The notes under the pieces: generated by a model | Databases searched by the model: none | Seen by the model: the letters and a program-made list of their open reading frames with translations, nothing else | Told to the model about the DNA's origin: nothing | In this document: positions 1 to 64,000 of the stretch, piece by piece | Position numbering within the stretch: position 1 is the stretch's first letter | How the letters are laid out: the number at the start of each line of letters is the position of its first letter | Position numbers and translations under genes: made by a program | NCBI GenBank assembly: GCA_030536555.1 | Contig: JAUNPU010000001.1 | Span: 107,814-171,813 of the forward strand | DNA from: Eubacteriales bacterium | Lineage (GTDB): Bacteria > Bacillota > Clostridia > Lachnospirales > Lachnospiraceae | Reading direction: 5' to 3' | DNA: 64,000 nucleotides

Positions 1-779
1 GACGGAAGAAAAATGTCGTCATGGACACGGTCAGTGCCAAGCGTCTGTTTGGGGTGGAAAATGCCGTGAACAGGACATTCCGGACCACCATCTACGGGGA
101 TGTGGATGAGTATACGGTGGTCGGAGTGTACCGCAAGGAAATGACACCGTTTCAGACCATGATGCTGGGGCAGGGGGACACCGGAGGGAAGGCGATGGTT
201 CCCTACACGCTGCTGACATGGCCCAATGACAGCTTCTATTACTGCCATGTATTTGCCAGCGAGGAGGTGGATCTGGACGAGTTTTACAGTCGTCTCCTTG
301 CCTACATCGGCAAGCTGAAGGACCGAAGCAGCGCGGATTTCCGCATGCAGCTGGCAAAGGATGAGATGGGACAGATCGACAGTATGATGGGCGGTATGGC
401 AGGTGCCGTGGGCGGCATCGCAGCCATCTCCCTGCTGGTAGGCGGCATTGGCATCATGAACATCATGCTGGTGTCGGTGACGGAGCGGACAAGGGAGATT
501 GGCATCCGCAAGAGCCTTGGTGCCCGCACAAGGGATATCATGATTCAGTTCCTGACAGAATCCGCCATCCTGTCCGCCTGCGGAGGTCTTTTAGGCATAC
601 TCCTGGGCGTGGGAATCGTGTCCCTGGGCGGCGCGCTGCTGCGAATCGATGTGGTGGTGAAACCCGGCGTGGTGCTGCTGGCGGTGGGATTTTCCGCCCT
701 GGTGGGTGTGTTCTTCGGCATGTACCCGGCGGCGAAAGCGGCGAAGAAGGACCCGATTGAGGCGCTTCGATACGAGTAA
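1..779 (+). CDS. ABC transporter permease, MacB/FtsX family (C-terminal part; gene starts upstream of window)
   Basis: The frame is open from nt 3 with no upstream stop. The C-terminal multi-TM FtsX-type region ([27 protein letters not shown] ... DPIEALRYE) is typical of MacB-type permeases. Confidence 0.8.
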
Positions 780-938
780 ATATCATTCAAGAAGAAAAGA
801 GAAGTTATCCATAGAACAGAAGGTATGGATGGCTTCTTTTTTTATCTTTGACAACAGTTTTACAGAATCGCTCTTTTGGATTTTACAATGTATGAATATA
901 GTAAATGTGTTCAAATAAAATCATAAATCACGAGGAGA

Positions 939-2042
939 ATGATGATGAAAAAGAGAAATTTAAGCCTGGTTCTGGCAGCAGTGATCGCCATGGGGTCCAT
1001 AAGCGGATGTTCCGGTCAGACCTCTGCTAAGGAAGTAGATTTAAACAGCATGACGAAGGATGAGATTCTGGCAGAAGCCCGGAAAGAGGGCAGAGTTGAC
1101 TCTGTAGGCATGCCGGATACATGGGCAAACTGGGTGGGAACCTGGAACGACTTAAAGACAGAATATAACCTGGATCACACGGATACAGATATGTCCTCCG
1201 CAGAGGAAATCTCCCTGTTTGAGTCTGAGAAGAAGAATGCGACCAAGGATATCGGTGATGTAGGACAGGCATTCGGACCGATTGCAGAGGAGAAGGGTGT
1301 TACCTTAAAGTACAAGACCAGCTACTGGGATTCCATTCCGGACTGGGCGAAGGATGATGACGGTGACTGGATCATCGGCTATTACGGAACCATGACCATG
1401 ATGACCAACAAAAAGATCGTAAAGGAGGCGCCAAAGTCCTTTGAGGATCTGCTGAAGGGCGATTACAAGGTGGCAGTAGGCGACGTGGCGGCAGCGAATC
1501 AGGCCCAGTTCGCAGTGCTGGCAGCAGCAATTGCCATGGGCGGTGACGAGAGCAATGTAGAGCCGGGACTTGAGTATTTCCGCAAGATTGCAGAGCAGGG
1601 AAGACTGGATATGGGTGAGTTCAGCATGGCGCGTATCGAGAAAGGCGAGGTCGGTGTGGCATTCCTGTGGGACTACAATGCGCTGGGCTACAGAGATCAG
1701 TTCTTAAAGAACAACCCGGATGCAGACTTTGAGATTCACGTACCGGCAGAAGGCTCTATTCAGAGCGGCTACTGCACCATTTTAAATAAATATTCCCAGA
1801 GACCCCATGCAGCAGCGATGGCGAGAGAGTACATCTTAAGCGATCAGGGTCAGATCAATCTGGCAAAGGGCTATGCAAGACCGGTGAGAGATGTGGAGCT
1901 TCCCCAGGAGGTGAAGGAGAAGATGCTTCCGGACGAGCAGTACGCAAACAGCCGTATGATTCAGGACCAGAGCGCGTGGGATGAGACAACGAAGAAAATC
2001 GGCGGAATGTGGCAGGAGGAAGTGATCTCTTATGCAAAGTAA
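939..2042 (+). CDS. ABC transporter extracellular solute-binding lipoprotein (family 1, PotD/AfuA/PhnS-like; substrate unknown)
   Basis: Lipoprotein signal peptide with lipobox (LAAVIAMGSISGCSG). It is the first gene of an SBP, 2 permeases, ATPase operon. RBS aggagaatg lies upstream. Confidence 0.85.
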   Translation: MMMKKRNLSLVLAAVIAMGSISGCSGQTSAKEVDLNSMTKDEILAEARKEGRVDSVGMPDTWANWVGTWNDLKTEYNLDHTDTDMSSAEEISLFESEKKNATKDIGDVGQAFGPIAEEKGVTLKYKTSYWDSIPDWAKDDDGDWIIGYYGTMTMMTNKKIVKEAPKSFEDLLKGDYKVAVGDVAAANQAQFAVLAAAIAMGGDESNVEPGLEYFRKIAEQGRLDMGEFSMARIEKGEVGVAFLWDYNALGYRDQFLKNNPDADFEIHVPAEGSIQSGYCTILNKYSQRPHAAAMAREYILSDQGQINLAKGYARPVRDVELPQEVKEKMLPDEQYANSRMIQDQSAWDETTKKIGGMWQEEVISYAK

Positions 2043-2874
2043 GCGGTATCTTCTGGCTGGATTTCCCTTTATTTTACTGGCAGGAATGTTTGAGGTCCTG
2101 CCAGTTCTTACGACGATTATCAAGAGCTTCCGCCCGGAGGGAGGAGGCTTTGGTCTGACACTGGAGCACTACGTGGCTGTCTTCACCAAGCCTCTCTACG
2201 TGTCAGCTATCCGGAACAGTCTTTTGATCTCGGCAGCGTCCGCTGCCATCGGTCTTCTGGTGGCATTTGCAGCCGGACGGGCTGCCTGTGAGCGGGGCGG
2301 AAGCGTCAAGAAGCTGTTTATGAGTATTTTAAATATGGTGTCCAACTTTTCCGGTGTTCCGCTGGCATTTTCCTTCATTATTCTCTTTGGAAATGCAGGA
2401 GTTGTGACGATTCTGGGACGCAGCCTCGGCATTCAGTCTCTGGCGGAATTTCCACTGTATACCATCTGGGGACTGATGCTGACCTATATCTATTTTCAGA
2501 TTCCTCTGGCGACGCTGCTGCTGATTCCAGCCTTCGATTCCATTCGCAGGGAGTGGAGAGAGGCGGTGAATATCATGGGCGGAAATGACCGGATCTTCTG
2601 GCGGAAGGTTGGTATTCCGGTGCTGCTGCCCAGCCTGCTTGGCACCTTTTCCACCCTTTTTGCCAATGCAATTTCGGCTTACGCTACAGCCTATGCGCTG
2701 CTGATGAACAACTATTCCATTCTGCCGATCCGGATTGCCGAGCAGTTCAAGGGCGATATTGTGCAGAGACCGGAATTCGGAAGCGCGCTTGCGGTGGTTC
2801 TGATGCTCATTATGGTGTGTTCCATGGGAATCACCCAGCGTGTGGCAGGAATGACAGGAGGGAAAAAGGCATGA
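2032..2874 (+). CDS. ABC transporter permease (BPD_transp_1 type)
   Basis: Multi-TM protein that overlaps the SBP stop codon, in operon context with an ATPase downstream. Confidence 0.85.
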   Translation: MQSKRYLLAGFPFILLAGMFEVLPVLTTIIKSFRPEGGGFGLTLEHYVAVFTKPLYVSAIRNSLLISAASAAIGLLVAFAAGRAACERGGSVKKLFMSILNMVSNFSGVPLAFSFIILFGNAGVVTILGRSLGIQSLAEFPLYTIWGLMLTYIYFQIPLATLLLIPAFDSIRREWREAVNIMGGNDRIFWRKVGIPVLLPSLLGTFSTLFANAISAYATAYALLMNNYSILPIRIAEQFKGDIVQRPEFGSALAVVLMLIMVCSMGITQRVAGMTGGKKA

Positions 2875-3671
2875 AAACGAAGAAAAAACATGGCACCGGG
2901 CTGCTGCTTGTGGTGGTTGCAGTCTATCTGCTGATCCCGCTGGTATTTACCTTTCTCTATTCGCTGTTTCGAGAGTGGATGGATATTCTGCCCAGCTCAT
3001 TTACCCTGAATGCCTACGGGGAAATCCTTGGAGATTCCGTGTTCTGGCTCTCTGTGGGAAGAACGCTGATCATATCCATCATTCCCATCTTCATCTGTAT
3101 GGTAATCGTGCTTCTTGCCATGTATGTGGTGGTGGTCTACCATCCGGAGTGGGACAAATACATGAAGCTTCTGTGTACCATGCCCTATGCGATTCAGGGC
3201 GTAATCCTGCCCATCTGCGTGCTGGCACTGTATGCGGATGCGCCGGAACCATTCAGCAACCGGATCTTCATGCTTACATCCACCTACTGCATCGTGGTGC
3301 TTCCCTACATCTATCAGGGAGTGCGCAACAACTTAAACGGCATGAATGTAAAGGGGCTTTTGGAGGCGGCTCAGATGCTGGGAGCCGGACAGTTCTATTC
3401 CTTTTTCCGCATCATTGTGCCCAATATCACCAATGGCATCATCATATCCTCCATGCTGGCAATGGCGATTGTGTTCGGTGATTTTGTGGTGATCAACATG
3501 CTGGCGGGCAACTATTTCCCCACAGCACAGATGTATGTATATGAGATTATGAAGAAGTCCAGCCAGAAAACCTGCGCGGCGATTATGATATTATTTACAG
3601 TTACTCTGCTGATTTCCATGTTTGTATTCCTGCGGGGAGCAGACAGCCAGAAGCAGGATGAGGAGAACTGA
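2871..3671 (+). CDS. ABC transporter permease (second membrane subunit)
   Basis: ATGA overlap with the upstream permease stop (start MKTKKKHG at 2871 preferred over the track start at 2817). Hydrophobic multi-TM sequence. Confidence 0.85.
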   Translation: MKTKKKHGTGLLLVVVAVYLLIPLVFTFLYSLFREWMDILPSSFTLNAYGEILGDSVFWLSVGRTLIISIIPIFICMVIVLLAMYVVVVYHPEWDKYMKLLCTMPYAIQGVILPICVLALYADAPEPFSNRIFMLTSTYCIVVLPYIYQGVRNNLNGMNVKGLLEAAQMLGAGQFYSFFRIIVPNITNGIIISSMLAMAIVFGDFVVINMLAGNYFPTAQMYVYEIMKKSSQKTCAAIMILFTVTLLISMFVFLRGADSQKQDEEN

Positions 3672-3691
3672 CGGGAAGGAAAAGGATAGAA

Positions 3692-4702
3692 ATGGCATAT
3701 ATTGAATTTAAAAATATTGATAAGTTTTTTGGCAGAAACCATGTACTGCGCGGCATCAACATGGAGATTGAAAAAGGGCAGTTTGTCACTCTTCTTGGGC
3801 CGTCGGGCTGTGGAAAAAGCACCCTGCTTAGGTGTCTGGCAGGACTGGAAACCATAGACGGAGGAGCAATCTTTCTGGACGGAGAGGACATCACCAGAAA
3901 GGATCCAAAGGACCGGAATATCGGTATGGTATTCCAGCACTACAGTCTGTTCCCCAACATGACAGTGGCAGAGAATATCGCATTTGGTCTGAAGCTGAAG
4001 AAGACGGACCGTGCAGTGATTGAGAAAAAGGTGGCAGATGCCATCCGCATGGTGGAGCTGGAGGGAAAGGAAGACCAGTATCCTTCTAATCTGTCCGGGG
4101 GACAGCAGCAGAGAGTCGCCCTGGCACGCAGTATTGTGATGGAGCCCAAGGTGCTTCTGCTGGATGAACCCTTAAGTGCCATCGATGCAAAGCTGCGGAA
4201 ATCCCTGCAGGCAAGCATCAAGCAGATCACAAAAGAGCTGGGACTGACGGCAGTATTTGTGACGCACGATCAGGATGAGGCCATGGTCATGTCCGATGTA
4301 ATCAACCTGTTTCACGATGGTAAGATCGAGCAGTCCGGCGATCCGGTCAGCGTCTACACCAGACCGGTAAGCTCCTTCGCAGCCGGATTTATCGGCAACT
4401 ATAATCTGCTGTCCGTGAAGGATTTTACCCTTGTGACGGGGAAGGTGAGACAGAGCGGGAAGGAGACGGCAATCCGCCCGGAGACCTTTACCATCTCCCA
4501 TCAGCCCATCAAAAATGATGATGAATACCACTTTGAGGGAATCGTCGAGAGCAATTCCCCCAGAGGAAATGTGCTTCGCTACACAGTCAATGTAAACGGT
4601 GTCCGGATCCATATTGACGCCCTGTTCCGCAGCCGGGTGCTGTTCGAGGATGGATCCAGGGTCTATGTTTCGGTAGCAGAGAAGAACTGTATTGTGCTAT
4701 AA
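3692..4702 (+). CDS. ABC transporter ATP-binding protein (PotA/FbpC/UgpC-like with C-terminal TOBE-type extension)
   Basis: Walker A GPSGCGKST, signature LSGGQQQRV, Walker B LLLDEPLS, H-loop THD. Confidence 0.9.
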   Translation: MAYIEFKNIDKFFGRNHVLRGINMEIEKGQFVTLLGPSGCGKSTLLRCLAGLETIDGGAIFLDGEDITRKDPKDRNIGMVFQHYSLFPNMTVAENIAFGLKLKKTDRAVIEKKVADAIRMVELEGKEDQYPSNLSGGQQQRVALARSIVMEPKVLLLDEPLSAIDAKLRKSLQASIKQITKELGLTAVFVTHDQDEAMVMSDVINLFHDGKIEQSGDPVSVYTRPVSSFAAGFIGNYNLLSVKDFTLVTGKVRQSGKETAIRPETFTISHQPIKNDDEYHFEGIVESNSPRGNVLRYTVNVNGVRIHIDALFRSRVLFEDGSRVYVSVAEKNCIVL

Positions 4703-4759
4703 TGGACACATCTGATAATGGAAGCAGATGCAGAAAGTGCAATATATGGGAGGCAGAAC

Positions 4760-5746
4760 ATGGCAGACAGAATACAGGGTTTTAAGCATTATGAGCACTG
4801 GTACAAGGGAAATCTTCACAGCCACACCACCAATTCGGACGGAAAATTAACCCCGGAAGAGTCGGTGGAGCTGTTCAAAGCACATGGCTACAGCTTCCTG
4901 TGCTTTTCCGATCACGATCTGTATACAGACTATCGGGACCTTTTTGACCGGGATGATTTTATCATTCTTCCGGGGCTGGAGGCGTCGGCGATTCTCTGCG
5001 AACCGGTGACCGGACGGGCGCTGAAGGTTCATCACATTCATGGAATTCTGGGAACCGAGAAGATGGTGAAGGAGGCCGGAGACCGGGTCTTTCATCACAT
5101 GGAACGGATGGAGCCGGACCGGTATGTGGGAACCTGGGACGGAGCCAGAGTGGCGCAGAATCTCTGCGATCTTTTGAGAAGCCGCGGCTGTATCACGACC
5201 TACAACCATCCGATCTGGTCCAGAGTGGAGGCGGAGGAATTCATCCACACCGAAGGCATCTGGGCGCTGGAAATCTTCAACTATAACACCGTCAATGAGA
5301 GCAATACAGGCTTTGACAGTACCTACTGGGATCTGATGCTGAGACAGGGCAGAAGGATGCCGGCGGTTGCCACGGACGACAACCACAACGAAGGGATGTT
5401 CGATGATGCCTGCGGCGGATACATCGTGGTAAATGCACCGGAGCTGACCCATGAGGCGATTCTGCAGAATATGCTGGACGGCAACTATTACCTGTCAGCC
5501 GGACCGGAGATTCATGACTGGGGTATCCGGGACGGAGTCGCCTATGTAGAATGCTCCCCCGTATACCGCATTGATTTCGTAGCAGGCAATCACATCAATG
5601 ACGGAACTTCCCATGTGGGAAAGTGCTATGAGGATACCATGGAGCGGGGCGAATACCGCTTAAAAGGCGACGAGTCCTACGTGCGGGTCCAGTGTACGGA
5701 CCGGTATGGAAGGACGGCATGGAGCAATCCGATCTATTTGAGATGA
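4760..5746 (+). CDS. PHP-domain metal-dependent phosphoesterase (CehA/McbA-like)
   Basis: N-terminal GNLHSHTTNSDG motif typical of PHP domains, plus further His/Asp motifs (FSDHD, TDDNHNE). Start MADRIQ at 4760 preferred; the track start is 4718. Confidence 0.7.
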   Translation: MADRIQGFKHYEHWYKGNLHSHTTNSDGKLTPEESVELFKAHGYSFLCFSDHDLYTDYRDLFDRDDFIILPGLEASAILCEPVTGRALKVHHIHGILGTEKMVKEAGDRVFHHMERMEPDRYVGTWDGARVAQNLCDLLRSRGCITTYNHPIWSRVEAEEFIHTEGIWALEIFNYNTVNESNTGFDSTYWDLMLRQGRRMPAVATDDNHNEGMFDDACGGYIVVNAPELTHEAILQNMLDGNYYLSAGPEIHDWGIRDGVAYVECSPVYRIDFVAGNHINDGTSHVGKCYEDTMERGEYRLKGDESYVRVQCTDRYGRTAWSNPIYLR

Positions 5747-5760
5747 AATTGGCAGAAAGA

Positions 5761-5787
5761 AAGCCGGAGTACCCCTCCGGCTTTTCC
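5761..5787. terminator. Bidirectional intrinsic terminator between convergent genes
   Basis: 9-bp stem aagccggag/ctccggctt with a 5-nt loop. An A-run lies upstream and T residues downstream, so a T-rich tail exists on the minus strand. It sits between the stops at 5746 (+) and 5793 (-). Confidence 0.7.
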
Positions 5788-5792
5788 ATATA

Positions 5793-6509
5793 TCAGGATA
5801 AATGCACCAGATCCCGCACCACCTCTCCGGCAATCAGAAGTCCTGCCACCGGCGGCACGAAGGAGATACTTCCCGGCACAGCCCGCCTGGTGGTCGGTTC
5901 TTCGTTGGGAAGAATCGGAGTCAGGGGCTGTTCTCTTGAATACAGTACCTTCAGGTGGTAGATTCCGCGGCTTTTCAGCTCCTTTCGCATCACACGGCAC
6001 AGGGGGCAGACGGAGGTCCTGGAGATGTCGGTGATCTCAAACAGCTCTCCGTGCAGCTTGTTGCCGGTTCCCATGGAAGCCAGCAGCGGAACCTGGTGCC
6101 GGTCTGCGTATTCCACGATGGCAAGCTTGGCAGCTACGGTGTCGATGGCATCGATCAGGTAGTCGATATGCCCGATGCTGTCAAGCAGTGTATCCAGATT
6201 GTCCGGCAGCACAAAGGTCTCGAAGGTGTCCACGCGGGCAGCGGGATTGATATCCATGATCCGCTCCTTCATGACCTGAGTCTTATACTGTCCCACGGTG
6301 CTGTGGTAGGCGATGCTCTGGCGGTTGATATTGGTCACGGATACGGTGTCGTTGTCCACCAGCACCAGATGACCGATGCCGCAGCGTGCCAGGGCTTCGA
6401 TGCAGTGGGAACCCACGCCGCCCACGCCGAAGACCACCACAGTAGATTCTGCCAGCTTCTGCTGATTCTCAGTTCCAATCAGACGTTCTGTTCGGGAAAA
6501 TTCTTCCAT
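5793..6509 (-). CDS. tcdA: tRNA threonylcarbamoyladenosine dehydratase (ThiF/MoeB-family, TcdA-like)
   Basis: FSRTERLIG start region and the Rossmann motif VFGVGGVGSH...LVDND..VTNINRQ typical of TcdA/CsdL. ATG at 6509 is preceded by aaggag. Confidence 0.85.
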   Translation of the reverse strand: MEEFSRTERLIGTENQQKLAESTVVVFGVGGVGSHCIEALARCGIGHLVLVDNDTVSVTNINRQSIAYHSTVGQYKTQVMKERIMDINPAARVDTFETFVLPDNLDTLLDSIGHIDYLIDAIDTVAAKLAIVEYADRHQVPLLASMGTGNKLHGELFEITDISRTSVCPLCRVMRKELKSRGIYHLKVLYSREQPLTPILPNEEPTTRRAVPGSISFVPPVAGLLIAGEVVRDLVHLS

Positions 6510-6523
6510 AAAGTCACAACTCC

Positions 6524-6955
6524 TTACATCAGATTGGCATCGGGGCATTTCTTCTGCTCCTCGATCAGGTCAGCAAGGGTCACGCGGTCAACCACCTGGT
6601 CGATGGCGTCCTTCAGCTGCTTCCAGACAGTCAGGGTCACACAGGTTCCGGCACGCTTGCAGGGGTCCGCATTGTCATCGAGACAGCTGACCGGTGACAG
6701 GCTTCCCTCTGTCTGGCGCAGAATCATGCCCACTGTGTATTCCTCAGGCCTCTTCGTCAGCATATAGCCGCCCTGTGCCCCGCGGATACTGCGGACATAT
6801 CCGGCCTTGTGCAGAAGAGTCACAATCTGCTCTAAATACTTGTCCGAGATGCCCTGGCGCTCTGCCACCTGACTGATCTTCGTACAGCTATCCGGGTTCA
6901 GCCCGAATTCTATCATCATACGGAGGGCATAGCGCCCTTTAGTAGAAATCTTCAT
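6524..6955 (-). CDS. Rrf2-family transcriptional regulator (IscR/CymR-like, three-Cys cluster site)
   Basis: MKISTKGRYALRMM N-terminus (winged HTH of the Rrf2 family) and three Cys residues in the C-terminal half (SPVSCLDDNADPCKRAGTC). The track ORF extends further upstream, but ATG at 6955 matches the family N-terminus. Confidence 0.85.
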   Translation of the reverse strand: MKISTKGRYALRMMIEFGLNPDSCTKISQVAERQGISDKYLEQIVTLLHKAGYVRSIRGAQGGYMLTKRPEEYTVGMILRQTEGSLSPVSCLDDNADPCKRAGTCVTLTVWKQLKDAIDQVVDRVTLADLIEEQKKCPDANLM

Positions 6956-7137
6956 AAACAACTGCCTCCAATATTCCATTAATTTAACAGGATATAAGGG
7001 TATTGTACAAAATATTCCGGAAAAAGTAAACAGGGAAAGAAAACAGAATCCTTGATTGCAGGTCAGTGTGTGATTTGATATAATAGAAGCCGAACAACGT
7101 GAAATCAACAGGACAAGACAGGACAGGAGGGGTGAAC

Positions 7138-8808
7138 ATGGGGATTGAATTTCCACTGGGTATCGACAGTTTCGAAAAGCTGCGCAGTACAGGAAGATAT
7201 TATGTAGATAAAACAGAATTTATCGGCAGGTTGCTGCAGAATACTTATGAAGTGAATCTTGTGACACGTCCTCGAAGATTCGGAAAAACTCTGGCTATGA
7301 GCATGCTGGAGGATTTTTTTGATATTTCCAAAGACAGCAGTGCTGATTTTGAGGGCCTTAAGATCAGAGAGAATCAGGAGTTGTGTGCAAAGTGGATGAA
7401 TCAGTGGCCGGTGCTGTTTTTGACGTTGAAAAGCGTGGAGGGAAATGATTTTGAGAGCGCCTATGGAATGCTCAGGGTGTTGATCTCCGGAGTATGCAAA
7501 AAATATGCATTTCTTGAGAACAGTGATCGGGCAGACAGAGATGATATCAGATGTTTTCGCAGTCTGAAAGCGCAGGAAAGCAGTCCGGAGATTTTGAAGG
7601 ACAGTCTTCATACCTTGATGCGCATGATGAATGACCACTATGGTAAGCCGGTGATTCTGCTGATTGATGAATACGATGTTCCTCTGGCAAAAGCCAGTGA
7701 AGCCGGTTATTATTCAGAAATGATGGATGTAATCCGTGCGATGCTTGGCAAGGCGCTGAAGACCAATGAATTTCTGAAGTTTGCTGTGATTACCGGCTGT
7801 TTGAAGATCGCCAAGGAAAGTATTTTTACCGGGACGAATAACTTTGTGTCGGACACCATTACCGGCGACCGGTTTGATGAATACTTTGGTTTTACGGAAG
7901 CGGATGTGCATCAGATTCTGGCAGATGCGAATTTTGCCGACCACGCAGCGGAGATTAAGACATGGTATGACGGGTATCGCTTTGGAAGTGTGGAGGTATA
8001 CTGTCCATGGGACGTACTGAATCATGTGGCGGCACTGCAGCTGAATCCCAGGAAAAAGCCTCAGAATTACTGGGGCTCAACCAGTCATAACGGGATTATT
8101 TACCGGTTTATCAGCAGAGAAGATCTGGAAGTAAACCACAAGTTCGAGAAGCTGATGGCAGGAGAGTACCTGATTGAGTCGGTGACAGAAGATCTGACCT
8201 ATGATACCCTGCGGTCATCGGAAGAGAATCTATGGAGCCTTCTGTATCTGACCGGGTATCTGACACGGGCGGATCTGGCAGAAGAGGATGATATATCAGC
8301 GGAAGGACAGATCGCGCTGAAGATCCCCAATGAAGAAGTAAGGTCCATATTTAAGACGGCTATTGTGGAGTGGTTCAATGATTCGGTGAAATGCACGGAC
8401 AGGAAAGAACTGTTTGAAGCAATGTGGAGCGGAGATGACCAGAAGGCTTCTCTTGCAATTTCGGATCTGCTGTTTTCGACGATCAGCTATCATGATTATA
8501 AAGAAAGCTATTATCATGCGTTTCTTGCGGGGATTTTTGCAGGCGCCGGATATATTGTGGAGTCGAATTATGAGAGGGGAACCGGCAGACCGGATGTGGT
8601 TGTGAAGGATAAAAAAGCACGAAAAGCGCTGATTATTGAGGCGAAACATGCGGACTCTGAAAAGAATCTGGAATCGGCATGCAGGCAGGCCATGGATCAG
8701 ATTGTCGATAAAAGATATACGTATGGACTGGAACGCGGGTATCAGAGCGTAATCAGCTATGGCGCCGCATTTTTTGAGAAAGAGTGCCTGATAAAAAGAG
8801 TGATATAA
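7138..8808 (+). CDS. AAA-ATPase-like N-terminal domain protein with C-terminal PD-(D/E)XK nuclease-like domain (AAA-ATPase_like/PDDEXK_9 family)
   Basis: N-terminus GIDSFEKLR...YYVDKTEFI...RPRRFGKT and C-terminus GRPDVVV...IIEAK are characteristic of this predicted ATPase-nuclease family. Start at 7138 (MGIEFPLG). Confidence 0.7.
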   Translation: MGIEFPLGIDSFEKLRSTGRYYVDKTEFIGRLLQNTYEVNLVTRPRRFGKTLAMSMLEDFFDISKDSSADFEGLKIRENQELCAKWMNQWPVLFLTLKSVEGNDFESAYGMLRVLISGVCKKYAFLENSDRADRDDIRCFRSLKAQESSPEILKDSLHTLMRMMNDHYGKPVILLIDEYDVPLAKASEAGYYSEMMDVIRAMLGKALKTNEFLKFAVITGCLKIAKESIFTGTNNFVSDTITGDRFDEYFGFTEADVHQILADANFADHAAEIKTWYDGYRFGSVEVYCPWDVLNHVAALQLNPRKKPQNYWGSTSHNGIIYRFISREDLEVNHKFEKLMAGEYLIESVTEDLTYDTLRSSEENLWSLLYLTGYLTRADLAEEDDISAEGQIALKIPNEEVRSIFKTAIVEWFNDSVKCTDRKELFEAMWSGDDQKASLAISDLLFSTISYHDYKESYYHAFLAGIFAGAGYIVESNYERGTGRPDVVVKDKKARKALIIEAKHADSEKNLESACRQAMDQIVDKRYTYGLERGYQSVISYGAAFFEKECLIKRVI

Positions 8809-8824
8809 CAGGAGGAAATGATAT

Positions 8825-10753
8825 ATGAAAGACGGATTTTTCCGCGTGGCGGCAGCGACGCCGAAGATAAAGGTAGCAGACCCGGTCTACAACCGGGAGC
8901 AGATCTGTGAGATGATCGAGGAAGGAACAAGGCTTGGGGTGGGCATGATGGTATTCCCGGAGCTGTCTCTGACGGCATACACCTGCGGCGATCTGTTCCT
9001 GCATTTTCCGCTGATCCGCAGGGCGAAGGAGGAGCTGAAAAAGATCGTGGAGTTCACGGCAGGACGGCAGATGCTGGTGTTTGTGGGGCTTCCCTGGGAG
9101 CACGGTGGCAAGCTGTACAATGTGGCGGCTGTGATCTGCAACGGGCAGCTGCTGGGTGTGGTTCCCAAGACCAACCTTCCCAATTACTCGGAATTCTATG
9201 AGCAGAGACACTTTACACCAGCTATGGAGTTCCAGGCGGAGACAGACTGGTTCGGCAGCAGGGTCATCATGGGAACGAATCTTCTGTTTGCCTGTCGGGA
9301 GATCCCGGAGCTGGTGGTGGCAGCGGAGATTTGTGAGGACGCATGGGTTCCGTGCCCGCCAAGTATCCGCCATGCCCTTGCCGGCGCGACGGTGATCGCC
9401 AACTGCTCTGCCAGCGACGAGGTGGTGGGAAAGGATACCTACCGCAGATCCCTGATTGGCGGACAGTCGGCGCGGCTGGTCTGCGGCTATGTCTATGCCA
9501 ATGCCGGGGAGGGAGAGTCCACCCAGGATCTGGTATTTGGCGGACACAATCTGATTGCGGAGAATGGAACCCTGCTGGCAGAGGCGAAGCGGTTCCATCC
9601 GGGAATGATCTGCGCTGATATGGATCTGGAGCGGCTTTGCAGCGAGCGCAGGCGGACTACCACCTATCCGGCACAGGATGACGGAATCTATCTGACCATT
9701 GATTTTTCCTTAAATACAGAAGCCATGGAAAAAGAGCAGGAGAAGAAGCTGCTTCGCTTCATCGACAGCCGCCCGTTCGTGCCCCAGGCGAAGGAGGAGC
9801 GCAGCAGACGGTGTGAGGAGATTTTCACCATTCAGGCGATGGGACTGAAGAAGCGTCTGGAGCACACCGGCACCCGGCATGTGGTGCTTGGAATCTCCGG
9901 CGGTCTGGACTCCACGCTGGCACTTTTGGTGGCGGCGAGAGCCTTTGATCTGCTGGATATTCCGAGACAGCAGATTCATGCAATCACCATGCCCTGCTTC
10001 GGCACCACCGACCGTACCTATCAGAATGCCTGCACCATGACCAGAAAGCTGGGGGCGACCCTGACCGAGGTGGATATCAAAGCATCCGTGATGCAGCATT
10101 TTTCGGATATCGGACACGATCCGTCCGTACACGATGTGACCTATGAGAACAGTCAGGCACGGGAGCGGACCCAGGTGCTGATGGATATTGCCAACCAGGT
10201 GGGCGGTCTGGTGATCGGTACCGGCGACATGTCGGAGCTGGCGCTGGGCTGGGCTACCTACAATGGTGACCACATGTCCATGTACGGCGTCAATGCCTCT
10301 GTGCCGAAGACCCTGGTGCGCCATCTGGTGCATTATTATGCGGATACCTGCGGAGAGCAGGAGCTTGAGGCGGTGCTGATGGATGTGCTGGATACGCCGG
10401 TCAGCCCGGAGCTTCTGCCGCCGGAGGACGGGGTGATCGCACAGAAAACTGAGGACCTGGTGGGACCCTACGAGCTGCATGATTTCTACCTGTACTATGT
10501 GCTGCGGTACGGCTATATGCCGTCCAAGATCTACCGTTTGGCACTGAGGGCATTTGCAGGAGAATATGAGGCAGAGACCATTGCAAAGTGGCTGAATGTA
10601 TTCTACCGCCGGTTCTTTGCACAGCAGTTCAAGCGCTCCTGTCTCCCGGACGGCCCGAAGGTGGGCTCTGTGGCAGTATCGCCCCGCGGTGACCTTAGGA
10701 TGCCCAGTGATGCGGCTAGACGGATCTGGATGGACGATCTGGAAAAGCTGTAA
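8825..10753 (+). CDS. nadE: Glutamine-dependent NAD+ synthetase
   Basis: 642 aa. N-terminal CN-hydrolase domain ([16 protein letters not shown]) plus a C-terminal NAD synthetase domain with the SGGLDS PP-loop. Confidence 0.9.
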
Positions 10754-10785
10754 ACGATATTATAATAGACGAGGATGATACAACC

Positions 10786-11580
10786 GTGATAACCAGTACA
10801 ACCAACAAACAGGTAAAATATGTAAATGCACTGATCAGGAAGGCGAAGACCCGGCGGGAGGAGGACCTTTTCGTGGCGGAGGGGCTTCGCATGTGCATGG
10901 AGATTCCCAAGGACCGGATCAGGACCCTCTACGTGTCCGAGAGCTTTCAGAAGAACCCGGAGTGTGCGGCGCTGGTGAAGGGGGTGCGCCATGTGGAGAC
11001 GGTGACGGATGAGGTGTTCAAGGCACTTTCCGACACCCAGACTCCCCAGGGCATCCTTGCGCTGGTGAAGCAGTACCACTACACCATCGACCAGGTGGCA
11101 GGAACCGGCGGGGACGGCGCTGCGCCGGCCCTTCTGATGATTCTGGAGCGGCTTCAGGACCCGGGGAATCTTGGCACCATCATCCGCGCCGGAGAGGGCG
11201 CCGGAGTGACGGGAATCCTGATGGATCAGGATACGGCGGACATCTACAACCCCAAGGTGATCCGCTCCACCATGGGATCGGTGCTTCGTGTGCCCTTCGT
11301 CTATGTGGACGATATGAAGGGGGCGCTGGAGCAGCTGAAGGATAAGAACATCCATCTCTACGCGGCGCATTTAAAAGGCAGATCTGCATATGATAAGGAA
11401 GACTACACCGGCGATACCGGATTTCTCATTGGAAATGAAGGAAACGGCTTGAGCGATGAGATTGCTGCCATGGCGGACACCTACATCCGGATTCCCATGG
11501 CGGGACAGGTGGAGTCCCTCAATGCGGCAGTCGCGGCGTCGGTGCTGATGTTCGAGACGGCGCGGCAGAGGAGAGGATAG
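10786..11580 (+). CDS. TrmH/SpoU-family RNA 2'-O-methyltransferase
   Basis: LERLQDPGNLGTIIRAGEGAG and IGNEGNGLS...IPM.G.VESLN motifs of SpoU methylases. GTG start as in the track. Confidence 0.8.
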   Translation: MITSTTNKQVKYVNALIRKAKTRREEDLFVAEGLRMCMEIPKDRIRTLYVSESFQKNPECAALVKGVRHVETVTDEVFKALSDTQTPQGILALVKQYHYTIDQVAGTGGDGAAPALLMILERLQDPGNLGTIIRAGEGAGVTGILMDQDTADIYNPKVIRSTMGSVLRVPFVYVDDMKGALEQLKDKNIHLYAAHLKGRSAYDKEDYTGDTGFLIGNEGNGLSDEIAAMADTYIRIPMAGQVESLNAAVAASVLMFETARQRRG

Positions 11581-11711
11581 GGGATATTCTTTACATATCC
11601 TTTACATTCTGTTCAGAAAAACTTAAGTAAGACAACAAGCCGGTTTTGTTGTAAAGTGTCTGAAAATATAGTATAATAGAGCCTGTAAAGCATTTGAGGA
11701 GGGAGGTTGAA

Positions 11712-12155
11712 ATGATGATATCCATCTATTGGCTGGTCGGCTTTGTCATACTGGTGGGAATCGAACTTGCAACGATGGCACTGACGACGATCTGGTTCGC
11801 AGGCGGCGCACTGGCGGCTTTTGTCCTGTCTCTGTTTGGAGTCAGCCTGGAGGTGCAGCTGGCGGTATTTGTGATCGTATCGTTTGTACTGCTGTTTTTC
11901 ACCAGACCCTTTGCTGCAAAGTATATTAACAGCGGTACCGTGAAGACCAATGCCGAGAGTCTGATCGGCAGAGAAGCGCGTGTAACCGCACAGATCAACA
12001 ATGAGCTTGGCACCGGAACGGCAGTGGTGGGCGGTCAGGAGTGGACGGCCAGAGCTGCGGAGGATTCCCAGATCATCGAACAGGGGACGAGGGTGTGGAT
12101 CCGGGAGATTCAGGGCGTGAAGCTGATTGTGAGCACATCGAAGGAGGGCTTGTAA
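11712..12155 (+). CDS. NfeD-family membrane protein
   Basis: Two or three N-terminal TM helices plus a C-terminal OB-like soluble domain. It sits immediately upstream of an SPFH gene, the classic NfeD-SPFH pair. ATG at 11712 follows gaggagggagg. Confidence 0.8.
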   Translation: MMISIYWLVGFVILVGIELATMALTTIWFAGGALAAFVLSLFGVSLEVQLAVFVIVSFVLLFFTRPFAAKYINSGTVKTNAESLIGREARVTAQINNELGTGTAVVGGQEWTARAAEDSQIIEQGTRVWIREIQGVKLIVSTSKEGL

Positions 12156-12156
12156 T

Positions 12157-13083
12157 ATGTTTGGAATGATTGTTTTTCTGGTACTTCTGCTTGTTATTTT
12201 AATGATTCTGGTATCCTGCGTGCGGATCGTACCACAGGCGCAGGCACTGGTGGTTGAGCGTCTGGGCGCTTATCTGGGAACCTGGTCCGTGGGCATCCAT
12301 TTCATGGTGCCGTTCATCGACCGGGTAGCCAAGCGGGTGATTTTGAAGGAGCAGGTTGTGGACTTTGCGCCGCAGCCGGTGATCACCAAGGATAACGTTA
12401 CCATGCGGATTGACACGGTGGTGTTCTTCCAGATCACGGACCCGAAGCTATACGCATACGGCGTTGAGAATCCGATCATGGCGATCGAGAATCTGACTGC
12501 GACCACCCTGAGAAATATCATCGGTGATCTGGAGTTAGACCAGACCCTGACTTCAAGAGAGACCATCAACACCAAGATGCGGGCGTCTCTGGATGTGGCT
12601 ACCGACCCGTGGGGCATCAAGGTGAACCGTGTGGAGCTTAAGAACATCATTCCGCCGGCAGCCATCCAGGATGCCATGGAGAAGCAGATGAAGGCGGAGC
12701 GTGAGCGCCGTGAAGCCATTCTCCGTGCGGAAGGTGAGAAGAAGTCCACGATCCTGGTGGCAGAAGGCAAGAAGGAATCTGCAATCCTGGATGCAGAGGC
12801 AGATAAGCAGGCGGCGATCCTTCACGCAGAGGCAGAGAAGGAGAAGCGCATCAAGGAGGCAGAAGGTGAGGCAGAGGCAATCCTGAAGGTTCAGCAGGCG
12901 AATGCAGACGGTATCCGCTTCCTGAAGGATGCAGGCGCCGACGAGGCTGTGCTGCGGCTGAAGAGTCTGGAAGCCTTCATGGCGGCAGCAGACGGCAAGG
13001 CAACCAAGATCATCATCCCGTCCGAGATTCAGGGGATGGCAGGTCTGGTGAAGTCCGTGACCGAAGTGGCAAAAGAGAATTGA
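12157..13083 (+). CDS. SPFH/Band-7 (stomatin/slipin-like) membrane protein
   Basis: N-terminal TM, SPFH core (IVPQAQALVVERLG...KDNV...) and a long C-terminal AE-rich coiled coil. Confidence 0.9.
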   Translation: MFGMIVFLVLLLVILMILVSCVRIVPQAQALVVERLGAYLGTWSVGIHFMVPFIDRVAKRVILKEQVVDFAPQPVITKDNVTMRIDTVVFFQITDPKLYAYGVENPIMAIENLTATTLRNIIGDLELDQTLTSRETINTKMRASLDVATDPWGIKVNRVELKNIIPPAAIQDAMEKQMKAERERREAILRAEGEKKSTILVAEGKKESAILDAEADKQAAILHAEAEKEKRIKEAEGEAEAILKVQQANADGIRFLKDAGADEAVLRLKSLEAFMAAADGKATKIIIPSEIQGMAGLVKSVTEVAKEN

Positions 13084-13103
13084 CGAGAAGAATAGATACG
13101 AAT

Positions 13104-13138
13104 AATTATGCATAAACATTAGATGTTTATGCATAATT
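13104..13138. promoter_or_regulatory. Perfect 16+16 bp inverted repeat (3-bp spacer) just upstream of the argF promoter; candidate ArgR/AhrC-type operator and/or terminator of the SPFH operon
   Basis: aattatgcataaacat-tag-atgtttatgcataatt read directly. A TTGACA (13143-13148)/TACATT (13166-13171) promoter follows. Confidence 0.4.
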
Positions 13139-13230
13139 TATCTTGACAGTTTCCTTCCGGTATAGTACATTATAGATATTCAAAATCAAATGAGGTTTAT
13201 AGATTATATTATAATAAAACGGAGGAGACA

Positions 13231-14226
13231 ATGATGAATTTAAAGGGAAGACATTTCTTAACACTGAAAGATTATACACCGGAAGAGATTAAATATTTAC
13301 TGGACCTTGCTGCGGAGCTAAAACGCAAGAAGAAGGAAGGCATTCCGGTGGACCATTACCACGGGAAGAATGTGGCGCTGATCTTCGAGAAGACCAGCAC
13401 CAGGACCCGCTGCTCCTTCGAGGTAGCTGCTCATGATATGGGTATGGGAACCACCTATCTGGACCCGTCAGGTTCCCAGATCGGCAAGAAGGAGAGCATT
13501 GCGGATACGGCGCAGGTCCTTGGCCGCATGTATGACGGCATCGAGTATCGTGGATTCGGTCAGGAAATCGTGGAGGAGCTGGCAAAGTATGCCGGAGTTC
13601 CGGTGTGGAACGGTCTGACCAATGAGTACCATCCCACCCAGATGCTGGCAGATATGCTGACCATTCAGGAGCATCTGGGACATCTGAAGGGACTGAAGCT
13701 GGTATACATGGGTGACGCCCGCTACAACATGGGCAACTCCCTGATGATCGCCAGCGCCAAGATGGGAATGGATTTTGTAGCCTGTGCGCCGAAGAAGTAT
13801 TTCCCGGATGCAAAGCTTGTGGCGGAGTGTGAAGAATATGCCAAGGCTTCCGGAGCGACCATTACGCTGACGGAGGATGTACAGGCGGGAACGAAGGACG
13901 CCGATGTGATCTGCACGGATGTGTGGGTATCCATGGGTGAGCCGGATGCTGTGTGGGAGGAGCGGATTCATGATCTGACCCCGTACAAGGTGACGGCTGA
14001 GGTGATGAAGAATGCCGGCGAGAAGGCAATCTTCCTCCACTGTCTGCCTGCGTTCCATGATTTGAAGACGAAGATTGGAAAGGAAATGGGAGAGCGGTTC
14101 GGCATTACGGATATGGAGGTGACGGACGAGGTATTTACCTCGGAGCAGTCCAAGGTATTTGACGAGGCGGAGAACCGCATGCATACCATCAAAGCGGTGA
14201 TGGTGGCAACCCTTGGTGAACAGTAA
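13231..14226 (+). CDS. argF: Ornithine carbamoyltransferase
   Basis: STRTRCSFE carbamoyl-phosphate motif, [13 protein letters not shown] and HCLP motifs. 331 aa. Confidence 0.9.
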
Positions 14227-14228
14227 GC

Positions 14229-14531
14229 ATGTTACAGGACAAGAAAAAGAACCCGCGCAATGTGGCGCTGATGATTGACATCCTCCACATTGCGGTGGGG
14301 ATCCTGGTGGTCGTGTGCGCGGTGCTGGCATTTTTGGACCCGGAGAACAATCAGTTTCTGTTTCCGGTGATCTTCTGGCTGGCGGCACTGCTCAACGGTG
14401 TGAACGGCAGATATCGTCTGCTGGAGTGCGGACGCGACAAGAAAAAGAAAGCTGGTGGAATTGCCCTCTGCGTGATCGCAGCAGGGCTGTTTCTCGTTGG
14501 TGTGATCAGCGCCATCAGCATCTGGAGGTAA
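14229..14531 (+). CDS. Small membrane protein (3 predicted TM helices), function unknown
   Basis: The ORF fits tightly between argF and birA. The hydrophobic segments are separated by K/R-rich loops. No recognised family. Confidence 0.5.
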   Translation: MLQDKKKNPRNVALMIDILHIAVGILVVVCAVLAFLDPENNQFLFPVIFWLAALLNGVNGRYRLLECGRDKKKKAGGIALCVIAAGLFLVGVISAISIWR

Positions 14532-14533
14532 CC

Positions 14534-15520
14534 TTGAACTTAAAAGATGAGATATTAAAATATTTAAAGCAGGAGCAGACCTACGTGTCCGGTCAGGAGC
14601 TCTGTGAGCGGCTTGGCGTGTCCAGAACGGCAGTCTGGAAGGTGATTCGCCAGATGGAGGAGGAAGGCTACCGCATTGAGGCGGTGCGCAACCGGGGTTA
14701 CCGTCTGGTGGAGAGCGGGGATGTCTACACGGAGGCGGAGATCCGAAGTCTCCTTACCACCAGATGGGCAGGGCAGAACCTGATCTTTCTGGATGAGGTG
14801 GATTCCACCAACAATGAGGCGAAGCGTCAGGCAGAGCAGGGTGCGCCTGAGGGAACCCTGGTGGTGGCAGAGCTGCAGAATGCAGGTAAGGGCCGCCGGG
14901 GCAGAAGCTGGAAGTCTCCCAAGGGAAGCGGTGTGTGGATGACTCTGGTCCTGCGGCCGGAATTCGGTCCGGAATGTGCTTCCATGCTGACGCTGATTGC
15001 GGCGCTGGCGACAGAGACGGGCATCCGCAAGGTGACGGGACTGGACTGCGGCATCAAGTGGCCCAATGATATTGTGGTGAACGGCTGTAAGCTGGTGGGC
15101 ATTCTGACGGAGATGAGCACGGATGTGGACAGCATTCAGCATGTGGTGGTGGGCATCGGCATCAACGCCAACATGAAGGAATTCCCGGAGGAGATCCGGT
15201 CCACAGCCACCTCACTGGCAATCGCCTCCGGCGGACCTGTGAAGCGGGCAGAGCTGGTGGCGGCGGTGATGGCTGCCTGGGAGCAGTATTATGAGATATT
15301 TTTACAGACGCTGGACTTAAGTCTGCTGCAGGATACCTACAACCAGAGACTGGTCAACTGCGGAAGAGAAGTGCGGGTACTGGCACCCAGGGGCGAGTAC
15401 ACCGGAATCTCCCACGGCATCAACCATACGGGAGAGCTGCTGGTGGAGACAAAAGACGGTCAGATCCGGGAAGTGGTGTCCGGCGAGGTGTCGGTGCGGG
15501 GGATCTACGGCTATGTATAG
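14534..15520 (+). CDS. birA: Bifunctional biotin-[acetyl-CoA-carboxylase] ligase / biotin operon repressor
   Basis: N-terminal HTH (SGQELCERLGVSRTAVWKVI) and GKGRRGRSW biotin-ligase motif. TTG start at 14534 follows ggagg; the longer track ORF (from 14315) would overlap the membrane-protein gene. Confidence 0.85.
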   Translation: MNLKDEILKYLKQEQTYVSGQELCERLGVSRTAVWKVIRQMEEEGYRIEAVRNRGYRLVESGDVYTEAEIRSLLTTRWAGQNLIFLDEVDSTNNEAKRQAEQGAPEGTLVVAELQNAGKGRRGRSWKSPKGSGVWMTLVLRPEFGPECASMLTLIAALATETGIRKVTGLDCGIKWPNDIVVNGCKLVGILTEMSTDVDSIQHVVVGIGINANMKEFPEEIRSTATSLAIASGGPVKRAELVAAVMAAWEQYYEIFLQTLDLSLLQDTYNQRLVNCGREVRVLAPRGEYTGISHGINHTGELLVETKDGQIREVVSGEVSVRGIYGYV

Positions 15521-16649
15521 AAGAACAGAAGCAGATACTGACCGAAACTACCGCAGACTGCAGGTGCTGGAGCGGGAAGACCGTCCCATGGAACTGGAGG
15601 ACAGGCTTCGCGCCATGAACGGTCCGCTGCTTACCTGGTATGAGGACCATGCGCGGATTCTGCCCTGGCGGGAGGACCCGCAGCCTTATCGGGTCTGGAT
15701 CTCGGAGATCATGCTGCAGCAGACGCGGGTGGAGGCGGTGAAGCCGTACTTTGAGCGGTTTTTGCAGAGCCTGCCTGATGTGGAGGCACTGGCTGAGGTG
15801 GAGGAAGACCGGCTGATGAAGCTGTGGGAAGGGCTTGGCTACTACAACCGTGCCAGGAACTTAAAAAAAGCGGCCCAGATGATCGTGGCGGAGTATGGCG
15901 GTCAGATGCCGTCGGAATATGAGGAGCTTTTGAAGCTTCCGGGTATCGGAAGCTACACGGCAGGAGCCATTGCGTCCATCGCCTACGGCAGACCGGTGCC
16001 GGCAGTGGACGGCAATGTGCTGCGGGTGATCTCCCGGGTGACTGCCAGCTACGAGGACATTTTAAAGCAGTCCACGAAACGCTGGATGGAGGAGCATCTG
16101 AAGAACACCATGCCGAAGGACAGAGCCAGCCACTTCAATCAGGGGCTGATCGAGATCGGAGCCATTGTCTGTGTGCCTAACGGTCAGCCAAAGTGCGGGG
16201 AGTGCCCCCTGGCATCCGTCTGTCTGGCGAGAAAGCAGGATCTGATCGGAGAGCTTCCGGTGAAGACGCCGCCGAAGAAGAGGCGGATCGAGGAGCGGAC
16301 TGTATGCATCCTGGAAGAGGGCACGAAGGTGGCGATTCGAAAGCGGGATGATGACGGGCTGCTGGCTTCCCTCTATGAGCTTCCCAATGTGGAAGGCTGC
16401 CTGAAGGAAGAGGAGCTTTGCGAAGCATTTGGTCTGGATCCGGAGCTGGTGGCGGTTATCGAGCCTCTGCCGAAGGCGAAGCACGTGTTCTCCCATGTGG
16501 AGTGGCACATGATCGGCTACCGGGTACGGCTGAGGGATATGCAGAGCAAAGCCATGCCGGAAGCATTTATTTCGGCGGAAAAGTCCGAGCTGAAGGACCG
16601 TTATGCACTGCCCAATGCATTTGGCAGGTATACAAAGCTGATTATATGA
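15513..16649 (+). CDS. mutY: A/G-specific adenine DNA glycosylase
   Basis: LLTWY....R.LPWR, ISEIMLQQTRV and HhH-GPD (GIGSYTAGAI) motifs, a 4Cys cluster (C..C..C....C) and a C-terminal NUDIX-like domain. An alternative start is at 15588. Confidence 0.85.
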   Translation: MYRRTEADTDRNYRRLQVLEREDRPMELEDRLRAMNGPLLTWYEDHARILPWREDPQPYRVWISEIMLQQTRVEAVKPYFERFLQSLPDVEALAEVEEDRLMKLWEGLGYYNRARNLKKAAQMIVAEYGGQMPSEYEELLKLPGIGSYTAGAIASIAYGRPVPAVDGNVLRVISRVTASYEDILKQSTKRWMEEHLKNTMPKDRASHFNQGLIEIGAIVCVPNGQPKCGECPLASVCLARKQDLIGELPVKTPPKKRRIEERTVCILEEGTKVAIRKRDDDGLLASLYELPNVEGCLKEEELCEAFGLDPELVAVIEPLPKAKHVFSHVEWHMIGYRVRLRDMQSKAMPEAFISAEKSELKDRYALPNAFGRYTKLII

Positions 16650-16738
16650 GGATAATGTAAGAGAATTGTTCATTATAGAAGACAATCGAGCGAGTCAGTG
16701 ATACAATGATGTGTTTTGCAGGGAGGTGAAGCTGTAGG

Positions 16739-17692
16739 ATGGCAAAGAAGAAGCAGATGCTTTTGATCATCAATCCAAAGTCCGGCAGAGGGCTGGTCAG
16801 GAATCACCTGCTGGAGATTACAGATACTTTTGTGAAAGCAGGATATCAGGTGCAGATTCATATTACGCAGCGGGCGCTGGACGCCAGGGATGTGGTGATC
16901 CGGGACGGCGCGAAGAAGGAGCTGATCGTGTGCAGCGGCGGAGACGGCACCCTGAATGAGACGATCACCGGGATGATGCAGTTAAAGACGCATCCCCATC
17001 TTGGCTATATTCCGGCTGGGTCCACCAATGACTTTGCATCCAGCTTGAAGATTCCGAAGCAGATGGGCGCGGCAGCCATGGCGGCTGCATATGGCAGTGA
17101 GTATCCCATCGATATCGGGGAGTTTTGTCAGGAGCGGTACTTTGTCTATGTGGCAGGCTTCGGTGCATTTACGGAGGTTTCCTACCTGACGCCCCAGGAC
17201 AAGAAGAATGTGCTGGGTCATCAGGCATACATGCTGGAGAGCGTGAAGGGGCTGACCTCCATCAAGGCATACCGGATGAAGGTGCAGACGGATGAGATGC
17301 AGCTGGAAGGAGACTTTATCTTCGGGATGGTGACCAACACCATCAGCGTAGGGGGCTTTAAAGGACTGGTGGACCAGAATGCGGCGCTGAATGACGGTCT
17401 GTTCGAGGTACTGCTGATCCGGATGCCGAAGACCCCGCTGGAGTTCAGCAATATCGTTTCCAGCCTCTTTCTCAAGGATGAGAAGAGCGAGCAGGTTTGC
17501 AGGTTTAAGACCAGAGCCATCCGGTTTACCTGCGAGGAGCCGGTGGACTGGGTGCTGGACGGAGAGTTCGGCGGTGCCAGAACCGAGGTGTATGTGGAGA
17601 ATCTGCACCGCAGGATGGAAATCAGGCGCAGTTTTACGCCGAAAACCGATCTTGTGAAAGCGGAAACCGGGAAATTGCGGAAGCAGAGATAG
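16739..17692 (+). CDS. Diacylglycerol/lipid kinase family protein (YegS/BmrU/DgkB-like)
   Basis: [11 protein letters not shown] and SGGDGTLNE motifs of the DAGK catalytic domain. Confidence 0.85.
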
Positions 17693-17730
17693 AAAAGTGC
17701 TGGAAAACACCGAAAATATTGAAAAATGTG

Positions 17731-17759
17731 TTGAAATATGATAATCGGTGTTATATAAT
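17731..17759 (+). promoter_or_regulatory. Sigma-A-type promoter upstream of rpoD
   Basis: TTGAAA (17731-17736), 17 nt spacer, TATAAT (17754-17759). Confidence 0.5.
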
Positions 17760-17808
17760 GATTCGATGTAGGCTTTTATGCAGACCTTGTAGTGAAAGGA
17801 CGTTACTT

Positions 17809-18939
17809 GTGGAAAAAGACAATTTTTTAGAAAAGCTTAAAAAGCTGGTAGAAGTTGCCAAAACAAAGCATAATGCACTGGATGTAGGCGAGATCAACGA
17901 TTTCTTCGCTGGTGACAACCTGGGTCCGGAGCAGATGGAGCAGATCTACTCCTATCTGGAGGAACGGCGTATCGATGTGATACCGGTCATTGATGAGAAT
18001 GTATTAGCGGAAGAGCCGCTTTTGTTGGACGACGATGACATCGATGCGGATGACAGTTTTCTGAAGGAAGCAGAGGATATTGATCTGGATGCCGTAGACC
18101 TTCTGGAAGGTATCGGAACGGAGGATCCGGTCCGCATGTATCTGAAGGAGATCGGTACGGTGCCGCTTCTCAGCGCAGACGAGGAGCTTGTCCTGGCCAA
18201 GCGTAAGGCTGAGGGCGATGAGCATGCAAAGGAACGTCTGATTGAAGCGAACTTGAGACTGGTGGTAAGTATCGCGAAGCGATATACCGGTCGCGGGATG
18301 AGCTTCCTTGATCTGGTACAGGAGGGGAACCTGGGACTGATCAAAGGCGTTGAAAAGTTTGACTATACAAAAGGATACAAGCTGAGTACATATGCTACCT
18401 GGTGGATCAGACAGTCCGTGACCCGGGCGCTTGCAGATCAGGCACGTACTATTCGTGTGCCGGTGCATATGGTTGAGACCATCAACAAGATGTCCAAGAT
18501 GCAGCGTAAGCTGACTCTGGAGCTGGGCTATGAGCCGTCTGTGACGGAGCTGGCTGAGGCACTGGAGATGTCAGAGGACAAGGTGATGGAGATCATGCAG
18601 ATTGCAAGAGAACCTGCGTCCTTAGAGACCCCGATCGGTGAGGAGGATGACTCCAACCTGGGAGACTTCGTGGCGGACAACAACGTGCTGACTCCGGAGG
18701 GCAATGTGGAATCTGTGATGCTCAGAGAGCACATTGATGCACTGCTGGGCGACTTAAAGGAGAGAGAGCGTCAGGTTATCGTGCTGCGGTTCGGCTTGGA
18801 GGACGGACATCCCCGTACTCTGGAGGAGGTTGGCAAGGAGTTCAACGTTACCAGAGAGCGTATCCGTCAGATTGAGGCGAAGGCCCTTCGCAAGCTGAGG
18901 AATCCGGTTCGCAGTAAGCGTATCCGCGACTTCCTGTAA
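17809..18939 (+). CDS. rpoD: Primary RNA polymerase sigma factor (sigma-70/SigA)
   Basis: Regions 1.2-4.2 are recognisable ([61 protein letters not shown]). GTG at 17809 follows gaaagga; the track start at 17719 adds a Cys-rich non-family extension. Confidence 0.9.
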
Positions 18940-18961
18940 GAAGCAAAGGAAGGATCTGCGC

Positions 18962-19591
18962 ATGAATCAGCGAAATTATCAGCGAGAACTGGAACAGATC
19001 ATAAAGAGCAACAACAGCGAGAGTCGGGTCCCCCGGCTCTTGTTGCATAGTTGCTGCGCTCCCTGCAGCAGCTACGTGCTGGAGTATCTGTCTGAGTATT
19101 TTGAAATCACCGTATTTTACTATAATCCCAACATTTCCCCGGTCAGGGAGTATGAAAAGCGGGTGCAGGAGCAGCGAAGCCTCATTGAACGGCTTCCGGC
19201 GAAGCATCCGATCCGTCTGGAGGTGGGACCCTACGAGCCCGAGCGCTTCTATGCCATGGCGAAGGGACTTGAGAAGGAGCCGGAGGGCGGCGAGCGGTGC
19301 TTTGGCTGCTATCGTCTCAGACTGGAGGAGGCGGCGAAGCTGGCGGCGGCGGGCGGTTATGACTACTTTACCACAACCCTCACCATCAGCCCCTTAAAGA
19401 ATGCCCGTAAGCTCAACGAGATCGGTGAGGAGCTGGAAGGCATCTATAAGGTGGAACATCTGCCGTCGGATTTTAAGAAAAAGAATGGTTACAAGCGGTC
19501 GGTGGAGCTGTCTGCTCAGTATGGACTGTACCGTCAGAATTACTGCGGCTGTGCATATTCCAGGGCAGAGCAGGAGGCGCGCAAAAGTTGA
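18962..19591 (+). CDS. queH: Epoxyqueuosine reductase QueH (DUF208)
   Basis: LLLHSCCAPCS motif and C-terminal NYCGC motif characteristic of QueH. Confidence 0.85.
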   Translation: MNQRNYQRELEQIIKSNNSESRVPRLLLHSCCAPCSSYVLEYLSEYFEITVFYYNPNISPVREYEKRVQEQRSLIERLPAKHPIRLEVGPYEPERFYAMAKGLEKEPEGGERCFGCYRLRLEEAAKLAAAGGYDYFTTTLTISPLKNARKLNEIGEELEGIYKVEHLPSDFKKKNGYKRSVELSAQYGLYRQNYCGCAYSRAEQEARKS

Positions 19592-19716
19592 CAGGAATAA
19601 AAGCGGTTTGACTTGACACTTACCGGAATTTGTAATAAACTTTTAATGAAAGATTCGTACACTTTTTGTGCGAATTTCGAGGGAAAATATATAATTAATT
19701 AAAAGGAGACTACAAT

Positions 19717-19983
19717 ATGCTTAGTAAGACTTTAACCATTGTGAATCCGTCCGGATTACATTTAAGACCAGCAGGAGTTCTGTCCCAGACCGCTATGAAG
19801 TTCAAATGTGATGTTATCATCGAGTGCGGCGAGAAGAAGATCATCGCTAAGAGTGTACTGAACGTTATGGCAGCAGGCATCAAGTCCGGCACCCAGATCA
19901 ACCTGATCTGTGACGGTGAGGACGAGGCTGCAGCTATGGAGACCATCAGCCAGGCTATCGAGAGCGGTTTAGGTGAGATGTAA
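19717..19983 (+). CDS. ptsH: HPr-family phosphocarrier protein
   Basis: 88 aa. His15 in the GLHLRPAG context and Ser46 in the AKSVLNVM context. Confidence 0.85.
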   Translation: MLSKTLTIVNPSGLHLRPAGVLSQTAMKFKCDVIIECGEKKIIAKSVLNVMAAGIKSGTQINLICDGEDEAAAMETISQAIESGLGEM

Positions 19984-20009
19984 GTTCCAGTTTTATAGTG
20001 TACATGTTG

Positions 20010-20038
20010 GGGCTGCCGAAAGGCAGCCCTTTGTAGTT
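20010..20038 (+). terminator. Intrinsic terminator after HPr gene
   Basis: 8-bp GC-rich stem gggctgcc/ggcagccc with a GAAA tetraloop, followed by tttgtagtt. Confidence 0.7.
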
Positions 20039-20074
20039 ATCGCAGACTAAGACCACCAGAAAGGCCATAGAGAC

Positions 20075-21118
20075 ATGAAGTATTATTTTGCACCGATGGA
20101 GGGTATCACCGGTTACGTGTTCCGAAATGCCCATCATCAGTATTTTCATCAGATAGACGAGTATTACACACCATTTATCACCCCGACTCAGACCAGAAAG
20201 CTGACTGCCAGGGAGATGAATGATGTGCTGCCGGAGCACAATGAGGGGATGCGGGTGATTCCGCAGATCCTGACCAATCAGGCGGAGGACTTTCTGTGGG
20301 CGGCTGAGAAGCTTAAGCAGCTTGGATACGGGGAGGTCAACTTGAACCTGGGCTGTCCGTCGGGCACGGTGGTGTCCAAGAACCGCGGCTCCGGATTCCT
20401 GGCATATCCGGTACGGCTGGACCGCTTTCTGTATGAGGTAAGCGAGGGGCTGGACCGGCTGGATCTGAAGCTGTCTGTGAAGACCCGGATCGGGAAGCTG
20501 GACGGGGATGAGTTTGAGGAGCTTCTGGAGATCTACAATCAGTATCCCATGGAGAAGCTGATTATCCATCCGCGGGTACAGCTGGATTACTATAAGAATC
20601 ACCCCAACCGGGAAGTTTTCAGGGCGGCGGTCCAAAACAGCAAAAATCGGGTATGCTATAACGGAGACCTGTTTTCTGATGAGGACATCCGGATGTTTGA
20701 GAGAGAGTATCCAGAGGTGAATGCGGTGATGATGGGCAGGGGACTGCTGACGAACCCGGCGCTGGGGATAGAGGCGGCAGCAGCCAGACAGCAGGCAGCA
20801 GCCAGCCTGCAGATGGCATTTAGCCCGCAGGAGACCGGCGAAGACCGGCCGGCTCTGGACCCGCGGACGCTGCATGCATTTCACAATGCCGTCCTTGCCG
20901 GATACCGGGAGGTGATTCCCGGCGACCGCAATGTGCTGTTCAAGATGAAGGAGCTGTGGGCGTATCTGGGGGATGCATTTGCAGACAGCAAAAAACAGGT
21001 AAAGAAGATTCGGAAGGCGGAACGGATGGCGGACTATGAGGCGGCGGTTGCCAATATCTTTGCGACCTGTGAGCTGGTCCGGGATCCTGTATTCTTAGGA
21101 TGGAAGCAGGGAAAGTAG
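20075..21118 (+). CDS. tRNA-dihydrouridine synthase family protein
   Basis: N-terminal YFAPMEGIT motif and LNLGCP motif of the Dus TIM-barrel flavoenzymes. Confidence 0.8.
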   Translation: MKYYFAPMEGITGYVFRNAHHQYFHQIDEYYTPFITPTQTRKLTAREMNDVLPEHNEGMRVIPQILTNQAEDFLWAAEKLKQLGYGEVNLNLGCPSGTVVSKNRGSGFLAYPVRLDRFLYEVSEGLDRLDLKLSVKTRIGKLDGDEFEELLEIYNQYPMEKLIIHPRVQLDYYKNHPNREVFRAAVQNSKNRVCYNGDLFSDEDIRMFEREYPEVNAVMMGRGLLTNPALGIEAAAARQQAAASLQMAFSPQETGEDRPALDPRTLHAFHNAVLAGYREVIPGDRNVLFKMKELWAYLGDAFADSKKQVKKIRKAERMADYEAAVANIFATCELVRDPVFLGWKQGK

Positions 21119-21174
21119 AGAAAGCCCGCGGGGAATGTCGCCGCGGTGATGACAGATGGAAGGTGGAACGGATT

Positions 21175-22395
21175 ATGAGATATCGGATTCCGGCATATTA
21201 TTACGGATTTGCCTGTACGGGAGCAGGGTGCGAGGATACCTGCTGCCGGGGATGGCGGATCGGGATCGATGATGCCAGCTACAACTACTACAGGCAGGTG
21301 CCCGGTGAGTTCGGCAGACGGCTGCGGCAGAATATTCAGACCGATGCAGGAACCGGACAGAACGGCGGACGGAGCTTTGTGCTGCACGGGCGGGACTGCG
21401 CATTTTTAAATGCGGAAGGTCTGTGCGATATCTACAGGGAGCTGGGGAAGGACCGGCTGTGCAGAACCTGTCGGACCTATCCGCGCCATATGGAGGACTA
21501 CGGGGAGCTTCGGGAGATGATGCTGTCTCTGTCCTGCCCGGAAGCAGCCAGATTGATTCTGGAGGATGACTCCCGGGGAGCCGGACGGCTGGTAGAACGG
21601 GAGACGGGGGAGCGGAGCGAAAAGGAGCGCAGCCAGGACCCGGATCCGGAGCTTCTTTCCTGCCTGATTGAGGCGAGAGAGACGATTGTCAGCCTGATTC
21701 AGGACCGTTCCGAGGGAATCTTTGAGCGGATGGCCATGGTGCTTTCCTATGCACATGATCTGCAGTATCACATGAACCGGATCCGGGAGTCCGGTTATAC
21801 CCATCCGGAGAAGCGCCGCCGCCACTGGTTTCGGCGGCTGTCAAGGCGGTATCTGTCTTCCAGGGCGGCAGCCCGGTTTTCCGACCGGCTGGAGCCTTTC
21901 CGCGGACGGGAGAAGGAGCGTCTGAGCCGCATATCCGCCTGGATGCGGGAGCTTCAGAGCCTGGAGCCGGTTCTTGGCCAGTGGGAGAAGAAGCAGGGCA
22001 GCATCTGTACCGGTCTTTACCATAAGCATTCCGGGGAGGAGTATCAGAGGCTGGAGCGATCATTTGAGGCGGAAGCCATGGAGTTTGAGCAGCAGTGGGA
22101 GAACCTGTTTCTCTATTTTATCCATACGGAGCTGCTGGGTGCCTGCTACGATGAGGACCTGTACAGCAAGGTGAAGTTCGCCGTGTTCAGTGTGCTGGTG
22201 ATCCGGGAGTGGTGCCTGTTCCGCTACTACAGGACGGGGCACATCGACAGTCAGGAGCTGGCAGCGGCGGCATACCGCTATTCCCGCCAGGTGGAGAATT
22301 CCGATGAGAATCTGGAGACGCTGGAGCAGCTTCTTCGGGAGAATCCGCTGTTTCGCCTGAAGTCCATGCTGGTGGTTCTGGTGGGAGCGGAATAA
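21175..22395 (+). CDS. Cys-rich protein of the FliB (flagellin lysine-N-methylase) family
   Basis: N-terminal F.C.G..C.DTCC.GW.I.ID motif typical of FliB-family proteins. Start at 21175 (MRYRIP); function not verifiable from sequence. Confidence 0.55.
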   Translation: MRYRIPAYYYGFACTGAGCEDTCCRGWRIGIDDASYNYYRQVPGEFGRRLRQNIQTDAGTGQNGGRSFVLHGRDCAFLNAEGLCDIYRELGKDRLCRTCRTYPRHMEDYGELREMMLSLSCPEAARLILEDDSRGAGRLVERETGERSEKERSQDPDPELLSCLIEARETIVSLIQDRSEGIFERMAMVLSYAHDLQYHMNRIRESGYTHPEKRRRHWFRRLSRRYLSSRAAARFSDRLEPFRGREKERLSRISAWMRELQSLEPVLGQWEKKQGSICTGLYHKHSGEEYQRLERSFEAEAMEFEQQWENLFLYFIHTELLGACYDEDLYSKVKFAVFSVLVIREWCLFRYYRTGHIDSQELAAAAYRYSRQVENSDENLETLEQLLRENPLFRLKSMLVVLVGAE

Positions 22396-22424
22396 AGAAA
22401 AGATAATACATTACGGGGGAGAAT

Positions 22425-22814
22425 ATGAGTATCAGAGTAGTGATTGTGGACAATGCGCCGGAGCTTTTGGATAAGCTTTCGGGGATCTTTAAAAATATGA
22501 ACGATGTGGAGCTGCTGGGCTGCTTTGAGGAGGCGGTGGCTGTCGTAGAGTTTGTGAAGGAGAATCCGGTGGACATGGTATTTACGGATATTGTGATGCC
22601 GGATATCAGCGGCATCAGTCTGGCGAAGGAGCTTCACAAGCTTAAGACACCGCCGGCGGTGGTGCTGATGTCCAGCATTCCGGGATTTTCTCTGGAGGCA
22701 TGGAAGATTCAGGCATATGGATTCCTGGAGAAGCCCTACACCCGGGCGCAGGTGGAGCAGATGATACAAAAATATCGAAAAGCTGGAAATTCTGACGATT
22801 CTGTGCTAAAATAA
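22425..22814 (+). CDS. Stand-alone response-regulator receiver domain protein (CheY-like)
   Basis: 129 aa. Acidic pocket (VVIVDN ... DMVFTDIVMPD) and a conserved K region. No output domain. Confidence 0.8.
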   Translation: MSIRVVIVDNAPELLDKLSGIFKNMNDVELLGCFEEAVAVVEFVKENPVDMVFTDIVMPDISGISLAKELHKLKTPPAVVLMSSIPGFSLEAWKIQAYGFLEKPYTRAQVEQMIQKYRKAGNSDDSVLK

Positions 22815-22867
22815 GCTCCATGCGGCAGCCGGAGCATGCTGTCGGAATACAGGAGGCAAAGAGACAT

Positions 22868-24031
22868 ATGCATATTTCAGATTCTGTTTTATATATTGGT
22901 GTTGATGATAAGACTCTGGACCTGTTCGAGAGCCAGTACCGGATTCCTAACGGGGTTTCCTACAATTCTTATGTGATTCTGGATGAGAAGGTGGCAGTGA
23001 TGGATACGGTAGATGCCAGAGCCACCGACAGCTGGATGGAGAAGCTTGACGGGGCGCTTTCCGGCAGGAAGCCGGACTACCTGATCGTATCCCACATGGA
23101 GCCGGATCACGCAGCCAATGTGGCGCGGTTTGCAGCCGCCTATCCGGAGGCGCAGATCGTGGGCAATGCCAAGACCTTCGGCATGATCGGACAGTTCTTC
23201 GACCTGGACTTAACCGACCGCAAGGTGGTGGTGAAGGAAGGGGATACCCTTGAGCTGGGACAGCACACTCTGCAGTTTTTCATGGCGCCGATGGTTCACT
23301 GGCCGGAGGTCATGGTGACCTACGAGCACAGTGAGAAGATCCTGTTCTCCGCAGACGGGTTCGGCAAGTTCGGAGCCCTGGATGTGGAGGAACCCTGGGA
23401 GGAGGAGGCAGCCCGCTACTATCTGAATATCGTCGGCAAGTACGGCGTGCAGGTGCAGGGACTGCTCAAAAAGGCAGCAGGTCTGGACATTCAGATGATC
23501 TGTCCTCTGCACGGACCGGTGCTGAAGGAGAATCTGGCACATTATATCGGGCTGTATCAGACCTGGAGTACCTATAAGCCGGAGAAGAGGGGCGTGCTGG
23601 TGGCATATGCTTCCATCCACGGCAACACGGCACAGGCGGCAAAGAAGCTGGGTGAGCTGCTTGCTGCCCGGGGAGTCAGAGCGGAGGTCATCGATCTGTC
23701 CCGCACGGACATGTCTCTGGCTGTGCGGAAGGCATTCTACTATGACCGCATGGTGGTGGCAGCGGCTACCTATGACGGCGGCGTATTCCCGTGCATGGAG
23801 GAATTCCTGCAGCACTTGAAGTCCAAGAATTACCAGAAGCGCACGGTGGGTATTATGGAGAACGGCAGCTGGGCGCCGCTTTCCGGCAAGGTGATGCGCG
23901 GCATACTGGAAACCATGAAGGAGATCGTGATCACAGAGCCGATGGTGACCATCCGGTCAGCGGTACACGCAGACACGCTGGAAGCGATGAATCAGCTGGC
24001 GGATGCAATGATGGAAGGAGATAAGGAATGA
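22868..24031 (+). CDS. FprA-family A-type flavoprotein (flavodiiron protein: metallo-beta-lactamase fold + flavodoxin)
   Basis: YIGVDD..LDLFE....P.G.SYNSY, the HMEPDH di-iron motif and a C-terminal flavodoxin-like domain (VAYASIHGNT). ATG at 22868. Confidence 0.85.
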   Translation: MHISDSVLYIGVDDKTLDLFESQYRIPNGVSYNSYVILDEKVAVMDTVDARATDSWMEKLDGALSGRKPDYLIVSHMEPDHAANVARFAAAYPEAQIVGNAKTFGMIGQFFDLDLTDRKVVVKEGDTLELGQHTLQFFMAPMVHWPEVMVTYEHSEKILFSADGFGKFGALDVEEPWEEEAARYYLNIVGKYGVQVQGLLKKAAGLDIQMICPLHGPVLKENLAHYIGLYQTWSTYKPEKRGVLVAYASIHGNTAQAAKKLGELLAARGVRAEVIDLSRTDMSLAVRKAFYYDRMVVAAATYDGGVFPCMEEFLQHLKSKNYQKRTVGIMENGSWAPLSGKVMRGILETMKEIVITEPMVTIRSAVHADTLEAMNQLADAMMEGDKE

Positions 24032-24363
24032 AGATTATTTATGCGATTGTAAGCTCTGACGACGGCAACCGTGTGACCGATGTGCTCAATGAGCACGGCT
24101 ACAGCGTCACAAGACTGGCTACCACAGGCGGCTTTCTGAAGAAGGGCAATGCGACCCTGATGATCGGTACCGATGAGGAGCGGGTGGATGAGGCAATCGG
24201 TCTGATCCGCGAAACCTGCGGCAAGCGCCAGAAGATCACCTGCGACATGCCGGCTCCCAATATCGGATCCATTTCCGCCGGATACATGATGATGCCGGTG
24301 ACCGTGGAGCTGGGCGGTGCGACCATCTTCGTGACCGACGTGGAGCGGTTTGAGAAGTTCTGA
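24028..24363 (+). CDS. darA: PII-like cyclic-di-AMP receptor protein DarA (YaaQ/PstA family)
   Basis: Strong resemblance to B. subtilis YaaQ (..VT.LATTGGFLK.GN.T.MIG..). ATGA overlap with the fprA stop. Confidence 0.85.
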   Translation: MKIIYAIVSSDDGNRVTDVLNEHGYSVTRLATTGGFLKKGNATLMIGTDEERVDEAIGLIRETCGKRQKITCDMPAPNIGSISAGYMMMPVTVELGGATIFVTDVERFEKF

Positions 24364-24370
24364 GTGACAG

Positions 24371-24405
24371 GAAGGCAGAGGCGATGGACCTCTGCCTTCT
24401 TTTTA
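24371..24405 (+). terminator. Intrinsic terminator after darA
   Basis: 11-bp stem gaaggcagagg/cctctgccttc followed by ttttt. Confidence 0.85.
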
Positions 24406-24472
24406 AATTATTCGAAAAGTTATATACAATTCGACAATTAACAATTAATAGAAAGATTTTTAATAAAAAGTG

Positions 24473-24501
24473 TTGACAAATACAGGTTCATCTGGTATTA
24501 T
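24473..24501 (+). promoter_or_regulatory. Near-consensus sigma-A promoter of an ORF-free transcription unit
   Basis: TTGACA (24473-24478), exactly 17 nt spacer, TATTAT (24496-24501). An AT-rich upstream region carries three ACAATT direct repeats. Confidence 0.55.
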
Positions 24502-24507
24502 AAAGAC

Positions 24508-25107
24508 AACAAAAAACAAGAGAGGAAAGAAAGTAAAACACAAAAGAGGATAGGGAGAATCCTCAAAGAAGAAATTCCTCAACGTGAAAGGAATTTCAAA
24601 AAAATCTAAGAAAAGGAGGTACGGACCGCCGAAATAGTTAATTAAGTTTCCACTATCACCAGAAAGATAAGGAACAGAAGTTCCAGAGAAAGTTTTAATG
24701 ATGAACTTCAACAGAGAAGTTCAAAGATAGAAATTTACATAGATAAGTTTCAACCAGTTAAAATAAAGATCAGATAGTTGGAAACAAAGGAAAAACGAAT
24801 CTACCAAGTGAACGGCCAAAGTTGATATATATAATCCAATTCAAAACGTTATCAACAAACCGAAAAGAATCGGTCAGGCTATATGACGAGAAAGTATAGT
24901 CAGGACGATAGATTTCGAACCCGGATAACAAAGAAAAAGAGTAAAATGAGTGGAGAATAAAAATACAGGTCAAGTAACAAACGTAGAGGGTACAATTTCA
25001 TAATAAAAGGAAAAACCTGAACAAGAGAGGTACAATCCAATGGACGAAGTCAATTATTGACGGATATCAAAGATCAGAACATCAATGATATCCGTCAAAT
25101 TTTGTTG
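24508..25107 (+). ncRNA. Candidate ~600-nt purine-rich non-coding RNA (identity unknown)
   Basis: Bounded by the promoter above and a 13-bp-stem terminator. The track has no plus-strand ORF of 60 aa or more. It contains a chain of short hairpins separated by A-rich linkers and has strong A/G strand bias. Confidence 0.4.
25057..25107 (+). terminator. Intrinsic terminator ending the ORF-free unit
   Basis: 13-bp perfect stem ttgacggatatca/tgatatccgtcaa with a 16-nt loop, followed by attttgttg. Confidence 0.6.
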
Positions 25108-25146
25108 TGTGCAGATCATGGAGTGCGCCGGTGACGGGTTTCCTGA

Positions 25147-26163
25147 TTATGACAGTCCTTCTAAATCAAAGGGGGGCGTGTATTCTTCTTTTGCGCTGCT
25201 TTTTTCCTGCATGAAGCCCTGATCCAGCCCAAGCTCCAAAGCAGTGTCCACCACCTTCTGGTATTCATAGCTGGTGATCCGCCGGTTCAGCTCCGGATAT
25301 TCCCTGCTTTTATAAAATGGCGTGTACTGACTCATAAGGCTGATGTAATACTGCCCTCTGGGGAGGCTGTCCGCAATCCAGTGGAGAAGCCGGATGGAAT
25401 CCTCCTTCTGACCGGGCAGGACCATGTGGCGGATGATGACACCTCTGTCCATAAGCTGAACGGGGGCGGTATCCGGCTGGAGGTGCGGGCGATCAGATAA
25501 TGTCGGAATCTCCTGGTGGAATACCGGAGCTCCGGTCTGGGCGATCATCTGGCGGATGGCGCCGGATGCCACCTCAAAGTAATCGGCTGCCCGGGAGTAG
25601 CGGGCGGACAACTCGGAGCTGTGGTACTTTAGGTCCGGAAGCCAGATGTCCACATAGTCCTTCAGGGCACTTACGGTCTCAGTCCGCTCGTAGCCGCCGC
25701 AGTTGTAGACCACCGGAATGTGAAGCCGGTGGCGGACACGGTCCAGCGCCGGCAGAATCCAGGGCAGATAGTGGGTGGCGGTCACCAGATTGATGTTGTG
25801 AGCGCCCTGATCCTGCAGCTTTAAGAAGATGTCTGCCAGCTGATCGGAGGTGAGTGCCTTGCCGTACAGCTCCTGGCTGATCTGATAGTTCTGGCAGAAG
25901 CAGCAGCGAAGGGTGCAGCCGCTGAAGAATACAGTGCCGCTGCCGCGAAATCCGCTGATGCATGGCTCCTCCCAGTGGTGAAGGGCGGCGCGTGCCGCTG
26001 TGATTCTGGAGGTGGCGCCGCAAAAGCCGGTAACCGGAGCAGGGGAGCTGTCAGCAGTGCCGACGCTTTCGTGAGGGACGGAGGCTGTCCGGTTTACTCC
26101 GCATATGCGGGGGCAGAGGCGGCAGCTTTCCATCTGTTCGTATATAAATGAAGTCTGATTCAT
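25147..26163 (-). CDS. Radical SAM protein (pyruvate formate-lyase activase-related, PflX-like)
   Basis: CRLCPRICGVNR N-terminal Cys motif plus the CTLRCCFCQNYQIS radical-SAM CxxxCxxC-type cluster motif. Confidence 0.8.
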   Translation of the reverse strand: MNQTSFIYEQMESCRLCPRICGVNRTASVPHESVGTADSSPAPVTGFCGATSRITAARAALHHWEEPCISGFRGSGTVFFSGCTLRCCFCQNYQISQELYGKALTSDQLADIFLKLQDQGAHNINLVTATHYLPWILPALDRVRHRLHIPVVYNCGGYERTETVSALKDYVDIWLPDLKYHSSELSARYSRAADYFEVASGAIRQMIAQTGAPVFHQEIPTLSDRPHLQPDTAPVQLMDRGVIIRHMVLPGQKEDSIRLLHWIADSLPRGQYYISLMSQYTPFYKSREYPELNRRITSYEYQKVVDTALELGLDQGFMQEKSSAKEEYTPPFDLEGLS

Positions 26164-26298
26164 GATTCCTCCTGAGATTAAAACTGTAATCAGTATAAAG
26201 CAGCAACGGGGGTTTTACAAGTAGCCGGTGCTGTATTTTCGTGAAATTTCATGGCAGAGTGAGAAAATTTCGAAAATTAGAGTGGCAGGAAAAGGAAC

Positions 26299-26327
26299 TT
26301 GAAAAACAGCGCGTGCTGGTGTATAAT
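26299..26327 (+). promoter_or_regulatory. Sigma-A promoter driving a structured leader/sRNA
   Basis: TTGAAA (26299-26304), 17 nt spacer, TATAAT (26322-26327), with TG immediately upstream of the -10. Confidence 0.6.
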
Positions 26328-26333
26328 CAATGC

Positions 26334-26567
26334 ATACAAAGCAGTGATGTAATTCCTGGAATGCTCGACAACCTTACCAATTTTGAACCTACATTTGTGA
26401 CATCGGGATTCCAATATTTGTGAGTGGATGTCAGGCCTCCTTTTGAGTGGAAGGCAGAAGCTTACGTGAGGTTGCCCACCTAGCAACAGCTAGGCGTCAA
26501 TAAGTAAGACCGACATTTTGGGATTACAAAAGAGAAAAGCAGCGAGAAATCGCTGCTTTATCTTTTT
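26334..26567 (+). promoter_or_regulatory. Candidate riboswitch/attenuator-type leader (or independent sRNA) upstream of AI-2E transporter gene
   Basis: A long-range helix pairs 26349-26377 with 26504-26527 (~23 bp with bulges) and encloses internal hairpins. An intrinsic terminator at 26537-26567 lies 48 nt before the start codon. Confidence 0.45.
26537..26567 (+). terminator. Intrinsic terminator at end of leader
   Basis: 8-bp stem aagcagcg/cgctgctt with a 6-nt loop, followed by tatcttttt. Confidence 0.75.
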
Positions 26568-26614
26568 GCCATTCTGTGGTAATCTATAGTCACAGAACGG
26601 AAAGGAGCAATACG

Positions 26615-27850
26615 ATGGAAAGAGATAAATACCGCAGGTATCTGTACTGGGGCGTGACGGCGCTGATTGTGCTGGCGCTGCTGGTTGCTTTTATATTTGT
26701 TGTGATCAAGTGGGACAGGGTGTCGGCTTCGCTGAAGACCCTTCAGGGCATTCTGGCTCCAATCATCTACGGTGCGGTGCTGGCATATCTGCTGACCCCT
26801 GTCTATAACCGGGTCTACAAAGGTGTGATGCGGGGAGCGGCGAAGCTGCTTCCGGAAGAGCGGGGCAGGAAGAAGCTGGCAGGTGTCTGCGGGACGCTGC
26901 TTAGCCTGGTGCTGCTGGTTGCCATCGTGGTGGGTCTGTTCTCCATGCTGATTCCGCAGCTGATCACCAGCATCCGGGGGATCGTGGAGGCGCTGCCGGC
27001 AAGCATTATGAATCTGGAAGTGTGGCTGGAAGGGATATTTGCGGACAATCCGGAGGTGGAAGCCACGGTCATGGAGTATTACGGCAAGGGCATGACCCAT
27101 ATGCAGGAGTGGCTGTCCAATGATGTGCTGCCGAATATGTACAACATTCTGACGGGACTGTCCAGCGGAGTATTCAGCCTGATCAATATGGTGATGGATA
27201 TTCTGATCGGGATTATTGTCATGGTATACCTGCTGAACATGAAGGAGCGGATGCTCACTCAGGTGAAGATGATTATCTACGGTGTATTTCCGGTGAAGGC
27301 GGCGAATAAAGTGCTGGAGGAGTTCCGGTACGTGCATCATGTGTTCGGCGGATTTATTATCGGAAAGCTGCTGGACTCTCTGATTATCGGAATCCTGAGC
27401 TTTGTGCTGCTGAGCTTCACAAGGATGCCCTACGTGCTGCTGATCAGCGTTATCATCGGTGTGACCAATGTGATTCCGTTCTTCGGACCGTTTATCGGGG
27501 CAATCCCGAGTGCATTTCTGATCCTGCTGGTGAGTCCCATGAAGTGTCTGGGCTTTATCGGGCTGATCGTGCTGATTCAGCAGTTTGACGGCAATATTCT
27601 GGGACCGATGATCCTGGGGGATTCCACGGGACTGTCAAGCTTCTGGGTGCTGTTCTCCATTCTGGTGTTCGGCGGTATTTTCGGATTCGTGGGTATGATC
27701 ATCGGAGTGCCCACCTTTGCGGTTATCTACAAGCTGGTGGCGGAGCTGGTGACATGGCTGCTTGGAAAGCGGCGGCTGTCTGCGGATATTGAGAAGTACA
27801 GCGGGCTGGACTACATTGATGAGAAGGACCATACCTATATCACAAAGTAG
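26615..27850 (+). CDS. AI-2E family transporter (PerM/YhhT-like permease)
   Basis: Eight-TM pattern and the conserved VTNVIPFFGPFIGAIP motif. ATG at 26615 follows aaaggag. Confidence 0.85.
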   Translation: MERDKYRRYLYWGVTALIVLALLVAFIFVVIKWDRVSASLKTLQGILAPIIYGAVLAYLLTPVYNRVYKGVMRGAAKLLPEERGRKKLAGVCGTLLSLVLLVAIVVGLFSMLIPQLITSIRGIVEALPASIMNLEVWLEGIFADNPEVEATVMEYYGKGMTHMQEWLSNDVLPNMYNILTGLSSGVFSLINMVMDILIGIIVMVYLLNMKERMLTQVKMIIYGVFPVKAANKVLEEFRYVHHVFGGFIIGKLLDSLIIGILSFVLLSFTRMPYVLLISVIIGVTNVIPFFGPFIGAIPSAFLILLVSPMKCLGFIGLIVLIQQFDGNILGPMILGDSTGLSSFWVLFSILVFGGIFGFVGMIIGVPTFAVIYKLVAELVTWLLGKRRLSADIEKYSGLDYIDEKDHTYITK

Positions 27851-27865
27851 GATTGAGAGGAATCT

Positions 27866-30130
27866 ATGAACAGAAGGAGAATGATCGGATGGGCGGTCGG
27901 CATACCGATGCTGGTGGTGGTGCTGATCCTCATTATAGTATTTCACGAACCGGATAAAGAGGGGATTACCAGGGCGATGGCTGCAAAGTCTGTCGCCCTC
28001 GCTGTTTCGTCGCCGGAGGAGCTGGATTCCTGGCATGAGGAGTATGGAACATCTCATTTTCCGGCGGAGTCTCTGGACCAGTGGTATGTGATTTATCTGG
28101 ATTACCTGTATGAGTCCGGGTATCTCGCTGAGGAGGAGACGCCGGCAGATGAGGCCCATGGGGAGGGATACCTGACCTATGGGGAGGCGGCGCGTATCGC
28201 CGGAAACGTATCACCGAAGCTGGAGAAGCAGGTTCCGGTGACGAAGAAGAACAGAGAGAAACCTTACCCGGCGGAGTCCTGGTGGCTGCTCTACGAATCG
28301 CTGATTCAGGAAACGGGAGCGGAGGACGGTGTGCAGCGGGAGACGCTGCTGATCTACGGGACGCCGGACAATGTACCGGAGGCAAAGGCGTGGACGGCGT
28401 ATACGAATCTGGGAAGTCTCGGATTTGCCGGACTTTCTCTGGACCATCTGATCGACCATCAGGTGAGCGCCTGGGTGCGGGGAACGGAGATCGTCCATGT
28501 GATCGAAGATCAGGGACAGGATGTGGAGTACCGGAATGTATGGCTGGCAGGCGGCGACGAGAAGGAGCTGGAGGTCTATGTGGGAGATATTACCAGACGG
28601 ATCCCGTTTCAGAAGAAGTCCGGAAAGACCGCAGAGCTGGTGGGCAATCTGGCAGATATTCGGCTGAAAAATGGTCGTGTGGCGAAGATCTCTGTGAAGA
28701 AGGAGCGCATCACCGGAAAGGTCCTGTCGGTGCAGGAACATGCGGTGGAGATCGAGGGCTACGGTGTGGTGCCGCTGGATGATGAGGCGAAGGTGTTAAG
28801 GACTTACGGGGAGCTTAAGCGTCAGGGGCTTGAGGAGATTCTGGTAGGTTACGATATGCAGGAGTTCGTGGTGGCAAAAGGGAAAATCTGTGCGGTGCTG
28901 ACCGTGCGGGACTTTCAGGCGGAGACAATCCGTGTGCTGCTGATGAGTGATGGATTTGCTGAGCTTTATCAGCCGGAGGTTTCCCTGGTTTCGCAGGGAC
29001 CGGTGAAGCTGATTCAGGGAGAAGAGGAGCAGCAGGTGGAGGCGGGGACGGTTCTGGAGTTTCTGCCGGGGGATGAACGGCTGAAGGCCGGACGTATCAT
29101 CCTGCAGCCGGAGGAGGGGCAGGAGATCAACGTCAGTTCCTTGAGCCGCGCCCAGGGAACGCCCTCCTACGGAGGAAGACTGGAACTGATCGACACGGAT
29201 CAGGGGCTGGTGCTGATCAATGAGCTGTATCTGGAGGACTACTTAAAGAAGGTGGTTCCCAGTGAGATGCCGTCCGGCTACGAGATGGAGGCGCTGAAGG
29301 CACAGGCAGTCTGTGCGCGGACCTATGCCTACATGCAGATTCAGTCCAATACATACAGCCGCTATGGTGCACATGTGGATGACAGCACCAATTTTCAGGT
29401 GTATAATAACATCAACACGGATGAACGGACCAGCCGGGCTGTGGAGGAGACTTACGGGAAGCTGCTGCTTTACGAGGGCAGTCCGATTCCTGCCTATTAC
29501 TTTTCCACCTCCTGCGGTGTGACCACAGACGGAAGCGTCTGGGGCGGGGATGCGTCGAGAACGCCGTATCTTTGCAGTGTGGCGCTGCAGCCGGGCAGAG
29601 AGAAGCCGGATCTGTCGTCGGAGGAAGCGTTTCGGGCATTTATCAAGAATACGGATCAGCCTGCCTACGATGCGGGATATCCGCTGTATCGCTGGAATGT
29701 GACCACCAGCACCCGGGTGCTGACGGAGCATATCGGCGGCGTGGGGACGGTGGAGCATATTCAGGTCACGGAGCGTGGTCCCGGCGGCGTGGCAAAGAGC
29801 CTTAAGGTGACCGGGACCGAGGGCAGCAAGACCATCCGCGGTCAGGATGCCATCCGGAAGGCACTGGGAGACGGCAGTCTCACGATCCACCGTGGCGACG
29901 GCAAGGACGTGGAGGGCTGGAGTTCTCTGCCAAGCGGATTTTTTGTGATCGATGATCTGGGGACGGCTGAGAATGGCCGGCATCTGTTCCAGATCTATGG
30001 AGGCGGCTTCGGACACGGAGCCGGCATGAGCCAGAACGGTGCCCAGGGGATGGCGAAGAGCGGGATCGGATATGAGGAGATTCTGAAGTTCTTTTATGAG
30101 GGAGTAAGCGTGGAGGAAATTGCAGGATAA
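27866..30130 (+). CDS. SpoIID/LytB-domain protein (large, N-terminal membrane anchor)
   Basis: The C-terminal half carries SpoIID motifs (AQAVCARTYA, DDSTNFQVY, YFSTSCG, GFGHGAGMSQNGAQGMA). The N-terminus has a TM segment. Confidence 0.8.
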   Translation: MNRRRMIGWAVGIPMLVVVLILIIVFHEPDKEGITRAMAAKSVALAVSSPEELDSWHEEYGTSHFPAESLDQWYVIYLDYLYESGYLAEEETPADEAHGEGYLTYGEAARIAGNVSPKLEKQVPVTKKNREKPYPAESWWLLYESLIQETGAEDGVQRETLLIYGTPDNVPEAKAWTAYTNLGSLGFAGLSLDHLIDHQVSAWVRGTEIVHVIEDQGQDVEYRNVWLAGGDEKELEVYVGDITRRIPFQKKSGKTAELVGNLADIRLKNGRVAKISVKKERITGKVLSVQEHAVEIEGYGVVPLDDEAKVLRTYGELKRQGLEEILVGYDMQEFVVAKGKICAVLTVRDFQAETIRVLLMSDGFAELYQPEVSLVSQGPVKLIQGEEEQQVEAGTVLEFLPGDERLKAGRIILQPEEGQEINVSSLSRAQGTPSYGGRLELIDTDQGLVLINELYLEDYLKKVVPSEMPSGYEMEALKAQAVCARTYAYMQIQSNTYSRYGAHVDDSTNFQVYNNINTDERTSRAVEETYGKLLLYEGSPIPAYYFSTSCGVTTDGSVWGGDASRTPYLCSVALQPGREKPDLSSEEAFRAFIKNTDQPAYDAGYPLYRWNVTTSTRVLTEHIGGVGTVEHIQVTERGPGGVAKSLKVTGTEGSKTIRGQDAIRKALGDGSLTIHRGDGKDVEGWSSLPSGFFVIDDLGTAENGRHLFQIYGGGFGHGAGMSQNGAQGMAKSGIGYEEILKFFYEGVSVEEIAG

Positions 30131-30153
30131 CAGGATAGGAGAGCATATGAGAG

Positions 30154-31302
30154 ATGGAACAAAGAATTAACGTAAAACAGAGAAATATCGGTTTTTATAC
30201 CTTTTTTATCAGTGGTATTGGGGCAATCAGCAGTGGTATTGTTGTTAGTATGCTGCAGGAGCAGATAGGATTTGCTTATGCCATAACCGGAACATTGCTT
30301 TCTCTGATGAGCATAGGAAATCTGATTGCAGGTTTTGCTACAGGTATACTGCCTGGATTTATTGGAAGAAAGAATGCAGTACTGTTGCTGACAGCCGGAT
30401 ATGGAGTTGGTTATCTTGCGATGGCATCCTTTTCACAGGTGCCGATTCTGATGGCGGCTTTTTTTCTTGCAGGAATAGGGAAGGGATGCACAATCAATAC
30501 CTGTACGATTCTGGTTGGCGATAATTCCAAAAACAGAATTGTAGGCATGAATTTTCTGCATAGCTTTTATGCATTCGGCGCATTGCTATGTCCGTTTTTG
30601 ATTGTGCAGGCATCCCGTTTGGCGCCGCGGGCGGCAATGGTGGTGTTGGGGGTCTGCGGAGTGAGTATGTGGCTGGCATTTGCATCTGTTGATATGAGTG
30701 ATGGTAATAGAAGTAAAAAACAGAAGACGGACTGGTCATTTTTGCATGAACAGAAATTCTGGCTTCTTACTGCCCTGCTTTTTTTTCAAAATGCGACAGA
30801 GACAAGTGTAATTGGGTGGCTGGTCACTTATTTTAAGGGAAGCGGGATTTTGACGGGAACATACAGTACCTACACGGTGACGGTTACCTGGTTTGCAACA
30901 TTGATAATCCGGTTGTTGATTGCATTTGTATTTCCGGTCAAGGATGCTGGAACAGCTATGATTAAAATGGGAATCGGATGCACGGTGTTCTATGCAGGAT
31001 TAATGTGCGTGAGTTCTCAATGGCCGGCAATTATTTTGTTATTTGCATTTGCCGCAGCAATGGCAGGCATGAATCCGACAGCAGTGGCAAGTGCTGGACG
31101 TATGACAAGTGCGGCGAGTATGGGAATTATGTTGCCGGCAGCCAGCAGCGGAGCCATCATTATGCCATGGATAATTGGAATTGTTGCGGAGCGTTTCGGA
31201 ATCAGAGCCGGGATGGCATGCATTATAATTCCCTGCATTGGAATGCTGCTTGTAAGTATGGCAGTCAGGTACGTGGAAAATAAAACGGAGTTCAATGCTT
31301 GA
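30154..31302 (+). CDS. MFS transporter
   Basis: 382 aa with a ~12 TM pattern. It is the first gene of the lower-GC block. Confidence 0.75.
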   Translation: MEQRINVKQRNIGFYTFFISGIGAISSGIVVSMLQEQIGFAYAITGTLLSLMSIGNLIAGFATGILPGFIGRKNAVLLLTAGYGVGYLAMASFSQVPILMAAFFLAGIGKGCTINTCTILVGDNSKNRIVGMNFLHSFYAFGALLCPFLIVQASRLAPRAAMVVLGVCGVSMWLAFASVDMSDGNRSKKQKTDWSFLHEQKFWLLTALLFFQNATETSVIGWLVTYFKGSGILTGTYSTYTVTVTWFATLIIRLLIAFVFPVKDAGTAMIKMGIGCTVFYAGLMCVSSQWPAIILLFAFAAAMAGMNPTAVASAGRMTSAASMGIMLPAASSGAIIMPWIIGIVAERFGIRAGMACIIIPCIGMLLVSMAVRYVENKTEFNA

Positions 31303-31351
31303 AAAACATTTGAAAACATGCTAACATATTAGTTATATTTAGATAGCGGGG

Positions 31352-32080
31352 GTGACTATAGCATTGAACATCGGTAAAAAAGATAATACTGTGCAGGGGG
31401 CAGTGTATTATATTTTGAGAGAAGGGATTATGACGCTTCGGCTTTCTCCGGGGACTGTAATGAGTACTCAGGAGATGGCTAACAGAATGAAAGTTAGCCG
31501 TACCCCAGTTCGAGAGGCTTTTATTCGTCTGCAAAGGGAGGGGCTGGTGGATATTGTTCCTCAGAAAGAGACGATGGTTTCCCGTATTAATCTGAAACGG
31601 GTGGAAGAGGAGCGCTTTATCCGGGAAAGTCTGGAATTGGCAGTTGTGGAGCATTTCGTAAAAAAGATTACATCGCAGGATGTGTGGAGGCTGAAAGCCA
31701 ATATTGAAAAGCAGAAAATGTTCTGTGAACAGAAAAAGTATGCTGAATTTGTAGGGTGTGATAATCAATTTCATGAGATACTGTTTGAAGCAGCAGGGCA
31801 GAGACTGAGCTGGGAAACTATCATGAGTGTCAACGGACATTATAATCGGATTCGTGTTCTCACAGTTCAGACAGAAAAGACAATGCGAGGTACTATTGAG
31901 CAGCACGAGAAAATAGTGGCGCTGATTGAGAAGGGGTTGATTGATCAGGGGCTGATTGAGCAGATTAAAGTTGAAATGACAGATCATGTTAAGAAGCTTC
32001 TTTATGAGAAAGAAGAGTTGCTTCAGCAGTACCCAGGGTATTTTGAAGAAGAGACGACAGGAATTCATTTGCAGTTATAA
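31352..32080 (+). CDS. GntR-family transcriptional regulator (FadR/FCD subfamily)
   Basis: N-terminal winged HTH (LSPGTVMSTQEMANRMKVSRTPVREAF.RL..EGLV) and a C-terminal all-helical FCD-like domain. GTG start per the track. Confidence 0.8.
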   Translation: MTIALNIGKKDNTVQGAVYYILREGIMTLRLSPGTVMSTQEMANRMKVSRTPVREAFIRLQREGLVDIVPQKETMVSRINLKRVEEERFIRESLELAVVEHFVKKITSQDVWRLKANIEKQKMFCEQKKYAEFVGCDNQFHEILFEAAGQRLSWETIMSVNGHYNRIRVLTVQTEKTMRGTIEQHEKIVALIEKGLIDQGLIEQIKVEMTDHVKKLLYEKEELLQQYPGYFEEETTGIHLQL

Positions 32081-32262
32081 TAAGAATTACAGAAAGATCG
32101 ATTGCTTAATCAGGCAATGGATCTTTTTTTGTTTTACGGACAATGAAACTATACAAAATGAATAAAAAAAGACGAGAATCATTGTGCATAAATTCAATAT
32201 TGACAATAACATACTAACATGTTAGTATAACAGTACAAAGATTAAACAGGAGGTAACAAAAA

Positions 32263-33309
32263 ATGAAGAAAATTATTGCATTAAGCTTAGTCACAGCAAT
32301 GGGAGTTTCCTTAGTTGGATGTGGAGGTTCTGCACCGAAGGCAACTGAGGCGGCAAAGACTGAGGGAGCATCTGGAAAGGAAGCACCTGGAGCAGGCGGT
32401 GAGGCAACCTATACCTTGAAGGTTGGTACGGCGCTGACTGAGACTGACCCACTTTACCTGGCACTGACCGAAGTGTTTGAGAAGACTGTAGAGGAAAAGA
32501 CCAATGGTGATCTGCAGGTAGAGGTTTATTCCGGTTCTCAGTTGGGCAGTGATGAGGATGTTCTGGAGCAGGCAATCGTAGGGGCTGGTGTTGGCGTAAT
32601 CACAGACCCGGGCCGTTTAAGCAACTATGTTTATGACTTTGGCGTACTGCAGGCACCGTATATTGCATCCGATTATGATGAAGTACTGAAGCTTTTTGAG
32701 ATTCCGACCTATGAGAATCTGTGTACAGAGCTGCAGGGGAATGGTTTTCAGATTCTTTCCTTTAACTATTATCAGGGAGAGAGAGAACTGTTCACCAAGA
32801 ATCCGGTAAAAAAACCAGAAGATCTGAAGGGGCAGAGAATCCGTTCTTCAGGTTCTAAAGTTGTTACCAGTACGCTGGAGGCTATGGGAGCAAATACCAC
32901 AGTTCTTGCATGGTCTGAGGCATATCAGGCTCTTCAGCAGCAGGTGATCGAAGGCGTTGAGGTTCATCTTTCAGCAGCGGTTGGTTCTTCCATGCAGGAG
33001 GTTACCAAATATCTGCAGTTCACCGGTCATCAGCAGCTTCTGACAGGACTTGTAATTTCTGATGCATGGTTCCAGAAGTTACCTGATGAATATAAGACCA
33101 TCTTAAAAGACGCTTCCTATGAAGCAGGTAAAACTGCATCTGAGAATGTTCTTGATAAAAATGAGGAGTATTTAAAGGTTCTTACAGATGGCGGCATTGA
33201 GGTAGTAGAGTGCGATGTTGATGCATTCAGAACTGCATGTGATAAAGCTTATGAAGAATTAGGCTATACCGAGATTAAGGCTAAAATTGACGAAGAGCTT
33301 GGACGCTGA
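32263..33309 (+). CDS. TRAP transporter substrate-binding protein (DctP family lipoprotein)
   Basis: Lipobox LVGCGGS. DctP-like sequence, followed by DctQ and DctM genes. Confidence 0.85.
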   Translation: MKKIIALSLVTAMGVSLVGCGGSAPKATEAAKTEGASGKEAPGAGGEATYTLKVGTALTETDPLYLALTEVFEKTVEEKTNGDLQVEVYSGSQLGSDEDVLEQAIVGAGVGVITDPGRLSNYVYDFGVLQAPYIASDYDEVLKLFEIPTYENLCTELQGNGFQILSFNYYQGERELFTKNPVKKPEDLKGQRIRSSGSKVVTSTLEAMGANTTVLAWSEAYQALQQQVIEGVEVHLSAAVGSSMQEVTKYLQFTGHQQLLTGLVISDAWFQKLPDEYKTILKDASYEAGKTASENVLDKNEEYLKVLTDGGIEVVECDVDAFRTACDKAYEELGYTEIKAKIDEELGR

Positions 33310-33323
33310 TCAAGGAGTATGGT

Positions 33324-33833
33324 ATGTATAAAAAATTTGAAAAGGTTCTTACAAAAGTAGAGATTGCAATTGTATGCTTCGGATTGATTCTTTTGATTGC
33401 TACAGTTTTTGCAGCGGCAGTACTCAGATTTTTCGGTATCGATATGTCCGTGTCAACGGACCTTGCCCAGTTGACATTTGCCTGGGTCAGCTTTATTGGA
33501 GCTGATCTGGCTATGCGTCAGGACAAGCACATGGGAGTTGATATGCTGGTAGACCGGCTCCCGCTTGCTCTGAAGAATGCAGTGTTTTTGTTTAACTATC
33601 TATTGATTTTTGCATTCCTGGTATTTGCCGTTCGATATGGAATTAACCTTTGCGTCGTCAATGCAGCGAGAAAATATAATACTCTTTATATCAGTTATTC
33701 CTTTGCAACAGCAAGCTGTCCGGTCGGATGTGGTCTGATGCTGATAACGGCAGTAAGGAAGATTGCACTGTATATCAGAAATATTATGAAGCATGATTAC
33801 AGTAGTTTGATGAAAGGAGAAGTAAACGCATGA
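33324..33833 (+). CDS. TRAP transporter small permease (DctQ family)
   Basis: 169 aa with 4 TM helices, positioned between the DctP and DctM genes. Confidence 0.8.
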   Translation: MYKKFEKVLTKVEIAIVCFGLILLIATVFAAAVLRFFGIDMSVSTDLAQLTFAWVSFIGADLAMRQDKHMGVDMLVDRLPLALKNAVFLFNYLLIFAFLVFAVRYGINLCVVNAARKYNTLYISYSFATASCPVGCGLMLITAVRKIALYIRNIMKHDYSSLMKGEVNA

Positions 33834-35110
33834 TTTTCTTGGGAATTACCTTCGTTGTATTACTGGCAATTGGTATGCCGGTGGCGTTTACGGTTGGTTT
33901 GTCTGCGCTGGCATATTTTGTAACAGAGCAGGTTCCGGTTCAGATCGTTGTACAGAAAATGGTAAGCAGCACACAATCCTTTTCACTTCTGGCAGTGCCA
34001 TTTTTCGTTCTGGCGGGTAATCTGATGAATGAGACAGGAATTACCTCCCGTCTGATTAAATTTGCTACTTTGGTTACAGGACATATGAGAGGTGGACTGG
34101 CACAGGTATCTGTAGTTCTGTCTTGCCTGATGGGCGGTATCTCCGGATCAGCAACTGCGGATGCAGCTATGGAAAGCCGTATCCTGGGACCGGATATGGA
34201 AAAGCGTGGCTTTTCAAGAGGCTTTACAGCGGCAATTCTTGCCATGGGTGGATTGATTACTTCCACAATCCCGCCGAGTCTGGGGCTTATCTTATATGGT
34301 GTTACCGGTGAGGTTTCTATCGGAAGATTGTTCCTGGCAGGTATGGTTCCTGGAATCCTGATGACTCTGGTGCTGATGTTTGCAGTAGACAGGATTTCAA
34401 AAAAACGGCTCTATGCAAAAGAGCATGAGCAGTTCCCGACGGTAAAGGAAGTACTTCTGGGACTGGTTGAGAATATATGGGCGCTGATGTTTCCGATTAT
34501 CTTGATTGTAGGAATCCGGTTCGGTATTTTCACTCCGTCTGAGGCAGGTGCATTCGCGGTTGTATATGCATTGTTTGTAGGTCTGTTTGTATATCGTGAA
34601 CTTACGATTAAGAAGTTGATGGAGTGTTTACAGCAGACAGCCATAGACCTGGCGGTTATCATGTTCATAATCATTTGCTCCAATGCATTTGGTTACGCAA
34701 TCGTAACCGGACAGCTTCCGCAGACTCTGGCTAATGTGATCGTAGGTGCATCCAGTAACCCATATGTAGTGCTTACGATTATCATGGTATTTGTATTCTT
34801 CGTGGGAATGTTTATGGAAGCAACGGCAAATGTATTACTGTTGACTCCGATTTTCCTTCCGATTATTCAGCAGTATGGATTTGATCCGGTTCACTTTGGC
34901 GTGCTTTACATGATTCTGATTACAATGGGAGGAATGACTCCGCCGATTGGCGTTACGATGTACACCACATGTTCCATCCTGGATTGTCCAATGGAGGTGT
35001 ATACGAAGGAAGCAATACCTTTCATTATTGCAATTATTGTGCTGCTGATTGTGTTGGCAATATTCCCTCAGCTGGTGCTGTTCCTTCCAAATATGGTATA
35101 TGGTGCTTAA
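33830..35110 (+). CDS. TRAP transporter large permease (DctM family)
   Basis: 426 aa polytopic protein with typical DctM motifs (FFVLAGNLMN.TGIT.RL). ATGA overlap with dctQ. Confidence 0.9.
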   Translation: MIFLGITFVVLLAIGMPVAFTVGLSALAYFVTEQVPVQIVVQKMVSSTQSFSLLAVPFFVLAGNLMNETGITSRLIKFATLVTGHMRGGLAQVSVVLSCLMGGISGSATADAAMESRILGPDMEKRGFSRGFTAAILAMGGLITSTIPPSLGLILYGVTGEVSIGRLFLAGMVPGILMTLVLMFAVDRISKKRLYAKEHEQFPTVKEVLLGLVENIWALMFPIILIVGIRFGIFTPSEAGAFAVVYALFVGLFVYRELTIKKLMECLQQTAIDLAVIMFIIICSNAFGYAIVTGQLPQTLANVIVGASSNPYVVLTIIMVFVFFVGMFMEATANVLLLTPIFLPIIQQYGFDPVHFGVLYMILITMGGMTPPIGVTMYTTCSILDCPMEVYTKEAIPFIIAIIVLLIVLAIFPQLVLFLPNMVYGA

Positions 35111-35145
35111 AGGTCAAAAAATAATTATAAAAGGAGTTCAAAAAT

Positions 35146-36156
35146 ATGAGATTATCATTTGATGAAATTCAGAAAGAAATCAAGCGGGTATTTATGAAAT
35201 ATGGTCTGACTGAGGAAAAGGCAGATATCTGTGCGCGGATTCATACGGAGTCCACTTATGATGGAATCTATTCACATGGAACCAACCGTGTTGCAAGATT
35301 TGTTGATTATATTCAGAAGGGCTGGGTAGATGTGAATGCAGAGCCAACGCTGGAAAAAGACTGTGGAGCAATTAAGGTCTATAACGGTAATATGGGACCA
35401 GGTGTTTTAAATGCATTGTATGGCTGTGATCGTGCGATGGAAATGGCTGACCAGTATGGAATCGGTATGGTAGGACTGAAAAATACGACACACTGGATGA
35501 GAGGCGGCACCTACGGTTTATATGCAGCAAGAAAAGGCTATGTTGCAATCATGTGGACAAATACAGAAGCATGTATGCCACCGTGGGGAGCAAAAGAGTG
35601 CAGGCTTGGTAATAATCCATTTGTTATGGCAGTTCCTGGTCCGGATGGTGGTCCGGCACTTCAGCTTGATATGGCAATTTCTCAGTATGCATATGGAAAA
35701 CTGCAGGTAACCAGATTAGCAGGAAAGAAGCTTCCGTTCCCGGGTGGATTTGATAAGGATGGCAACATCACAGATGATCCAGGTGCAATTGAGGAATCCA
35801 TGAGAATCATGCCAATCGGTTACTGGAAGGGTTCCAGTTTCTCCTTTATGCTGGATATTCTGGGTTCCATTCTGTCAGATGGTGTTGGTGCGGTCGATCT
35901 GGATGCTTCCAAGAAAGGAAGCTGCGGAGGATGCTCTCAGATTATGATTGTGATTGATCCGAAGAAGACTACCACAGAAGCCCATATGTATGAGACAGTA
36001 AAACGTGCGATTGAGTATTTGAAGAGTGCAGAGCTGGCAGAGCATTCAAACGGTATTATGGCACCTGGCGAAGATTATGTGAAGTTCAATGAGGATCATG
36101 ATAAAAACGGTATCTTTGTAGATGATTCCGTTTGGGAAGAAATCAAGTCCTTATAA
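35146..36156 (+). CDS. Ldh_2-family oxidoreductase resembling 2,3-diketo-L-gulonate reductase (YiaK/DlgD)
   Basis: The N-terminal region aligns by eye with E. coli YiaK (..ESGVYSHGVNRFPRF.. vs ..YDGIYSHGTNRVARF..). Same length class (336 aa). Confidence 0.75.
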   Translation: MRLSFDEIQKEIKRVFMKYGLTEEKADICARIHTESTYDGIYSHGTNRVARFVDYIQKGWVDVNAEPTLEKDCGAIKVYNGNMGPGVLNALYGCDRAMEMADQYGIGMVGLKNTTHWMRGGTYGLYAARKGYVAIMWTNTEACMPPWGAKECRLGNNPFVMAVPGPDGGPALQLDMAISQYAYGKLQVTRLAGKKLPFPGGFDKDGNITDDPGAIEESMRIMPIGYWKGSSFSFMLDILGSILSDGVGAVDLDASKKGSCGGCSQIMIVIDPKKTTTEAHMYETVKRAIEYLKSAELAEHSNGIMAPGEDYVKFNEDHDKNGIFVDDSVWEEIKSL

Positions 36157-36170
36157 GATTGGAGTCATTT

Positions 36171-36623
36171 ATGATAGTTGATCATATTAAGAATTATTCC
36201 CGCTACACTGATTGTAGCGGGAACATCAAAAAAGCACTTGAGTTTTTGGCAAATGAAGCACAGAATCCGGAACTGGAAGATGGAACCTATGTTTTGATTC
36301 CAGATGAGGTAATAGCACATGTGATTACGAAGGATTCCCACAACAGATATGATGCAGATATGGAGATTCATAAGAAATTTATGGATATTCATTATATCAT
36401 AGAGGGAGGAGAGCGATGTGGAGTAGCACCACTGGCAGAGGATATCTCCTATGATGAAAATACGGACAATGGTTTTTATGCTTGTGATGATACATATGAT
36501 GTGGTGATTCAGAAAGGCGAATTTTATGCCGTCTGGCCGATGGAACCTCATTGTCCGCTATGCAATATCGGAAATCAGCAGCAAAAGGTAAAAAAGGTAA
36601 TCTGCAAAGTTAAAATAGATTAA
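36171..36623 (+). CDS. YhcH/YjgK/YiaL (DUF386) family protein
   Basis: 150 aa. MI..HI.. start, IH..(F/Y).DI(H/Q) motif and C-terminal P.(E/D).H.P motif as in YiaL. ATG at 36171. Confidence 0.7.
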   Translation: MIVDHIKNYSRYTDCSGNIKKALEFLANEAQNPELEDGTYVLIPDEVIAHVITKDSHNRYDADMEIHKKFMDIHYIIEGGERCGVAPLAEDISYDENTDNGFYACDDTYDVVIQKGEFYAVWPMEPHCPLCNIGNQQQKVKKVICKVKID

Positions 36624-36642
36624 GAAAGAAGTGTCACAGAAA

Positions 36643-37662
36643 ATGAAAGCAGTTCAAATTGAAAAACCAAATGTATTGAAAATCATTGATATGGAAATAC
36701 CCAGCATCACGGAACATGATAATGTTCTGGTAAAAATTAAGGCAGCGGGAATTTGCGGCTCTGATGTGGGTATCTATCACGGAACGAATGCGGCAGCAAC
36801 ATATCCGAGAGTTATTGGTCATGAGATGGTCGGAGAAGTTGTAAAAACAGGAAGTAATGCAACAAAAATTAAAGTTGGAGATCGTGTGATTATTGATCAG
36901 GTAACGAACTGTGGTACCTGTTATGCATGTAGAGAGGGACGCGGAAATGTATGTGCAAATCTTAAAGTAAGGGGAGTACATATTGATGGCGGATACAGGG
37001 AGTACATGGCAGTGCCGGAGCGGGATTGTTATGTTCTTCCGGACATACTGGCTTATGAAGATGCCATTATGATTGAGCCGACAACCATTGCAATTCAGAG
37101 CTGTTCCCGCGCTCAGCTGACAGAAGAAGATACACTTCTGATTATGGGATGCGGAGCTCTTGGAAACAGCATTCTCCGGGTTGCCCGTTTAAGTGGAGCA
37201 AAGATCATCATGGCAGATATTGTTGATGAAAAGCTTCAGGAAGTACGAAACCAGGGAGCTGATTATACGATCAATCTTGCAAAAGAAGATATTAAAGAGA
37301 AGATTGCGGAATATACCGACGGATATGGTGTAACGGTATCAATCGACGCAGCCTGCACCAGGGATTCACTCGCTACACTTCTGAATGTAACAGGTAATGC
37401 AGGACGTGTTGTTACAATGGGTTTTTCTGTGAATCCAACAGAGGTGAATCAGTTTTCTATTACTTCCAAAGAGTTGGATATTAGAGGATCCAGATTACAA
37501 AACAGGAAATTTCAGGATGCAATTGAGTTGATTCAGGAGAAAAAACTGGATTTAAGTAACAGCATTTCTCATAAGTTCCATTTTCTGGATGCGCAGAAAG
37601 CGTTTGACTTAGTAGACAGCAGAGATCCGTCTATTCGAAAAATTGCACTGATATTTGATTAA
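36643..37662 (+). CDS. Zinc-dependent alcohol/polyol dehydrogenase (MDR family)
   Basis: GICGSD...GHE catalytic-Zn motif, CG.C..C structural-Zn motif and GCGALG Rossmann motif. ATG at 36643 (track GTG at 36631 also possible). Confidence 0.85.
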   Translation: MKAVQIEKPNVLKIIDMEIPSITEHDNVLVKIKAAGICGSDVGIYHGTNAAATYPRVIGHEMVGEVVKTGSNATKIKVGDRVIIDQVTNCGTCYACREGRGNVCANLKVRGVHIDGGYREYMAVPERDCYVLPDILAYEDAIMIEPTTIAIQSCSRAQLTEEDTLLIMGCGALGNSILRVARLSGAKIIMADIVDEKLQEVRNQGADYTINLAKEDIKEKIAEYTDGYGVTVSIDAACTRDSLATLLNVTGNAGRVVTMGFSVNPTEVNQFSITSKELDIRGSRLQNRKFQDAIELIQEKKLDLSNSISHKFHFLDAQKAFDLVDSRDPSIRKIALIFD

Positions 37663-37793
37663 ATGATAAAATGATGAAAGCCGAACAGGAATGAATACAA
37701 ATCATATTTCTGTTTGGCTTTTATTTTTTTGAAAAATATTATAAAATGGGGGTGATAGAGAGGTTCATATGAAGCATCATGAAATGGAGATAG

Positions 37794-39059
37794 GTGTCAA
37801 TGTCACAGGAATGCAAAATGAGATATATTACCATATGCGCTACTATAGTAGTGTGTTTGTCCGTAATTGCCAATGTGATGACCGGTGTGGTTGGAATGCG
37901 GCGCTTTGGATCTATTTTAGATAATACATCCCGTAGTCTGGCATTTTGGTCAGCAATGGGACAGGAGAGTGTGGCATTTGATCGTTATGTGAAAAACAGG
38001 ACAGAAAAGAATCTGTCAGAATATCAGGCGGCATGTACAGAAACAGAACAGAAGTTGAAACAGCTTCCATTTGATTACAGAGAGATCGGACCAGAGCGGT
38101 ATGCAAGAACCTGCTCTGTTTACAATATGTATGAGCAATATGTCAGAGAACGGGAAGCGTTGATCGTCATGGACCGGAATGATGAGCTGTATGTGGAACA
38201 ACTGTCGTTGGTACACCGACTGCAGGACTATCTGGATGGTTATGCCGGAATGCTGGAACAAATGACAATTGAGATGGGAAATCATCAATATGTAAACAGG
38301 CAGTATCTGATGGTTGCTGTGCCGGCAGTGAGTATGGTTTGCGGACTGGCAGCTTTATATGCCATGAAAGCTTCTATTTGGAATTATATCAGAACGTTGA
38401 AGGAGAAACATGAGGTTGAGAAAAGGTTATCTGCAGTCAGCTTGCAGATGCTGAAAAACCAGATCAATCCCCATTTCCTGTTCAACACCCTGAACATGAT
38501 CGCCAGCACAGCGCAGATTGAGGATGCGGCCACCACGGAGAAGATGATCGAGGCGCTGAGCCGGCTGTTCCGCTACAATCTGAAGTCCAGCGACTCGGTG
38601 ATGCCCTTGGAGCGGGAGCTTAAGGTGGTGCAGGACTATATGTACTTACAGCAGATGCGGTTCGGAAAGCGGATCCGGTACTTTGCCGACTGCGAAGAGG
38701 ACACCCTGCAGGTGCTGATTCCGTCCTTTATCCTGCAGCCCCTGGTGGAAAATGCCATCAAGCACGGACTTTCCGCCAGCAGTCAGGGCGGCAAGATTGT
38801 GGTGCGGACCTGGATTCATGACAATCGCCTCTGGATCTCCGTGGCGGACACGGGCAGCGGCATGAGCGCAGAGCGGCTGGAGGAGGTCAGACGGGCACTG
38901 GAGACGGATGACGACCGGAAGGTGGGAATCGGTGTGAGGAATATTTACCGTCGGGTATTGACCATGTATCAGGACGGTGAGATGTACGTGGACAGCATCG
39001 AGGGCTGCGGAACGGCGGTGCAGATTGTATTTTCGCCGGAGCGGTATCGGGAAGTATAA
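37794..39059 (+). CDS. Sensor histidine kinase, LytS/YesM type (two-TM sensor + His_kinase + HATPase_c)
   Basis: LKNQINPHFLFNTLN H-box and PLVENAIKHG N-box, then DTGSGM, followed by an AraC-type response regulator. The start codon is uncertain (37794 GTG or 37800 ATG). Confidence 0.85.
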   Translation: MSMSQECKMRYITICATIVVCLSVIANVMTGVVGMRRFGSILDNTSRSLAFWSAMGQESVAFDRYVKNRTEKNLSEYQAACTETEQKLKQLPFDYREIGPERYARTCSVYNMYEQYVREREALIVMDRNDELYVEQLSLVHRLQDYLDGYAGMLEQMTIEMGNHQYVNRQYLMVAVPAVSMVCGLAALYAMKASIWNYIRTLKEKHEVEKRLSAVSLQMLKNQINPHFLFNTLNMIASTAQIEDAATTEKMIEALSRLFRYNLKSSDSVMPLERELKVVQDYMYLQQMRFGKRIRYFADCEEDTLQVLIPSFILQPLVENAIKHGLSASSQGGKIVVRTWIHDNRLWISVADTGSGMSAERLEEVRRALETDDDRKVGIGVRNIYRRVLTMYQDGEMYVDSIEGCGTAVQIVFSPERYREV

Positions 39060-39080
39060 GAGAAGCAGGGAGGATAAGGG

Positions 39081-39866
39081 ATGTATCGGGTATTACTGGC
39101 AGATGATGAACAGATTGAGCGGATGGCGCTGGTGAGGCGGCTGCAGAAGGTGTTCGGCGATGTGCTTGAGATACGGGAAGCGGTGGATGGCAGGGAGGCG
39201 CTGGAGCTGTTTGGGCAGGAGCAGAGCCAGATTATCATTATGGATATCTCCATGCCGGAGATGGACGGGATGAAGGCGGCGGAGGAGATCCGGAAACTGG
39301 ACCCGGAGTGCGTGATCATATTTCTGACTGCTTATGATGACTTCGCCTATGCGAAGCGGGCGATTGTGATCCGGGCGCTGGATTATCTGTTAAAGCCCTG
39401 CGACCAGGAGGAGCTGACGGCGGTGATGGAGGAGGCCATGCGGCTGACGGATAAGCGGATGGCGGAAGCCGGGCAGTCTTCCGGGGCATCTTCTGAGTAT
39501 GGGACTCACGGGCAGAATCCGGGCATCAGCGACGACCGGGCGGAGCGGCTGGATCAGGCGGCAGAGACGATCCGGACCTACATCCGCACCAATTACATGA
39601 ATGAGATTTCCATGCAGGATGCGGCGCGGATGATGAATTATTCGGATGCCTACTTCTGCAAGCTGTTCAAGCAGTGCTTTGACCAGAACTTTACCACCTA
39701 TCTGACTCATTTCAGGATTGAGGAGGCAAAACGGCTTCTGAGGGACCGGAATATCAGCGTCAAGGATGTGAGCATGGAGGTGGGATATTACGATTCCAAC
39801 TACTTTGCCAAGGTATTTAAGCGGATTACGGGGATGATTCCGTCGGAGTACCGGGCAGCACTTTGA
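39081..39866 (+). CDS. Response regulator with AraC-type DNA-binding output (YesN-like)
   Basis: Receiver domain (LLADDE...IIIMDISMPEMDG) plus a C-terminal AraC HTH (YFCKLFKQ...GYYDSNYFAKVFKR). Confidence 0.9.
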   Translation: MYRVLLADDEQIERMALVRRLQKVFGDVLEIREAVDGREALELFGQEQSQIIIMDISMPEMDGMKAAEEIRKLDPECVIIFLTAYDDFAYAKRAIVIRALDYLLKPCDQEELTAVMEEAMRLTDKRMAEAGQSSGASSEYGTHGQNPGISDDRAERLDQAAETIRTYIRTNYMNEISMQDAARMMNYSDAYFCKLFKQCFDQNFTTYLTHFRIEEAKRLLRDRNISVKDVSMEVGYYDSNYFAKVFKRITGMIPSEYRAAL

Positions 39867-40033
39867 GTGTGATCAGGAGGACAAAATCTTCTTCCCCGAT
39901 GACAAACATTTACGGTACAAAATAAAAGCTCCGGGTTATATAATGGAGGGCATGAGGAAATGACAAATTTCTGACGCAGCTCCATGGTATGACTTCTGGA
40001 GCTTTTTGTATGACAGGAAAGGAAGGGTATGAC

Positions 40034-41068
40034 GTGAAGAAGATGATGAAAAAAGCAGCGGTCTGTGTGCTGGCGGCTGCGATGGTGACCGGTCTGACCG
40101 GCTGTGGCTCCCTGACTGACGGCAAGCGGATCATCCGTGTGTCCCATGCACAGTCGGAGACGCATCCGGAGCATCTGGGACTGCTGGCATTTAAGGAGTA
40201 TGTGGAGGAGAATCTGGGAGACCGGTATGAGGTCCAGATATTCCCCAACGAGATTCTGGGATCGGCTCAGAAGGCAATCGAGCTGACGCAGACGGGAGCA
40301 ATCGACTTCGTTGTGGCAGGTACCGCGAATCTGGAGACCTTTGCGGGGGTCTATGAGATATTCAGTATGCCGTATCTGTTTGACTCGGAGGAGGTATACA
40401 AGTCTGTGATGCAGGACACCGACTATATGGAGCAGGTGTACGAGTCCACGGACGAGGCAGGCTTCCGGGTGGTGACCTGGTACAATGCGGGAACCCGTAA
40501 CTTCTACGGCAAAAAGCCGATCCGGACACCGGAGGACTTAAAAGGACTTAAGATCCGCGTACAGCAGAGTCCCGCGAGTGTTGCCATGGTCAATGCCTTC
40601 GGCGCAGCGGCAGCTCCCATGGGCTTTGGCGAGGTGTACACGGCTATCCAGCAGGGTGTGATCGACGGCGCGGAGAACAATGAGCTGGCGTTGACCAACA
40701 ACAAGCACGGCGAGGTTGCCAAGTATTACACCTACAACAAGCACCAGATGGTGCCGGATATGCTGGTGGCAAACTTGAAGTTCTTAAACAGCTTAAGCGA
40801 CGAGGAATATCAGGTGTTCAAGGATGCGGCTGTCCTGTCTACGGAGGTGGAGATGGACGAGTGGGACAAGAGCATTGAGGAGGCGAAGGACATCGCCGTC
40901 AACCAGCAGGGTGTGGAATTCCTGGATGTGGACGTGGACGCCTTCAAGCAGGTGGTGCTTCCGCTCCATGAGAAGATGCTGAAGGAAAATCCAAAGATCG
41001 CAGATCTGTACAACCACATTCAGGCGGCAAATGAAGCAGCGAGAGGAGGAGAGCAGAATGGAAAATAA
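40034..41068 (+). CDS. TRAP transporter substrate-binding protein (DctP family lipoprotein)
   Basis: Lipobox LTGCGS and a DctP-like body. Start at GTG 40034 or ATG 40043. Confidence 0.85.
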   Translation: MKKMMKKAAVCVLAAAMVTGLTGCGSLTDGKRIIRVSHAQSETHPEHLGLLAFKEYVEENLGDRYEVQIFPNEILGSAQKAIELTQTGAIDFVVAGTANLETFAGVYEIFSMPYLFDSEEVYKSVMQDTDYMEQVYESTDEAGFRVVTWYNAGTRNFYGKKPIRTPEDLKGLKIRVQQSPASVAMVNAFGAAAAPMGFGEVYTAIQQGVIDGAENNELALTNNKHGEVAKYYTYNKHQMVPDMLVANLKFLNSLSDEEYQVFKDAAVLSTEVEMDEWDKSIEEAKDIAVNQQGVEFLDVDVDAFKQVVLPLHEKMLKENPKIADLYNHIQAANEAARGGEQNGK

Positions 41069-41609
41069 GCAGAATAACATGCAGGCAGAGGCGCAGGAGT
41101 GCGGCATGACCGCTGCCATGCATCGGGTGAGAAATGGCATCATGAAGGTGCTGGGTGTTGCCATCGTGGCGCTGTTTGCATTTATGACCCTGATCGGTTC
41201 CTACCAGATCATTACCCGCTACTTTTTCAACCGGCCCAGCACCGTGTCGGAGGAGCTTCTGACCTACTCCTTTACCTGGATGGCACTGCTGGCTTCCGCC
41301 TATGTGTTTGGAAAGCGGGATCATATGAGAATGGGATTCCTGGCGGACAAGATCACCGGTCCCGTAAGAAAATATCTGGAAATTGCCATTGATATGCTGG
41401 TGTTCGCACTGGCAGCGGTGGTCATGGTATACGGCGGTATCGCCATCACGAAGCTGACCATGATTCAGATTACGGCATCTCTGCAGGTGCCTATGGCTTA
41501 CATCTATGTGATCGTGCCGGTGACCGGCGTGCTGATCATGCTGTTCAGCGTCATGAATGCGGTGGACATGTATCATACAGACTTTTCAGCAGAGAGAGGG
41601 GAGGAGTAA
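41058..41609 (+). CDS. TRAP transporter small permease (DctQ family)
   Basis: 4-TM protein between the DctP and DctM genes. ATG at 41058 follows gaggaggag. Confidence 0.8.
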   Translation: MENKQNNMQAEAQECGMTAAMHRVRNGIMKVLGVAIVALFAFMTLIGSYQIITRYFFNRPSTVSEELLTYSFTWMALLASAYVFGKRDHMRMGFLADKITGPVRKYLEIAIDMLVFALAAVVMVYGGIAITKLTMIQITASLQVPMAYIYVIVPVTGVLIMLFSVMNAVDMYHTDFSAERGEE

Positions 41610-41612
41610 ACG

Positions 41613-42923
41613 ATGAATTCTGTAGCGATTGTGTGTGGACTGATCATTCTGGTCCTTCTGGTTGTGATGTTGCTTGCAGGTGTTCCGATTGCGGTGGCGC
41701 TGGCGGTATCCTCCATCTGCGCGATTCTTCCGGTACTGGATACAGGCGCAGCGGTGCTGACCGGTGCCCAGAGAATCTTTTCCGGTATCTCGGTGTTCAG
41801 TCTGCTGGCGATTCCATTTTTCATTCTGGCAGGCAACCTGATGAATAAAGGCGGCATTGCAATCCGCCTGATCAACTTTGCAAAGCTGTTTACGGGAAGC
41901 ATTCCGGGTGCGCTGGCACACACCAATGCGGTGGCAAATATGCTGTTCGGCGCAATCTCCGGTTCCGGTACGGCGGCGGCTTCCGCCATGGGCTCCATCA
42001 TCGGTCCCATCGAGGAGGAAGAGGGCTACGACCGCGACTTCTCTGCGGCAGCCAATATTGCAACAGCTCCCACGGGACTGCTGATTCCGCCCAGCAATGT
42101 GATGATTACCTACTCTCTGGTCTCCGGCGGCACTTCTGTGGCGGCCCTGTTCATGGCAGGCTATATTCCGGGAATCCTGTGGGGACTGGCTTGTATGGTG
42201 GTGATCTTCTTCTTTGCGAAAAAGAAGGGATACCGGAGCACGAAGAAGTTTACCGGCAAAGAAAAGGTAAATGTGGTCTTTCAGGCATTGCCCTGTCTTT
42301 TGATGATTGTGATCGTCATCGGCGGTATCATCCAGGGAATCTTTACGGCAACAGAGGGCAGTGTGGTTGCGGTGGTGTACAGTCTGGTGCTGTCACTGGT
42401 ATTTTATAAGTCCATCAAGGTGTCTGAGCTGCCGAAGATCTTTCTGGACAGTGCGGAAATGACGGGCATTATCATTTTCCTGATCGGCGTGTCCAGCATT
42501 ATGAGCTGGGTGATGGCATTTACAGGGATTCCGACGGCAGTATCCGAGGCGATGCTGAGTATTTCGGACAACCGGTATGTGATTCTGCTGATCATCAATG
42601 TGCTGCTGCTGATTATCGGCACCTTTATGGATATGACACCGGCGTGTCTGATCTTTACGCCGATCTTTCTGCCGATCTGCCAGCAGCTGGGGATGAATAC
42701 CATTCATTTTGGTATTATGATGATCTTCAACCTGTGTATCGGTACCATCACGCCGCCGGTTGGAACGACGCTGTTTGTGGGCGTGAAGGTGGGCGGCACG
42801 AAGATTGAGAATGTGATTAAGCCGCTGGTGGTGTATTTTGCGGCAATCTTTGTGGTGCTGATGCTGGTGTCCTATGTTCCGGCGATATCCATGTGGCTGC
42901 CGGGACTGCTGGGGTATGTGTAA
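41613..42923 (+). CDS. TRAP transporter large permease (DctM family)
   Basis: 436 aa polytopic protein with the FFILAGNLMNKGGIA.RL motif. Confidence 0.9.
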   Translation: MNSVAIVCGLIILVLLVVMLLAGVPIAVALAVSSICAILPVLDTGAAVLTGAQRIFSGISVFSLLAIPFFILAGNLMNKGGIAIRLINFAKLFTGSIPGALAHTNAVANMLFGAISGSGTAAASAMGSIIGPIEEEEGYDRDFSAAANIATAPTGLLIPPSNVMITYSLVSGGTSVAALFMAGYIPGILWGLACMVVIFFFAKKKGYRSTKKFTGKEKVNVVFQALPCLLMIVIVIGGIIQGIFTATEGSVVAVVYSLVLSLVFYKSIKVSELPKIFLDSAEMTGIIIFLIGVSSIMSWVMAFTGIPTAVSEAMLSISDNRYVILLIINVLLLIIGTFMDMTPACLIFTPIFLPICQQLGMNTIHFGIMMIFNLCIGTITPPVGTTLFVGVKVGGTKIENVIKPLVVYFAAIFVVLMLVSYVPAISMWLPGLLGYV

Positions 42924-42946
42924 ATTTGTGGTGAGTTTTTTTGAGG

Positions 42947-43495
42947 TCAGCTGCGGAGCAGAGCGGTTTTGGCTGAAATTTTTTCCTTGATTGCGGCTAC
43001 TGTGGCGGGGATGGTGGCTCGAGTGGTGGGGATGACGTGGGACTCGTAGGAACCGAGGTTCTGGAACTGGTGCCACATGGTTTCGACCAGCTCGGTGTTG
43101 GCTTCCTGGTCCAGTTTGGCGCGGTTGATGGCTCGCTTCAGAGTCTCTTCTTTGTCGGCTCGCAGGATGATGTAGTGAACCTCGTAGCCTTTCCGGACGG
43201 TGTCAAGCCATGGCTTCAGGAACCAGGGACCGATAATGCCGTCCACAATTACGTCGTATCCGCCGCGGGCGTAGCGCATGGCAGCTTCTGAGAATGCTTC
43301 TATTACAATCAGATTCTGCTCGTTGGATTCCGGCAGATGGGGCGGGATGGCTCCTTTGCTGAGATAGTGGTAGAAGTCGTCGGTGTGCATATGTACAGAT
43401 TTGTCCAGATCGGATTCTTGTGCCACGATGGATGAGATTGTGGTCTTTCCTGTTCCGGGTGCTCCGGTGATTATGATGATTCTTCCATGGTTCAT
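42947..43495 (-). CDS. P-loop NTPase/kinase-like protein (AAA_33-type)
   Basis: Walker A GAPGTGKTT seven residues from the N-terminus. ~182 aa. ATG at 43495; the longer track ORF has no support. Confidence 0.65.
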   Translation of the reverse strand: MNHGRIIIITGAPGTGKTTISSIVAQESDLDKSVHMHTDDFYHYLSKGAIPPHLPESNEQNLIVIEAFSEAAMRYARGGYDVIVDGIIGPWFLKPWLDTVRKGYEVHYIILRADKEETLKRAINRAKLDQEANTELVETMWHQFQNLGSYESHVIPTTRATIPATVAAIKEKISAKTALLRS

Positions 43496-43912
43496 CGGTA
43501 AATGTCCTTTCTGTGGATGTTTTGAAACAGTTGGTTTTGCAGATTTAGTGTAGCATAGTTTTATTGAAAAGTCATTGATAACCGGATATCCGGGGGTCAA
43601 TGACTTTTTGCAAAGCTGAAAAATTGTGAGGTATTCACAAAAACAGTTAGAGATATATGTGAAATATGGTCTATTGTTTTCGGTGGGAATTTTTGTTATA
43701 CTTAACGGGTGTTAAATGTTCTTTGACAAAATCATATCTATATAGCTGTCTAAAACGTAGCTGGGTCCACGCGGCATACAGACGGTTGGGGAACCCCGGA
43801 TGGGATTCTTCAAACAGATTGTATGAGAGGTGCCTCGTGACCACCTTGAGCCGCCAGCAGTACACCAGATGTATAGTCGATGAAGCAAGAAAATTGCAGA
43901 AGGAGGCTTACT

Positions 43913-45271
43913 ATGAAGGGAACTTTGCTGGTAAAGAATGTAAGACATCTTGTGACCTGTGATGATCAGGACCGGGTACTTGACGGAGTCAATGTGCTGG
44001 TGCAGGATGGAGTTGTAACGAGGGTTGGCTGCGGTGATGATGTGACAGCAGATGATGTGATTGATGCGTCGAATATGGTGATGTATCCGGGTCTGATTAA
44101 TACCCATCACCATCTCTATCAGACCTTTAGTCGTAACTTACCCCAGGTTCAGAACATGGAGCTGTTTCCGTGGCTGAAAACTTTATATGAGATTTGGAAG
44201 AACGTCGATGAGGACGTGGCTTACTACAGTTCACTCACCGGTATGGGAGAGCTGTTGAAAACCGGCTGTACTACCTGTCTGGATCACCATTATGTGTTCC
44301 CGAAGGGAAAATATGGCATTCTGGATGCTCAGTTTGCTGCGGCGGATGCGCTGGGCATGCGTTTCCATGCGACCAGAGGCAGCATGGATTTGAGTGTCAA
44401 GGACGGAGGACTTCCGCCTGACAGTGTGGTGCAGACGGTGGATGAGATTCTGGCAGACTGCGAGGAGGCGGTGAAGAAATTCCACGATCCGCAGCAGTAT
44501 TCCATGCATCAGGTGGCGTTGGCACCATGTTCTCCGTTCAGCGTGACGGGAGAACTCTTGAAAGAGAGCGCTGTGCTTGCGAGAAAGCTGAATGTGAGAC
44601 TTCACACCCATCTGGCAGAGACCATGGATGAGGAGAATTACACGCTGGAGCGCTTCCACATGCGCCCGCTGGAGTACATGGAGAGCCTTGGCTGGGTTGG
44701 ACCGGATGTGTGGTATGCACACGGAATCCATTTTACGGATGAGGAGCTGGTGCGTCTGGCAGAGACGAAGACCGGCGTGGCACATTGCCCGATTTCTAAT
44801 ATGAAGCTGTCTTCCGGCGTTGCGAAGCTTCCGCAGATGCTGAAGCTGGGAGTTCCGGTGGGGCTGGCTGTGGATGGTTCCGCAAGCAATGACGGCTCCA
44901 ACCTGCTGGAGGAGATGCGTGTGGCATTCCTGCTGCACCGCTTGAACTGGAGTCAGAATGCGCCGACCGGATATGATATTCTGAAAGCAGCTACAAGAGG
45001 AAGTGCGTCCCTCCTTGGCAGAAATGACTTGGGACAGATTGCAGAGGGAATGGCAGCAGACTTCTTCCTGATTGATTTGAACCGGCTGGAGTTGGTCGGA
45101 GCCCAATATGACGTGAAATCCATGCTTGGAACCGTAGGCTTCAAGGGCAGTGTGGATTACACGGTTGTCAACGGAAAGATTGTTGTGAAGGACGGTCAGC
45201 TGATCGGTGTGGATGAGCGTGCAATTACAGAAAAAGCATATGCTTCTGTAAATGCTTATCTTGAAAAATAA
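43913..45271 (+). CDS. Amidohydrolase-superfamily purine/pterin deaminase (8-oxoguanine deaminase-like)
   Basis: PGLINTHHHLYQT metal-binding motif plus downstream HLAE and VDGSASND motifs of the cog0402 deaminase group. Adjacent to a nucleobase permease. ATG at 43913 follows gaaggagg. Confidence 0.7.
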   Translation: MKGTLLVKNVRHLVTCDDQDRVLDGVNVLVQDGVVTRVGCGDDVTADDVIDASNMVMYPGLINTHHHLYQTFSRNLPQVQNMELFPWLKTLYEIWKNVDEDVAYYSSLTGMGELLKTGCTTCLDHHYVFPKGKYGILDAQFAAADALGMRFHATRGSMDLSVKDGGLPPDSVVQTVDEILADCEEAVKKFHDPQQYSMHQVALAPCSPFSVTGELLKESAVLARKLNVRLHTHLAETMDEENYTLERFHMRPLEYMESLGWVGPDVWYAHGIHFTDEELVRLAETKTGVAHCPISNMKLSSGVAKLPQMLKLGVPVGLAVDGSASNDGSNLLEEMRVAFLLHRLNWSQNAPTGYDILKAATRGSASLLGRNDLGQIAEGMAADFFLIDLNRLELVGAQYDVKSMLGTVGFKGSVDYTVVNGKIVVKDGQLIGVDERAITEKAYASVNAYLEK

Positions 45272-45354
45272 GGCTGATTGCGGGGATATTCTGGATGACA
45301 GGCTGCAGAAAAATGACTGCAGCAATGATTACATATTGGGAGGTTTTACTTGAC

Positions 45355-46668
45355 ATGAAAGAGAATAGAGGGTATGCAAAGGTTACAGAATTAAATGGAA
45401 CACCGAGGTTTTCAGAGGCGCTTCCGCTGGCGATGCAGCATGTGATGGCGATGATTGTGGGGTGTGTGGCACCAGCCATTATCCTGTCCGGGGTGACGGG
45501 ACTGAATGGTACGGAGCAGGTTCGTCTGATTCAGGCATCCCTGCTGGTATCCGGAATCGCTACATTGATTCAGCTGTTTCCACTTGGGCGCTTTGTGGGT
45601 TCCGGACTTCCGGTTATCATGGGAGCCAGCTTCGCCCATGTGCCGCTGCTGATTGCTCTTGGTGGCAAGTTCGGTCTGCCGACCGTATTCGGCGCACAGC
45701 TGATCGGCGGTGTTGTGGCAATCCTGGTAGGTCTGTTTTACCGGAAGCTCAGAAAGATATTTACTCCGCTGGTTACGGGAACCGTTGTATTTACTATTGG
45801 TCTGTCACTGTATCCGGTGGCGATTACCTACATGGCAGGCGGCGCAGGTGCACCGGATTTCGGCAGTCCGAAGAACTGGCTGGTGGCAATCCTGACTCTT
45901 GGAATCGTGACATTTTTCAACTATTTTGGCAAAGGAATCTGCAAGCTGGCATCCATTCTGATCGGCATCCTCTGCGGATATCTGATCGCGCTGTGCATGG
46001 GAATGGTGTCCTTTGCGGGTGTTGGAACGGCTGGATGGTTCCAGTTCACCACACCGCTGTACTTTGGTATGAAATTTGAGATTACATCCATCATCTCCAT
46101 GGCGATCATGTTCGTGGTCGGCTCTCTGGAGATCATGGGAGACTTTACTTCCACCGCAGGCGGCGGACTGAACCGTGAAGTAGAAGAGCATGAGATGTGC
46201 GGCGGTATTGCAGGTAACGGAATCATCTGTATCATCGGTTCTCTGCTGGGCGGACTTCCGACCGCAACCTTCAGCCAGAACGTTGGTATCGTCATCATGA
46301 ATAAGGTAGTCAACCGGATGGTGCTGGGACTGGCAGCAGTTGTCATTGTAGCAGCAGGTCTGATTCCGAACTTCTCAGCTCTGCTGACCACCATTCCGTC
46401 CTGCGTACTGGGCGGCGCAACCGTATCCGTATTTGCCATGATCGCCATGACCGGTATCAAGCTGATTGCAAAGGAAGGCTTCAACGTGAGAAATACGGCA
46501 ATCGTAGGTCTGGCAGTGGCAATGGGAAGCGGTGTCAACCAGGTGGCAGACTGTCTGCTGCTGTTCCCGGAGTGGGCGAAGACGATCTTCGGTACTTCAC
46601 CGGTAGTAGTGGCATGCCTGACGGCTGTGATTCTGAATCTGACGTTGCCGAAGGACCTGGGGGAATAA
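45355..46668 (+). CDS. Nucleobase:cation symporter-2 (NCS2) family permease (xanthine/uracil-type)
   Basis: Polytopic protein with NCS2-like motifs (LAMQHVMAMIVG, FSQNVGIV). ATG at 45355. Confidence 0.8.
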   Translation: MKENRGYAKVTELNGTPRFSEALPLAMQHVMAMIVGCVAPAIILSGVTGLNGTEQVRLIQASLLVSGIATLIQLFPLGRFVGSGLPVIMGASFAHVPLLIALGGKFGLPTVFGAQLIGGVVAILVGLFYRKLRKIFTPLVTGTVVFTIGLSLYPVAITYMAGGAGAPDFGSPKNWLVAILTLGIVTFFNYFGKGICKLASILIGILCGYLIALCMGMVSFAGVGTAGWFQFTTPLYFGMKFEITSIISMAIMFVVGSLEIMGDFTSTAGGGLNREVEEHEMCGGIAGNGIICIIGSLLGGLPTATFSQNVGIVIMNKVVNRMVLGLAAVVIVAAGLIPNFSALLTTIPSCVLGGATVSVFAMIAMTGIKLIAKEGFNVRNTAIVGLAVAMGSGVNQVADCLLLFPEWAKTIFGTSPVVVACLTAVILNLTLPKDLGE

Positions 46669-46960
46669 AAATCAGATGAGATTTGACGGGGAGGGAGACC
46701 TCCCCGTTTGTGATAAAACAGTTCTTGCTATTTTTGTTTCCTGTGTTATACTATAGATATTCCAGTAAGAAGATCATTTCCTGCGGAGTCAGTTCCGCAG
46801 AACAGATGTAACTGTCTTTCTGACAGTCTTTGGTGCCGATGGCACTGTGTTGACCGGTTCGGTCGTGAATTCGAGAATGGGAAATATGGGATGAGAGGAG
46901 GATTTTCATAACACTATTGCGGTAATTACAGATTTTGATTATACTATAAGGAGAGGATAT

Positions 46961-47857
46961 ATGAACGGGAATCCGATACAGTGGCATCCGGGATTTCAGT
47001 CAGCCTTGCAGGTGGAGCTGCAGGATGACAGCAGTTATCTGACATTTGAGAAGGAGCGGAACCTTACGCAGAAGCCCTTGCAGATTGACACAGTGATTAT
47101 CAAGAAGGAAGGACATCAGGTCAGCAAGAGTATTGGCAGGTTTTTCAGAAAGTACAATATTGTCGAATATAAGAGTCCCGATGATTATGTGAGCATCAAT
47201 GTGTTTTACAAGGTATTGGCATATGCATGTCTGTATCAGTCCGAGACAGAGCATGTCAATGAGATTGATCCGAGGGAACTGACGATTACGCTGGTATGCA
47301 GTCATTTCCCAAGAGAATTGATGAAGCATTTGTATGAGATGTTTGGGACAGAGGCAGAAGAGGTGGATGCAGGAATCTATCATCTGACGAAGGTGCCGTT
47401 TCCGGTTCAGCTTATTATCATCCCGAAGCTGTCGCGGGAAGAGTATGTGTGGATGAGCCGGCTGCGATATGATTTGACGGTGAAGGAAGATATTGAACCG
47501 TTATTGAAAGCGTATCGCAGTCATGACCACAGTCCGTTATATCAGTCTGTAATGAATCTGATTGTGAGAGCAAATAAAGATGAATATGAGGAGGCGAAAG
47601 GGATGTGCGATGCGTTGATGGAATTGTTTGCAGATGAGTTGAGGGAGAAAGGACAGAGTGCGTGGCTGGAGGGTCAGATGGATACTCTGATAACAATGGT
47701 GCGAAGAAAGTATGAGAAGGGACTGAGTACGGCAGAGACCGCAGACTGCCTGGAGGTGGCGGTATCCGTGATAGAAGATGTCTATGAGCAGCTTCGCCGG
47801 AATCCGGACGCAGACAATGCTGAGATTTGTAAACAGTTGAAAGCAGTGAATATCTGA
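46961..47857 (+). CDS. PD-(D/E)XK nuclease-family putative transposase (Rpn/YhgA-like)
   Basis: D...IVEYKSP core motif and a C-terminal helical region typical of Rpn-like proteins in Firmicutes. Confidence 0.6.
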   Translation: MNGNPIQWHPGFQSALQVELQDDSSYLTFEKERNLTQKPLQIDTVIIKKEGHQVSKSIGRFFRKYNIVEYKSPDDYVSINVFYKVLAYACLYQSETEHVNEIDPRELTITLVCSHFPRELMKHLYEMFGTEAEEVDAGIYHLTKVPFPVQLIIIPKLSREEYVWMSRLRYDLTVKEDIEPLLKAYRSHDHSPLYQSVMNLIVRANKDEYEEAKGMCDALMELFADELREKGQSAWLEGQMDTLITMVRRKYEKGLSTAETADCLEVAVSVIEDVYEQLRRNPDADNAEICKQLKAVNI

Positions 47858-47914
47858 TAAGAAAACGCCTTGTGAATGCAGGGCGTTTTGACGTATCGAT
47901 TAGATTTTATCGTG

Positions 47915-47943
47915 TTGACGGCTTCTGTAAGAACCCTTATAAT
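47915..47943 (+). promoter_or_regulatory. Host promoter immediately upstream of attL (pre-insertion promoter of the pfk leader)
   Basis: TTGACG (47915-47920), 17 nt spacer, TATAAT (47938-47943). Confidence 0.5.
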
Positions 47944-47954
47944 AGCGTTAGGTG

Positions 47955-48009
47955 CAAAAAAACCGGTCCCGAAGCACTGACTGCGACGGAACCGATTAAA
48001 AAGGGGAGG
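47955..48009. repeat. attL direct repeat
   Basis: c-a7-ccggtcccgaagcactgActgcGacggaaccgattaaaaaggggagg. It is 45/47 identical to 54884-54930 and has one extra A in the A-run. Confidence 0.85.
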
Positions 48010-48178
48010 TTATTGTAATGACCATTTTAGGCGGTTTATACCCGTTTAAAGTGGTCTTATTGTTATTCAATTATATTTTTTGGAATTTATTTTGATTTAT
48101 ATTAGTGTAATAATTTGGTGTAAATATTGGTGTATAGAATATTGAAAAATAGATGTATTACCATTTTTCAGAATTGTA

Positions 48179-48406
48179 TTATTTGTAATTATCATTTCTT
48201 GGATATGGATTAGGCGTATCTGTTAATCCAGCAAGATAATCCATACTGGTATCTAATGCCACTGCTATTCTTTTGCATTGTTCAAATGTATAATACCGTT
48301 TTCCACTTTCAATTTTTGAATAATCACTTTGGTCAATTCCTGTTAGAAGTTGCATTTTAACTTGTGTATATCCTTTAGATTTTCGCAATTCCTTTAATCG
48401 TGACAT
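48179..48406 (-). CDS. XRE-family HTH transcriptional regulator (element repressor candidate)
   Basis: LKELRKSKGYTQ....TGI.QS.YSKIE.G HTH_3 pattern. Divergent from the element's rightward genes. Confidence 0.85.
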   Translation of the reverse strand: MSRLKELRKSKGYTQVKMQLLTGIDQSDYSKIESGKRYYTFEQCKRIAVALDTSMDYLAGLTDTPNPYPRNDNYK

Positions 48407-48464
48407 GACTCATCTCCTTCATAATTATATTTTTTGCATAGTTCGATTATGTCATACTGACCTA

Positions 48465-48493
48465 TTGACAATAGGGTGAAATTGACCTAAAAT
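48465..48493 (+). promoter_or_regulatory. Rightward element promoter with overlapping 15-bp palindrome (operator candidate)
   Basis: TTGACA (48465-48470), 17 nt spacer, TAAAAT (48488-48493). The palindrome CCTATTG-A-CAATAGG (48461-48475) overlaps the -35. Confidence 0.55.
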
Positions 48494-48522
48494 GAGAATA
48501 TTACAAGAAGGAGGTAACAAAT

Positions 48523-48690
48523 ATGGGACGAAAATCAAATAAATCCAGTGATGGATACAATTCTGGTATTTACTATTATGAAGATGAACCTGATGAGAGG
48601 GATTGTCCAGATTGCAACGGTACTGGATATGACCCATTGGATGGTGGACAATGTGATAGGTGCAACGGTACCGGAGTTATTGACCGATAG
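48523..48690 (+). CDS. 55-aa protein with two DnaJ-type CxxCxGxG zinc-finger motifs
   Basis: My own translation gives MGRKSNKSSDGYNSGIYYYEDEPDERDCPDCNGTGYDPLDGGQCDRCNGTGVIDR. RBS gaaggagg lies 8 nt upstream. Below the 60-aa track cutoff. Confidence 0.55.
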   Translation: MGRKSNKSSDGYNSGIYYYEDEPDERDCPDCNGTGYDPLDGGQCDRCNGTGVIDR

Positions 48691-48742
48691 TAGCAAGGTG
48701 ACCCATTTTATGTCACAAAATTAACTGTGGGAGGAAAAAGGG

Positions 48743-48895
48743 ATGAGTAAAGAAATACGAAAGCCGGAAGAATTTGAAAGAAAAGCGAGAATACCATCAC
48801 CATATACTGACAATGAAAATGAAAGGACATGGTTGCCTAAAATCGGTACTGATGATAAACGAATGAAAGATTTGGAAAAAATAAGAACGTATTGA
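48743..48895 (+). CDS. Hypothetical 50-aa protein
   Basis: My own translation gives MSKEIRKPEEFERKARIPSPYTDNENERTWLPKIGTDDKRMKDLEKIRTY. RBS gggaggaaaaaggg lies upstream. No recognisable family. Confidence 0.4.
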   Translation: MSKEIRKPEEFERKARIPSPYTDNENERTWLPKIGTDDKRMKDLEKIRTY

Positions 48896-48912
48896 TTCTA
48901 GGAGATTTTACA

Positions 48913-49164
48913 ATGGGACTATTTAGTAGATTGTTTGAGTCATTGAAAAACATAGATTCGAGAGATGTGGAACGTGTTGCTAATGACTTATACGATGTAG
49001 TGGAAAAGAAAACGGATGAGGCTAGAAGAAAAGCTGAAAAGCAAGCAGCATCTCAGTTAAGACAAAAATCTGATGACCAGTTGAGCCGTGGATATGAAAA
49101 AAATAAAGATAATCCAGTGGCTGAAAAACTTATACGCCAAGAAATGGAACGTAGAAAAAAGTAA
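48913..49164 (+). CDS. Hypothetical 83-aa charged/helical protein
   Basis: ATG at 48913 (MGLFSRLF) follows aggag. Lys/Glu-rich. No recognisable family. Confidence 0.5.
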   Translation: MGLFSRLFESLKNIDSRDVERVANDLYDVVEKKTDEARRKAEKQAASQLRQKSDDQLSRGYEKNKDNPVAEKLIRQEMERRKK

Positions 49165-49299
49165 ATATTTTTGGTTAAATAATATAACTGTAAGAATAAG
49201 ACAAAGGAGGTTAAGACCATGAATAGAGTTATTCTTGCGGTTATATTAAAAGCACTGTTAGAAATCATTGATGTCATTACGAATGGCGATTGAGTATCT

Positions 49300-49337
49300 T
49301 GACTTCCAGATAGTTAAACTATCTGGGAGTCTTTTTT
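49300..49337 (+). terminator. Intrinsic terminator ending the early small-gene transcript
   Basis: Stem cttccagatagtt/aactatctgggag followed by tctttttttc. Confidence 0.7.
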
Positions 49338-49512
49338 TCTTTAAGTAAAATTACAGATTCCACATGGTAAAAGAATTTTTCTATCAGAGATTCTATAGAA
49401 TTCCATGGAATCTTATAAAGAAAAAAAGAAATTTACAATATGGAACTAGAATAAGTATATTTATAGTGTATAATAATAGTTAATAGATTAATTTATACGG
49501 GGAGGAGATGCC

Positions 49513-50763
49513 ATGAGAAAATATGGCGACTTATTATCGGAAGTTTCCATTGATAAGAATTTTGAAAAACAACTCAAAAATTTTGTTAAGCCTAATTCAG
49601 ATTTTAAAGCTGTATGGGAGCAGATTTGTATGCTAGAGAGCCAATATCAGAGTGTGCCACCATACGGGATGGATAATGAACTCAAAATTGATTTTATGGA
49701 AAATATTGTGAAAGAAACACTATTTGATGATAGTCCTAATCCATATACAACTCTATGCGATAAGTTGATACGAGATGATAAAAATGCTTTCAAGCTAATA
49801 TTGTATCCATATGCCAATAGAATATCTTTACTACAAAGCGATATAAAGATGTGTTTAAAATATAATTATGACTTTGATTGCAGACAGAAAAAAGCAGGAC
49901 TCAATCGTTCAAATGATATTTTAGAGTTAACAAGGGAAAAGGAATATTATTTACCGTTTGCGTTGTTGGAAAATCAGTATGATGATTTTTGCTCATATAC
50001 ATGGCATAGTTTATTCCAAGACAGCGATGCAATAGCTTGCTTTAGTGTCGGAGATGGGAAATACTTTAATGCTCAAATATTTCCTAGAATTATAAAATCT
50101 TTGACATATGATAATAATGAATGTCCAGTTACAAATGATGACCGTTGGCTAATAGAAAAAATTTTTGGTGTGAATACGGTATTATCTTTAATGCCAGTAA
50201 TGGAAAAATCTTATGACGATAATACTTTTAAAAATGTTATAAGTCCGATTTTGGATATACTTTTAAGTTGCAAGCCAATACATATACGAACGACTTTAGC
50301 GGAGTTAATGAGTGATGTGTTGTGTGAAATGACCACAGCAAGTAAAAATTCACCATATGGTTTAAATGTAAATGATTTATATGATAAGAATGAGATTAAG
50401 AACCTATTAGATGAATTAAATGCTACAGTTTCAAAAATCAATATAATATATATTACAATATTAAATACCTTATATGATGCAAAGGTGAAATTAGAACCCC
50501 TTGTCATGGAAATAATATTAGCAAAGGATAATAGTTCCTGTTTTGTTGAAGCTGACTTACCACAACTCTCTTTTGGAAATGATGCCAAAATAGTGACCCC
50601 AGTGATTTTACTTGATATTACTAATAAAATCGAAACAATAAATAAGTTATTGACAACTTACCAAAAAAGGAATTATAATAAAGGGGATTTAGCATATAGA
50701 TATGGTTGTATACAATATCACGCAATAAGTTTTATTTATAAAGAAATGGAAAAGTTGAAATAG
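49513..50763 (+). CDS. Orphan 416-aa protein, no recognisable domain (element cargo gene)
   Basis: Strong RBS ggggaggag 7 nt before the ATG. Soluble, Asn/Lys/Asp-rich, very AT-rich coding sequence. It lies between a terminator upstream and a ~140-bp gap downstream. Confidence 0.7.
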   Translation: MRKYGDLLSEVSIDKNFEKQLKNFVKPNSDFKAVWEQICMLESQYQSVPPYGMDNELKIDFMENIVKETLFDDSPNPYTTLCDKLIRDDKNAFKLILYPYANRISLLQSDIKMCLKYNYDFDCRQKKAGLNRSNDILELTREKEYYLPFALLENQYDDFCSYTWHSLFQDSDAIACFSVGDGKYFNAQIFPRIIKSLTYDNNECPVTNDDRWLIEKIFGVNTVLSLMPVMEKSYDDNTFKNVISPILDILLSCKPIHIRTTLAELMSDVLCEMTTASKNSPYGLNVNDLYDKNEIKNLLDELNATVSKINIIYITILNTLYDAKVKLEPLVMEIILAKDNSSCFVEADLPQLSFGNDAKIVTPVILLDITNKIETINKLLTTYQKRNYNKGDLAYRYGCIQYHAISFIYKEMEKLK

Positions 50764-50905
50764 AATAGTAATTCCAAGGAACTGTTTGCTTAAAAAGCAA
50801 CAGTTCCTTTTTTGTCGCAATTTGCGACATAAGCCGTTTTCTCAATAATATGCCATAATGTATCTGTAACCGAGAATAACTCATTATAAACGGAGGAGAT
50901 ACGAT

Positions 50906-52567
50906 ATGTCTAAGCAAACAAGTAGTGCTATGTATGATGGAAACGGTTCCCAGAATGGTAGTTTCAGGGATATTATTACTTTTACGGATGGTAGCCCCAT
51001 AGATGCCATTACCTTTATGGCTGGTGTTCCTGCGGAAATCAGTGGTTCAAAACCGAGTATGCAACTAACTAATAAGCCTATAGAGCCAGTTCTCGATAAT
51101 ATGATAGTTGTTACTCCTACAGAGCAACAAACGGCATTAGAAGCCATTCCAGCGGTTGTAGAAGCCATTCCTGCGGTTGTAAAAGCCACTTTACCAGAAG
51201 CACCTCTCACAGATGCTAGAATCCATATGCCGATACCGCTGGACAAAGAATTGTTTAAAAAATCCGAGGTTGTTGAAGTAGTGGAAGAAAAGAGAAACAT
51301 GGTAAGTGTACGTTTATACAAAAAATTATTAAATGAATATAAGTTGCGAGTATACTGTGGTGATGTTTATCTGTTTGATGAAGTGCATGGTATATATAGG
51401 AAGCTATCTACAGACGATTTAAACTATCTCATTAATTTGCATTTTAGAGAGATTATCGAAAAGTGCGGCTTATATTTGTACGATGAAATTTTAATGCACC
51501 TTAAAGTGAATTATGAAATAGCTGTGCAAGAAGCTGATTTTCAGCCATTACAATACTGGGGATTTCAAAATGGTTTTTGTGATATTTATAAAGGAACTTG
51601 TATTGTAAATGACGGGCGTTATTTTGTACGAAACGTTTTAACGTGCGATTATCATTCAAAGGCAATCTGCCCTACTTTTGATAAGTTTCTTAACTCCATT
51701 GCCTGTGGTGATAATAGAATTATTAATCTTATCTGGGAGACGATAGGGTATTTGTTTTCTAACGATACAAACGCTAAACGATTTTTTGCATTTATTGGAT
51801 GCAAGAACTCCGGTAAGAGCCTGTTGGCACGAGTTATTACCAATATAATTGGTAATGATGCTACTACTCATTTAAGTCCAAGTGATTTTGCTGGTAGATT
51901 TAGCCTTAGTGGACTTAATGGAAAGAAGCTAAATACTTGCATGGATTTGCCAAACCGTGCTTTATCACCAGAAGTCCAAGCGATAATAAAGGAGATGACA
52001 GGAAATGATATTATGTACTCAGATGTGAAATACAAAGATGCAATTAGTTTTAAACCTACAGCTAGGTTGCTGTTTGGTTCTAACTATTTAATCAAAACGC
52101 AAGAATACGATTCGGCATTTGAAGAACGCTTAATTGTAATTCCGTTCCGTTACTCCATTCCAAGAGCTGAACAGGATTTTGATTTAGAACGGAAATTGCT
52201 GTTAGAGAAAGAAGGGATTTGTTTAAAAGCAATGCAGTATTATAAGGCATTGATATACAAGCGGTATCATTTTACCGACGTTGACTTATCCAGAGAGTTA
52301 GAAAACAATATAGATGATAATAAGGTTATAGAGTATTTTGCAAATGAGTGTTGCGAGTTTACTGATTCGAAATCCGATAAAGTGTTTTCCACGACATTGT
52401 ATGAAGCATATAGAGATTATTGCCATTCTAAGGATTTAGAGCCATTAAAAAATCCTGAGTTTTCCAGAAAATTTAATGATAAATTTTCCGGTAGAGTAAT
52501 AAAAAAGAAAATTAACATCAATGGCGAGTGTTTAAATGGCTTTGTATATCTTAAATTAAAACAATAA
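50906..52567 (+). CDS. Phage/plasmid primase-NTPase, P4/D5 family (C-terminal SF3-type NTPase domain)
   Basis: D5_N-like central region and Walker A GCKNSGKS, followed by hydrophobic-D/E and FGSNY motifs typical of P4-family primase C-terminal domains. The N-terminal ~130 aa are low-complexity. Confidence 0.75.
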   Translation: MSKQTSSAMYDGNGSQNGSFRDIITFTDGSPIDAITFMAGVPAEISGSKPSMQLTNKPIEPVLDNMIVVTPTEQQTALEAIPAVVEAIPAVVKATLPEAPLTDARIHMPIPLDKELFKKSEVVEVVEEKRNMVSVRLYKKLLNEYKLRVYCGDVYLFDEVHGIYRKLSTDDLNYLINLHFREIIEKCGLYLYDEILMHLKVNYEIAVQEADFQPLQYWGFQNGFCDIYKGTCIVNDGRYFVRNVLTCDYHSKAICPTFDKFLNSIACGDNRIINLIWETIGYLFSNDTNAKRFFAFIGCKNSGKSLLARVITNIIGNDATTHLSPSDFAGRFSLSGLNGKKLNTCMDLPNRALSPEVQAIIKEMTGNDIMYSDVKYKDAISFKPTARLLFGSNYLIKTQEYDSAFEERLIVIPFRYSIPRAEQDFDLERKLLLEKEGICLKAMQYYKALIYKRYHFTDVDLSRELENNIDDNKVIEYFANECCEFTDSKSDKVFSTTLYEAYRDYCHSKDLEPLKNPEFSRKFNDKFSGRVIKKKININGECLNGFVYLKLKQ

Positions 52568-52589
52568 TTGACAGCGTGGAGGATATGTA

Positions 52590-52790
52590 ATGGAGAAAGA
52601 GTATGTACCGCTTAATTGTAAGAGATTATTGAGTATGAGCGATTTTCAAAAATATGCCAGTATCGGAAGAAACAATGCGTTTAAGCTTGTAAAACGAGCG
52701 GGATGTGAAATCCGGATAGGGAATCGAGTATATGCCGATCGAGTAGCTTTTGATGAATGGTGTTCATCTCAAACAATAAATAAAATATAA
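52590..52790 (+). CDS. Excisionase-family/MerR-like small DNA-binding protein
   Basis: 66 aa. LSMSDFQKYASIGRNNAFKLVK....IRIGNRVY.DR.AFDEW pattern typical of the excisionase-family HTH. Directly upstream of the integrase. Confidence 0.65.
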   Translation: MEKEYVPLNCKRLLSMSDFQKYASIGRNNAFKLVKRAGCEIRIGNRVYADRVAFDEWCSSQTINKI

Positions 52791-52853
52791 ATCTAAACCA
52801 TGGGAGAAGGTGCAAACCTTCTCCCACATATTTAATTTAAAGGGGGTATTATT

Positions 52854-54017
52854 GTGGTTGATACAAAAGAAAAGAAATTGCCAAAAGGTATTACACTACG
52901 GTCAGACGGTTACTATATGGGACGTTTTACCTATTATGGAGAGCGATATACACTTTATGATAAAGATTTGAAAATATTGAAGAAAAAACTAGAAGATTTG
53001 CGTTATGAACTGGAACATGGATTGTATGCAAAAGAATCAGTAATAACCATTGATGACTGGTTTCATACGTGGATAGAAGAATATAAGAAACCGACTGTCA
53101 AACAAGGAACGGTAGGAGTATATCAAGACAATTATGATTCTTATATCAAGAAACCATTTGGTAAGAAAAAACTGAAAGATTTGCGTCCAGAGCAAATTCA
53201 AAACTTATACAATACACTTAATAAAGAGGGTTACTCAAGAAATACGATAGAGTTAGTGTCTGTTGTGTTGAGTGGTATGTATAAGCAAGCATACAAAAAT
53301 CAGTTAATTCAGAAGAATCCGGTGCCGCTTGCTACTCTTCCAAAAATGACAGAGAGAAAAGAACGTAGGGTATTGTCGAAGGAAGAACAGGAAATATTTA
53401 TGGAATCGGCTAAAAATCATCAGTATTATTATACCTTTGAATTAGCGCTTTCAACTGGTATGCGTAGTGGCGAAATAAGAGGATTAGAGTGGCAAGATAT
53501 TGACTTTTCAAATAGGATTATTCATGTACGTGGCACGCTAGTACAGAATCGTTATGGTTTTTATAAGGATTTGCCGAAAACACAAAGTAGTTATAGAGAT
53601 ATTCCGATGCTGGATAATGTCTATACATTGTTGAAGCAACGAAAAAAGTGCCAATCGGAGCAGAAACTTTTATTGGGAAACGAGTGGAAGCCATTGAAAG
53701 GATTAGAAAATTTGATTGTTACTACTAATACAGGACACCCTGTAGGAAAAGGATATTTGAATAATGCAATTAATAGAATTACGCTTAAGATACAAAAAGA
53801 ATATCCAGAGTTTGAGGAACTGTCAATTCATACTATGCGACATACGTTTGCAACACGATGCATCGAGAATGGAATGGAGCCACAAGTGCTAAAAGCAATA
53901 CTGGGACATTCTAAACTTTCAATGACAATGGATTTATATGCACATGTGCTTCCAGATACAAAGTCAAAGGAGATTCAAAAGATTGCGAATCTGTTTCGGT
54001 CAGAATATGTGTCTTGA
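52854..54017 (+). CDS. int: Tyrosine-type site-specific integrase
   Basis: N-terminal SAM-like domain, a catalytic domain with R (GMRSGEIRGL), HxxR (HTMRHTFAT) and LGHS....T.D.YAH containing the Tyr nucleophile. GTG start follows aaggggg. Confidence 0.9.
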   Translation: MVDTKEKKLPKGITLRSDGYYMGRFTYYGERYTLYDKDLKILKKKLEDLRYELEHGLYAKESVITIDDWFHTWIEEYKKPTVKQGTVGVYQDNYDSYIKKPFGKKKLKDLRPEQIQNLYNTLNKEGYSRNTIELVSVVLSGMYKQAYKNQLIQKNPVPLATLPKMTERKERRVLSKEEQEIFMESAKNHQYYYTFELALSTGMRSGEIRGLEWQDIDFSNRIIHVRGTLVQNRYGFYKDLPKTQSSYRDIPMLDNVYTLLKQRKKCQSEQKLLLGNEWKPLKGLENLIVTTNTGHPVGKGYLNNAINRITLKIQKEYPEFEELSIHTMRHTFATRCIENGMEPQVLKAILGHSKLSMTMDLYAHVLPDTKSKEIQKIANLFRSEYVS

Positions 54018-54057
54018 GCATTATATTATTCCAATATAGCAAAGAAATTATGATTTG

Positions 54058-54103
54058 GTGAAAAAAGACCTATTTGCTGTGTGATTCTGAGCAAGTAGGT
54101 CTT
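54058..54103 (-). terminator. Intrinsic terminator of the minus-strand XRE gene (also separates it from int)
   Basis: 14-bp stem aagacctatttgct/agcaagtaggtctt (one G-U pair) with a tttttt run on the minus strand. Confidence 0.65.
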
Positions 54104-54302
54104 AATCCTTGTAATGTGTTGCAATATCTTCAATTTTACAATCTAATATATTGCATAATGTGTTAATTGAGTTCATACTGATGCCCTCATTATTTCTCAG
54201 CCTATGCAAAAGAGATTTACTGATATGATATTTCGAGGTCAAGGTATATTGTGTAACTCCCTTTTCTTTCATGGTTTCCCATAATTTGTCATATTTAATC
54301 AT
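54102..54302 (-). CDS. XRE/Cro-type HTH regulator (second, right-end copy)
   Basis: 66 aa. KEKGVTQYTL.....ISKS.L.RL pattern of the HTH_26/HTH_3 type. Confidence 0.75.
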   Translation of the reverse strand: MIKYDKLWETMKEKGVTQYTLTSKYHISKSLLHRLRNNEGISMNSINTLCNILDCKIEDIATHYKD

Positions 54303-54399
54303 TAATCTTACCTTTGTATATTGTTATAGTTTGATTTTACATCTATACTAAGTATGTACAAAGGTTCTGTTTTCAGACCCTCAGAGAGGAGACGATATT

Positions 54400-54732
54400 T
54401 TGAAGAGTTATATATTGCGGTTTGGAGTGCTTTTTTTGCTGGGAGTATTTATAGGATGGAATTATCCAGAGCGTAGTGTTGAAAAACGAGATTTTGAAAT
54501 TATTCATAGCTATTCATATGTAGGTGGAGGATATAAAACAACTACACTGAGTGTAATTGTAAATATAGAGGACTATGATACAGGAGAAATGTTGGAACGT
54601 GTGAAAAAATATCATTATGAAAGAAATAGTGTTTCTAATGAATTAACAATCAAATTGTATGATGGAAGAAGCGCATTTGAAAATCATAGATGCAGAATTG
54701 AAAGAACTTATATAAGTGATAGGGGGGATTAA
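54400..54732 (+). CDS. Hypothetical 110-aa protein with N-terminal TM/signal anchor
   Basis: TTG start follows gagaggaga. N-terminal hydrophobic segment ILRFGVLFLLGVFIGW. No recognisable family. Confidence 0.45.
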   Translation: MKSYILRFGVLFLLGVFIGWNYPERSVEKRDFEIIHSYSYVGGGYKTTTLSVIVNIEDYDTGEMLERVKKYHYERNSVSNELTIKLYDGRSAFENHRCRIERTYISDRGD

Positions 54733-54752
54733 TACATAATACGAGGATGCGG

Positions 54753-54781
54753 TTGACGGTATCTAAAAGAACATTTATAAT
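54753..54781 (+). promoter_or_regulatory. Element-borne outward-facing promoter resembling the host promoter at 47915-47943
   Basis: TTGACG, 17 nt spacer, TATAAT. The 30-bp block 54752-54781 is 24/30 identical to 47914-47943. Confidence 0.5.
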
Positions 54782-54875
54782 GATTTTGTAATAAAAATGG
54801 TGTATTATTGGTGTATAACTTAATTTCGCTATAATCTATCTATGACATGAGTGGAGCGAAACCTACGGTTTTACA

Positions 54876-54930
54876 ACAAAAAACCGGTCCCGAAGCACTG
54901 TCTGCAACGGAACCGATTAAAAAGGGGAGG
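54876..54930. repeat. attR direct repeat
   Basis: c-a6-ccggtcccgaagcactgTctgcAacggaaccgattaaaaaggggagg. See attL. Confidence 0.85.
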
Positions 54931-55028
54931 ATAAGTATTTCTTTTTTCTTTGGTACTACTCTCATTATCTCCTTCCTGTTCCAGATTATACACTGCACGG
55001 AAAATATTTTAAAATTAAAGGAGCGCAT

Positions 55029-56246
55029 ATGAAAAACATTATCGTTGGTCAGTCCGGCGGACCTACCGCTGTCATCAACGCCAGCCTTTACGGCGTGATT
55101 ATGGAGGCACTTTCACACGAGGATCAGATTGGCCATGTCTATGGCATGGTGAACGGTATTGAGGGACTTCTTCAGGACAAATACATGGATTTGGGAACGG
55201 AGCTTATGGCGGAGGACAGGGAGCTTCTGAAGCTGACACCGGCTGCCTATCTGGGTTCCTGCCGCTACAAGCTGCCGGAGGATTTGTCTTCTACATTTTA
55301 TAAGACGATATTTGAAAAGTTCGGTGAGCTGAATATTGGATATTTTTTCTACATTGGCGGCAATGATTCTATGGATACGGTCAGTAAGCTGTCCCGCTAT
55401 GCAGCGCAGGTGGGAAGTGATATCCGCTTCATCGGCGTGCCGAAGACCATTGACAATGATCTGATTCAGACCGACCACACTCCGGGATACGGAAGTGCAG
55501 CCAAGTATGTGGCTTCTACCGTTCGTGAAATCGTGCTGGATTCTTCCGTATATCAGCAGAAGTCTGTGACGATCATTGAGCTGATGGGCCGTCACGCTGG
55601 CTGGCTGACTGCGGCAAGTGTGCTGGCAAGAAAGCACCCGGATGACAACCCGGTGCTGATCTACCTGCCGGAGTCTGACTTTGAGCTGGAGAACTTTGCA
55701 CGGGATCTGGAGAAAGCTCTGGAGAAGCAGTCCAATGTGATCGTCTGCGTGTCTGAGGGCATTTCTGACGCATCCGGTACTTTTATCTGTGAGTACGGAG
55801 ATGAGGCGCAGGTGGACAACTTCGGTCACAAGATGCTGACCGGCTGCGGCAAGGTGTTGGAGAACTTTGTCCGCCACAAATTCGGCGTGAAGGTTCGCTC
55901 TGTGGAACTGAACGTATGCCAGCGCTGTTCCGGCATGATTGCTTCTGCTGTGGATATTGAGGAGGCTGCGGCTGCCGGTAAGGAGGGCGTGAAGGCTGCT
56001 CTGGCAGGCGAGACCGGTAAGATGATCGCATTCTGCCGTGTCAGCCAGTCTCCGTACCGGATGGAGTGCCGCACCGTGGATGTGAATGAGGTCTGCAATC
56101 AGGAGAAGCCGGTTCCGGCTGAGTGGATTACCGGAGATGCCAATGACATCGGTCAGGCATTTATCGACTATGCGCTGCCGCTGATTCAGGGCGAGGTGGA
56201 CCGTGTGATGGAGTGCGGAATTCCGAAATATCTGGAGAGAAAGTAA
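55029..56246 (+). CDS. pfp: 6-phosphofructokinase with PPi-dependent-type signature residues
   Basis: PFK family motifs GGPTAVINAS, GGNDS, PKTIDNDL and MGRHAGWL. An Asp occupies the GGxDS position and a Lys occupies the PKTIDND position. These are the residues associated with PPi rather than ATP use. Confidence 0.85.
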   Translation: MKNIIVGQSGGPTAVINASLYGVIMEALSHEDQIGHVYGMVNGIEGLLQDKYMDLGTELMAEDRELLKLTPAAYLGSCRYKLPEDLSSTFYKTIFEKFGELNIGYFFYIGGNDSMDTVSKLSRYAAQVGSDIRFIGVPKTIDNDLIQTDHTPGYGSAAKYVASTVREIVLDSSVYQQKSVTIIELMGRHAGWLTAASVLARKHPDDNPVLIYLPESDFELENFARDLEKALEKQSNVIVCVSEGISDASGTFICEYGDEAQVDNFGHKMLTGCGKVLENFVRHKFGVKVRSVELNVCQRCSGMIASAVDIEEAAAAGKEGVKAALAGETGKMIAFCRVSQSPYRMECRTVDVNEVCNQEKPVPAEWITGDANDIGQAFIDYALPLIQGEVDRVMECGIPKYLERK

Positions 56247-56290
56247 GAATAGTTGGAATCGCTGCTGCCGAGAGATGGGAGATGTAAGAT

Positions 56291-56890
56291 ATGAGCAGTA
56301 TGGGGAAGAGAACGAATGTGAACAGGAGTGAAACCGGTCAGAATCCTTACCAGAACCGGATTCTGACCATACCCAATGTGCTGTCGGCATTTCGCCTTGT
56401 GCTGGTGCCGGTACTGGTCTGGCTGTATATTGAAAAGCAGGATTTCCGGATGACGGGATACGTGCTGATTCTGTCCGGCATCACGGATATTGCGGACGGA
56501 TTTATTGCGCGGACCTTCCATATGAGCAGCAATGTGGGCAAGGTATTGGATCCGATTGCGGACAAGCTGACCCATGCGGCCATGCTGATCTGCCTGTTGT
56601 TGCGCTTCCGGTTGATGTGGATTCTGCTGGCAGTCCTGGTGGTAAAGGAGATCTTCATGGCAGTCACCGGCTGGCTGGTGATCCGAAAAACCGGGCATGT
56701 GTACGGAGCAAAGTGGCACGGCAAGGTGGCAACCTTTCTTCTGGATGCCATGATGGTGCTGCATGTGTTCTGGTATGACATTCCGGTGCGGGTTTCCAAC
56801 GGATGTATCCTTGCCTGCGTGACCATGATGGTGGTCTCCCTGGTGCTTTACGGCATGCGCAATCTGAGGGCAATCCGAAATGGAATCTGA
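56291..56890 (+). CDS. CDP-alcohol phosphatidyltransferase family protein (PgsA-like)
   Basis: D(I)ADG(x2)AR...G...DPIADK motif (GITDIADGFIARTF....GKVLDPIADKL). Multi-TM. Confidence 0.8.
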   Translation: MSSMGKRTNVNRSETGQNPYQNRILTIPNVLSAFRLVLVPVLVWLYIEKQDFRMTGYVLILSGITDIADGFIARTFHMSSNVGKVLDPIADKLTHAAMLICLLLRFRLMWILLAVLVVKEIFMAVTGWLVIRKTGHVYGAKWHGKVATFLLDAMMVLHVFWYDIPVRVSNGCILACVTMMVVSLVLYGMRNLRAIRNGI

Positions 56891-56903
56891 AAACTGTGCT
56901 GTT

Positions 56904-57518
56904 TTATACTGATAAGGTATGCAGCCGGACTTTTTTGCGGAAGAAGCCTACCACCGGGCCGGTAAAGAAAGCAGTTATCACAGTGGCGATTCCCACAACA
57001 CTTCCTGCAGAGAATCCGATGAGGACAGCCAATACATCGGTTATGACACGGGCGGTTGAGAAGCGGATTCTGCGATTTGTCCACTGTTCTATGATCTGCC
57101 CCAGGGCATCATAAGGTGCGATTCCAAGGTCGGATTCCATATAAGAAGCGACCCCGAGACAGAAGATTGGAATTGCCGCCAGCAGGAAGCCGAAGCGCAG
57201 AATCATGTGTTCTGTAAACCACGGTGCGGTGATTCCCAAATGTCCCCACATGGAGACACAAAAGTCAGAAATATAGCCCAGAGCAGCCATATTGAAGATG
57301 GTTCCGATGCCAAGTCCTTTGCGGTACCAGATCAGCATCGGAATCATCAGAAGCAGGTTGAACAGCAGCTGGCTGGTGCCATAGGGGATTCCGATGATGC
57401 TGCTGATACCGAGATTCATGCAGGTAAACGGGTCTGTGCCAAGGCTGGACAGGCGGAGCATCGCCCCGCCAAATCCAATCAGAAAGACCCCTGCCGTCAT
57501 TAAGATCAATCGTTTCAT
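56904..57518 (-). CDS. YczE/YitT-like integral membrane protein
   Basis: 204 aa polytopic protein. The N-terminal GFGGAMLRLSSLGTDPF motif resembles YczE-type proteins. Confidence 0.6.
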   Translation of the reverse strand: MKRLILMTAGVFLIGFGGAMLRLSSLGTDPFTCMNLGISSIIGIPYGTSQLLFNLLLMIPMLIWYRKGLGIGTIFNMAALGYISDFCVSMWGHLGITAPWFTEHMILRFGFLLAAIPIFCLGVASYMESDLGIAPYDALGQIIEQWTNRRIRFSTARVITDVLAVLIGFSAGSVVGIATVITAFFTGPVVGFFRKKVRLHTLSV

Positions 57519-57560
57519 AGATAGTTCATTTGTCCTTCCTGAGTCAGCAAATTCTGCTGT

Positions 57561-59207
57561 TTATTCTACATTTCTTGATTCATCTGCAATATACTCAAAG
57601 AAATCGAAGTCCGCATAATGTTTGTGTTTTACACGGTCGGCACAGGTGATTCCCACCATGGTACCGGTAAATTCGCCATATTTGCAGTATTCATCGGAGA
57701 ATTTTGTGGTGTCAAATACGCGTCCAATCTGCTCATAGTGCACATTGTCGTAGCTCCATGAGAACCAGGACTTTCTGCCTTCGATATTGATACGCAGATA
57801 TATTGGGCAGTCATCCACCGGAATTCTTGTGTTTAAGAATTCCGTCTTCTCGCCGTTTTCCAGATGGATGATGGAGAGTGCGCTCTGACCTAAGGTTTCG
57901 CTGTAGTATTTGCGCAGATTGATGTAGTTCATGTTGTCATAGTACAGGATAATGCCTGCGCTGTGCTGATGAACTTCTGGTACAAATTCCATCCTGGTTG
58001 TGACTCTGGCGTATACGCTGGTCAGCTTTCTGGCAAGGATGCTCACCTTATTAAGAGAAGTTCGGGATTCCTGACCGCGAAGGCGCACATAGCCCGGTCT
58101 GGCGGTCACATCGGCAAAGCGGCTGGGCATGATGCGCGGCGCATAATAGAAGTTCCCAAGCTCGGGACTGTCAAAGTCATCGAAGGATGGCGCCTTGGGC
58201 ATGGGCACTTCCGGAAGACTGCTTTCCGGCACCTCCAGCTTGGCAAGATTGCTGCCGTCTGCCATGCGGAGCCAGTGGTCCTCGGTCCACATCATCTTCT
58301 GAATGGAGGTCTCCCGACCCAACGTGCAGCGCAGCTCCGGTGCAAAGGGTCTTGCGCACAGGTGCACCAGATAGGTCTCGCCGGTGGGCAGATCCACGTA
58401 GCTGCCGTGTCCGGATTTCTGTAAAATGGACGCGGGATTGTAGTATTTCGGCTTCAAATGATCCGGGTCCTGACGCTCATTAGACATGCCCGGTACGCTG
58501 GTGACAATGGGATTCATGGGGTCTTTCTCGTAAGGTCCCCAGACATTTTTGGAGCGTCCCATGGTCACACAGTGGTTGTATCCGGTGCCGCCTTCTGCGC
58601 ACATTATGTAGTAGTATTCGCCACGTTTGGTCAGGTGCGGCGCCTCGATGCAGCCGCGGTCTGTGCCTCCGCGCCAGACACGTTTCGGATAGCCGATGAT
58701 TTCTTCCTTTTCTGGTGAATATTCTACCATACAGATGACACCCGGCTTCTCATAGCCTTCTCTCGTTTCCCATTCCAGAGAAACGATGTACTTTTTGCCG
58801 TTGTCGTCGTGCAGGATGGAAGCGTCAAAACCGGAAGAGTGCAGGTAGACCGGCTCACTCCATGGTCCTTCGATATTTTTTGATGTAATCAGATAATTGT
58901 CCACATCAAAGTATCGTGCATTCATGGAATTCATGACGCCGTACACTACATAGAACATGTCCTCCGCCTCGCAGTAGGTCAGGCAGGGAGCCCAGATGCC
59001 CTTGGCGCTCGGCAGCTTTTTCAGGTCCACCTTCTCGTCATCGGTCAGCACATGGGTGTACAGTTCCCAGTTCTTTAAATCTCTGGAATGATAGACCGGA
59101 ATGCCGGGAAACCATTCAAAGGTGGAGACTGCCATATAGTAATCGTCGCCTTTCCGGCAGATACACGGGTCCGGGTTAAAGCCCGGGAGAATCGGATTCT
59201 GAATCAT
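57561..59207 (-). CDS. Glycoside hydrolase family 43 (beta-xylosidase/alpha-L-arabinofuranosidase, XynB-like) with C-terminal beta-sandwich domain
   Basis: N-terminal NPILPGFNPDPCICR.GDDYY...STFEWFPG motif, characteristic of GH43 beta-xylosidases. 548 aa. Confidence 0.9.
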   Translation of the reverse strand: MIQNPILPGFNPDPCICRKGDDYYMAVSTFEWFPGIPVYHSRDLKNWELYTHVLTDDEKVDLKKLPSAKGIWAPCLTYCEAEDMFYVVYGVMNSMNARYFDVDNYLITSKNIEGPWSEPVYLHSSGFDASILHDDNGKKYIVSLEWETREGYEKPGVICMVEYSPEKEEIIGYPKRVWRGGTDRGCIEAPHLTKRGEYYYIMCAEGGTGYNHCVTMGRSKNVWGPYEKDPMNPIVTSVPGMSNERQDPDHLKPKYYNPASILQKSGHGSYVDLPTGETYLVHLCARPFAPELRCTLGRETSIQKMMWTEDHWLRMADGSNLAKLEVPESSLPEVPMPKAPSFDDFDSPELGNFYYAPRIMPSRFADVTARPGYVRLRGQESRTSLNKVSILARKLTSVYARVTTRMEFVPEVHQHSAGIILYYDNMNYINLRKYYSETLGQSALSIIHLENGEKTEFLNTRIPVDDCPIYLRINIEGRKSWFSWSYDNVHYEQIGRVFDTTKFSDEYCKYGEFTGTMVGITCADRVKHKHYADFDFFEYIADESRNVE

Positions 59208-59252
59208 GATATAGTCCTCCTTAATTTGATATGAAAATGCTGCGAATCGTCG

Positions 59253-60443
59253 TTATTCTTCTGTCGGGAACCAGCCAAAGTCAACGCTTCTCCCAAGGTC
59301 CCAGCTGTCCCAGCCAATCCAGCCGCTGTCGTTGACCGTGTCAATCAGCAGCTTGTAATTCCAGTAAAAATATCCGCTCCCCTGATTCCAGGCATGAAGC
59401 TGTGCCTTTGCAAGTTCCAGATAAATGGCTTTCTTTTCCTCGTCGCTTAAGGACTCTTCCTGCTTCCCTTCCATGCCGTTTAATACCGACTGACCGCCCT
59501 TGGTATCCCAGCCGCAGGCAAGAGAATTGAACAGACACCACTCACCGCAGATAACCGGAAAATACTGCTGCATTTCCTCAATATCCTTCTCGAAATGTTC
59601 TGTAATGTATGCTTTGTAGCCCTCTACTGTCTGCTCACAGCCATCGGATTCTGCAAACATCAGGTACTGATGAGTGTCCAGTACCACGTTCTGATAAACG
59701 TCCTCCCGCATGAAATCCTTCCATGCAGTCAGCTCAAATCCGTCATGGAATACGATGTATTTTTCAGGCAGAAGATGAGGACGGATGCGGTGGTAGGCAT
59801 TCTGATAGAAGCCTCTTAAGAACTCCAGGGTGTTGGGAGCAGAGCCACGGGCAAGGTTTTTGTCCACAGCCGGATAGCGGATTTCCACGTTCATCTGCTT
59901 CCACATGTTTTCTGTAATCGGCTCGTTCAGAATCTCGATGCCCCAGAGACCGGTTCGCCTGCCGTAGCGCTTTGCCAGACGCTCCAGAACAGTCAGCACG
60001 AACTCCACCTCCGACGGATACTGGGACCATTTGCAGACGCCGCAGATGCCGCCGTTGTCAAAGCCATTCTGTCCCAGCGGGGCGGTGTGCAGGTCAATCA
60101 GAATCTGCAGTCCGTATCGTTCTGCCCAGTTGAATGCCTTATCCAGCTCTTCGATACAGCCGATGAATGGTTCCCGGTCGCCGAAGATGAAGTAGGGAAC
60201 CGGAATGCGGACGGTATTGAAGCCCATGGCTTTGATATGTACAAAATCGCGTTCCGTAATGTATTCCGCCCGGTGAATCTGGATGCGGGCCTCGTATACT
60301 TCACGGGAGAGCTGGCGGGGAAGATAATATTCATCCTCCGCCGTGGTTCCCTGAAAGAGTGCAGGACTCATCCACTTTTCCAGCACCAGCCAGTTCCCCA
60401 GATTGACTCCTTTTATGTTCTTATTTAATCCGTTCATGGTCAT
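59253..60443 (-). CDS. Glycoside hydrolase family 5 (exo-beta-1,3-glucanase/cellulase-like)
   Basis: GVNLGNWLVLEKWM N-terminal motif and EILNEP catalytic acid/base motif. Confidence 0.8.
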   Translation of the reverse strand: MTMNGLNKNIKGVNLGNWLVLEKWMSPALFQGTTAEDEYYLPRQLSREVYEARIQIHRAEYITERDFVHIKAMGFNTVRIPVPYFIFGDREPFIGCIEELDKAFNWAERYGLQILIDLHTAPLGQNGFDNGGICGVCKWSQYPSEVEFVLTVLERLAKRYGRRTGLWGIEILNEPITENMWKQMNVEIRYPAVDKNLARGSAPNTLEFLRGFYQNAYHRIRPHLLPEKYIVFHDGFELTAWKDFMREDVYQNVVLDTHQYLMFAESDGCEQTVEGYKAYITEHFEKDIEEMQQYFPVICGEWCLFNSLACGWDTKGGQSVLNGMEGKQEESLSDEEKKAIYLELAKAQLHAWNQGSGYFYWNYKLLIDTVNDSGWIGWDSWDLGRSVDFGWFPTEE

Positions 60444-61825
60444 TCTCCCTTCTGTGCAGCAGTATTTCTTGCTTTTAAGTCTGCAATGATACCATTAAAT
60501 TCTTCGTCCAGATGATAGAACTTCATAATCGCAAGACCGGCAACATAGACTGCAATCGGAATCCATACAAAGCACACTCTGATGGAAGAAAGTGCAGATG
60601 CGGTCTGAGCAGCTGCATCGCCTACATAGCCGCCCATTTCCAGAATCAGACCCAGCAGTGCGACGCCGACGCCGTTGCCGATTTTGTAGCCGAAGCTGCA
60701 GGCGCTGTTTACCAGACCTTCTGTGCGGTAGCCAGTTTTCCATTCGCCGTAGTCGATGGTGTCAGAAACCATAGCCCACATGGTTGCGCCGCCGCAGGCA
60801 TTTCCGATACCGCGGATGATACTGGAAATAACAATCAATGCCATAGAGCCGCTGGAGAAATTCAGAATCAGCATACCTACGATATCCAGGATCAGACCGA
60901 TGGAAAATACGTTGCGTTTGCCAAGATTTTTTACCAGCTTTGCAATGAAGAACATACCGCAAATCTGTACAATATTGAAGATTCCGTTGATGGTAGATAC
61001 CAGGTTCTTGTCGCCCAAAATGTCTTTTGCGTAATAGACGGTTGCGCCGCCGTTTACGGAGTACATCAGGAAGAACAGTGCCAGCATTCCGGTCATCATG
61101 ATCCAGTATTTATTCTGAAACAGTGCCTTCAGACCTTCTTTGAAGGGAACCGGTTTTGCTTCGCCGTCCGGGGTGGACGCCACTGGCTTGACACGCTCTT
61201 TGGTGCCGAAAAAGTTAATCAAAAATGCTGCAACAGCCAGCAAGCCGAATACGCAGAAGGTCTTGGTCCATGCTGTCGGATTGTCACCGAATTTTTCAAC
61301 CAGTGGAAGAGTGAACGTGTTGATGGTCAGGGTGCCGGCAGTAGCCAGCAGGTTGCGGAAAATGCTCAATACAGAACGCTCGTATGGGTCCTGAGTCATC
61401 AGTGCATTCAGTGCGGAGTAGGGCACGTTGATTGCCGTGTATATGACAGTGGAAACCAGATTGTAGGTAATGAAAACATATACCAGTTTCGGGGTGGCAG
61501 TCCAGCTTGTAGGTACGGAGAACAGCAGGATTCCGGACAGGGCGAAGGGCACGCACATGCGCAGAAGCCACGGTCTTGCCTTGCCAAAGCGTGATTTGGT
61601 GCGGTCTACGATAACGCCCATGATAATATCACTGATTCCGTCGAAAAAACGTGACAGCAGCATGATCAGGCCTACGGCAGCGATGTTTACTCCGGCATAA
61701 TCTGTGTAGTAGAACATGAGGAAGGCTGACATTGCCGTATAGATAATGTTACATCCAAAATCACCGCACCCGTAGGAGAAGCGCTCGACAACTTTTGATA
61801 AGGTTAATTTTGATTCTTTTTCCAT
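60440..61825 (-). CDS. Glycoside-pentoside-hexuronide (GPH):cation symporter family transporter
   Basis: ERFSYGCGDFGCNIIY...FLMFYYTD N-terminal GPH motif and 12 TM helices. ATG at 61825 preferred over the TTG at 61858. Confidence 0.85.
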   Translation of the reverse strand: MEKESKLTLSKVVERFSYGCGDFGCNIIYTAMSAFLMFYYTDYAGVNIAAVGLIMLLSRFFDGISDIIMGVIVDRTKSRFGKARPWLLRMCVPFALSGILLFSVPTSWTATPKLVYVFITYNLVSTVIYTAINVPYSALNALMTQDPYERSVLSIFRNLLATAGTLTINTFTLPLVEKFGDNPTAWTKTFCVFGLLAVAAFLINFFGTKERVKPVASTPDGEAKPVPFKEGLKALFQNKYWIMMTGMLALFFLMYSVNGGATVYYAKDILGDKNLVSTINGIFNIVQICGMFFIAKLVKNLGKRNVFSIGLILDIVGMLILNFSSGSMALIVISSIIRGIGNACGGATMWAMVSDTIDYGEWKTGYRTEGLVNSACSFGYKIGNGVGVALLGLILEMGGYVGDAAAQTASALSSIRVCFVWIPIAVYVAGLAIMKFYHLDEEFNGIIADLKARNTAAQKGE

Positions 61826-62042
61826 ACTCTTATTCTCACTTTCTTTTCTCTCAATCAATCCGGCGCGCGTTGGATTTCTTTGTTTGTTGTAATGAAATTA
61901 TAGCATTATGACGAAGGTGAAGACAGGTGCGATACTGGCGATTATATAGGTCAATATTATCTTTTTTGTTGCGCGATACTAAGAAAGGGGATATAATTGC
62001 AGTATGGTGAGAGATTATATAATAAGGAGGAGAAGGAGCAGG

Positions 62043-62930
62043 ATGAAGAAGGGGAAGCCAGATGATACTTCGCTATACGGGCAGAAGGACCAGATGACTT
62101 ATGAGGTGATACAGGTCCCGAAAACCACGGGGGTTCGATTCTTTACATCGGTGGATCCGGGAAGCTATATTCCCAAGCACTGGCATCATGCGCTGGAGAT
62201 CATCTACATGCAGGAGGGAGAACTGACGGTGATGAGCGGGGCGGCAGTTCGCCAGCTTCATGCGGGAGAGTGCATTCTGATTAATACCGGTGAGATTCAT
62301 TCAACGAAGTGTACCGCACCCAATAAGGCAGTGGTGTTTCAGATTCCCATGGAGTTTATGCAGCAGTATATTCCGGATGTACAGCAGCTTCATTTCTCCC
62401 TGGATGAGCCGACAGATAATCCGGTTCGCAACACAAAGCTTACGATATTTAAGGAAACTCTTACTCAGATGCAGATAGCCAATGACATTCGCCCCGAAGG
62501 GTTTGTGCTGCGATTCAACAGTCTTCTGTTTGAGATTATGTTCCAGCTGTATCACAATTTCAGTGTGAGAGTATTTCGTGCCAACCGGAATCAGAAGGAC
62601 AGGGATATGGCAAGGCTGAACCGGGTGCTGGAATACACGGCGAAGTATTATAACCAGCCGATTTCCATTGAAGAGATTGCGGGAGTGGCATATCTGCAGG
62701 CGGAGTATTTCTGTCGTTTCTTTAAAAAGTGTATGGGCATTACTTATCTGGAATATCAGAATGAGCTGCGTCTGTCGCACATTTATCAGGACCTTATTAC
62801 CACAGAAGATACGATACAGGAGATACTGGAACGCCATGGATTTTCTAATTACAAGCTGTTTCGGCGGGTGTTCTATCAGCATTTCAATGGGACACCCACA
62901 GAGGTGCGGGCGAATCGTCGGAAGTGCTAG
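62043..62930 (+). CDS. AraC-family transcriptional regulator (cupin sensor + HTH)
   Basis: N-terminal cupin (HWHHALEIIYMQEGE) and C-terminal AraC HTH (YFCRFFKK...GFSNYKLFRRVF). ATG at 62043 follows aggaggagaaggag. Divergent from the glycan utilisation genes. Confidence 0.85.
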   Translation: MKKGKPDDTSLYGQKDQMTYEVIQVPKTTGVRFFTSVDPGSYIPKHWHHALEIIYMQEGELTVMSGAAVRQLHAGECILINTGEIHSTKCTAPNKAVVFQIPMEFMQQYIPDVQQLHFSLDEPTDNPVRNTKLTIFKETLTQMQIANDIRPEGFVLRFNSLLFEIMFQLYHNFSVRVFRANRNQKDRDMARLNRVLEYTAKYYNQPISIEEIAGVAYLQAEYFCRFFKKCMGITYLEYQNELRLSHIYQDLITTEDTIQEILERHGFSNYKLFRRVFYQHFNGTPTEVRANRRKC

Positions 62931-62992
62931 TATGGATATGGAATGGTTTTCTGTGCATACTGTCTCATAGAACGATAAAGGAGACAGGATGC

Positions 62993-64000
62993 ATGGAATC
63001 CATATGGAGTAAGACTGTAAAGCTCCCTGCGCGGGAGCCGTTAAAAGAGAATCTTTCGGTAGATGCAGCCGTCATTGGAGCCGGTATGTCCGGTATCCTG
63101 ACGGCTTATTTGCTGAAAAAAAGTGGCATGTCCGTGGCGGTTTTGGAGGCGGACCGGATCGCCGGCGGGCAGACGAAAAATACCACAGCGAAGATCACCA
63201 GCCAGCACGGGCTGACCTACGAAAAGCTGCTGCGCCGGTACGGGGAGCGGAGAGCCAGGCTCTATGCCAGAGCCAACGAGGCGGCGATTCTGGAGTACGA
63301 GATGATCATCCGGGAGAATCAGATCGACTGTCATTTTGAGCGCCTGCCTGCGTATCTGTACACGGTGGAGCCGGAAAACCGGGGAATCCTTTTGAAGGAG
63401 GCGGAGGCGGCAGCCTGGCTGGGACTTCCGGCGCGGTTTCAGGAGCGGGTAAATCTTCCTTTGGAGACCCTGCCCATGAAGACCGCCGGGGCGGTATGCT
63501 TTGAGCGGCAGGCACAGTTCCATCCACTGGAATTTATCCGGGAGATTTCGAAGAATCTGACCATCTATGAAGAGACCAGAGTCTTGTCTGTGAAGGGAAA
63601 GAAGATTCGCACAGATCGGGGTGCGGCGGTGACGGCGGAGCATATTATATTCGCAGCCCACTTTCCATTTGTCAATGTGCCCGGATTCTACTTTGCCAGA
63701 CAGCATCAGGAGCGGAGCTATGTGGTCGCCTATGAAAATGCGGCTGATCTGAACGGAATGTATTACAGCATTGACGAGAACGGACTGTCATTTCGCAACT
63801 ATGAGAACCTGCTTTTCGTAGGCGGAGGCGCCCACCGGACCGGGGAAAATAAGACCGGCGGCAGGTACCGGCAGCTGCGCAATCAGGCGGAGGCTCTGTA
63901 TCCGAAGGCGAAGGAGGTGGCGCACTGGTCAGCCCAGGACTGTATGCCCCACGACGGGCTTCCGTTTATTGGAACGTATTCCATGATGCGGGAAAACTGG
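62993..64000 (+). CDS. FAD-dependent oxidoreductase (DAO family), 3' end beyond window
   Basis: My own translation in the frame of ATG 62993 (RBS aaggaga) gives the dinucleotide-binding motif VDAAVIGAGMSGILTAYLL..SG..VAVLEA. The frame is open to the end of the window. It is absent from the track because no stop lies in the window. Confidence 0.75.
   Translation, partial: MESIWSKTVKLPAREPLKENLSVDAAVIGAGMSGILTAYLLKKSGMSVAVLEADRIAGGQTKNTTAKITSQHGLTYEKLLRRYGERRARLYARANEAAILEYEMIIRENQIDCHFERLPAYLYTVEPENRGILLKEAEAAAWLGLPARFQERVNLPLETLPMKTAGAVCFERQAQFHPLEFIREISKNLTIYEETRVLSVKGKKIRTDRGAAVTAEHIIFAAHFPFVNVPGFYFARQHQERSYVVAYENAADLNGMYYSIDENGLSFRNYENLLFVGGGAHRTGENKTGGRYRQLRNQAEALYPKAKEVAHWSAQDCMPHDGLPFIGTYSMMRENW

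Follow-up and report, generated by a model that had tools for sequence, protein, structure and literature searches.

A conserved family of structured RNA genes in Lachnospiraceae that may act through the translation machinery

What is encoded in the 0.6 kb that separate darA from a radical-SAM gene, in the 64-kb stretch of Lachnospiraceae DNA analysed here (hereafter the window)? The first-pass annotation had proposed a discrete non-coding unit of ~600 nt, perhaps of a new class, and both of the boundaries that it drew were recovered. On the plus strand, a predicted strong sigma-A-type promoter occupies 24473-24501, with a -35 TTGACA (24473-24478), a 17-nt spacer, an extended -10 TG (24493-24494) and a -10 TATTAT (24496-24501); it scores 11/12 and is the top-scoring site of the region. 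Transcription is predicted to start near A24508, ~7 nt past the -10, in a conserved start-proximal sequence, AAAGACAACAAAA (24502-24520, plus strand), which forms near-invariant columns in the alignment described below. At the other end, an intrinsic terminator (25057-25107, plus strand) consists of a perfect 13-bp stem, TTGACGGATATCA/TGATATCCGTCAA (25057-25069 / 25086-25098, extendable to 25073 / 25082), a 16-nt loop and the following ATTTTGTTG; a simple scanner overlooked it solely because of the length of this loop. It lies 40 nt from the stop codon of the convergent radical-SAM gene and appears to be the RNA gene's own terminator, and the conservation of both signals suggests that the gene is transcribed from its own promoter. 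Purines make up 0.674 of positions 24508-25056, the most purine-skewed 550-nt segment within the 64 kb (mean 0.555, sd 0.031), and 0.758 of the first ~95 nt, for which a hand count had given about three-quarters. GC content is 0.34 at the RNA locus and ~0.55-0.60 in the flanks, and compared with shuffled sequences the folding z-score is -6.0 for the plus strand and -4.2 for the minus strand. The description of the gap as free of ORFs holds for long ones, the longest on the plus strand being at most 27 aa, but it misses a conserved mini-ORF of six codons at 25040-25060.

A profile search detected full-length homologues (389-789 nt) at the same position in 50 of 80 related Lachnospiraceae genome loci; three loci carry partial copies, and the other 27 have the radical-SAM gene with no detectable RNA alongside. 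The promoter, TTGACA/T-17-TAT(A/T)AT, and a hairpin terminator that covaries are present in 50/50 of the full-length copies. Searching with a context-free DNA pattern yielded 85 metagenome contigs with a homologue, chiefly from the human gut, and cultured carriers include Hungatella, Enterocloster and Lacrimispora species; Hungatella hathewayi WAL-18680, Enterocloster citroniae DSM 19261, Lacrimispora indolis and Clostridium porci are candidate strains or species. Conservation extends over more than 130 loci in several genera, whose radical-SAM protein is only 60-77% identical to that of the window. The profile search found one copy per locus, including a single copy in the window, and collections of viral contigs, plasmids and phages each gave 0 matches; an RNA borne by phages or other mobile elements was rejected on these results.

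Known RNA families were sought at several levels of stringency. At gathering thresholds, the sole Rfam 15 match in the window is 6S RNA (RF00013; 26350-26528, 67.4 bits), a locus separate from the RNA region, and a 6S identity was rejected on this ground. Scanning 24300-25250 permissively (E up to 10) returned only chance matches to miRNA and leader models (14-24 bits), ten homologues compared with Rfam at E up to 5 gave no recurrent family, and ARAGORN detected neither tRNA nor tmRNA over the whole window. The first-pass caution in naming OLE, ROOL or GOLLD was thus justified, since no Rfam family matches. Full-text literature searches for the invariant sequences and for large or structured Lachnospiraceae RNAs found no description; the 200 of 408 supplementary files consulted from a human-microbiome survey of structured RNAs (PMC8040213) hold no match, and an anonymous prior listing in that survey is possible. 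The RNA resembles OLE RNA (RF01071), ROOL, GOLLD, HEARO and raiA in being an independent unit of ~400-800 nt from anaerobic Firmicutes, in its many covarying helices, invariant patches and lineage-specific expansion segments, and in a function that cannot be deduced from the adjoining genes. It differs from them in giving no covariance-model match, either in the window or in the ten homologues, even under permissive settings. It also has no oapA/B/C-type neighbours and no prophage or tRNA context, and it is strongly purine-rich and low in GC, with Shine-Dalgarno (SD) modules and a terminal mini-ORF. Judged from its sequences, this is a previously undescribed family of purine-rich, structured RNAs of ~390-790 nt in Lachnospiraceae, widespread in the human-gut members.

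Secondary structure was assessed on alignment A1, built with MAFFT from sequence only, with no structure used, and comprising 45 sequences (the window and 44 others). Ten helices are paired in 79.1% of the cells, against 40-50% when the partners are slid, and 62 of their 84 pairs show compensatory changes; the covariation score of 0.245 compares with 0.07-0.12 in the slid controls and was reached by 0 of 500 shuffles. Identical helices were recovered independently in three clades, and the many G-U pairs identify the plus strand as the functional one. Starting from the 5' end of this strand, hairpins P1 (24546-24551 / 24559-24564; compensatory changes in 4/6 pairs) and P2 (24571-24580 / 24588-24597; 7/9 pairs) occur in a subclade only, and their loop sequences are not conserved. 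The putative hairpin P3 (24615-24620 / 24625-24630) partly encloses the SD of block B, described below. P4, an A-U-rich helix spanning 24646-24785 (24646-24657 / 24773-24785; 10/12 pairs), here encloses a lineage-specific insertion of 115 nt (24658-24772) that aligns with gaps in all 44 other sequences; variable expansion segments also occur at fixed sites in other homologues (L028 and L040; L012, L034, L043, L059 and L068). The central domain (24800-24987) is closed by the long-range helix P5 (24800-24804 / 24983-24987), with the covariants UCUAC/GUAGA, UCUGC/GCAGA, UCUGU/ACAGA and UCUAU/AUAGA, and contains three further long-range helices, P6 (24848-24853 / 24924-24929), P7 (24860-24865 / 24913-24918) and P8 (24869-24871 / 24907-24909), as well as P9 (24874-24884 / 24894-24904), whose stem covaries. 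The terminator helix is 90.7% paired, with compensatory changes in 13/16 pairs. Three of the seven hairpins first drawn by eye (24546-24564, 24571-24597 and 24877-24901) correspond to the conserved and covarying P1, P2 and P9. The other four did not survive: those at 24671-24684 and 24703-24722 fall inside the 115-nt insertion, and those at 24821-24856 and 24860-24873, 48.5% paired and no better than controls, are replaced by P6-P8.

Two additional pairings were considered. AAAUCUA (24602-24608) could pair with UAGAUUU (24909-24915), with compensatory changes in L003 and L004/L052; this contact overlaps P7/P8 and is not general, so it was left out of the model, and it is possibly an alternative or tertiary contact. 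A panhandle between the 5' ACAACAAAA and the 3' UUUUGUUGU tail reaches -9.7 kcal/mol in the window, but its mean of -5.6 hardly departs from the -5.1 of shuffled tails, and it was rejected; pairing of the two ends does not account for the conservation of the start-proximal sequence.

The structural data bear directly on the simplest alternative, a non-functional AT-rich spacer or decaying remnant in which the promoter- and terminator-like sites arose by chance. While low GC and the lack of a database match would suit such a remnant, the reach of the family across genera with diverged radical-SAM proteins, the compensatory changes in ten helices on an alignment made without structure and the promoter kept in every full-length genome copy already contradict it, and we regard it as extremely improbable. 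The first-pass annotation had named a lack of conservation or covariation in relatives as the outcome that would speak for a remnant; the homologues display both.

Four blocks stand out as the most conserved of the family: block B, the SD/start region of the 3' module, the P9 loop and an AAAAUUUMAUAUAGA block. In the apical sequence of P9, AUGACGAGAAAG (24883-24894, plus strand; the apical loop 24885-24893 and its closing nucleotides), every position except one is invariant or at least 90% conserved, and these invariant loops point to recognition by a trans-acting factor. The RNA might be a protein-binding scaffold or ribonucleoprotein RNA of the OLE or 6S kind with no link to the ribosome, its SD-like blocks being protein sites and its "mini-ORF" an untranslated TCCA-N-TGGA motif next to the A-tract of a bidirectional terminator. 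A covarying multi-helix architecture with invariant loops, a strong promoter and expansion segments at fixed sites, as in other large non-coding RNAs, are all what such a scaffold would display. The neighbourhood is less obliging, as the radical-SAM gene is the only one conserved nearby and no other protein gene hinting at a partner was found.

The SD modules introduce the link to the ribosome. Block B, or SD module 1 (AAAAATCTAAGAAAAGGAGGTACGGACCGCCGAA, 24600-24633, plus strand), is the most conserved segment of the family. Its 9-nt SD, AAAGGAGGT (24612-24620), is retained in nearly all homologues, and GGAGGTAC...CCRCC is present in 43/50 of the genome homologues. The SD AAAGGAGGU sits in a hairpin, and no ATG, GTG or TTG follows at initiation distance. 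We take the 16S tail that complements this SD from general knowledge of Firmicutes, the 16S gene lying outside the window; the SD modules are invariant and show no covariation, and both the P3 hairpin and the SD-anti-SD pairing are putative. SD-like module 2 lies together with the AAAAUUUMAUAUAGA block (here AGAGGGTACAATTTCATAATA) at 24985-25005, and module 3, GAGAGGT (25025-25031), is the SD of the mini-ORF, with 9 nt between GAGG and ATG (both on the plus strand). The direct repeat reported earlier, GAGGGTACAAT / GAGAGGTACAAT, is indeed present at 24986-24996 and 25025-25036. GAGGUAC(R)(G)NCC is common to block B and the 3' module, and the latter looks paralogous to the 5' SD module.

Block B recalls the STAB-SD element in the 5' UTR of Bacillus thuringiensis cry3A, which binds 30S subunits and blocks 5'-to-3' decay. 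In both cases the SD is highly conserved, matches the 16S rRNA tail (GAAAGGAGG there, AAAGGAGGU here) and is located ~100 nt from the 5' terminus, where no start codon is suitably spaced for initiation. STAB-SD belongs to an mRNA leader, whereas the SD described here lies in the conserved hairpin P3 of a non-coding RNA, for which a stabilising role is putative. Across the RNA as a whole, SD-like motifs are only weakly enriched (GAGG, 3.5 vs 2.2), as are GGA (12 per RNA vs 10.4 expected from composition, by shuffling) and A.GGA (6.8 vs 4.6), which argues against a multi-site sponge. The protein-sponge alternative raised in the first-pass annotation therefore finds no footing in the CsrB sense: CsrB/RsmZ RNAs are likewise purine-rich and non-coding with GGA-containing stretches, but here GGA is not enriched, hairpin loops carry no conserved A(N)GGA and there is no repeat array.

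The mini-ORF, ATG GAC GAA GTC AAT TAT TGA (MDEVNY*; 25040-25060, plus strand), places its stop codon inside the 5' arm of the terminator stem. This arrangement of SD, mini-ORF and terminator recurs in 93 of 93 distinct 3' regions and provides the sole conserved SD-plus-start combination in the RNA. The start codon is ATG in 61 of these sequences, TTG in 21, GTG in 11 and CTG in 0, with GAGG at -13 to -10 in most of them. Five codons are found in 63 cases, six in 22, ten in 7 and thirteen in 1, with the consensus M-D-E/N-x-x; residues 4-5 are unconstrained (among them V, I, E, A, N, H, K, M and F), and the third position is the most variable in each codon (GAC/GAT, GAA/GAG). TAA, TAG and TGA all serve as stops, while TGG occurs 0 times against ~6 expected, and where the usual stop is missing the frame closes at codon 11 with a conserved in-frame TAA located in the terminator loop. 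Module 3 looks like a real ribosome-binding site, and we infer that ribosomes bind it and translate the mini-ORF.

These features weigh against a protein scaffold: the start position may be A, G or T but is never C, the SD spacing is canonical, the third position varies in all four sense codons after the start, TGG is absent at the stop position, and a back-up TAA is conserved. Part of the pattern could nonetheless be selected at the RNA level: the palindrome-like TCCA-N-TGGA around the start could be an RNA motif, the A-rich stretch that holds the stop and precedes the hairpin could owe its constraint to a shared bidirectional terminator for which it supplies the U-tract, and frames +1 and +2 also meet early stops in many sequences. 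Together these points weaken the argument from stop codons and leave that from the start codon and SD unaffected. The stop-to-stem distance and the U-tracts on the two strands were also measured automatically, but flanking sequence confounded the values and they were set aside. On balance, we consider a scaffold with no ribosome link unlikely.

If the mini-ORF is translated, its product might be the point, and the RNA would then be an mRNA for a tiny peptide, fMet-Asp-Glu/Asn-x-x, serving as a signal or acting on the ribosome, with the upstream 400-500 nt as a structured 5' UTR that controls its synthesis. The only conserved SD-plus-start does head this ORF, M-D-(E/N) is maintained through synonymous codon changes, and pentapeptide minigenes with cis activity on the ribosome, such as the 23S rRNA E-peptide, are known. 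Yet residues 4-5 are free, lengths of 5, 6, 10 and 13 codons coexist, the extra residues of the 10-codon variants are dictated by the terminator stem sequence, no linked export or processing genes were found in the neighbourhoods, and conservation and covariation fall for the most part outside the ORF; a peptide messenger is accordingly improbable, more so than the scaffold. With ~21 of ~600 nt, the mini-ORF cannot account for the conservation of the family, an explanation that the first-pass annotation had asked to be considered. A 25-aa ORF (24883-24960) that begins at the P9-loop ATG was rejected as well: it lacks an SD, its counterparts in the homologues range over 6-60 aa, the conserved block changes frame through a 7-nt indel in L010, and covariation in the stem involves two-base codon changes.

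Among known short ORFs, the minigenes lambda bar (AUG AUA UAA) and the 23S rRNA pentapeptide (E-peptide) ORF similarly place a tiny ORF behind a strong SD within a structured RNA that is otherwise non-coding, and any effect would stem from translation itself or from drop-off, not from a folded protein. The present case differs by an unrelated peptide, a dedicated RNA gene conserved across genera and the overlap with a terminator. The dual-function sRNAs SR1/SR1P, RNAIII/hld and SgrS/SgrT are also structured regulatory RNAs that carry a small ORF; theirs are translated into conserved peptides of 26-43 aa, whereas here the ORF has 5-6 codons and only M-D-(E/N) is conserved.

Does the RNA instead control its neighbour? 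Of the 80 contigs retrieved with a context-free pattern, 77 have the RNA tail-to-tail with the radical-SAM gene, at a distance of 8-342 nt. In the window this gene (25147-26163, minus strand) encodes a PflA-like activase fold of an uncharacterised family, with weak similarity to glycyl-radical activases and no solved relative found. The 5' neighbour is variable, with diverse genes in both orientations; darA occupies this place in a minority of loci only and 6S RNA adjoins the RNA in one subclade only, and links to darA/c-di-AMP and to 6S RNA were discarded. No same-strand gene follows the RNA in 77/80 contigs. L095 and L105 alone have co-directional genes: there the radical-SAM gene is replaced, the RNA is intact and azlCD begin ~20 nt past the terminator.

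This geometry could indicate a cis regulator of the convergent radical-SAM gene. The RNA would sense a signal that loads a ribosome on the mini-ORF, the terminator hairpin would not form, and antisense read-through would reduce expression of the radical-SAM gene, through transcriptional interference or because RNase III cleaves the duplex; alternatively, the RNA would pair with radical-SAM transcripts that pass the shared hairpin. The tail-to-tail adjacency next to a variable 5' side fits this scheme, as does a stop codon within or beside the terminator's 5' arm, which makes a terminating ribosome and the hairpin mutually exclusive, and in L095 and L105 azlCD start as if fed by read-through. 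Simple antisense control, however, requires no RNA of 400-700 nt with invariant loops, and no antiterminator helix was found in the alignment folds. The SD emerges only ~30 nt ahead of the hairpin, so that a ribosome would rarely load unless the polymerase pauses, and transcription and translation are reported to be uncoupled in Bacillus subtilis. Moreover, the RNA is unchanged where the radical-SAM gene is gone, and 27/80 genome loci have this gene with no detectable RNA alongside. We therefore hold cis control, like the scaffold, to be doubtful. The comparison with the leader-peptide attenuators and derived sRNAs (trpL/rnTrpL, pyrL, ermC-type leaders) leads to a similar balance: there too a ribosome on an SD and short ORF competes with a terminator hairpin, and the terminated product is a stable small RNA, but here the ORF has 5-6 codons and comes last in a structured RNA of 400-700 nt, a regulated downstream same-strand gene is missing in 77/80 contigs, and the alignment folds offer no alternative to the terminator.

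The reading that we favour, with a probability of roughly 45%, is an undescribed structured RNA gene that acts in trans through the translation machinery. Action in trans is favoured by the lack of a following same-strand gene in those 77 contigs, the intact RNA in the two loci devoid of the radical-SAM gene, the variable 5' neighbour and the invariant loops; what weighs against it is how very closely the RNA is linked to the radical-SAM 3' end, as this fits a role in cis equally well. In the proposed mechanism, the 5' SD module would bind, much as STAB-SD does, the 16S rRNA 3' tail of 30S subunits, and this binding at block B may stabilise the RNA or sample free subunits. Ribosomes translating the mini-ORF would have to melt the 3' hairpin, so that the integrity of the RNA 3' end, and hence its lifetime or conformation, would depend on translational activity. 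A more speculative and unlikely extension is an abundant structured RNA serving to report or buffer translational capacity: with a decoy SD hairpin lacking a start codon at one end and, at the other, a genuine ribosome-binding site whose 5-codon ORF makes ribosomes unwind the RNA's terminator, the availability of free ribosomes would be mirrored in what becomes of the RNA or in read-through into the convergent radical-SAM gene.

Few classes of large structured bacterial RNA of unassigned function are known, OLE, GOLLD, ROOL, HEARO, raiA and a handful more, and each has yielded new biology. The candidate described here is common in a bacterial family that is dominant in the human gut, well delimited and strongly supported by covariation, and it displays two unusual traits, an invariant SD hairpin with no start codon and a conserved ORF of 5-6 codons that overlaps the terminator. 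If its link to the ribosome is real, it would add a novel mode by which an RNA ties its stability or its termination to translation; if not, it would still be a new class of ribonucleoprotein or regulatory RNA that merits an Rfam entry.

The RNA gene occupies the plus strand at 24473-25107, between darA and a convergent radical-SAM gene, and the features that a first-pass annotation had described there were found in place. The promoter it had called, TTGACA (24473-24478), a 17-nt spacer and TATTAT (24496-24501), with a TG two bases 5' of the -10, scores 11/12 and is the top promoter-like site of the region. The predicted terminator, a 13-bp perfect stem (TTGACGGATATCA / TGATATCCGTCAA) followed by ATTTTGTTG, is indeed present at 25057-25098. 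Since darA, which ends at 24363, is directly followed by a strong intrinsic terminator of its own (24369-24401, 13 pairs and a T run), the two genes are separate transcription units. Between promoter and terminator, AT skew rises to as much as +0.5 and GC drops to 0.27-0.36, the flanks having 0.55-0.60. The purine richness reported by eye was borne out, with a purine fraction of 0.758 over the first 95 nt and 0.674 over 24508-25056; no other 550-nt stretch in the 64 kb is as purine-skewed, the value lying ~3.9 sd above the mean. The plus strand, said to lack ORFs of 60 aa or more, contains none above 27 aa, and it folds better than its shuffles (z = -6.0).

To define the distribution of the RNA, 80 genome loci were retrieved with the radical-SAM protein as query, nearly all labelled Lachnospiraceae (Hungatella, Lacrimispora, Enterocloster, Brotaphodocola and others). 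In blastn and nhmmer searches, the spacer proved to be kept beside the 3' end of the radical-SAM gene even when darA is missing. A profile built from 20 sequences and run on the 80 loci and the window detected a single copy in the window, one full-length copy in each of 50 loci and partial copies in three, while 27 loci carry the radical-SAM gene without a detectable adjoining RNA. The 50 copies measure 389-789 nt, and all possess a TTGACA/T-17-TAT(A/T)AT promoter followed by AAAGACAACAAAA, as well as a hairpin terminator. Three radical-SAM loci bear off-taxon MAG labels, Selenomonadales (L006), Bacteroides thetaiotaomicron (L012) and Paludibacteraceae (L070); the gene is of Lachnospiraceae type, L012 and L070 also have the RNA, and the labels probably reflect bin contamination or mislabelling. 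A context-free two-block DNA pattern (GGAGGTAC...CCRCC, a gap, then ATGACGAGAAAG) recovered 85 metagenome contigs, mostly from human gut, and had no match in viral contigs; blastn found no RNA copies in plasmid and phage collections.

The convergent radical-SAM gene comes next after the RNA in 77 of the 80 context-free contigs with enough room, at a distance of at most 200 nt in 74 and of 226-342 nt in three. This linkage raises the question of whether the RNA regulates that gene in cis, by ribosome-dependent read-through or antisense pairing, which we consider unlikely. In two exceptions, metagenome contigs L095 (785-1916) and L105, darA, the RNA and 6S RNA are kept, and co-directional azlCD genes take the place of the radical-SAM gene; the darA of L095 is 100% identical to that of the window. 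The azlC/azlD-like genes begin ~20 nt past the RNA terminator, and read-through from the RNA promoter may drive their expression. The 5' neighbours are diverse and lie in both orientations (DedA-like, LeuB, DarA, flotillin-like, chemoreceptor and others). The radical-SAM protein belongs to an uncharacterised family weakly similar to PflA-like activases. Its gene is here flanked by two ncRNA genes, because a 6S RNA gene (26350-26528, plus strand; Rfam RF00013, 67.4 bits) lies divergently on its other side; 6S RNA occupies the same position in L003, L005 and L009 and is absent there in ten more distant loci. Elsewhere in the window, a ~1.6-kb, partly purine-rich low-GC island without long ORFs (47900-49500) resembles a small module, either mobile or of prophage origin. 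An XRE-like repressor ORF (48179-48406, minus strand) faces several short plus-strand ORFs preceded by good ribosome-binding sites, including a 55-aa ORF with CxxC...CxxC motifs (48523-48690). Promoter-like sites occur at 47915 and 48465, and a strong terminator lies at 49301-49331.

Helices were obtained by clade-wise alignment folding and transferred to window coordinates: P1 (24546-51/24559-64), P2 (24571-80/24588-97), P3 (24615-20/24625-30), P4 (24646-57/24773-85), P5 (24800-04/24983-87), P6 (24848-53/24924-29), P7 (24860-65/24913-18), P8 (24869-71/24907-09), P9 (24874-84/24894-904) and the terminator helix (25057-73/25082-98). The pairing count used a MAFFT alignment of 45 sequences that had been fitted to no structure. 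Paired cells amounted to 79.1%, versus 40-50% when 3' partners were slid by 1-3 columns, the covariation score was 0.245 versus 0.07-0.12 in the slid controls, and none of 500 shuffles reached the observed values. The homologue and covariation checks proposed by the first-pass annotation thus came out in its favour, with full-length copies in 50 of 80 loci and both-sided changes in 62 of 84 pairs; that the region is a spacer without function is hardly credible. G-U pairs are frequent, indicating that the plus strand is the functional one. Not every hairpin initially drawn is conserved: those at 24671-84 and 24703-22 form within a 115-nt insertion (24658-24772) enclosed by P4 and missing from the other 44 aligned sequences, and those at 24821-56 and 24860-73 do not exceed controls when the whole family is considered. 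Other lineages are expanded elsewhere, L028 and L040 between P5 and P6, and L012, L034, L043, L059 and L068 at further sites, some within the 3' domain. An additional long-range pairing, AAAUCUA/UAGAUUU (24602-24608 with 24909-24915), shows two independent compensatory events, in L003 (U-A) and L004/L052 (A-U); because it overlaps P7/P8, this long-range or alternative pairing could mark a conformational switch. A 5'-3' panhandle is present in the window but is not conserved.

No Rfam 15 family matched the RNA in the window or its homologues at gathering or permissive thresholds, including T-box, 6S and the classes initially named for comparison (ROOL, GOLLD, OLE, HEARO and raiA). A tRNA/tmRNA search of the window found none. 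The protein sponge suggested as an alternative was rejected in its CsrB-type form, GGA occurring 12 times per RNA versus 10.4 expected. A literature search found no description of the family, which may figure anonymously in large candidate lists. Taken together, these results show an RNA gene that is conserved, structured and strand-specific, has a promoter and a terminator of its own and belongs to a family outside Rfam; they support its initial reading as a large ncRNA.

Four blocks of the RNA are nearly invariant: block B (AAAAAUCUAAGnAAAGGAGGUACGGNCCRCCGAA, 24600-24633), the P9 loop (AUGACGAGAAAG), AAAAUUUMAUAUAGA, and AAGAGAGGUAnnnUCCA-AUG-GAY immediately 5' of the terminator. The core GAGGUAC(R)(G)NCC is common to block B and the last block, and the direct repeat noticed earlier at 24986-24996 proved to be a weaker third copy of it. 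Block B contains a 9-nt Shine-Dalgarno sequence without a start codon, partly inside P3, and the last block is by sequence a canonical ribosome-binding site. It precedes a mini-ORF (25040-25060, MDEVNY* in the window). Among 93 distinct 3' regions, the triplet 9 nt past GAGG is ATG in 61, TTG in 21, GTG in 11 and never CTG, and the frame has 5 codons in 63, 6 in 22, 10 in 7 and 13 in one, with the consensus M-D-(E/N)-x-x. Within each codon the third position varies most (GAC/GAT, GAA/GAG). All three stop codons, TAA, TAG and TGA, are used, and TGG never occupies their position, against ~6 cases expected from column frequencies. In sequences that have lost the usual stop, the terminator loop is enlarged and a conserved TAA in it closes the frame at codon 11: the genome loci with this loop and its conserved GUAAUCGAGAACGUGGUUAGUCAAAGAUUC (L028, L040, L043, L044, L059 and L079, several genera) are exactly those without the usual stop, their mini-ORFs running 10 codons to the loop TAA. 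An alternative frame from the P9-loop ATG was rejected, as it is not conserved.

These data suggest that the mini-ORF is probably translated, with the caveats that RNA-level constraint may act on the TCCA-N-TGGA context and on the A-rich stretch 5' of the stem, and that both other frames also have early stops. A ribonucleoprotein scaffold independent of ribosomes, its motif untranslated, is also worth weighing beside the start and stop patterns, and seems unlikely to us. That the RNA is an mRNA for a pentapeptide, preceded by a long structured leader, is less plausible still. The mini-ORF accounts for ~21 nt of conservation and no more, so that a small ORF does not explain the conservation, an outcome that the first-pass annotation had listed as a refutation. 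We favour, tentatively (probability about 0.45), a trans-acting RNA that engages the translation apparatus. By analogy, its 5' Shine-Dalgarno hairpin would be a STAB-SD-like element binding 30S, and its 3' module a translated mini-ORF. The TGA of the window mini-ORF falls within the terminator's 5' arm; hairpin and terminating ribosome are therefore mutually exclusive. Ribosomes on the mini-ORF would have to open the terminal hairpin, which would couple the fate of the RNA to translation. We conclude that this RNA is a new class within a known kind, the large structured bacterial ncRNAs, among which its purine bias, Shine-Dalgarno modules and terminal mini-ORF make it unusual.

Follow-up and report, generated by a model that had tools for sequence, protein, structure and literature searches.

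Among the closest described systems are the PICMIs (phage-inducible chromosomal minimalist islands) of Vibrionaceae, for which induction and packaging by virulent phages have been shown experimentally (PMC10803314). The element that we describe here lies within a 64-kb window (the whole stretch of DNA analysed, 64,000 nucleotides) from a gut Lachnospiraceae genome, and it resembles PICMIs in its size (~6-7 kb), in a core that combines a tyrosine integrase with a small HTH regulator of excision and a replication protein of the DUF5906 type, in having no capsid-remodelling or packaging genes, and in having a variable accessory slot adjoining the att site (PMC10803314). PICMIs, however, integrate downstream of fis, which is their defining hallmark, and have AlpA (PMC10803314), whereas the element here has a small RNA target, a Firmicute host, a Tn916-like Xis and an extra all-alpha core protein. 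The PICIs/SaPIs of Gram-positive bacteria and the StCIs likewise combine int, a divergent repressor, xis and pri/rep with a helper-dependent lifestyle (PMC10085698, PMC13376191), and StCIs also have no recognised structural genes (PMC13376191). SaPIs nevertheless have terS and capsid-morphogenesis genes and keep int beside the repressor (PMC10085698, PMC13376191), whereas here the rightward operon closes with xis and int, in a Tn916-like arrangement, and there are no terS or hijack genes.

A further likeness is to the tycheposons of Prochlorococcus, which have a hallmark tyrosine recombinase, an excisionase and a primase/helicase, insert into a structured RNA gene in its 3' portion, duplicating it in part, and occur as modular PICI-like and cargo variants with common integration and replication modules (bioRxiv 10.1101/2020.12.28.424599). 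Tycheposons differ in their tRNA/tmRNA targets, distinct integrase clade and marine cyanobacterial hosts; here a small RNA of the regulatory type is the target, and the hosts are gut Firmicutes. An attP copy of an RNA 3' end is also found at ryeB and ryeE in enterobacteria (PMC3603311) and at ffs, the 4.5S RNA gene (PMC12540744), sites that, like this one, serve as a single hotspot for several unrelated elements (PMC3603311, PMC12540744). As with other elements that target tRNA, tmRNA or sRNA genes, the RNA gene is intact after integration because attP holds a copy of its 3' end. Here, in contrast to the ryeB, ryeE and ffs cases, the target RNA is not in Rfam and the elements add a look-alike of the pfk promoter that the crossover displaces. 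The target itself recalls the C-rich (UCCC) Firmicute sRNAs of the RsaE/RoxS type, which are ~100 nt long, end in a Rho-independent terminator, contain a highly conserved C-rich box complementary to the Shine-Dalgarno sequence and are genetically linked to central carbon metabolism (PMC2790875), although the predicted small RNA here matches neither RsaE nor any Rfam family, whether by sequence or by covariance model.

The element is 6.97 kb long. As a sequence-only reading of the window had noticed, its composition drops relative to both flanks: GC falls from ~0.50 to 0.32, with values of 0.28-0.40 inside and 0.46-0.55 in both flanks. The gene order given there is exact when set against the list of open reading frames (ORFs), running from a minus-strand XRE gene through small ORFs, a 416-aa orphan, a D5-type NTPase, an xis-like gene and int to a minus-strand HTH_26 gene and a membrane protein. 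Searches of Pfam, PHROGs, NCBIfam and PADLOC returned no capsid, tail, terminase or relaxase match in the element, and the anti-phage cargo that had been suggested was not detected in a PADLOC search of it.

The raw direct repeats bounding the element (47957-48012 and 54878-54933) are 56 nt long and identical at 53 of 56 positions; we trimmed them to 47957-48009 and 54878-54930 (53 nt, 51/53 identical) because sister elements put the end of the repeat at GGGGAGG. The ~54-bp repeats first proposed (47955-48009 and 54876-54930) thus have the same end and a start 2 nt off. The shared 23-mer has 1 occurrence in the window; shuffles give an expectation of 0. Placed by direct repeat and by the junction logic of two related elements (L002 and L128, described below), attL (47957-48009, plus strand) comprises an A-run, a hairpin (~47963-47994) and the core TTAAAAAGGGGAGG (47996-48009), and is what was originally the 3' end of a small RNA gene, now displaced. 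Its counterpart attR (54878-54930, plus strand), with a hairpin at ~54884-54915 and the core at 54917-54930, is the element-borne copy of that 3' end, joined to the host RNA body. Both attL/attR mismatches fall in the central, loop-proximal part of the hairpin, and the P-arm hairpin terminates in CGGAACCGA in the window element, L002 and L128. Read in this way, the direct repeats are the duplicated 3' end of a predicted small RNA gene, C-rich box and terminator together, an identity that the sequence-only reading had not seen.

This predicted gene of ~100 nt (54872-54978, minus strand) lies directly upstream of and divergent from pfk, and consists of a host 5' body, the invariant AAUACUUAUCCUCCCCUUUUUAA and the element-supplied terminator; its putative 5' end rests on a promoter found by scanning (-10 TATAAT at 54985-54990, -35 TTTAAA at 55008-55013, minus strand). 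Its 23-mer occurs in >120 gut metagenome contigs or loci, followed by a variable hairpin and U-run. Each of the 88 unique loci folds a strong terminator hairpin (50 distinct sequences; median -24.8 kcal/mol, z -6.3), and 47 of the 50 hairpins are stabler on the minus strand (G.U pairs 119 versus 4, p = 1.5e-9). We conclude that this is a conserved, previously unannotated gene for a predicted small RNA, whose conservation and strand are directly supported by these counts. A search of Rfam gave no family match. Beyond the terminator, structure is predicted only modestly better than in shuffles, and a MAFFT alignment given to RNAalifold yielded nothing; modelling suggests that a purine-rich 5' segment may pair with part of the C-rich box.

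Four related Lachnospiraceae species (L134, L136, L137, L140) have the motif 113-144 nt upstream of pfk and lack int, D5 and orphan within 10 kb of it, and the reconstructed empty site aligns with these unoccupied loci. Three further elements (L002, L128, L131), in other hosts and at other loci, have the gene order and att core of the window element. The proposal of an integrated element is accordingly borne out, and the integration is site-specific. The window element belongs to a small Lachnospiraceae family, in which an XRE repressor is followed by a Zn-ribbon gene and small ORFs, the all-alpha core protein, a D5-type SF3 helicase, a Tn916-like Xis and a tyrosine integrase.

Integration splits the locus: the terminator that belongs to the RNA, and with it the promoter of pfk, would come to lie at attL, at a distance of 7 kb. 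The predicted host promoter toward pfk (TTGACG-N17-TATAAT, 47915-47943, plus strand) is now parted from pfk by the element; a promoter is conserved there in the unoccupied sites of L134, L136, L137, L140, L150 and L151. In the right arm, a promoter scan predicts an outward promoter of the same form (TTGACG-N17-TATAAT, 54753-54781, plus strand), which has 24 of 30 positions in common with the region of the displaced host promoter, a score reached in 0 of 2000 shuffles. L002 has TTGACA-N17-GATAAT at the equivalent place in its right arm, L128 has the -10 box alone, and the sister IMEs have GCAAACCCTTATAAAATAAGG in theirs, against GCAAACCCTGATAAAATAAGG in the L137 host promoter. It thus appears from sequence comparison that the element carries replacements for both the RNA terminator and the pfk promoter: the right arm would supply a substitute hairpin that completes the small RNA gene, and a look-alike outward promoter placed to drive pfk.

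Crossover by the integrase would take place within AAAAGGGGAGG, the C-rich box of the small RNA gene. The integrase assignment stood up well: the gene (52854-54017, plus strand, GTG start) encodes a 387-aa tyrosine integrase (PF00589 1e-26, PF14659 2e-13, phrog_1 1e-78) that is 84-85% identical in L002, L128 and L131. The excisionase call (52590-52790, plus strand, 66 aa), by profile searches a Tn916-Xis/HTH_17-like protein, is moderately supported, with Tn916 Xis as the best PDB match of the family profile (E = 0.006) and PF09035 matched by four of six family members. Candidate arm-type Int sites are a P-arm GGTGTA direct-repeat pair (TGGTGTA, 11-nt spacing; 54799-54815, plus strand), also present in L002, L128 and L131 and replaced at that position by repeat pairs of their own in sister IMEs, and two to three P'-arm TGGTGTA copies with a 12-13-nt period (48098-48134, plus strand). 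Int, together with Xis and these sites, would excise the element as a circle.

The circle would then replicate from an iteron-like origin, by means of the D5 helicase and an all-alpha partner. What had been called a P4/D5 primase (50906-52567, plus strand) is indeed a D5/P4-type NTPase (TIGR01613 3e-46, DUF5906, Pox_D5), with D5_N, an SF3 helicase (Walker A GKS) and a Pox_D5 winged helix, but HMM searches detected no primase catalytic domain; its N-terminal ~100 aa are variable, and a 21-nt tandem repeat lies at 51138-51188. The 416-aa protein (49513-50763, plus strand), characterised by family searches and a confident all-alpha model with no known fold match, is always encoded immediately upstream of the helicase, a pairing that persists where an SF2 helicase takes the place of the SF3 one; we considered this orphan as cargo and rejected that in favour of a conserved core gene. 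Upstream, a 28%-GC intergenic region holds a cluster of RRTTCYA heptads in both orientations (49356-49447). Its 6 sites, at 17 per kb against 1.7 per kb elsewhere in the element, may form an origin of the iteron type or an array of operators. This count was reached in 0 of 2000 shuffles for a motif defined after inspection, and the layout is kept in L002, L128 and L131.

Both XRE regulators proposed earlier are supported by HMMs. The first, a 75-aa XRE/Cro-C1-type repressor (48179-48406, minus strand; PF01381 3e-12, phrog_8 3e-13), is 88-89% identical in L002 and L128 and would repress the rightward operon through a palindromic operator. A candidate is the palindrome CCTATTGACAATAGG (48461-48475), which lies over the -35 of a putative early promoter (TTGACA-N17-TAAAAT, 48465-48493, plus strand) in a region (48461-48493) with a similar sequence in L002. 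Next come a 55-aa zinc-ribbon protein (48523-48690, plus strand) with two CxxCxGxG motifs of the DnaJ/anti-TRAP type, matched below threshold (DnaJ_CXXCXGXG 3e-5; TIGR02642 and anti-TRAP ~1e-6) and 78% identical in L131, and two plus-strand ORFs (48743-49164) of 50 aa (48743-48895) and 90 aa (48892-49164) with no family match in Pfam, PHROGs or PADLOC. A 20-nt inverted repeat (49180-49199/49229-49248, plus strand), kept in L002, surrounds the start of a 24-aa ORF (49219-49293), and is followed 3' of that ORF by a terminator-like hairpin and T-run (49301-49339), the whole spanning 49180-49339. The second regulator, HTH_26 of the Cro/C1 type (54102-54302, minus strand; PF13443 6e-16), lies between int and attR and is a window-specific accessory gene absent from L002 and L128. 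Beside it, a 110-aa protein with a hydrophobic N-terminus (54400-54732, plus strand) is window-specific ORFan cargo, with no family match in Pfam, PHROGs or PADLOC and only itself as a match among 5.8 billion proteins.

Without transfer genes the element must depend on a helper, which could be a phage, making it satellite-like, or a conjugative element. A genuine phage satellite, in the form of a minimal island akin to PICIs and PICMIs, is a possible reading, though only a tentative one. A helper phage would lift XRE repression and so lead to excision, D5 replication and packaging as monomer or concatemer, with an unknown small protein or the all-alpha protein perhaps acting as hijack factor. 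The combination of int, xis, divergent repressor and DUF5906/D5 replication protein in 7 kb without structural genes fits this, as do the precedents of PICMIs, which at 6 kb need only int, alpA and prim and are packaged as concatemers (PMC10803314), and of the similar S. thermophilus StCIs, induced by virulent phages (PMC13376191). Moreover, distant relatives of the all-alpha protein are encoded beside phage-type Sak/YqaJ recombination genes in IMG/VR contigs, and phage-like contigs hold partial copies of the small RNA 3' end. An IMG/VR label is, however, a prediction and not packaging proof, and the IMG/VR search gave no close D5 relatives. No terS, capsid-size, portal or other packaging or hijack homolog was found in any of the four members, no helper was identified, and the location away from fis fails the PICMI hallmark (PMC10803314). 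In the terms of SatelliteFinder it would be no more than a 'Type C' PICI, which falls short of the formal PICI criteria, and that class was excluded as ambiguous by the tool's authors (PMC10085698). The satellite classification favoured by the sequence-only reading is without positive evidence; it is possible but unproven, as is phage hijacking.

L029, a sister element that occupies the same att site and has an integrase 49% and an Xis 50% identical, also argues against a satellite, since this IME encodes a MobA/VirD2 relaxase and a NikA-like protein. It points instead to a mobilizable CIME/IME-like element without its own relaxase, a conjugation 'hitcher' in which a co-resident conjugative element would act on an unrecognised oriT and the D5 helicase would only maintain the excised circle. 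The Tn916-like Xis and the Tn916-type Xis and Int of more distant D5 elements (L129, L130) are in keeping with this, and ICEs are abundant in Lachnospiraceae. We regard it as rather unlikely all the same: searches of the element turned up neither a relaxase nor a coupling protein nor a recognisable oriT, and where the sister element has its relaxase module this one has exchanged it for a replication module of a kind typical for satellites and plasmids. An element in decay, left over from a prophage or a larger island and no longer mobile, would explain the absent transfer genes and the solely integrated state, but is very improbable given that every ORF is intact, that four elements have this compact set of genes in the same order, with replication genes diverged to 32-52% identity while the integrase and XRE protein stay at 84-89%, that three different hosts show precise att junctions, and that the arm repeats and iteron layout are conserved.

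The exact element occurred in integrated form only, in its source and in one other sample; no excised circle, attP junction or isogenic empty site was found, and the exact 24-mer is absent from genome collections and viral collections. Taking the evidence together, we put at roughly 0.8 the probability that this is an intact, helper-dependent integrative element of a Lachnospiraceae family, one that inserts into a small RNA gene at the C-rich box and whose right arm substitutes for the terminator of that RNA and for the promoter directed at pfk.

The ~6.97-kb island at 47957-54930 is a real and intact integrated element, and the repeats at its ends are the duplicated 3' end, a C-rich box plus terminator, of a predicted small RNA gene of ~100 nt. 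A direct repeat search returned 47957-48012 and 54878-54933 (56 nt, 53/56 identical), and comparison with sister elements at the same att site places the meaningful end of the repeat at GGGGAGG, which gives attL at 47957-48009 and attR at 54878-54930 (53 nt, 51/53 identical, with both mismatches central and loop-proximal in the hairpin). The sequence-only reading had described such repeats, together with a drop in composition against both flanks, a particular gene order and a lack of structural, packaging and relaxase genes, and each of these points is borne out: GC is 0.46-0.55 in the flanks and 0.28-0.40 in the element interior, the ORF order is exactly the one proposed, and profile searches of the element ORFs gave no capsid, tail, terminase or relaxase match. 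With an intact integrase, core-bearing direct repeats and unoccupied sites in relatives, the island has the properties of a site-specific element of the tyrosine-recombinase kind. The crossover core AAAAGGGGAGG is common to three independent insertions, and the junctions of L002, a second element of the same family, have the core TTAAAAAGGGGAGG plus the rightward sequence ATAAGTATT in common with those of the window. The reconstructed attP junction has CGGAACCGATTAAAAAGGGGAGG and TTATTGTAATGACC either side of the join, and the reconstructed empty attB has GCGACGGAACCGATTAAAAAGGGGAGG and ATAAGTATTTC.

Scanned with pfk, the species-representative genomes assign the host to the Lachnospiraceae (best pfk match 89% identical), with Ventrimonas, Brotaphodocola, Lacrimispora and Hungatella as relatives. 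The check for unoccupied sites suggested by the sequence-only reading succeeds there: the reconstructed empty site aligns over its full length with four related species (L134, L136, L137 and L140; pfk 78-84% identical) that have no homolog of the integrase, the D5 NTPase or the orphan protein within 10 kb, and in which the conserved motif lies 113-144 nt upstream of the pfk ATG, as against 112 nt in the window. Exact matches to the window's own attB and attP 24-mers were absent from species-representative genomes and IMG/VR, and an isogenic empty site, sought through exact pfk and flanking proteins, led to one other sample only, which is likewise occupied. Immediately left of attL, in a stretch of lower GC (0.43-0.47), lies a gene for a 298-aa protein (46961-47857, plus strand) that shares 37% identity (E = 1e-46) with an ORF at L129:10251-11156, 2.7 kb downstream of the integrase of a distant D5/int element; its D...EYK motif permits a putative nuclease-like reading. 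Assignment of this protein as an Rpn/YhgA transposase or older-element remnant was rejected, since it had no Pfam, NCBIfam or PHROG support and the protein is unlike the Transposase_31 protein of the IMG/VR contig L175. Just past the window end, ~9.5 kb downstream of pfk, the same host carries an AbiEi/AbiEii pair of the abortive-infection type (L001:13555-14987).

What, then, is the target? A tRNA or tmRNA gene was rejected, as none is present in the window or at either element end, and so was a known RNA family (RsaE/RoxS or other Rfam): covariance models gave no match at E <= 1 in the window att region and only unrelated sub-threshold matches at seven other loci. A scan with the invariant C-rich 23-mer found it in more than 120 metagenome contigs, mostly from the human gut, and in four IMG/VR contigs, and at every locus it is preceded by an A-run and a sequence-variable hairpin and followed by ~50-60 nt of semi-conserved sequence up to a TATA-like box. 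Read on the minus strand, the order is a -10-like box, a ~45-nt body, the 23-mer AAUACUUAUCCUCCCCUUUUUAA, a hairpin and a U-run; the -10-like box (NG[TA]ATANN) is found at 70/83 loci, mostly 50-57 nt upstream of the 23-mer. A strong hairpin directly follows the motif at 88/88 unique loci (median -24.8 kcal/mol, z -6.3, 50 distinct hairpin sequences), and for 47/50 hairpins the minus-strand fold is the stabler one (mean -23.2 vs -15.4 kcal/mol). G.U pairs number 119 on the minus strand versus 4 on the plus strand (p = 1.5e-9), a wobble-pair asymmetry that settles the strand of the gene as minus. The conserved block, the hairpin conserved in structure and not in sequence, the U-run and the G.U asymmetry together mark a predicted small RNA gene that ends in a Rho-independent terminator. 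RNAalifold on a MAFFT alignment returned no structure, as hairpins of differing length had been misaligned, and structure was then assessed by per-sequence folding and the strand-asymmetry test; outside the terminator the predicted fold beats shuffles by a modest margin only, and our claim is therefore limited to the terminator and the conserved box. A coding (uORF) reading right of the core was also rejected: ortholog offsets before the conserved block are 8, 9, 10 and 11 nt, length differences that are not multiples of three and so argue that the region is non-coding, and many loci are not adjacent to pfk. The RNA gene is divergent from pfk at some loci, and in other species it is co-directional upstream of pfk or lies downstream of it, and these varied arrangements indicate that the linkage is independent of orientation.

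In the window the attR copy completes the predicted small RNA gene (about 54978 to 54872, minus strand) and the attL copy is the displaced original end. Duplication of the 3' end in this manner has precedents in tRNA and tmRNA genes, in ffs and in some sRNA genes of enterobacteria (PMC3603311, PMC12540744). The predicted RNA resembles the C-rich, Shine-Dalgarno-pairing sRNAs of Firmicutes (PMC2790875), yet it matches no Rfam model. Loci of the gene besides that of the window are L004-L123 and L134-L160; L157 and L158 each have a tandem pair of it downstream of pfk, and some variants of the RNA have a second C-rich hairpin loop, UUGGACUCCCCCUCCAAUU. We note that the host-side and element-side hairpins of the window are 51/53 identical, whereas in L002 and in L128, a third family member, the two hairpins are unrelated; the likeness in the window points either to an attP that came from this host lineage or to a host terminator earlier replaced by an element-borne one.

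Because the crossover lies right of the hairpin, integration moves both the RNA terminator and a pfk-directed promoter to the far side of the element. Alignment of the empty sites locates this conserved promoter on the plus strand just left of the hairpin (TTGCAx-N17-GATAAAAT in relatives; TTGACG-N17-TATAAT at 47915-47943 in the window). The right arm of the element carries a hairpin of its own (about 54884-54915) and an outward TTGACG-N17-TATAAT at 54753-54781, in a region identical to the displaced host promoter region at 24/30 positions, a score reached by 0/2000 shuffles; at the same place L002 has TTGACA-N17-GATAAT and L128 a -10 box only. The sister elements L004 and L122, which integrate at the same site, are an independent lineage with the same promoter look-alike: their right arm reads GCAAACCCTTATAAAATAAGG, as against GCAAACCCTGATAAAATAAGG at the host promoter of L137. 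We infer that the right-arm copies restore expression. The small RNA gene is an integration hotspot for several types of element, which bring along substitutes for the displaced parts; this extends the known rule that elements rebuild their target gene, in that the rebuilt parts now include the promoter of a neighbouring gene.

Further elements were seen at the same or related sites. The sister elements (L029:3047-3777, L029:4067-5494; L004, L122, L111) have the same RNA 3' end as att and integrases 49-63% identical, and their arm repeats differ (TTTTGTATCA, TTTTGTGTCA and AGTTGGGGCAA, each present twice). L124-L127 (IMG/VR) and L078 contain only the 3' part of the RNA gene (hairpin, 23-mer and AATTA), which runs on into unrelated sequence, the pattern that att junctions or the attP of other elements would give; L124 encodes, right of its motif, Ku-like, DNA-ligase-like, XRE and ImmA-type proteins. 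In two distant elements with D5, Tn916-Xis and Int (L129:8692-9481 and L130:4892-5681), a nucleotidyltransferase (NTP_transf_2) and HEPN pair lies downstream of the integrase and looks like toxin-antitoxin or defence-like cargo.

Profile searches support the integrase (PF00589 1.2e-26, PF14659 2e-13, phrog_1 1e-78) and the two XRE regulators that the sequence alone had suggested, both small minus-strand genes being of the Cro/C1-type HTH (PF01381 3e-12; PF13443 6e-16). The 553-aa protein at 50906-52567 (plus strand) had been called a P4/D5 primase. It matches DUF5906 (PF19263 1.5e-14, above the gathering score), Pox_D5 and TIGR01613 'primase_Cterm' (2.7e-46), every match falling within residues ~135-545, the helicase and C-terminal region, and in an alignment of homologs (n=15) conservation begins at about residue 97, the N-terminal ~100 aa being unconserved. 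The protein is thus D5_N, SF3 helicase and winged helix; the D5/SF3 NTPase part of the name stands and the primase part does not, as a primase catalytic domain is not detectable. It differs in this from the P4-family alpha protein, which joins an N-terminal primase catalytic domain to a C-terminal D5/SF3 helicase. Within the variable N-terminal region a 21-nt tandem repeat (51138-51188; 2.4 copies, 93% match) encodes a repeated EAIPAVV peptide. The proposed excisionase, a 66-aa protein, gave weak matches when searched singly, but the profile of its family (six members) has the Tn916 excisionase 1y6u as best PDB match, near full length (E = 0.006), and 4/6 members match PF09035 and 3/6 HTH_17. 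Between int and attR, an HTH_26 gene and a gene for a 110-aa membrane protein are confined to the window's element, the latter a singleton among 5.8 billion sequences. The suggestion of anti-phage cargo fell away, as PADLOC found no defence system in the element and only generic HTH matches.

The element belongs to a family. L002 has the same gene order between different host genes and holds the orphan's sole homolog in a word-indexed search; the third member, L128, is complete and comes from a further host, with a host-specific hairpin plus AAAAGGGGAGG at attL and, at attR, the element hairpin, the core, the RNA body and then a divergent pfk; L131 is a partial fourth. Identities to the window are 84-85% for int, 88-89% for XRE, 67-70% for Xis, 48-52% for D5 and 32-40% for the orphan. 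All members have TGGTGTA repeats in a single orientation, two in the right arm and two or three in the left; lying in both P and P' arms, in the manner of lambda and Tn916, these are candidate arm-type Int sites. Upstream of the orphan, in an AT-rich region, RRTTCYA heptads cluster in both orientations (49356-49447), in a layout kept in all members and at 10-19-fold the density of the remaining element; the count was reached by 0/2000 shuffles, an optimistic statistic given that the motif was picked after inspection. This cluster is a candidate origin or operator array, and the palindrome CCTATTGACAATAGG, which overlaps the -35 of the rightward promoter adjoining the XRE gene, is a candidate operator. 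Within 49180-49339 an unlisted 24-aa ORF, MNRVILAVILKALLEIIDVITNGD, has its start and ribosome-binding site between the two arms of a 20-nt inverted repeat (TAATATAACTGTAAGAATAA / TTATTCTTGCGGTTATATTA), and a strong terminator-like hairpin comes after it; L002 (about 9621-9690) keeps the repeat sequence and a similar mini-ORF. On the short contig L092 (1-229), with a convergent pfk adjoining, the sequence left of the motif resembles window-type right arms (GAAACCC..GATTTTA..AAAAAAA plus the CCGAAACCGA hairpin), so that it is probably another occupied site of the family.

The orphan core protein (416 aa, 49513-50763, plus strand) belongs to a family of 27 members by exhaustive HMM search. Its AlphaFold model is confident and all-alpha (pLDDT 80, pTM 0.86), with no structural neighbour in PDB or BFVD (best E > 0.2, TM < 0.2), and no family member has a Pfam domain; on these grounds we rejected the idea that it is the missing primase. 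In the four close elements it is encoded directly upstream of D5. In distant relatives on IMG/VR contigs (L174-L177) the gene immediately downstream of it is instead an SF2 helicase (ResIII/DEAD/Helicase_C); Tn916-Xis and int come next, and recombination genes of phage type, Sak and YqaJ, lie close by. That the pairing is kept even when the helicase is replaced suggests, from gene neighbourhood, a replication-associated helicase partner such as a loader or initiator.

Much of the unexplained mobile DNA of bacteria probably consists of small helper-dependent islands, and to our knowledge these have barely been described in Clostridia, the dominant group of the human gut. We put the probability that the window element is a helper-dependent integrative replicon at roughly 80%. 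The more specific label of phage satellite, offered by the sequence-only reading, is plausible in that the set of genes agrees with that of minimal satellites, PICMI and StCI among them (PMC10803314, PMC13376191), and of tycheposons (bioRxiv 10.1101/2020.12.28.424599), but the element falls outside the formal definitions and a packaging or hijack gene is recognisable in no family member, and we rate it somewhat less likely than not. The PICMI model comprises a tyrosine or serine integrase (PF00589/PF00239/PF07508), a primase marker (PF13148 (DUF3987) or PF19263 (DUF5906)) and AlpA (PF05930/PF12728), with integration next to fis as hallmark and with induction and packaging by a helper phage (PMC10803314); the window element has the integrase (PF00589 1.2e-26) and the primase marker (PF19263 1.5e-14), its Xis matches neither AlpA marker (3/6 family members match PF12728 weakly, best 3.8e-4), and it sits not at fis but in the small RNA gene upstream of pfk. 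PICIs of Type A/B have four or more of the five core components, among them genes for packaging or capsid interference such as terS (PMC10085698), whereas the window element, with int, xis/alpA-like and pri-rep only, is by gene content at best 'Type C', a class set aside as ambiguous by the SatelliteFinder authors (PMC10085698). PHROGs and Pfam searches of the window and three sister elements found no terS or morphogenesis genes. No helper is known, and D5 has no close relative in IMG/VR, where a single-sequence search gave nothing and an alignment-based search one distant match (25% identical). Conjugative mobilisation in trans is unlikely: an IME has an oriT, a relaxase of its own and optionally a coupling protein, and no relaxase or T4CP match was found in the window element. 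It is favoured by the sister element L029, which has the same att site, a 49%-identical integrase and a related Xis, and which encodes a Mor-like regulator, a MobA/VirD2 relaxase and a NikA-like protein in place of the D5 module, indicating that the same integration module also serves conjugatively mobilised elements. That the intact element is an immobile remnant is very improbable.

The helper-dependent integrative replicon and its target may be combined in a joint reading, which we hold tentatively, at a little short of even odds. The 23-mer would mark a new, widespread regulatory sRNA of gut Lachnospiraceae, of the anti-Shine-Dalgarno type and linked to pfk in every orientation, that doubles as a tRNA-like hotspot at which three or more classes of mobile element insert (replicative islands of the D5 type, IMEs with a relaxase and probably prophages); evolved spare parts, an RNA terminator and a look-alike pfk promoter, would make insertion harmless; and the all-alpha protein would represent a new family of helicase partners (loader or initiator) specific to such islands. 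The element family provides a compact and well-delimited model in which the att sites are defined, there are candidates for the arm sites, the operator and the origin, and a new conserved protein is paired with the replicative helicase. The RNA target is possibly weightier than the element, being unannotated, unvarying along 23 nt in many gut species, and situated beside the key glycolytic gene pfk. If expressed, the predicted RNA would be a candidate for controlling central metabolism post-transcriptionally in important commensals.

Follow-up and report, generated by a model that had tools for sequence, protein, structure and literature searches.

A novel-fold protein family at a fixed position in satellite-like islands of gut Firmicutes: a possible island-specific activator of the helicase-xis-int operon

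The window analyzed here (i.e., the whole 64-kb stretch of DNA, from a contig of a Eubacteriales bacterium in the Lachnospiraceae) contains a 6.9-kb island of low GC content (30-35% vs. approximately 50% in the flanks), which carries the gene for a 416-aa protein, designated protein X here. The island has an integrase, a master repressor, and a Rep helicase between att repeats (Table 1), i.e., the core components of a PICI or SaPI; primase, terS, packaging, or capsid-redirection domains were not found in any ORF of 47957-54933, and an Rfam search of the whole island gave no match.

Table 1. Positions of the island's genes, signals, and repeats in the 64-kb window.
Feature	Position	Strand	Remarks
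attL, left 56-nt direct repeat	47957..48012	.	95% identical to 54878-54933; GC drop
XRE-type HTH repressor, 75 aa	48179..48406	-	Divergent from small early ORFs
Conserved operator-promoter region, TTGACCTA-repeat / ACCTATTGACAATAGGGT	48440..48492	.	XRE gene/early ORF interval; sequence reading
Small early ORFs of 55 (zinc-ribbon-like), 50, and 90 aa	48523..49164	+
Uncalled mini-ORF, 24 codons, MNRVILAVILKALLEIIDVITNGD	49219..49293	+	RBS AAAGGAGG; just before T1
Intrinsic terminator T1, end of early unit	49301..49341	+	14-bp stem and U-run
Seven RTTCYA half-sites	49357..49452	.	A/T tracts between; candidate origin iterons or operator array
TATAAT -10 hexamer, probable promoter of protein X	49469..49474	+	Read from sequence
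Gene of protein X, 416 aa	49513..50763	+	ATG start; ORF call
Intrinsic terminator T2, directly 3' of protein X	50776..50813	+	ΔG -18, z -4.9
Perfect 15-bp palindrome GTCGCAATTTGCGAC	50814..50828	.	Proposed protein X binding site
CATAAT -10 hexamer, helicase operon promoter	50854..50859	+	TG extension; no -35
SF3 helicase, 553 aa	50906..52567	+	D5_N, DUF5906, Pox_D5; P4-family primase C-terminal part
Xis-like HTH protein, 66 aa	52590..52790	+	Weak DUF6462 match
Tyrosine integrase, 387 aa	52854..54017	+
Variable slot, int to attR	54102..54732	.	Absent from L001
HTH_26 gene	54102-54302	-	In int-attR slot
110-aa protein, hydrophobic N-terminus	54400-54732	+	In int-attR slot
attR, right 56-nt direct repeat	54878..54933	.

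In the left part of the island, the XRE-type repressor is 89% identical to its copy in the related locus L001, and the adjacent operator-promoter region is nearly identical in L001, L002, and L011; the three small early ORFs are not conserved between related islands. The RTTCYA array includes the palindromes ATTCTATAGAAT and TTCCATGGAA, overlaps the protein X promoter, and, with a density of 30/kb vs. 2.3/kb, represents the densest 230-nt window in the 64 kb. This array was rejected as an XRE operator, the XRE promoter region having a different conserved motif; it is a better candidate for an origin than the palindrome downstream of protein X. To the right, the gene following protein X, which the original prediction had called a primase gene, encodes an SF3 helicase without a primase domain. 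This helicase resembles P4 alpha and phage D5-type primase-helicases in its D5_N, SF3 helicase (DUF5906), and Pox_D5 domains and passes the TIGR01613 primase_Cterm model, but it matches P4-family primases over residues ~135-545 only; its first ~135 residues, which are of low complexity and include a 21-nt tandem duplication, never align with the phage relatives, and no N-terminal primase domain was found. These findings correct an annotation habit of naming the gene next to protein X "primase". Homologues of the Xis-like protein in other loci match Tn916-Xis or HTH_17.

The gene of protein X is real and separately transcribed. As predicted, the ORF has a strong ribosome binding site (GGGAGGAG, 49500-49507, 7 nt 5' of the ATG) and an intrinsic terminator upstream (T1, hairpin at 49301-49331, ΔG -21.4, z -7.5), which none of 200 shuffles matched in folding. 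An AT-rich regulatory gap of about 175 bp had been postulated between this terminator and the ORF; the length is correct (175 bp from T1 to the ATG) and GC content is low (28% over the 348-nt non-coding stretch upstream of protein X), but the stretch is not empty, as it holds the mini-ORF before T1 and the RTTCYA array. A TTTACA-18-TATATT promoter match is found near the TATAAT hexamer. Downstream, a 142-bp gap (50764-50905) separates protein X from the helicase gene, in agreement with the ~140 bp predicted, and includes T2 (hairpin at 50776-50809, followed by a U-run); a terminator at this position is present in every related locus examined. With its own -10 and intrinsic terminators on both sides, the gene forms the separate transcription unit that had been proposed, and the case is stronger than was then apparent because of the second terminator after the ORF.

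Protein X also proved as unrecognizable in sequence as initially reported, and it is unrecognizable in predicted fold as well. It has no P-loop and no hydrophobic stretch of transmembrane grade (maximum KD19 1.28), and neither protein X itself nor any of the 23 aligned family members matched a profile in Pfam-A, NCBIfam, or PHROGs. Protein X alone matched no PDB sequence, and a profile search of PDB gave only weak matches (poxvirus M11L, E 0.03), which were judged spurious. While a 2-sequence input gave an AlphaFold model with a pLDDT of only 36, the 23-sequence alignment yielded a confident, all-alpha model (pLDDT 80.3, pTM 0.86), for which Foldseek identified no neighbors in either PDB (best E = 1.1) or BFVD (viral predicted structures; best E = 0.26), with all TM-scores ~0.2 or lower; the novelty of the fold is judged against these two databases. 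Specifically, DNA-binding domains (HTH, wHTH, or ribbon) were not detected by Pfam in the 23 family members, Foldseek found no DNA-binding fold in PDB or BFVD, and a confident match to a routine replication or regulatory protein was not obtained.

Protein X is not, however, the orphan that it had been taken for. It is a member of a rare, novel-fold family of ~26 clusters among 1.84 billion proteins, conserved outside this strain and comprising proteins of 400-550 aa, one allele of which is common (indexed in 422 blocks of a public-assembly collection). Neither the helicase nor the protein X alignment yielded a match when GTDB representative genomes were scanned, a JGI metagenome scan likewise found nothing, and tblastn with three alleles against phage and plasmid collections gave no match. 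P0028 (1361 aa), a weak match considered as a possible fusion, turned out to be a eukaryotic AIG1 GTPase, its similarity to protein X being spurious. Conserved residues fall in 1-20, 141-320, and 381-416, with D210, W212, E215, R259, and N310 invariant; in the model, D210, E215, R259, and N310 are placed on three adjacent conserved helices. The family alignment contains no conserved His and two near-invariant Cys, and the window allele is acidic (pI 5.0), with only its last ~55 residues net basic. Two enzymatic assignments were rejected. For a relaxase or rolling-circle initiator acting through a catalytic Tyr, the conserved Tyr positions Y4 and Y313 are Phe in several members and an HUH motif is absent; for a PD-(D/E)xK nuclease, the residues in question (D210...E215-K216) all fall in a single predicted helix.

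Homologues of protein X were found directly upstream of a helicase gene, on the same strand, in all 12 informative distinct loci. The gene order after protein X is helicase, a small ORF (often Xis-like; absent in L015), and, on contigs that reach far enough, tyrosine integrase; the homologues always adjoined a helicase-(xis)-int module, and the partner helicases belong to two superfamilies (SF3 D5-type or SF2 DEAD-type) and the integrases to several types. No related island lacks a family member, not even the minimal ones of 6-7 kb that carry little else. In 15-kb relatives, the rightward operon at the divergent control region opens with the gene of protein X, and larger relatives carry recombination and replication genes as neighbors (YqaJ, Sak or RecT, and DUF932). 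Gene content varies elsewhere, namely in the small early ORFs, between int and attR, and in the left arm of the 15-kb relatives. Protein X is hence a fixed, syntenic core component of these islands, not loose cargo. Contigs considered as episomal circles were rejected, terminal overlaps being absent.

The StCI satellites of S. thermophilus are described as islands of 7-20 kb that encode an integrase together with regulatory and replication functions (PMC13376191). Our island resembles SaPIs, Gram-positive PICIs, and StCIs in being small and flanked by direct repeats, in having a tyrosine integrase, an Xis-like protein, a divergent XRE-type repressor, and a D5/P4-type Rep helicase, and in carrying no virion genes. 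It differs from them in that it contains no primase domain and no terS, capsid-size, or packaging genes, in its size of only 6.9 kb, and in the position of int at the downstream end of the helicase operon.

Because protein X and the helicase are always separated by a terminator, transcription of the helicase operon requires a separate promoter. The palindrome immediately after T2 has its sole copy in the 64-kb window at this position and, across the related loci, the palindrome after the T2-type terminator is unique within its locus. In 10 of the 12 loci, a -10-like hexamer begins exactly 32.5 nt from the center of the palindrome; the remaining two deviate by 1-2 nt. Consensus counts over the 12 loci are T10 A12 T8 A7 A8 T12, and the probability of such phasing by chance was estimated at ~2e-12. 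Matches to a -35 element are no better than random (on average 2.17 of 6 positions vs. 2.55 expected). A -10 at fixed phasing to a palindrome, without a -35, is the architecture of an activator-dependent promoter, and the dyad upstream of the -10, the missing -35, and the fixed phasing are those of a class-II-like promoter. The palindrome itself fits neither a -35 element nor a sigma-54 site, in its 25-nt spacing to the -10 or in its sequence, and both readings were rejected.

Comparison of three loci with a shared backbone (L010, L018, and L019) revealed that protein X and the palindrome are replaced together. The integrases of these loci are 99% identical, the helicases 82-90%, and the flanking DNA 88-97%, whereas identity drops to 28-35% between the protein X homologues, and each palindrome has a different sequence (ACGTTTC-N9-GAAACGT, TGTGAAAATTTCGCA, and TACGAAAATTTCGTA) with the geometry kept. 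The body of protein X, the terminator, the palindrome, and the -10 are swapped as one cassette with sharp edges; similarity is lost 17-40 nt into the protein X ORF and is back 17-27 nt before the helicase ATG. The variability of protein X is allelic, within one family, and coupled to a matching palindrome, and palindrome type tracks protein X, not helicase class; L004 has an SF2 helicase, yet carries the GTTGCA-type palindrome of SF3-linked relatives. Where the site changes, protein X is the sole allele-specific protein that could read it. Only six alignment columns, scattered and mostly hydrophobic, track palindrome class, which is uninformative. Allelic variation coupled to a palindrome at fixed distance from a -10 points to a regulatory or specificity role.

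We thus propose, tentatively and with slightly less than even confidence, that protein X is an island-specific transcriptional activator, or "ignition key", of the helicase-xis-int operon; its fixed position and its swapping along with a matching palindrome make the island's on-switch for excision and replication its most likely role. Under this model, relief of the XRE-type repressor would allow transcription of the early unit and of protein X from conserved promoters, with the protein X transcript ending at T2. Protein X, probably as a dimer, would then bind the palindrome just downstream, at about -52 to -38, and recruit RNA polymerase to a promoter with a good -10 and no -35, leading to expression of the replicative helicase, the excisionase-like protein, and the integrase. 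Binding to the palindrome, activation as opposed to repression, and control of excision and replication as the purpose of protein X are each inferred. That the XRE repressor has its own, different, and conserved operator supports the activator model. The absence of a detectable DNA-binding domain, the acidity of the protein, a length of 416 aa, which is large for a simple activator, and the lack of alignment columns that clearly follow palindrome class speak against it; in addition, physical linkage within one swapped segment would by itself produce part of the co-variation between protein and palindrome, the palindrome might instead be read by a host factor or by the helicase, which is moderately divergent, and the invariant D, E, R, and N may belong to an active site and not to a DNA-binding or dimer surface. 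If the activator model is correct, the decision to excise and replicate in satellite-like islands of strictly anaerobic gut Firmicutes would be pinned to one protein and one 15-bp site, and the DNA-binding activator fold involved would be one without known relatives.

The main rival of the activator model, which we consider unlikely, is that protein X is an origin-recognition initiator that binds the palindrome as an origin core and recruits the downstream helicase, whether SF3 or SF2; the swapped cassette would then be an initiator-plus-origin specificity module, as SaPI Rep-ori and lambdoid O-ori pairs are. Exchange of protein X and site as a single cassette fits this reading, and a gene followed by its own binding site is the classic initiator-origin layout, but the site is a single 15-bp copy without an iteron array, and no A/T-rich unwinding region lies next to it (the 25-nt spacers to the -10 reach ~48% GC); moreover, the window group has a more origin-like iteron array, with A/T tracts, upstream of protein X. 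Strict adjacency to helicases of two superfamilies, and a window helicase that lacks the N-terminal primase/initiator part of its phage relatives, would suit an initiator as well, although D5-type helicases normally have an origin-binding C-terminal domain of their own and Pox_D5 is present here. In SaPI pri-rep modules, pri lies directly upstream of rep, the slot that protein X occupies in this island; protein X shows no sequence or fold likeness to Pri, however, and its fold is unlike that of any known initiator. While the recombination and replication genes next to protein X in the larger relatives are also consistent with initiation, a sigma-A-type -10 at exact phasing and the absent -35 argue for transcription.

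The defense or helper-interference cargo function first suggested for protein X was not substantiated. According to this explanation, which we regard as quite improbable, protein X would be a defense, abortive-infection, or helper-interference effector, and the extreme divergence of its alleles would stem from an arms race with phages. Satellites carry defense hotspots, and the locus shares with these (e.g., those of P4-like elements) a highly variable position flanked by conserved core genes; an independent transcription unit, the lack of a recognizable function, and 28-35% identical alleles in backbones that are 92-97% identical, a hypervariability typical of conflict genes, could all be accommodated. 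Against this stand the fixed core position in 12/12 informative loci and presence in every related island, down to the minimal ones, and a search of PADLOC-DB v2 with protein X and the helicase that returned no defense family at E ≤ 0.1. Unlike in defense hotspots, the variation is allelic and coupled to a cis site, with homologous alleles at one position and not unrelated genes or systems replacing each other, and the gene-content variation of the islands is located in other slots; an effector would also not need a palindrome and promoter of conserved geometry that co-vary with it.

It is highly improbable that protein X is a novel non-AEP, non-DnaG primase or other helicase-partner enzyme that replaces the missing primase domain. 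In favor of this reading, the similarity of the window helicase to primase-helicase fusions is confined to their C-terminal part, no primase domain was detected in any of the island genes examined, and the invariant polar residues on three adjacent helices could suit an enzyme. Against it, the all-alpha fold has no likeness to AEP, Toprim, or any polymerase fold, a conserved His is absent and the near-invariant Cys, only two in number, would not suffice for a zinc or Fe-S site, a catalytic protein is not expected at 28% identity while the helicase stays at 89%, and the allele-specific palindrome and the terminator between protein X and helicase would be left unexplained. An AEP or SaPI Pri-type primase, which would have an alpha/beta catalytic fold with DxD and sxH motifs, was rejected on the all-alpha model, the missing conserved His, and the lack of an AEP match in Pfam and Foldseek.

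Returning to the activator model, diversification of protein X together with its site implies that related islands form orthogonal specificity groups, each of which may respond to a different inducing signal; if so, they would be a natural source of orthogonal protein-operator pairs that could serve as genetic parts in Clostridia. Joint exchange of a protein and its cognate site, sharp recombination boundaries, and several specificity types per backbone are shared with the immunity and specificity cassettes of phages and satellites (lambdoid imm; SaPI Stl or Rep-ori types), whereas protein X is not an HTH repressor, belongs to a family of 400-550 aa without a known fold, and has its site at an activator and not a repressor position. 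A more far-reaching interpretation, which we consider rather doubtful, is that protein X represents a new class of sequence-specific activators, large and all-alpha with a novel fold, that act as signal-sensing switches in small integrative islands of gut Firmicutes. The conserved core and termini might then contact RNA polymerase or mediate dimerization, and variable residues 21-100 and 321-380 might set DNA specificity and the inducing signal (e.g., a helper-phage protein or, in the window subgroup, the adjacent 24-residue peptide), with protein-plus-palindrome cassettes representing orthogonal "induction types", similar to phage immunity types but positive-acting.

Among known regulators, those of the RRNPP group (AimR of arbitrium phages, Rgg/ComR, PlcR, and Rap) offer a partial parallel. 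The 23 family members have no N-terminal HTH_3 or TPR match in Pfam, and no TPR or RRNPP structure appeared among the Foldseek PDB matches, although many are in PDB. RRNPP proteins are likewise large, all-helical cytoplasmic regulators that decide the behavior of mobile elements, and ComR, PlcR, and Rgg boxes are palindromes just upstream of promoters without a -35. The short hydrophobic ORF just upstream of protein X in the window would be a candidate for the adjacent signaling-peptide gene of such systems; as an ORF of 22-24 codons, it is confined to a few close relatives (the islands of the window, L001, and L011/L012, three in all) and is not family-wide.

Two 56-nt direct repeats (attL and attR, the left and right copies), 95% identical, flank a block of 30-35% GC in surroundings of about 50% GC, and the repeats together with the low-GC block define a 6.9-kb island. 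In order, the island encodes an XRE-type repressor (- strand), three small ORFs, the protein under study (X), a 553-aa helicase, a 66-aa Xis-like protein, a tyrosine integrase (int), an HTH_26 protein and a 110-aa protein. The X ORF was confirmed at its predicted position with an RBS (GGGAGGAG) 7 nt 5' of the ATG, and the terminator predicted upstream (T1) is genuine, with a 14-bp stem and a U-run (dG -21.4 kcal/mol, z -7.5; 0 of 200 shuffles folded equally well). A second terminator, also with a U-run (dG -18, z -4.9) and absent from the original prediction, lies 3' of the X stop codon; with terminators on both sides, X is bracketed as its own transcription unit, as had been proposed.

Coordinates of features of the island and its relatives
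Feature	Window	Related loci
298-aa ORF immediately outside attL	46961-47857	
attL	47957-48012	
TTGACCTA-repeat / ACCTATTGACAATAGGGT motif	48440-48492	
55-aa early protein	48523-48690	
Mini-ORF	49219-49293	L001 9659-9733; L011 1448-1516
T1 stem	49301-49331	
RTTCYA/TRGAAY array	49357-49452	L001 9798-9908; L002 1833-1903; L011 1576-1673
Perfect TATAAT upstream of X	49469-49474	
X ORF (+ strand, 416 aa, start ATG)	49513-50763	
Second terminator	50776-50809	
Helicase, first ~135 residues	50906-51310	
Tandem duplication	51138-51179	
int-attR slot	54102-54732	
attR	54878-54933	
Phosphofructokinase-like gene	55029-56246	
Transposase_31 gene		L018 245-1198; L021 5692-6585
15-kb island		L021-L025, about 270-15480

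The description of X as unrecognisable stands, as X gave zero matches in Pfam, PADLOC, PHROGs and NCBIfam and among PDB sequences; X lacks a P-loop as well as any hydrophobic stretch of TM grade, and has a pI of 5.0. X is, however, not an orphan but belongs to a rare family. A word-indexed search of 5.8 billion clusters returned a single homologue (36% identity), and 27 proteins came up in an exhaustive HMMER search covering 1.84 billion representatives, one of them X itself and another (P0028) a spurious AIG1 GTPase that was rejected as a family member. Alignment of 23 members, no family member having a Pfam or PHROG match, revealed an N-terminal MxKYGDL, a conserved core (DFCxYTW, DRWLIEKIFGxNT, CKPIxIR and INxxY), invariant residues D210, W212, E215, R259 and N310, and variable stretches at residues 21-100 and 321-380. 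The AlphaFold model built with this alignment is all-alpha and confident (pLDDT 80.3, pTM 0.86), and Foldseek found no match to it (best E 1.1 in PDB and 0.26 in BFVD; every TM-score about 0.2 or below); X represents a new protein family and fold. With three alleles as queries, the family was not found in 50,697 phage and 72,556 plasmid records, and pattern scans found it in neither GTDB species representatives nor JGI metagenomes; it is present on four IMG/VR contigs, and one allele (P0054) is common, with index entries in 422 blocks of the assembly collection.

Among the contigs that carry family members (L001-L025), X lies directly 5' of a same-strand helicase in every locus of sufficient length for assessment, followed by a small ORF in all such loci but L015 and then, wherever the contig reaches far enough, by a tyrosine integrase. 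The helicase is of the SF3 D5/DUF5906 type in the window, L001, L002/3, L007-9, L011/12, L013 and L015/16, and of the SF2 DEAD/ResIII type in L004, L005/6, L010 and L017-25, a split that is incongruent with X similarity. Genes 5' of X are highly variable (XRE with small ORFs, resolvase, MazE/PIN, AAA_14, or a RecT/Sak-YqaJ-DUF932 block), and gene content varies away from X: the small early ORFs of the window have no counterpart in L001, the int-attR slot, occupied in the window, has nothing in it in L001, and the left arm differs between the 15-kb islands adjacent to ychF. X is a core gene and not cargo. The adjacent gene, originally called a primase, matches the D5_N/SF3-helicase/Pox_D5 part of P4-type primase-helicases but nothing beyond that part, and its first ~135 residues aligned in none of 678 phage records with a relative. 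In the window, these residues are of low complexity, are not conserved in L001 and stand in place of the phage relatives' primase domain; they include a perfect-frame 21-nt tandem duplication (TAGAAGCCATTCC(A/T)GCGGTTG x2) that encodes (L)EAIPAVV twice.

In all loci, an intrinsic terminator ends X and a short palindrome follows immediately 3': GTCGCAATTTGCGAC in the window, GTTGCA-N3-TGCAAC in L001, L002, L004, L007 and L011, and GTGGGAAATTTCCGC, GTTCCATTTTGTGGAAC, TGTGAAAATTTCGCA, TACGAAAATTTCGTA or ACGTTTC-N9-GAAACGT as variants. The palindrome is unique per locus, the window copy being the sole occurrence within 64 kb. In 10 of 12 loci, the start of a -10-like hexamer (consensus TATAAT, with positions 2, A, and 6, T, invariant) is precisely 32.5 nt away from the centre of the palindrome; the remaining two loci deviate by no more than 1-2 nt. 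The binomial chance of this phasing is estimated at ~2e-12; the estimate ignores relatedness, although the spacers are unalignable between alleles. Matches to a -35 element (2.17/6) do not exceed the 2.55 expected at random. As judged from sequence, this arrangement is that of an activator-dependent promoter, predicted to drive the helicase-xis-int operon.

Within the module, X diverges fastest, with identities of 34-59% in the window group as compared to 48-59% for the helicase and 84-91% for the integrase; for the backbone shared by L010, L018 and L019, the corresponding values are 28-35%, 82-90% and 99%. When nucleotide sequences are compared, L018 matches L010 at 97% identity as far as 17 nt inside the X ORF, no similarity is detectable from there across the body of X, its terminator, the palindrome and the -10, and identity returns at 92% from 17 nt 5' of the helicase ATG, on for 4 kb; L018 and L019 show the same pattern. 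At least three X alleles occur in this one backbone, each with a different palindrome. As all other proteins are near-identical among these islands, X is the only island-encoded protein able to read an allele-specific site at constant geometry. Palindrome type also tracks X through a change of helicase class, with L004 combining an SF2 helicase with a GTTGCA-type site.

The most economical model, which we put forward tentatively, is that X may be an island-specific, probably dimeric, DNA-binding activator of the helicase-xis-int operon that acts via the -35-less promoter, with protein and operator co-diversifying. X would turn on the operon, leading to excision and replication, and joint diversification of X and operator would give rise to orthogonal types. 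Counting against this model, X has no recognisable DNA-binding domain and is acidic, and physical linkage explains part of the co-variation between X and palindrome. The main rival, an initiator-origin cassette formed by X and the palindrome, appears unlikely; while a gene followed by its site and the linkage to a helicase are in keeping with such a cassette, a single site and the exact phasing with the -10 fit less well, and there is no A/T-rich unwinding element. The original proposal of a defence or interference cargo is less probable still and is unsupported because a PADLOC check of X was negative, X occupies a fixed position, its alleles are all homologous and the gene is coupled to a cis site. 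That X is a novel primase or other enzyme is very improbable, given that X is all-alpha and diverges far more rapidly than the helicase beside it. Most likely, X performs a job of a known kind, namely element-specific control of excision and replication, and X and its palindrome provide an unusually clear, testable protein-site pairing.

The island is built like SaPI, PICI and StCI satellites, with int, Xis, an XRE repressor and a D5-type Rep (compare PMC13376191), but is smaller and has no primase or packaging genes. X is comparable to the protein that sets specificity in an immunity or replicon cassette and, by the architecture of the promoter downstream of its gene, to ComR, PlcR and Rgg-type activators. 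By membership tests, X is neither an RRNPP protein (no HTH or TPR with Pfam over family members or with Foldseek against PDB) nor an AEP primase, and it falls outside every curated family tested.

Several further features were observed. An uncalled mini-ORF of 22-24 codons (MNRVILAVILKALLEIIDVITNGD, MTNIVLTVILKALIEIIDVLGKKE and MGILTVLLKALIDIIDIISKDE), with a strong RBS and a stop codon 8 nt 5' of T1, is restricted to the closest relatives of the window island; its product might act in signalling as a short hydrophobic peptide, be a small toxin, or serve as a leader peptide that governs read-through into X. An array of 6-9 RTTCYA/TRGAAY half-sites, arranged as direct repeats and palindromes with A/T tracts between them, is confined to islands with an SF3 helicase and is the densest such region in the entire 64 kb; it overlaps the X promoter, was ruled out as an XRE operator and is a candidate for a replication origin made up of iterons. 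The XRE repressor's operators, overlapping divergent promoters, are probably represented by the near-invariant TTGACCTA-repeat / ACCTATTGACAATAGGGT motif between the repressor gene and the early ORFs, which has equivalents in L001, L002 and L011. The 55-aa early protein has two CxxC pairs and, below threshold, weakly resembles the DnaJ CXXCXGXG zinc-finger family as well as PHROGs annotated as Q-like anti-termination proteins; it is possibly a small regulator of the zinc-ribbon type.

The real variable cargo slot of the island is that between int and attR, which in the window holds the HTH_26 gene (- strand) and the 110-aa protein, which has a hydrophobic N-terminus and no family match. The att repeat has an RBS-like AAAAAGGGGAGG at its end and lies ~95 nt 5' of a pyrophosphate-dependent phosphofructokinase-like gene; neither a tRNA nor an Rfam match was found at the site, and the L001 island has a sequence similar to the repeat directly after the integrase. 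The 298-aa ORF outside attL, with no significant Pfam, PADLOC, PHROG or NCBIfam match, looks by eye like Rpn/YhgA-like (Transposase_31) recombination-promoting nucleases, and a Transposase_31 gene is found inside the island in the 15-kb relatives.

L011 and L012 come from two assemblies of different samples; each contig is exactly 6513 bp long, stops where the island does and shows no terminal overlap, and the two differ at 12 positions. Assemblies probably break here because the island lies in variable or repeated surroundings. The ~15-kb type adjoining ychF (L021-L025 and L018/L019) has a constant core of DUF932-YqaJ-Sak (- strand) and X-SF2 helicase-170 aa-Tn916-type Xis-Int (+ strand). Its left arm carries either unknown 508- and 588-aa proteins with a resolvase and LPD28, or DUF3846 with an AAA-ATPase_like/PDDEXK_9 protein, and is a likelier place to seek defence cargo.
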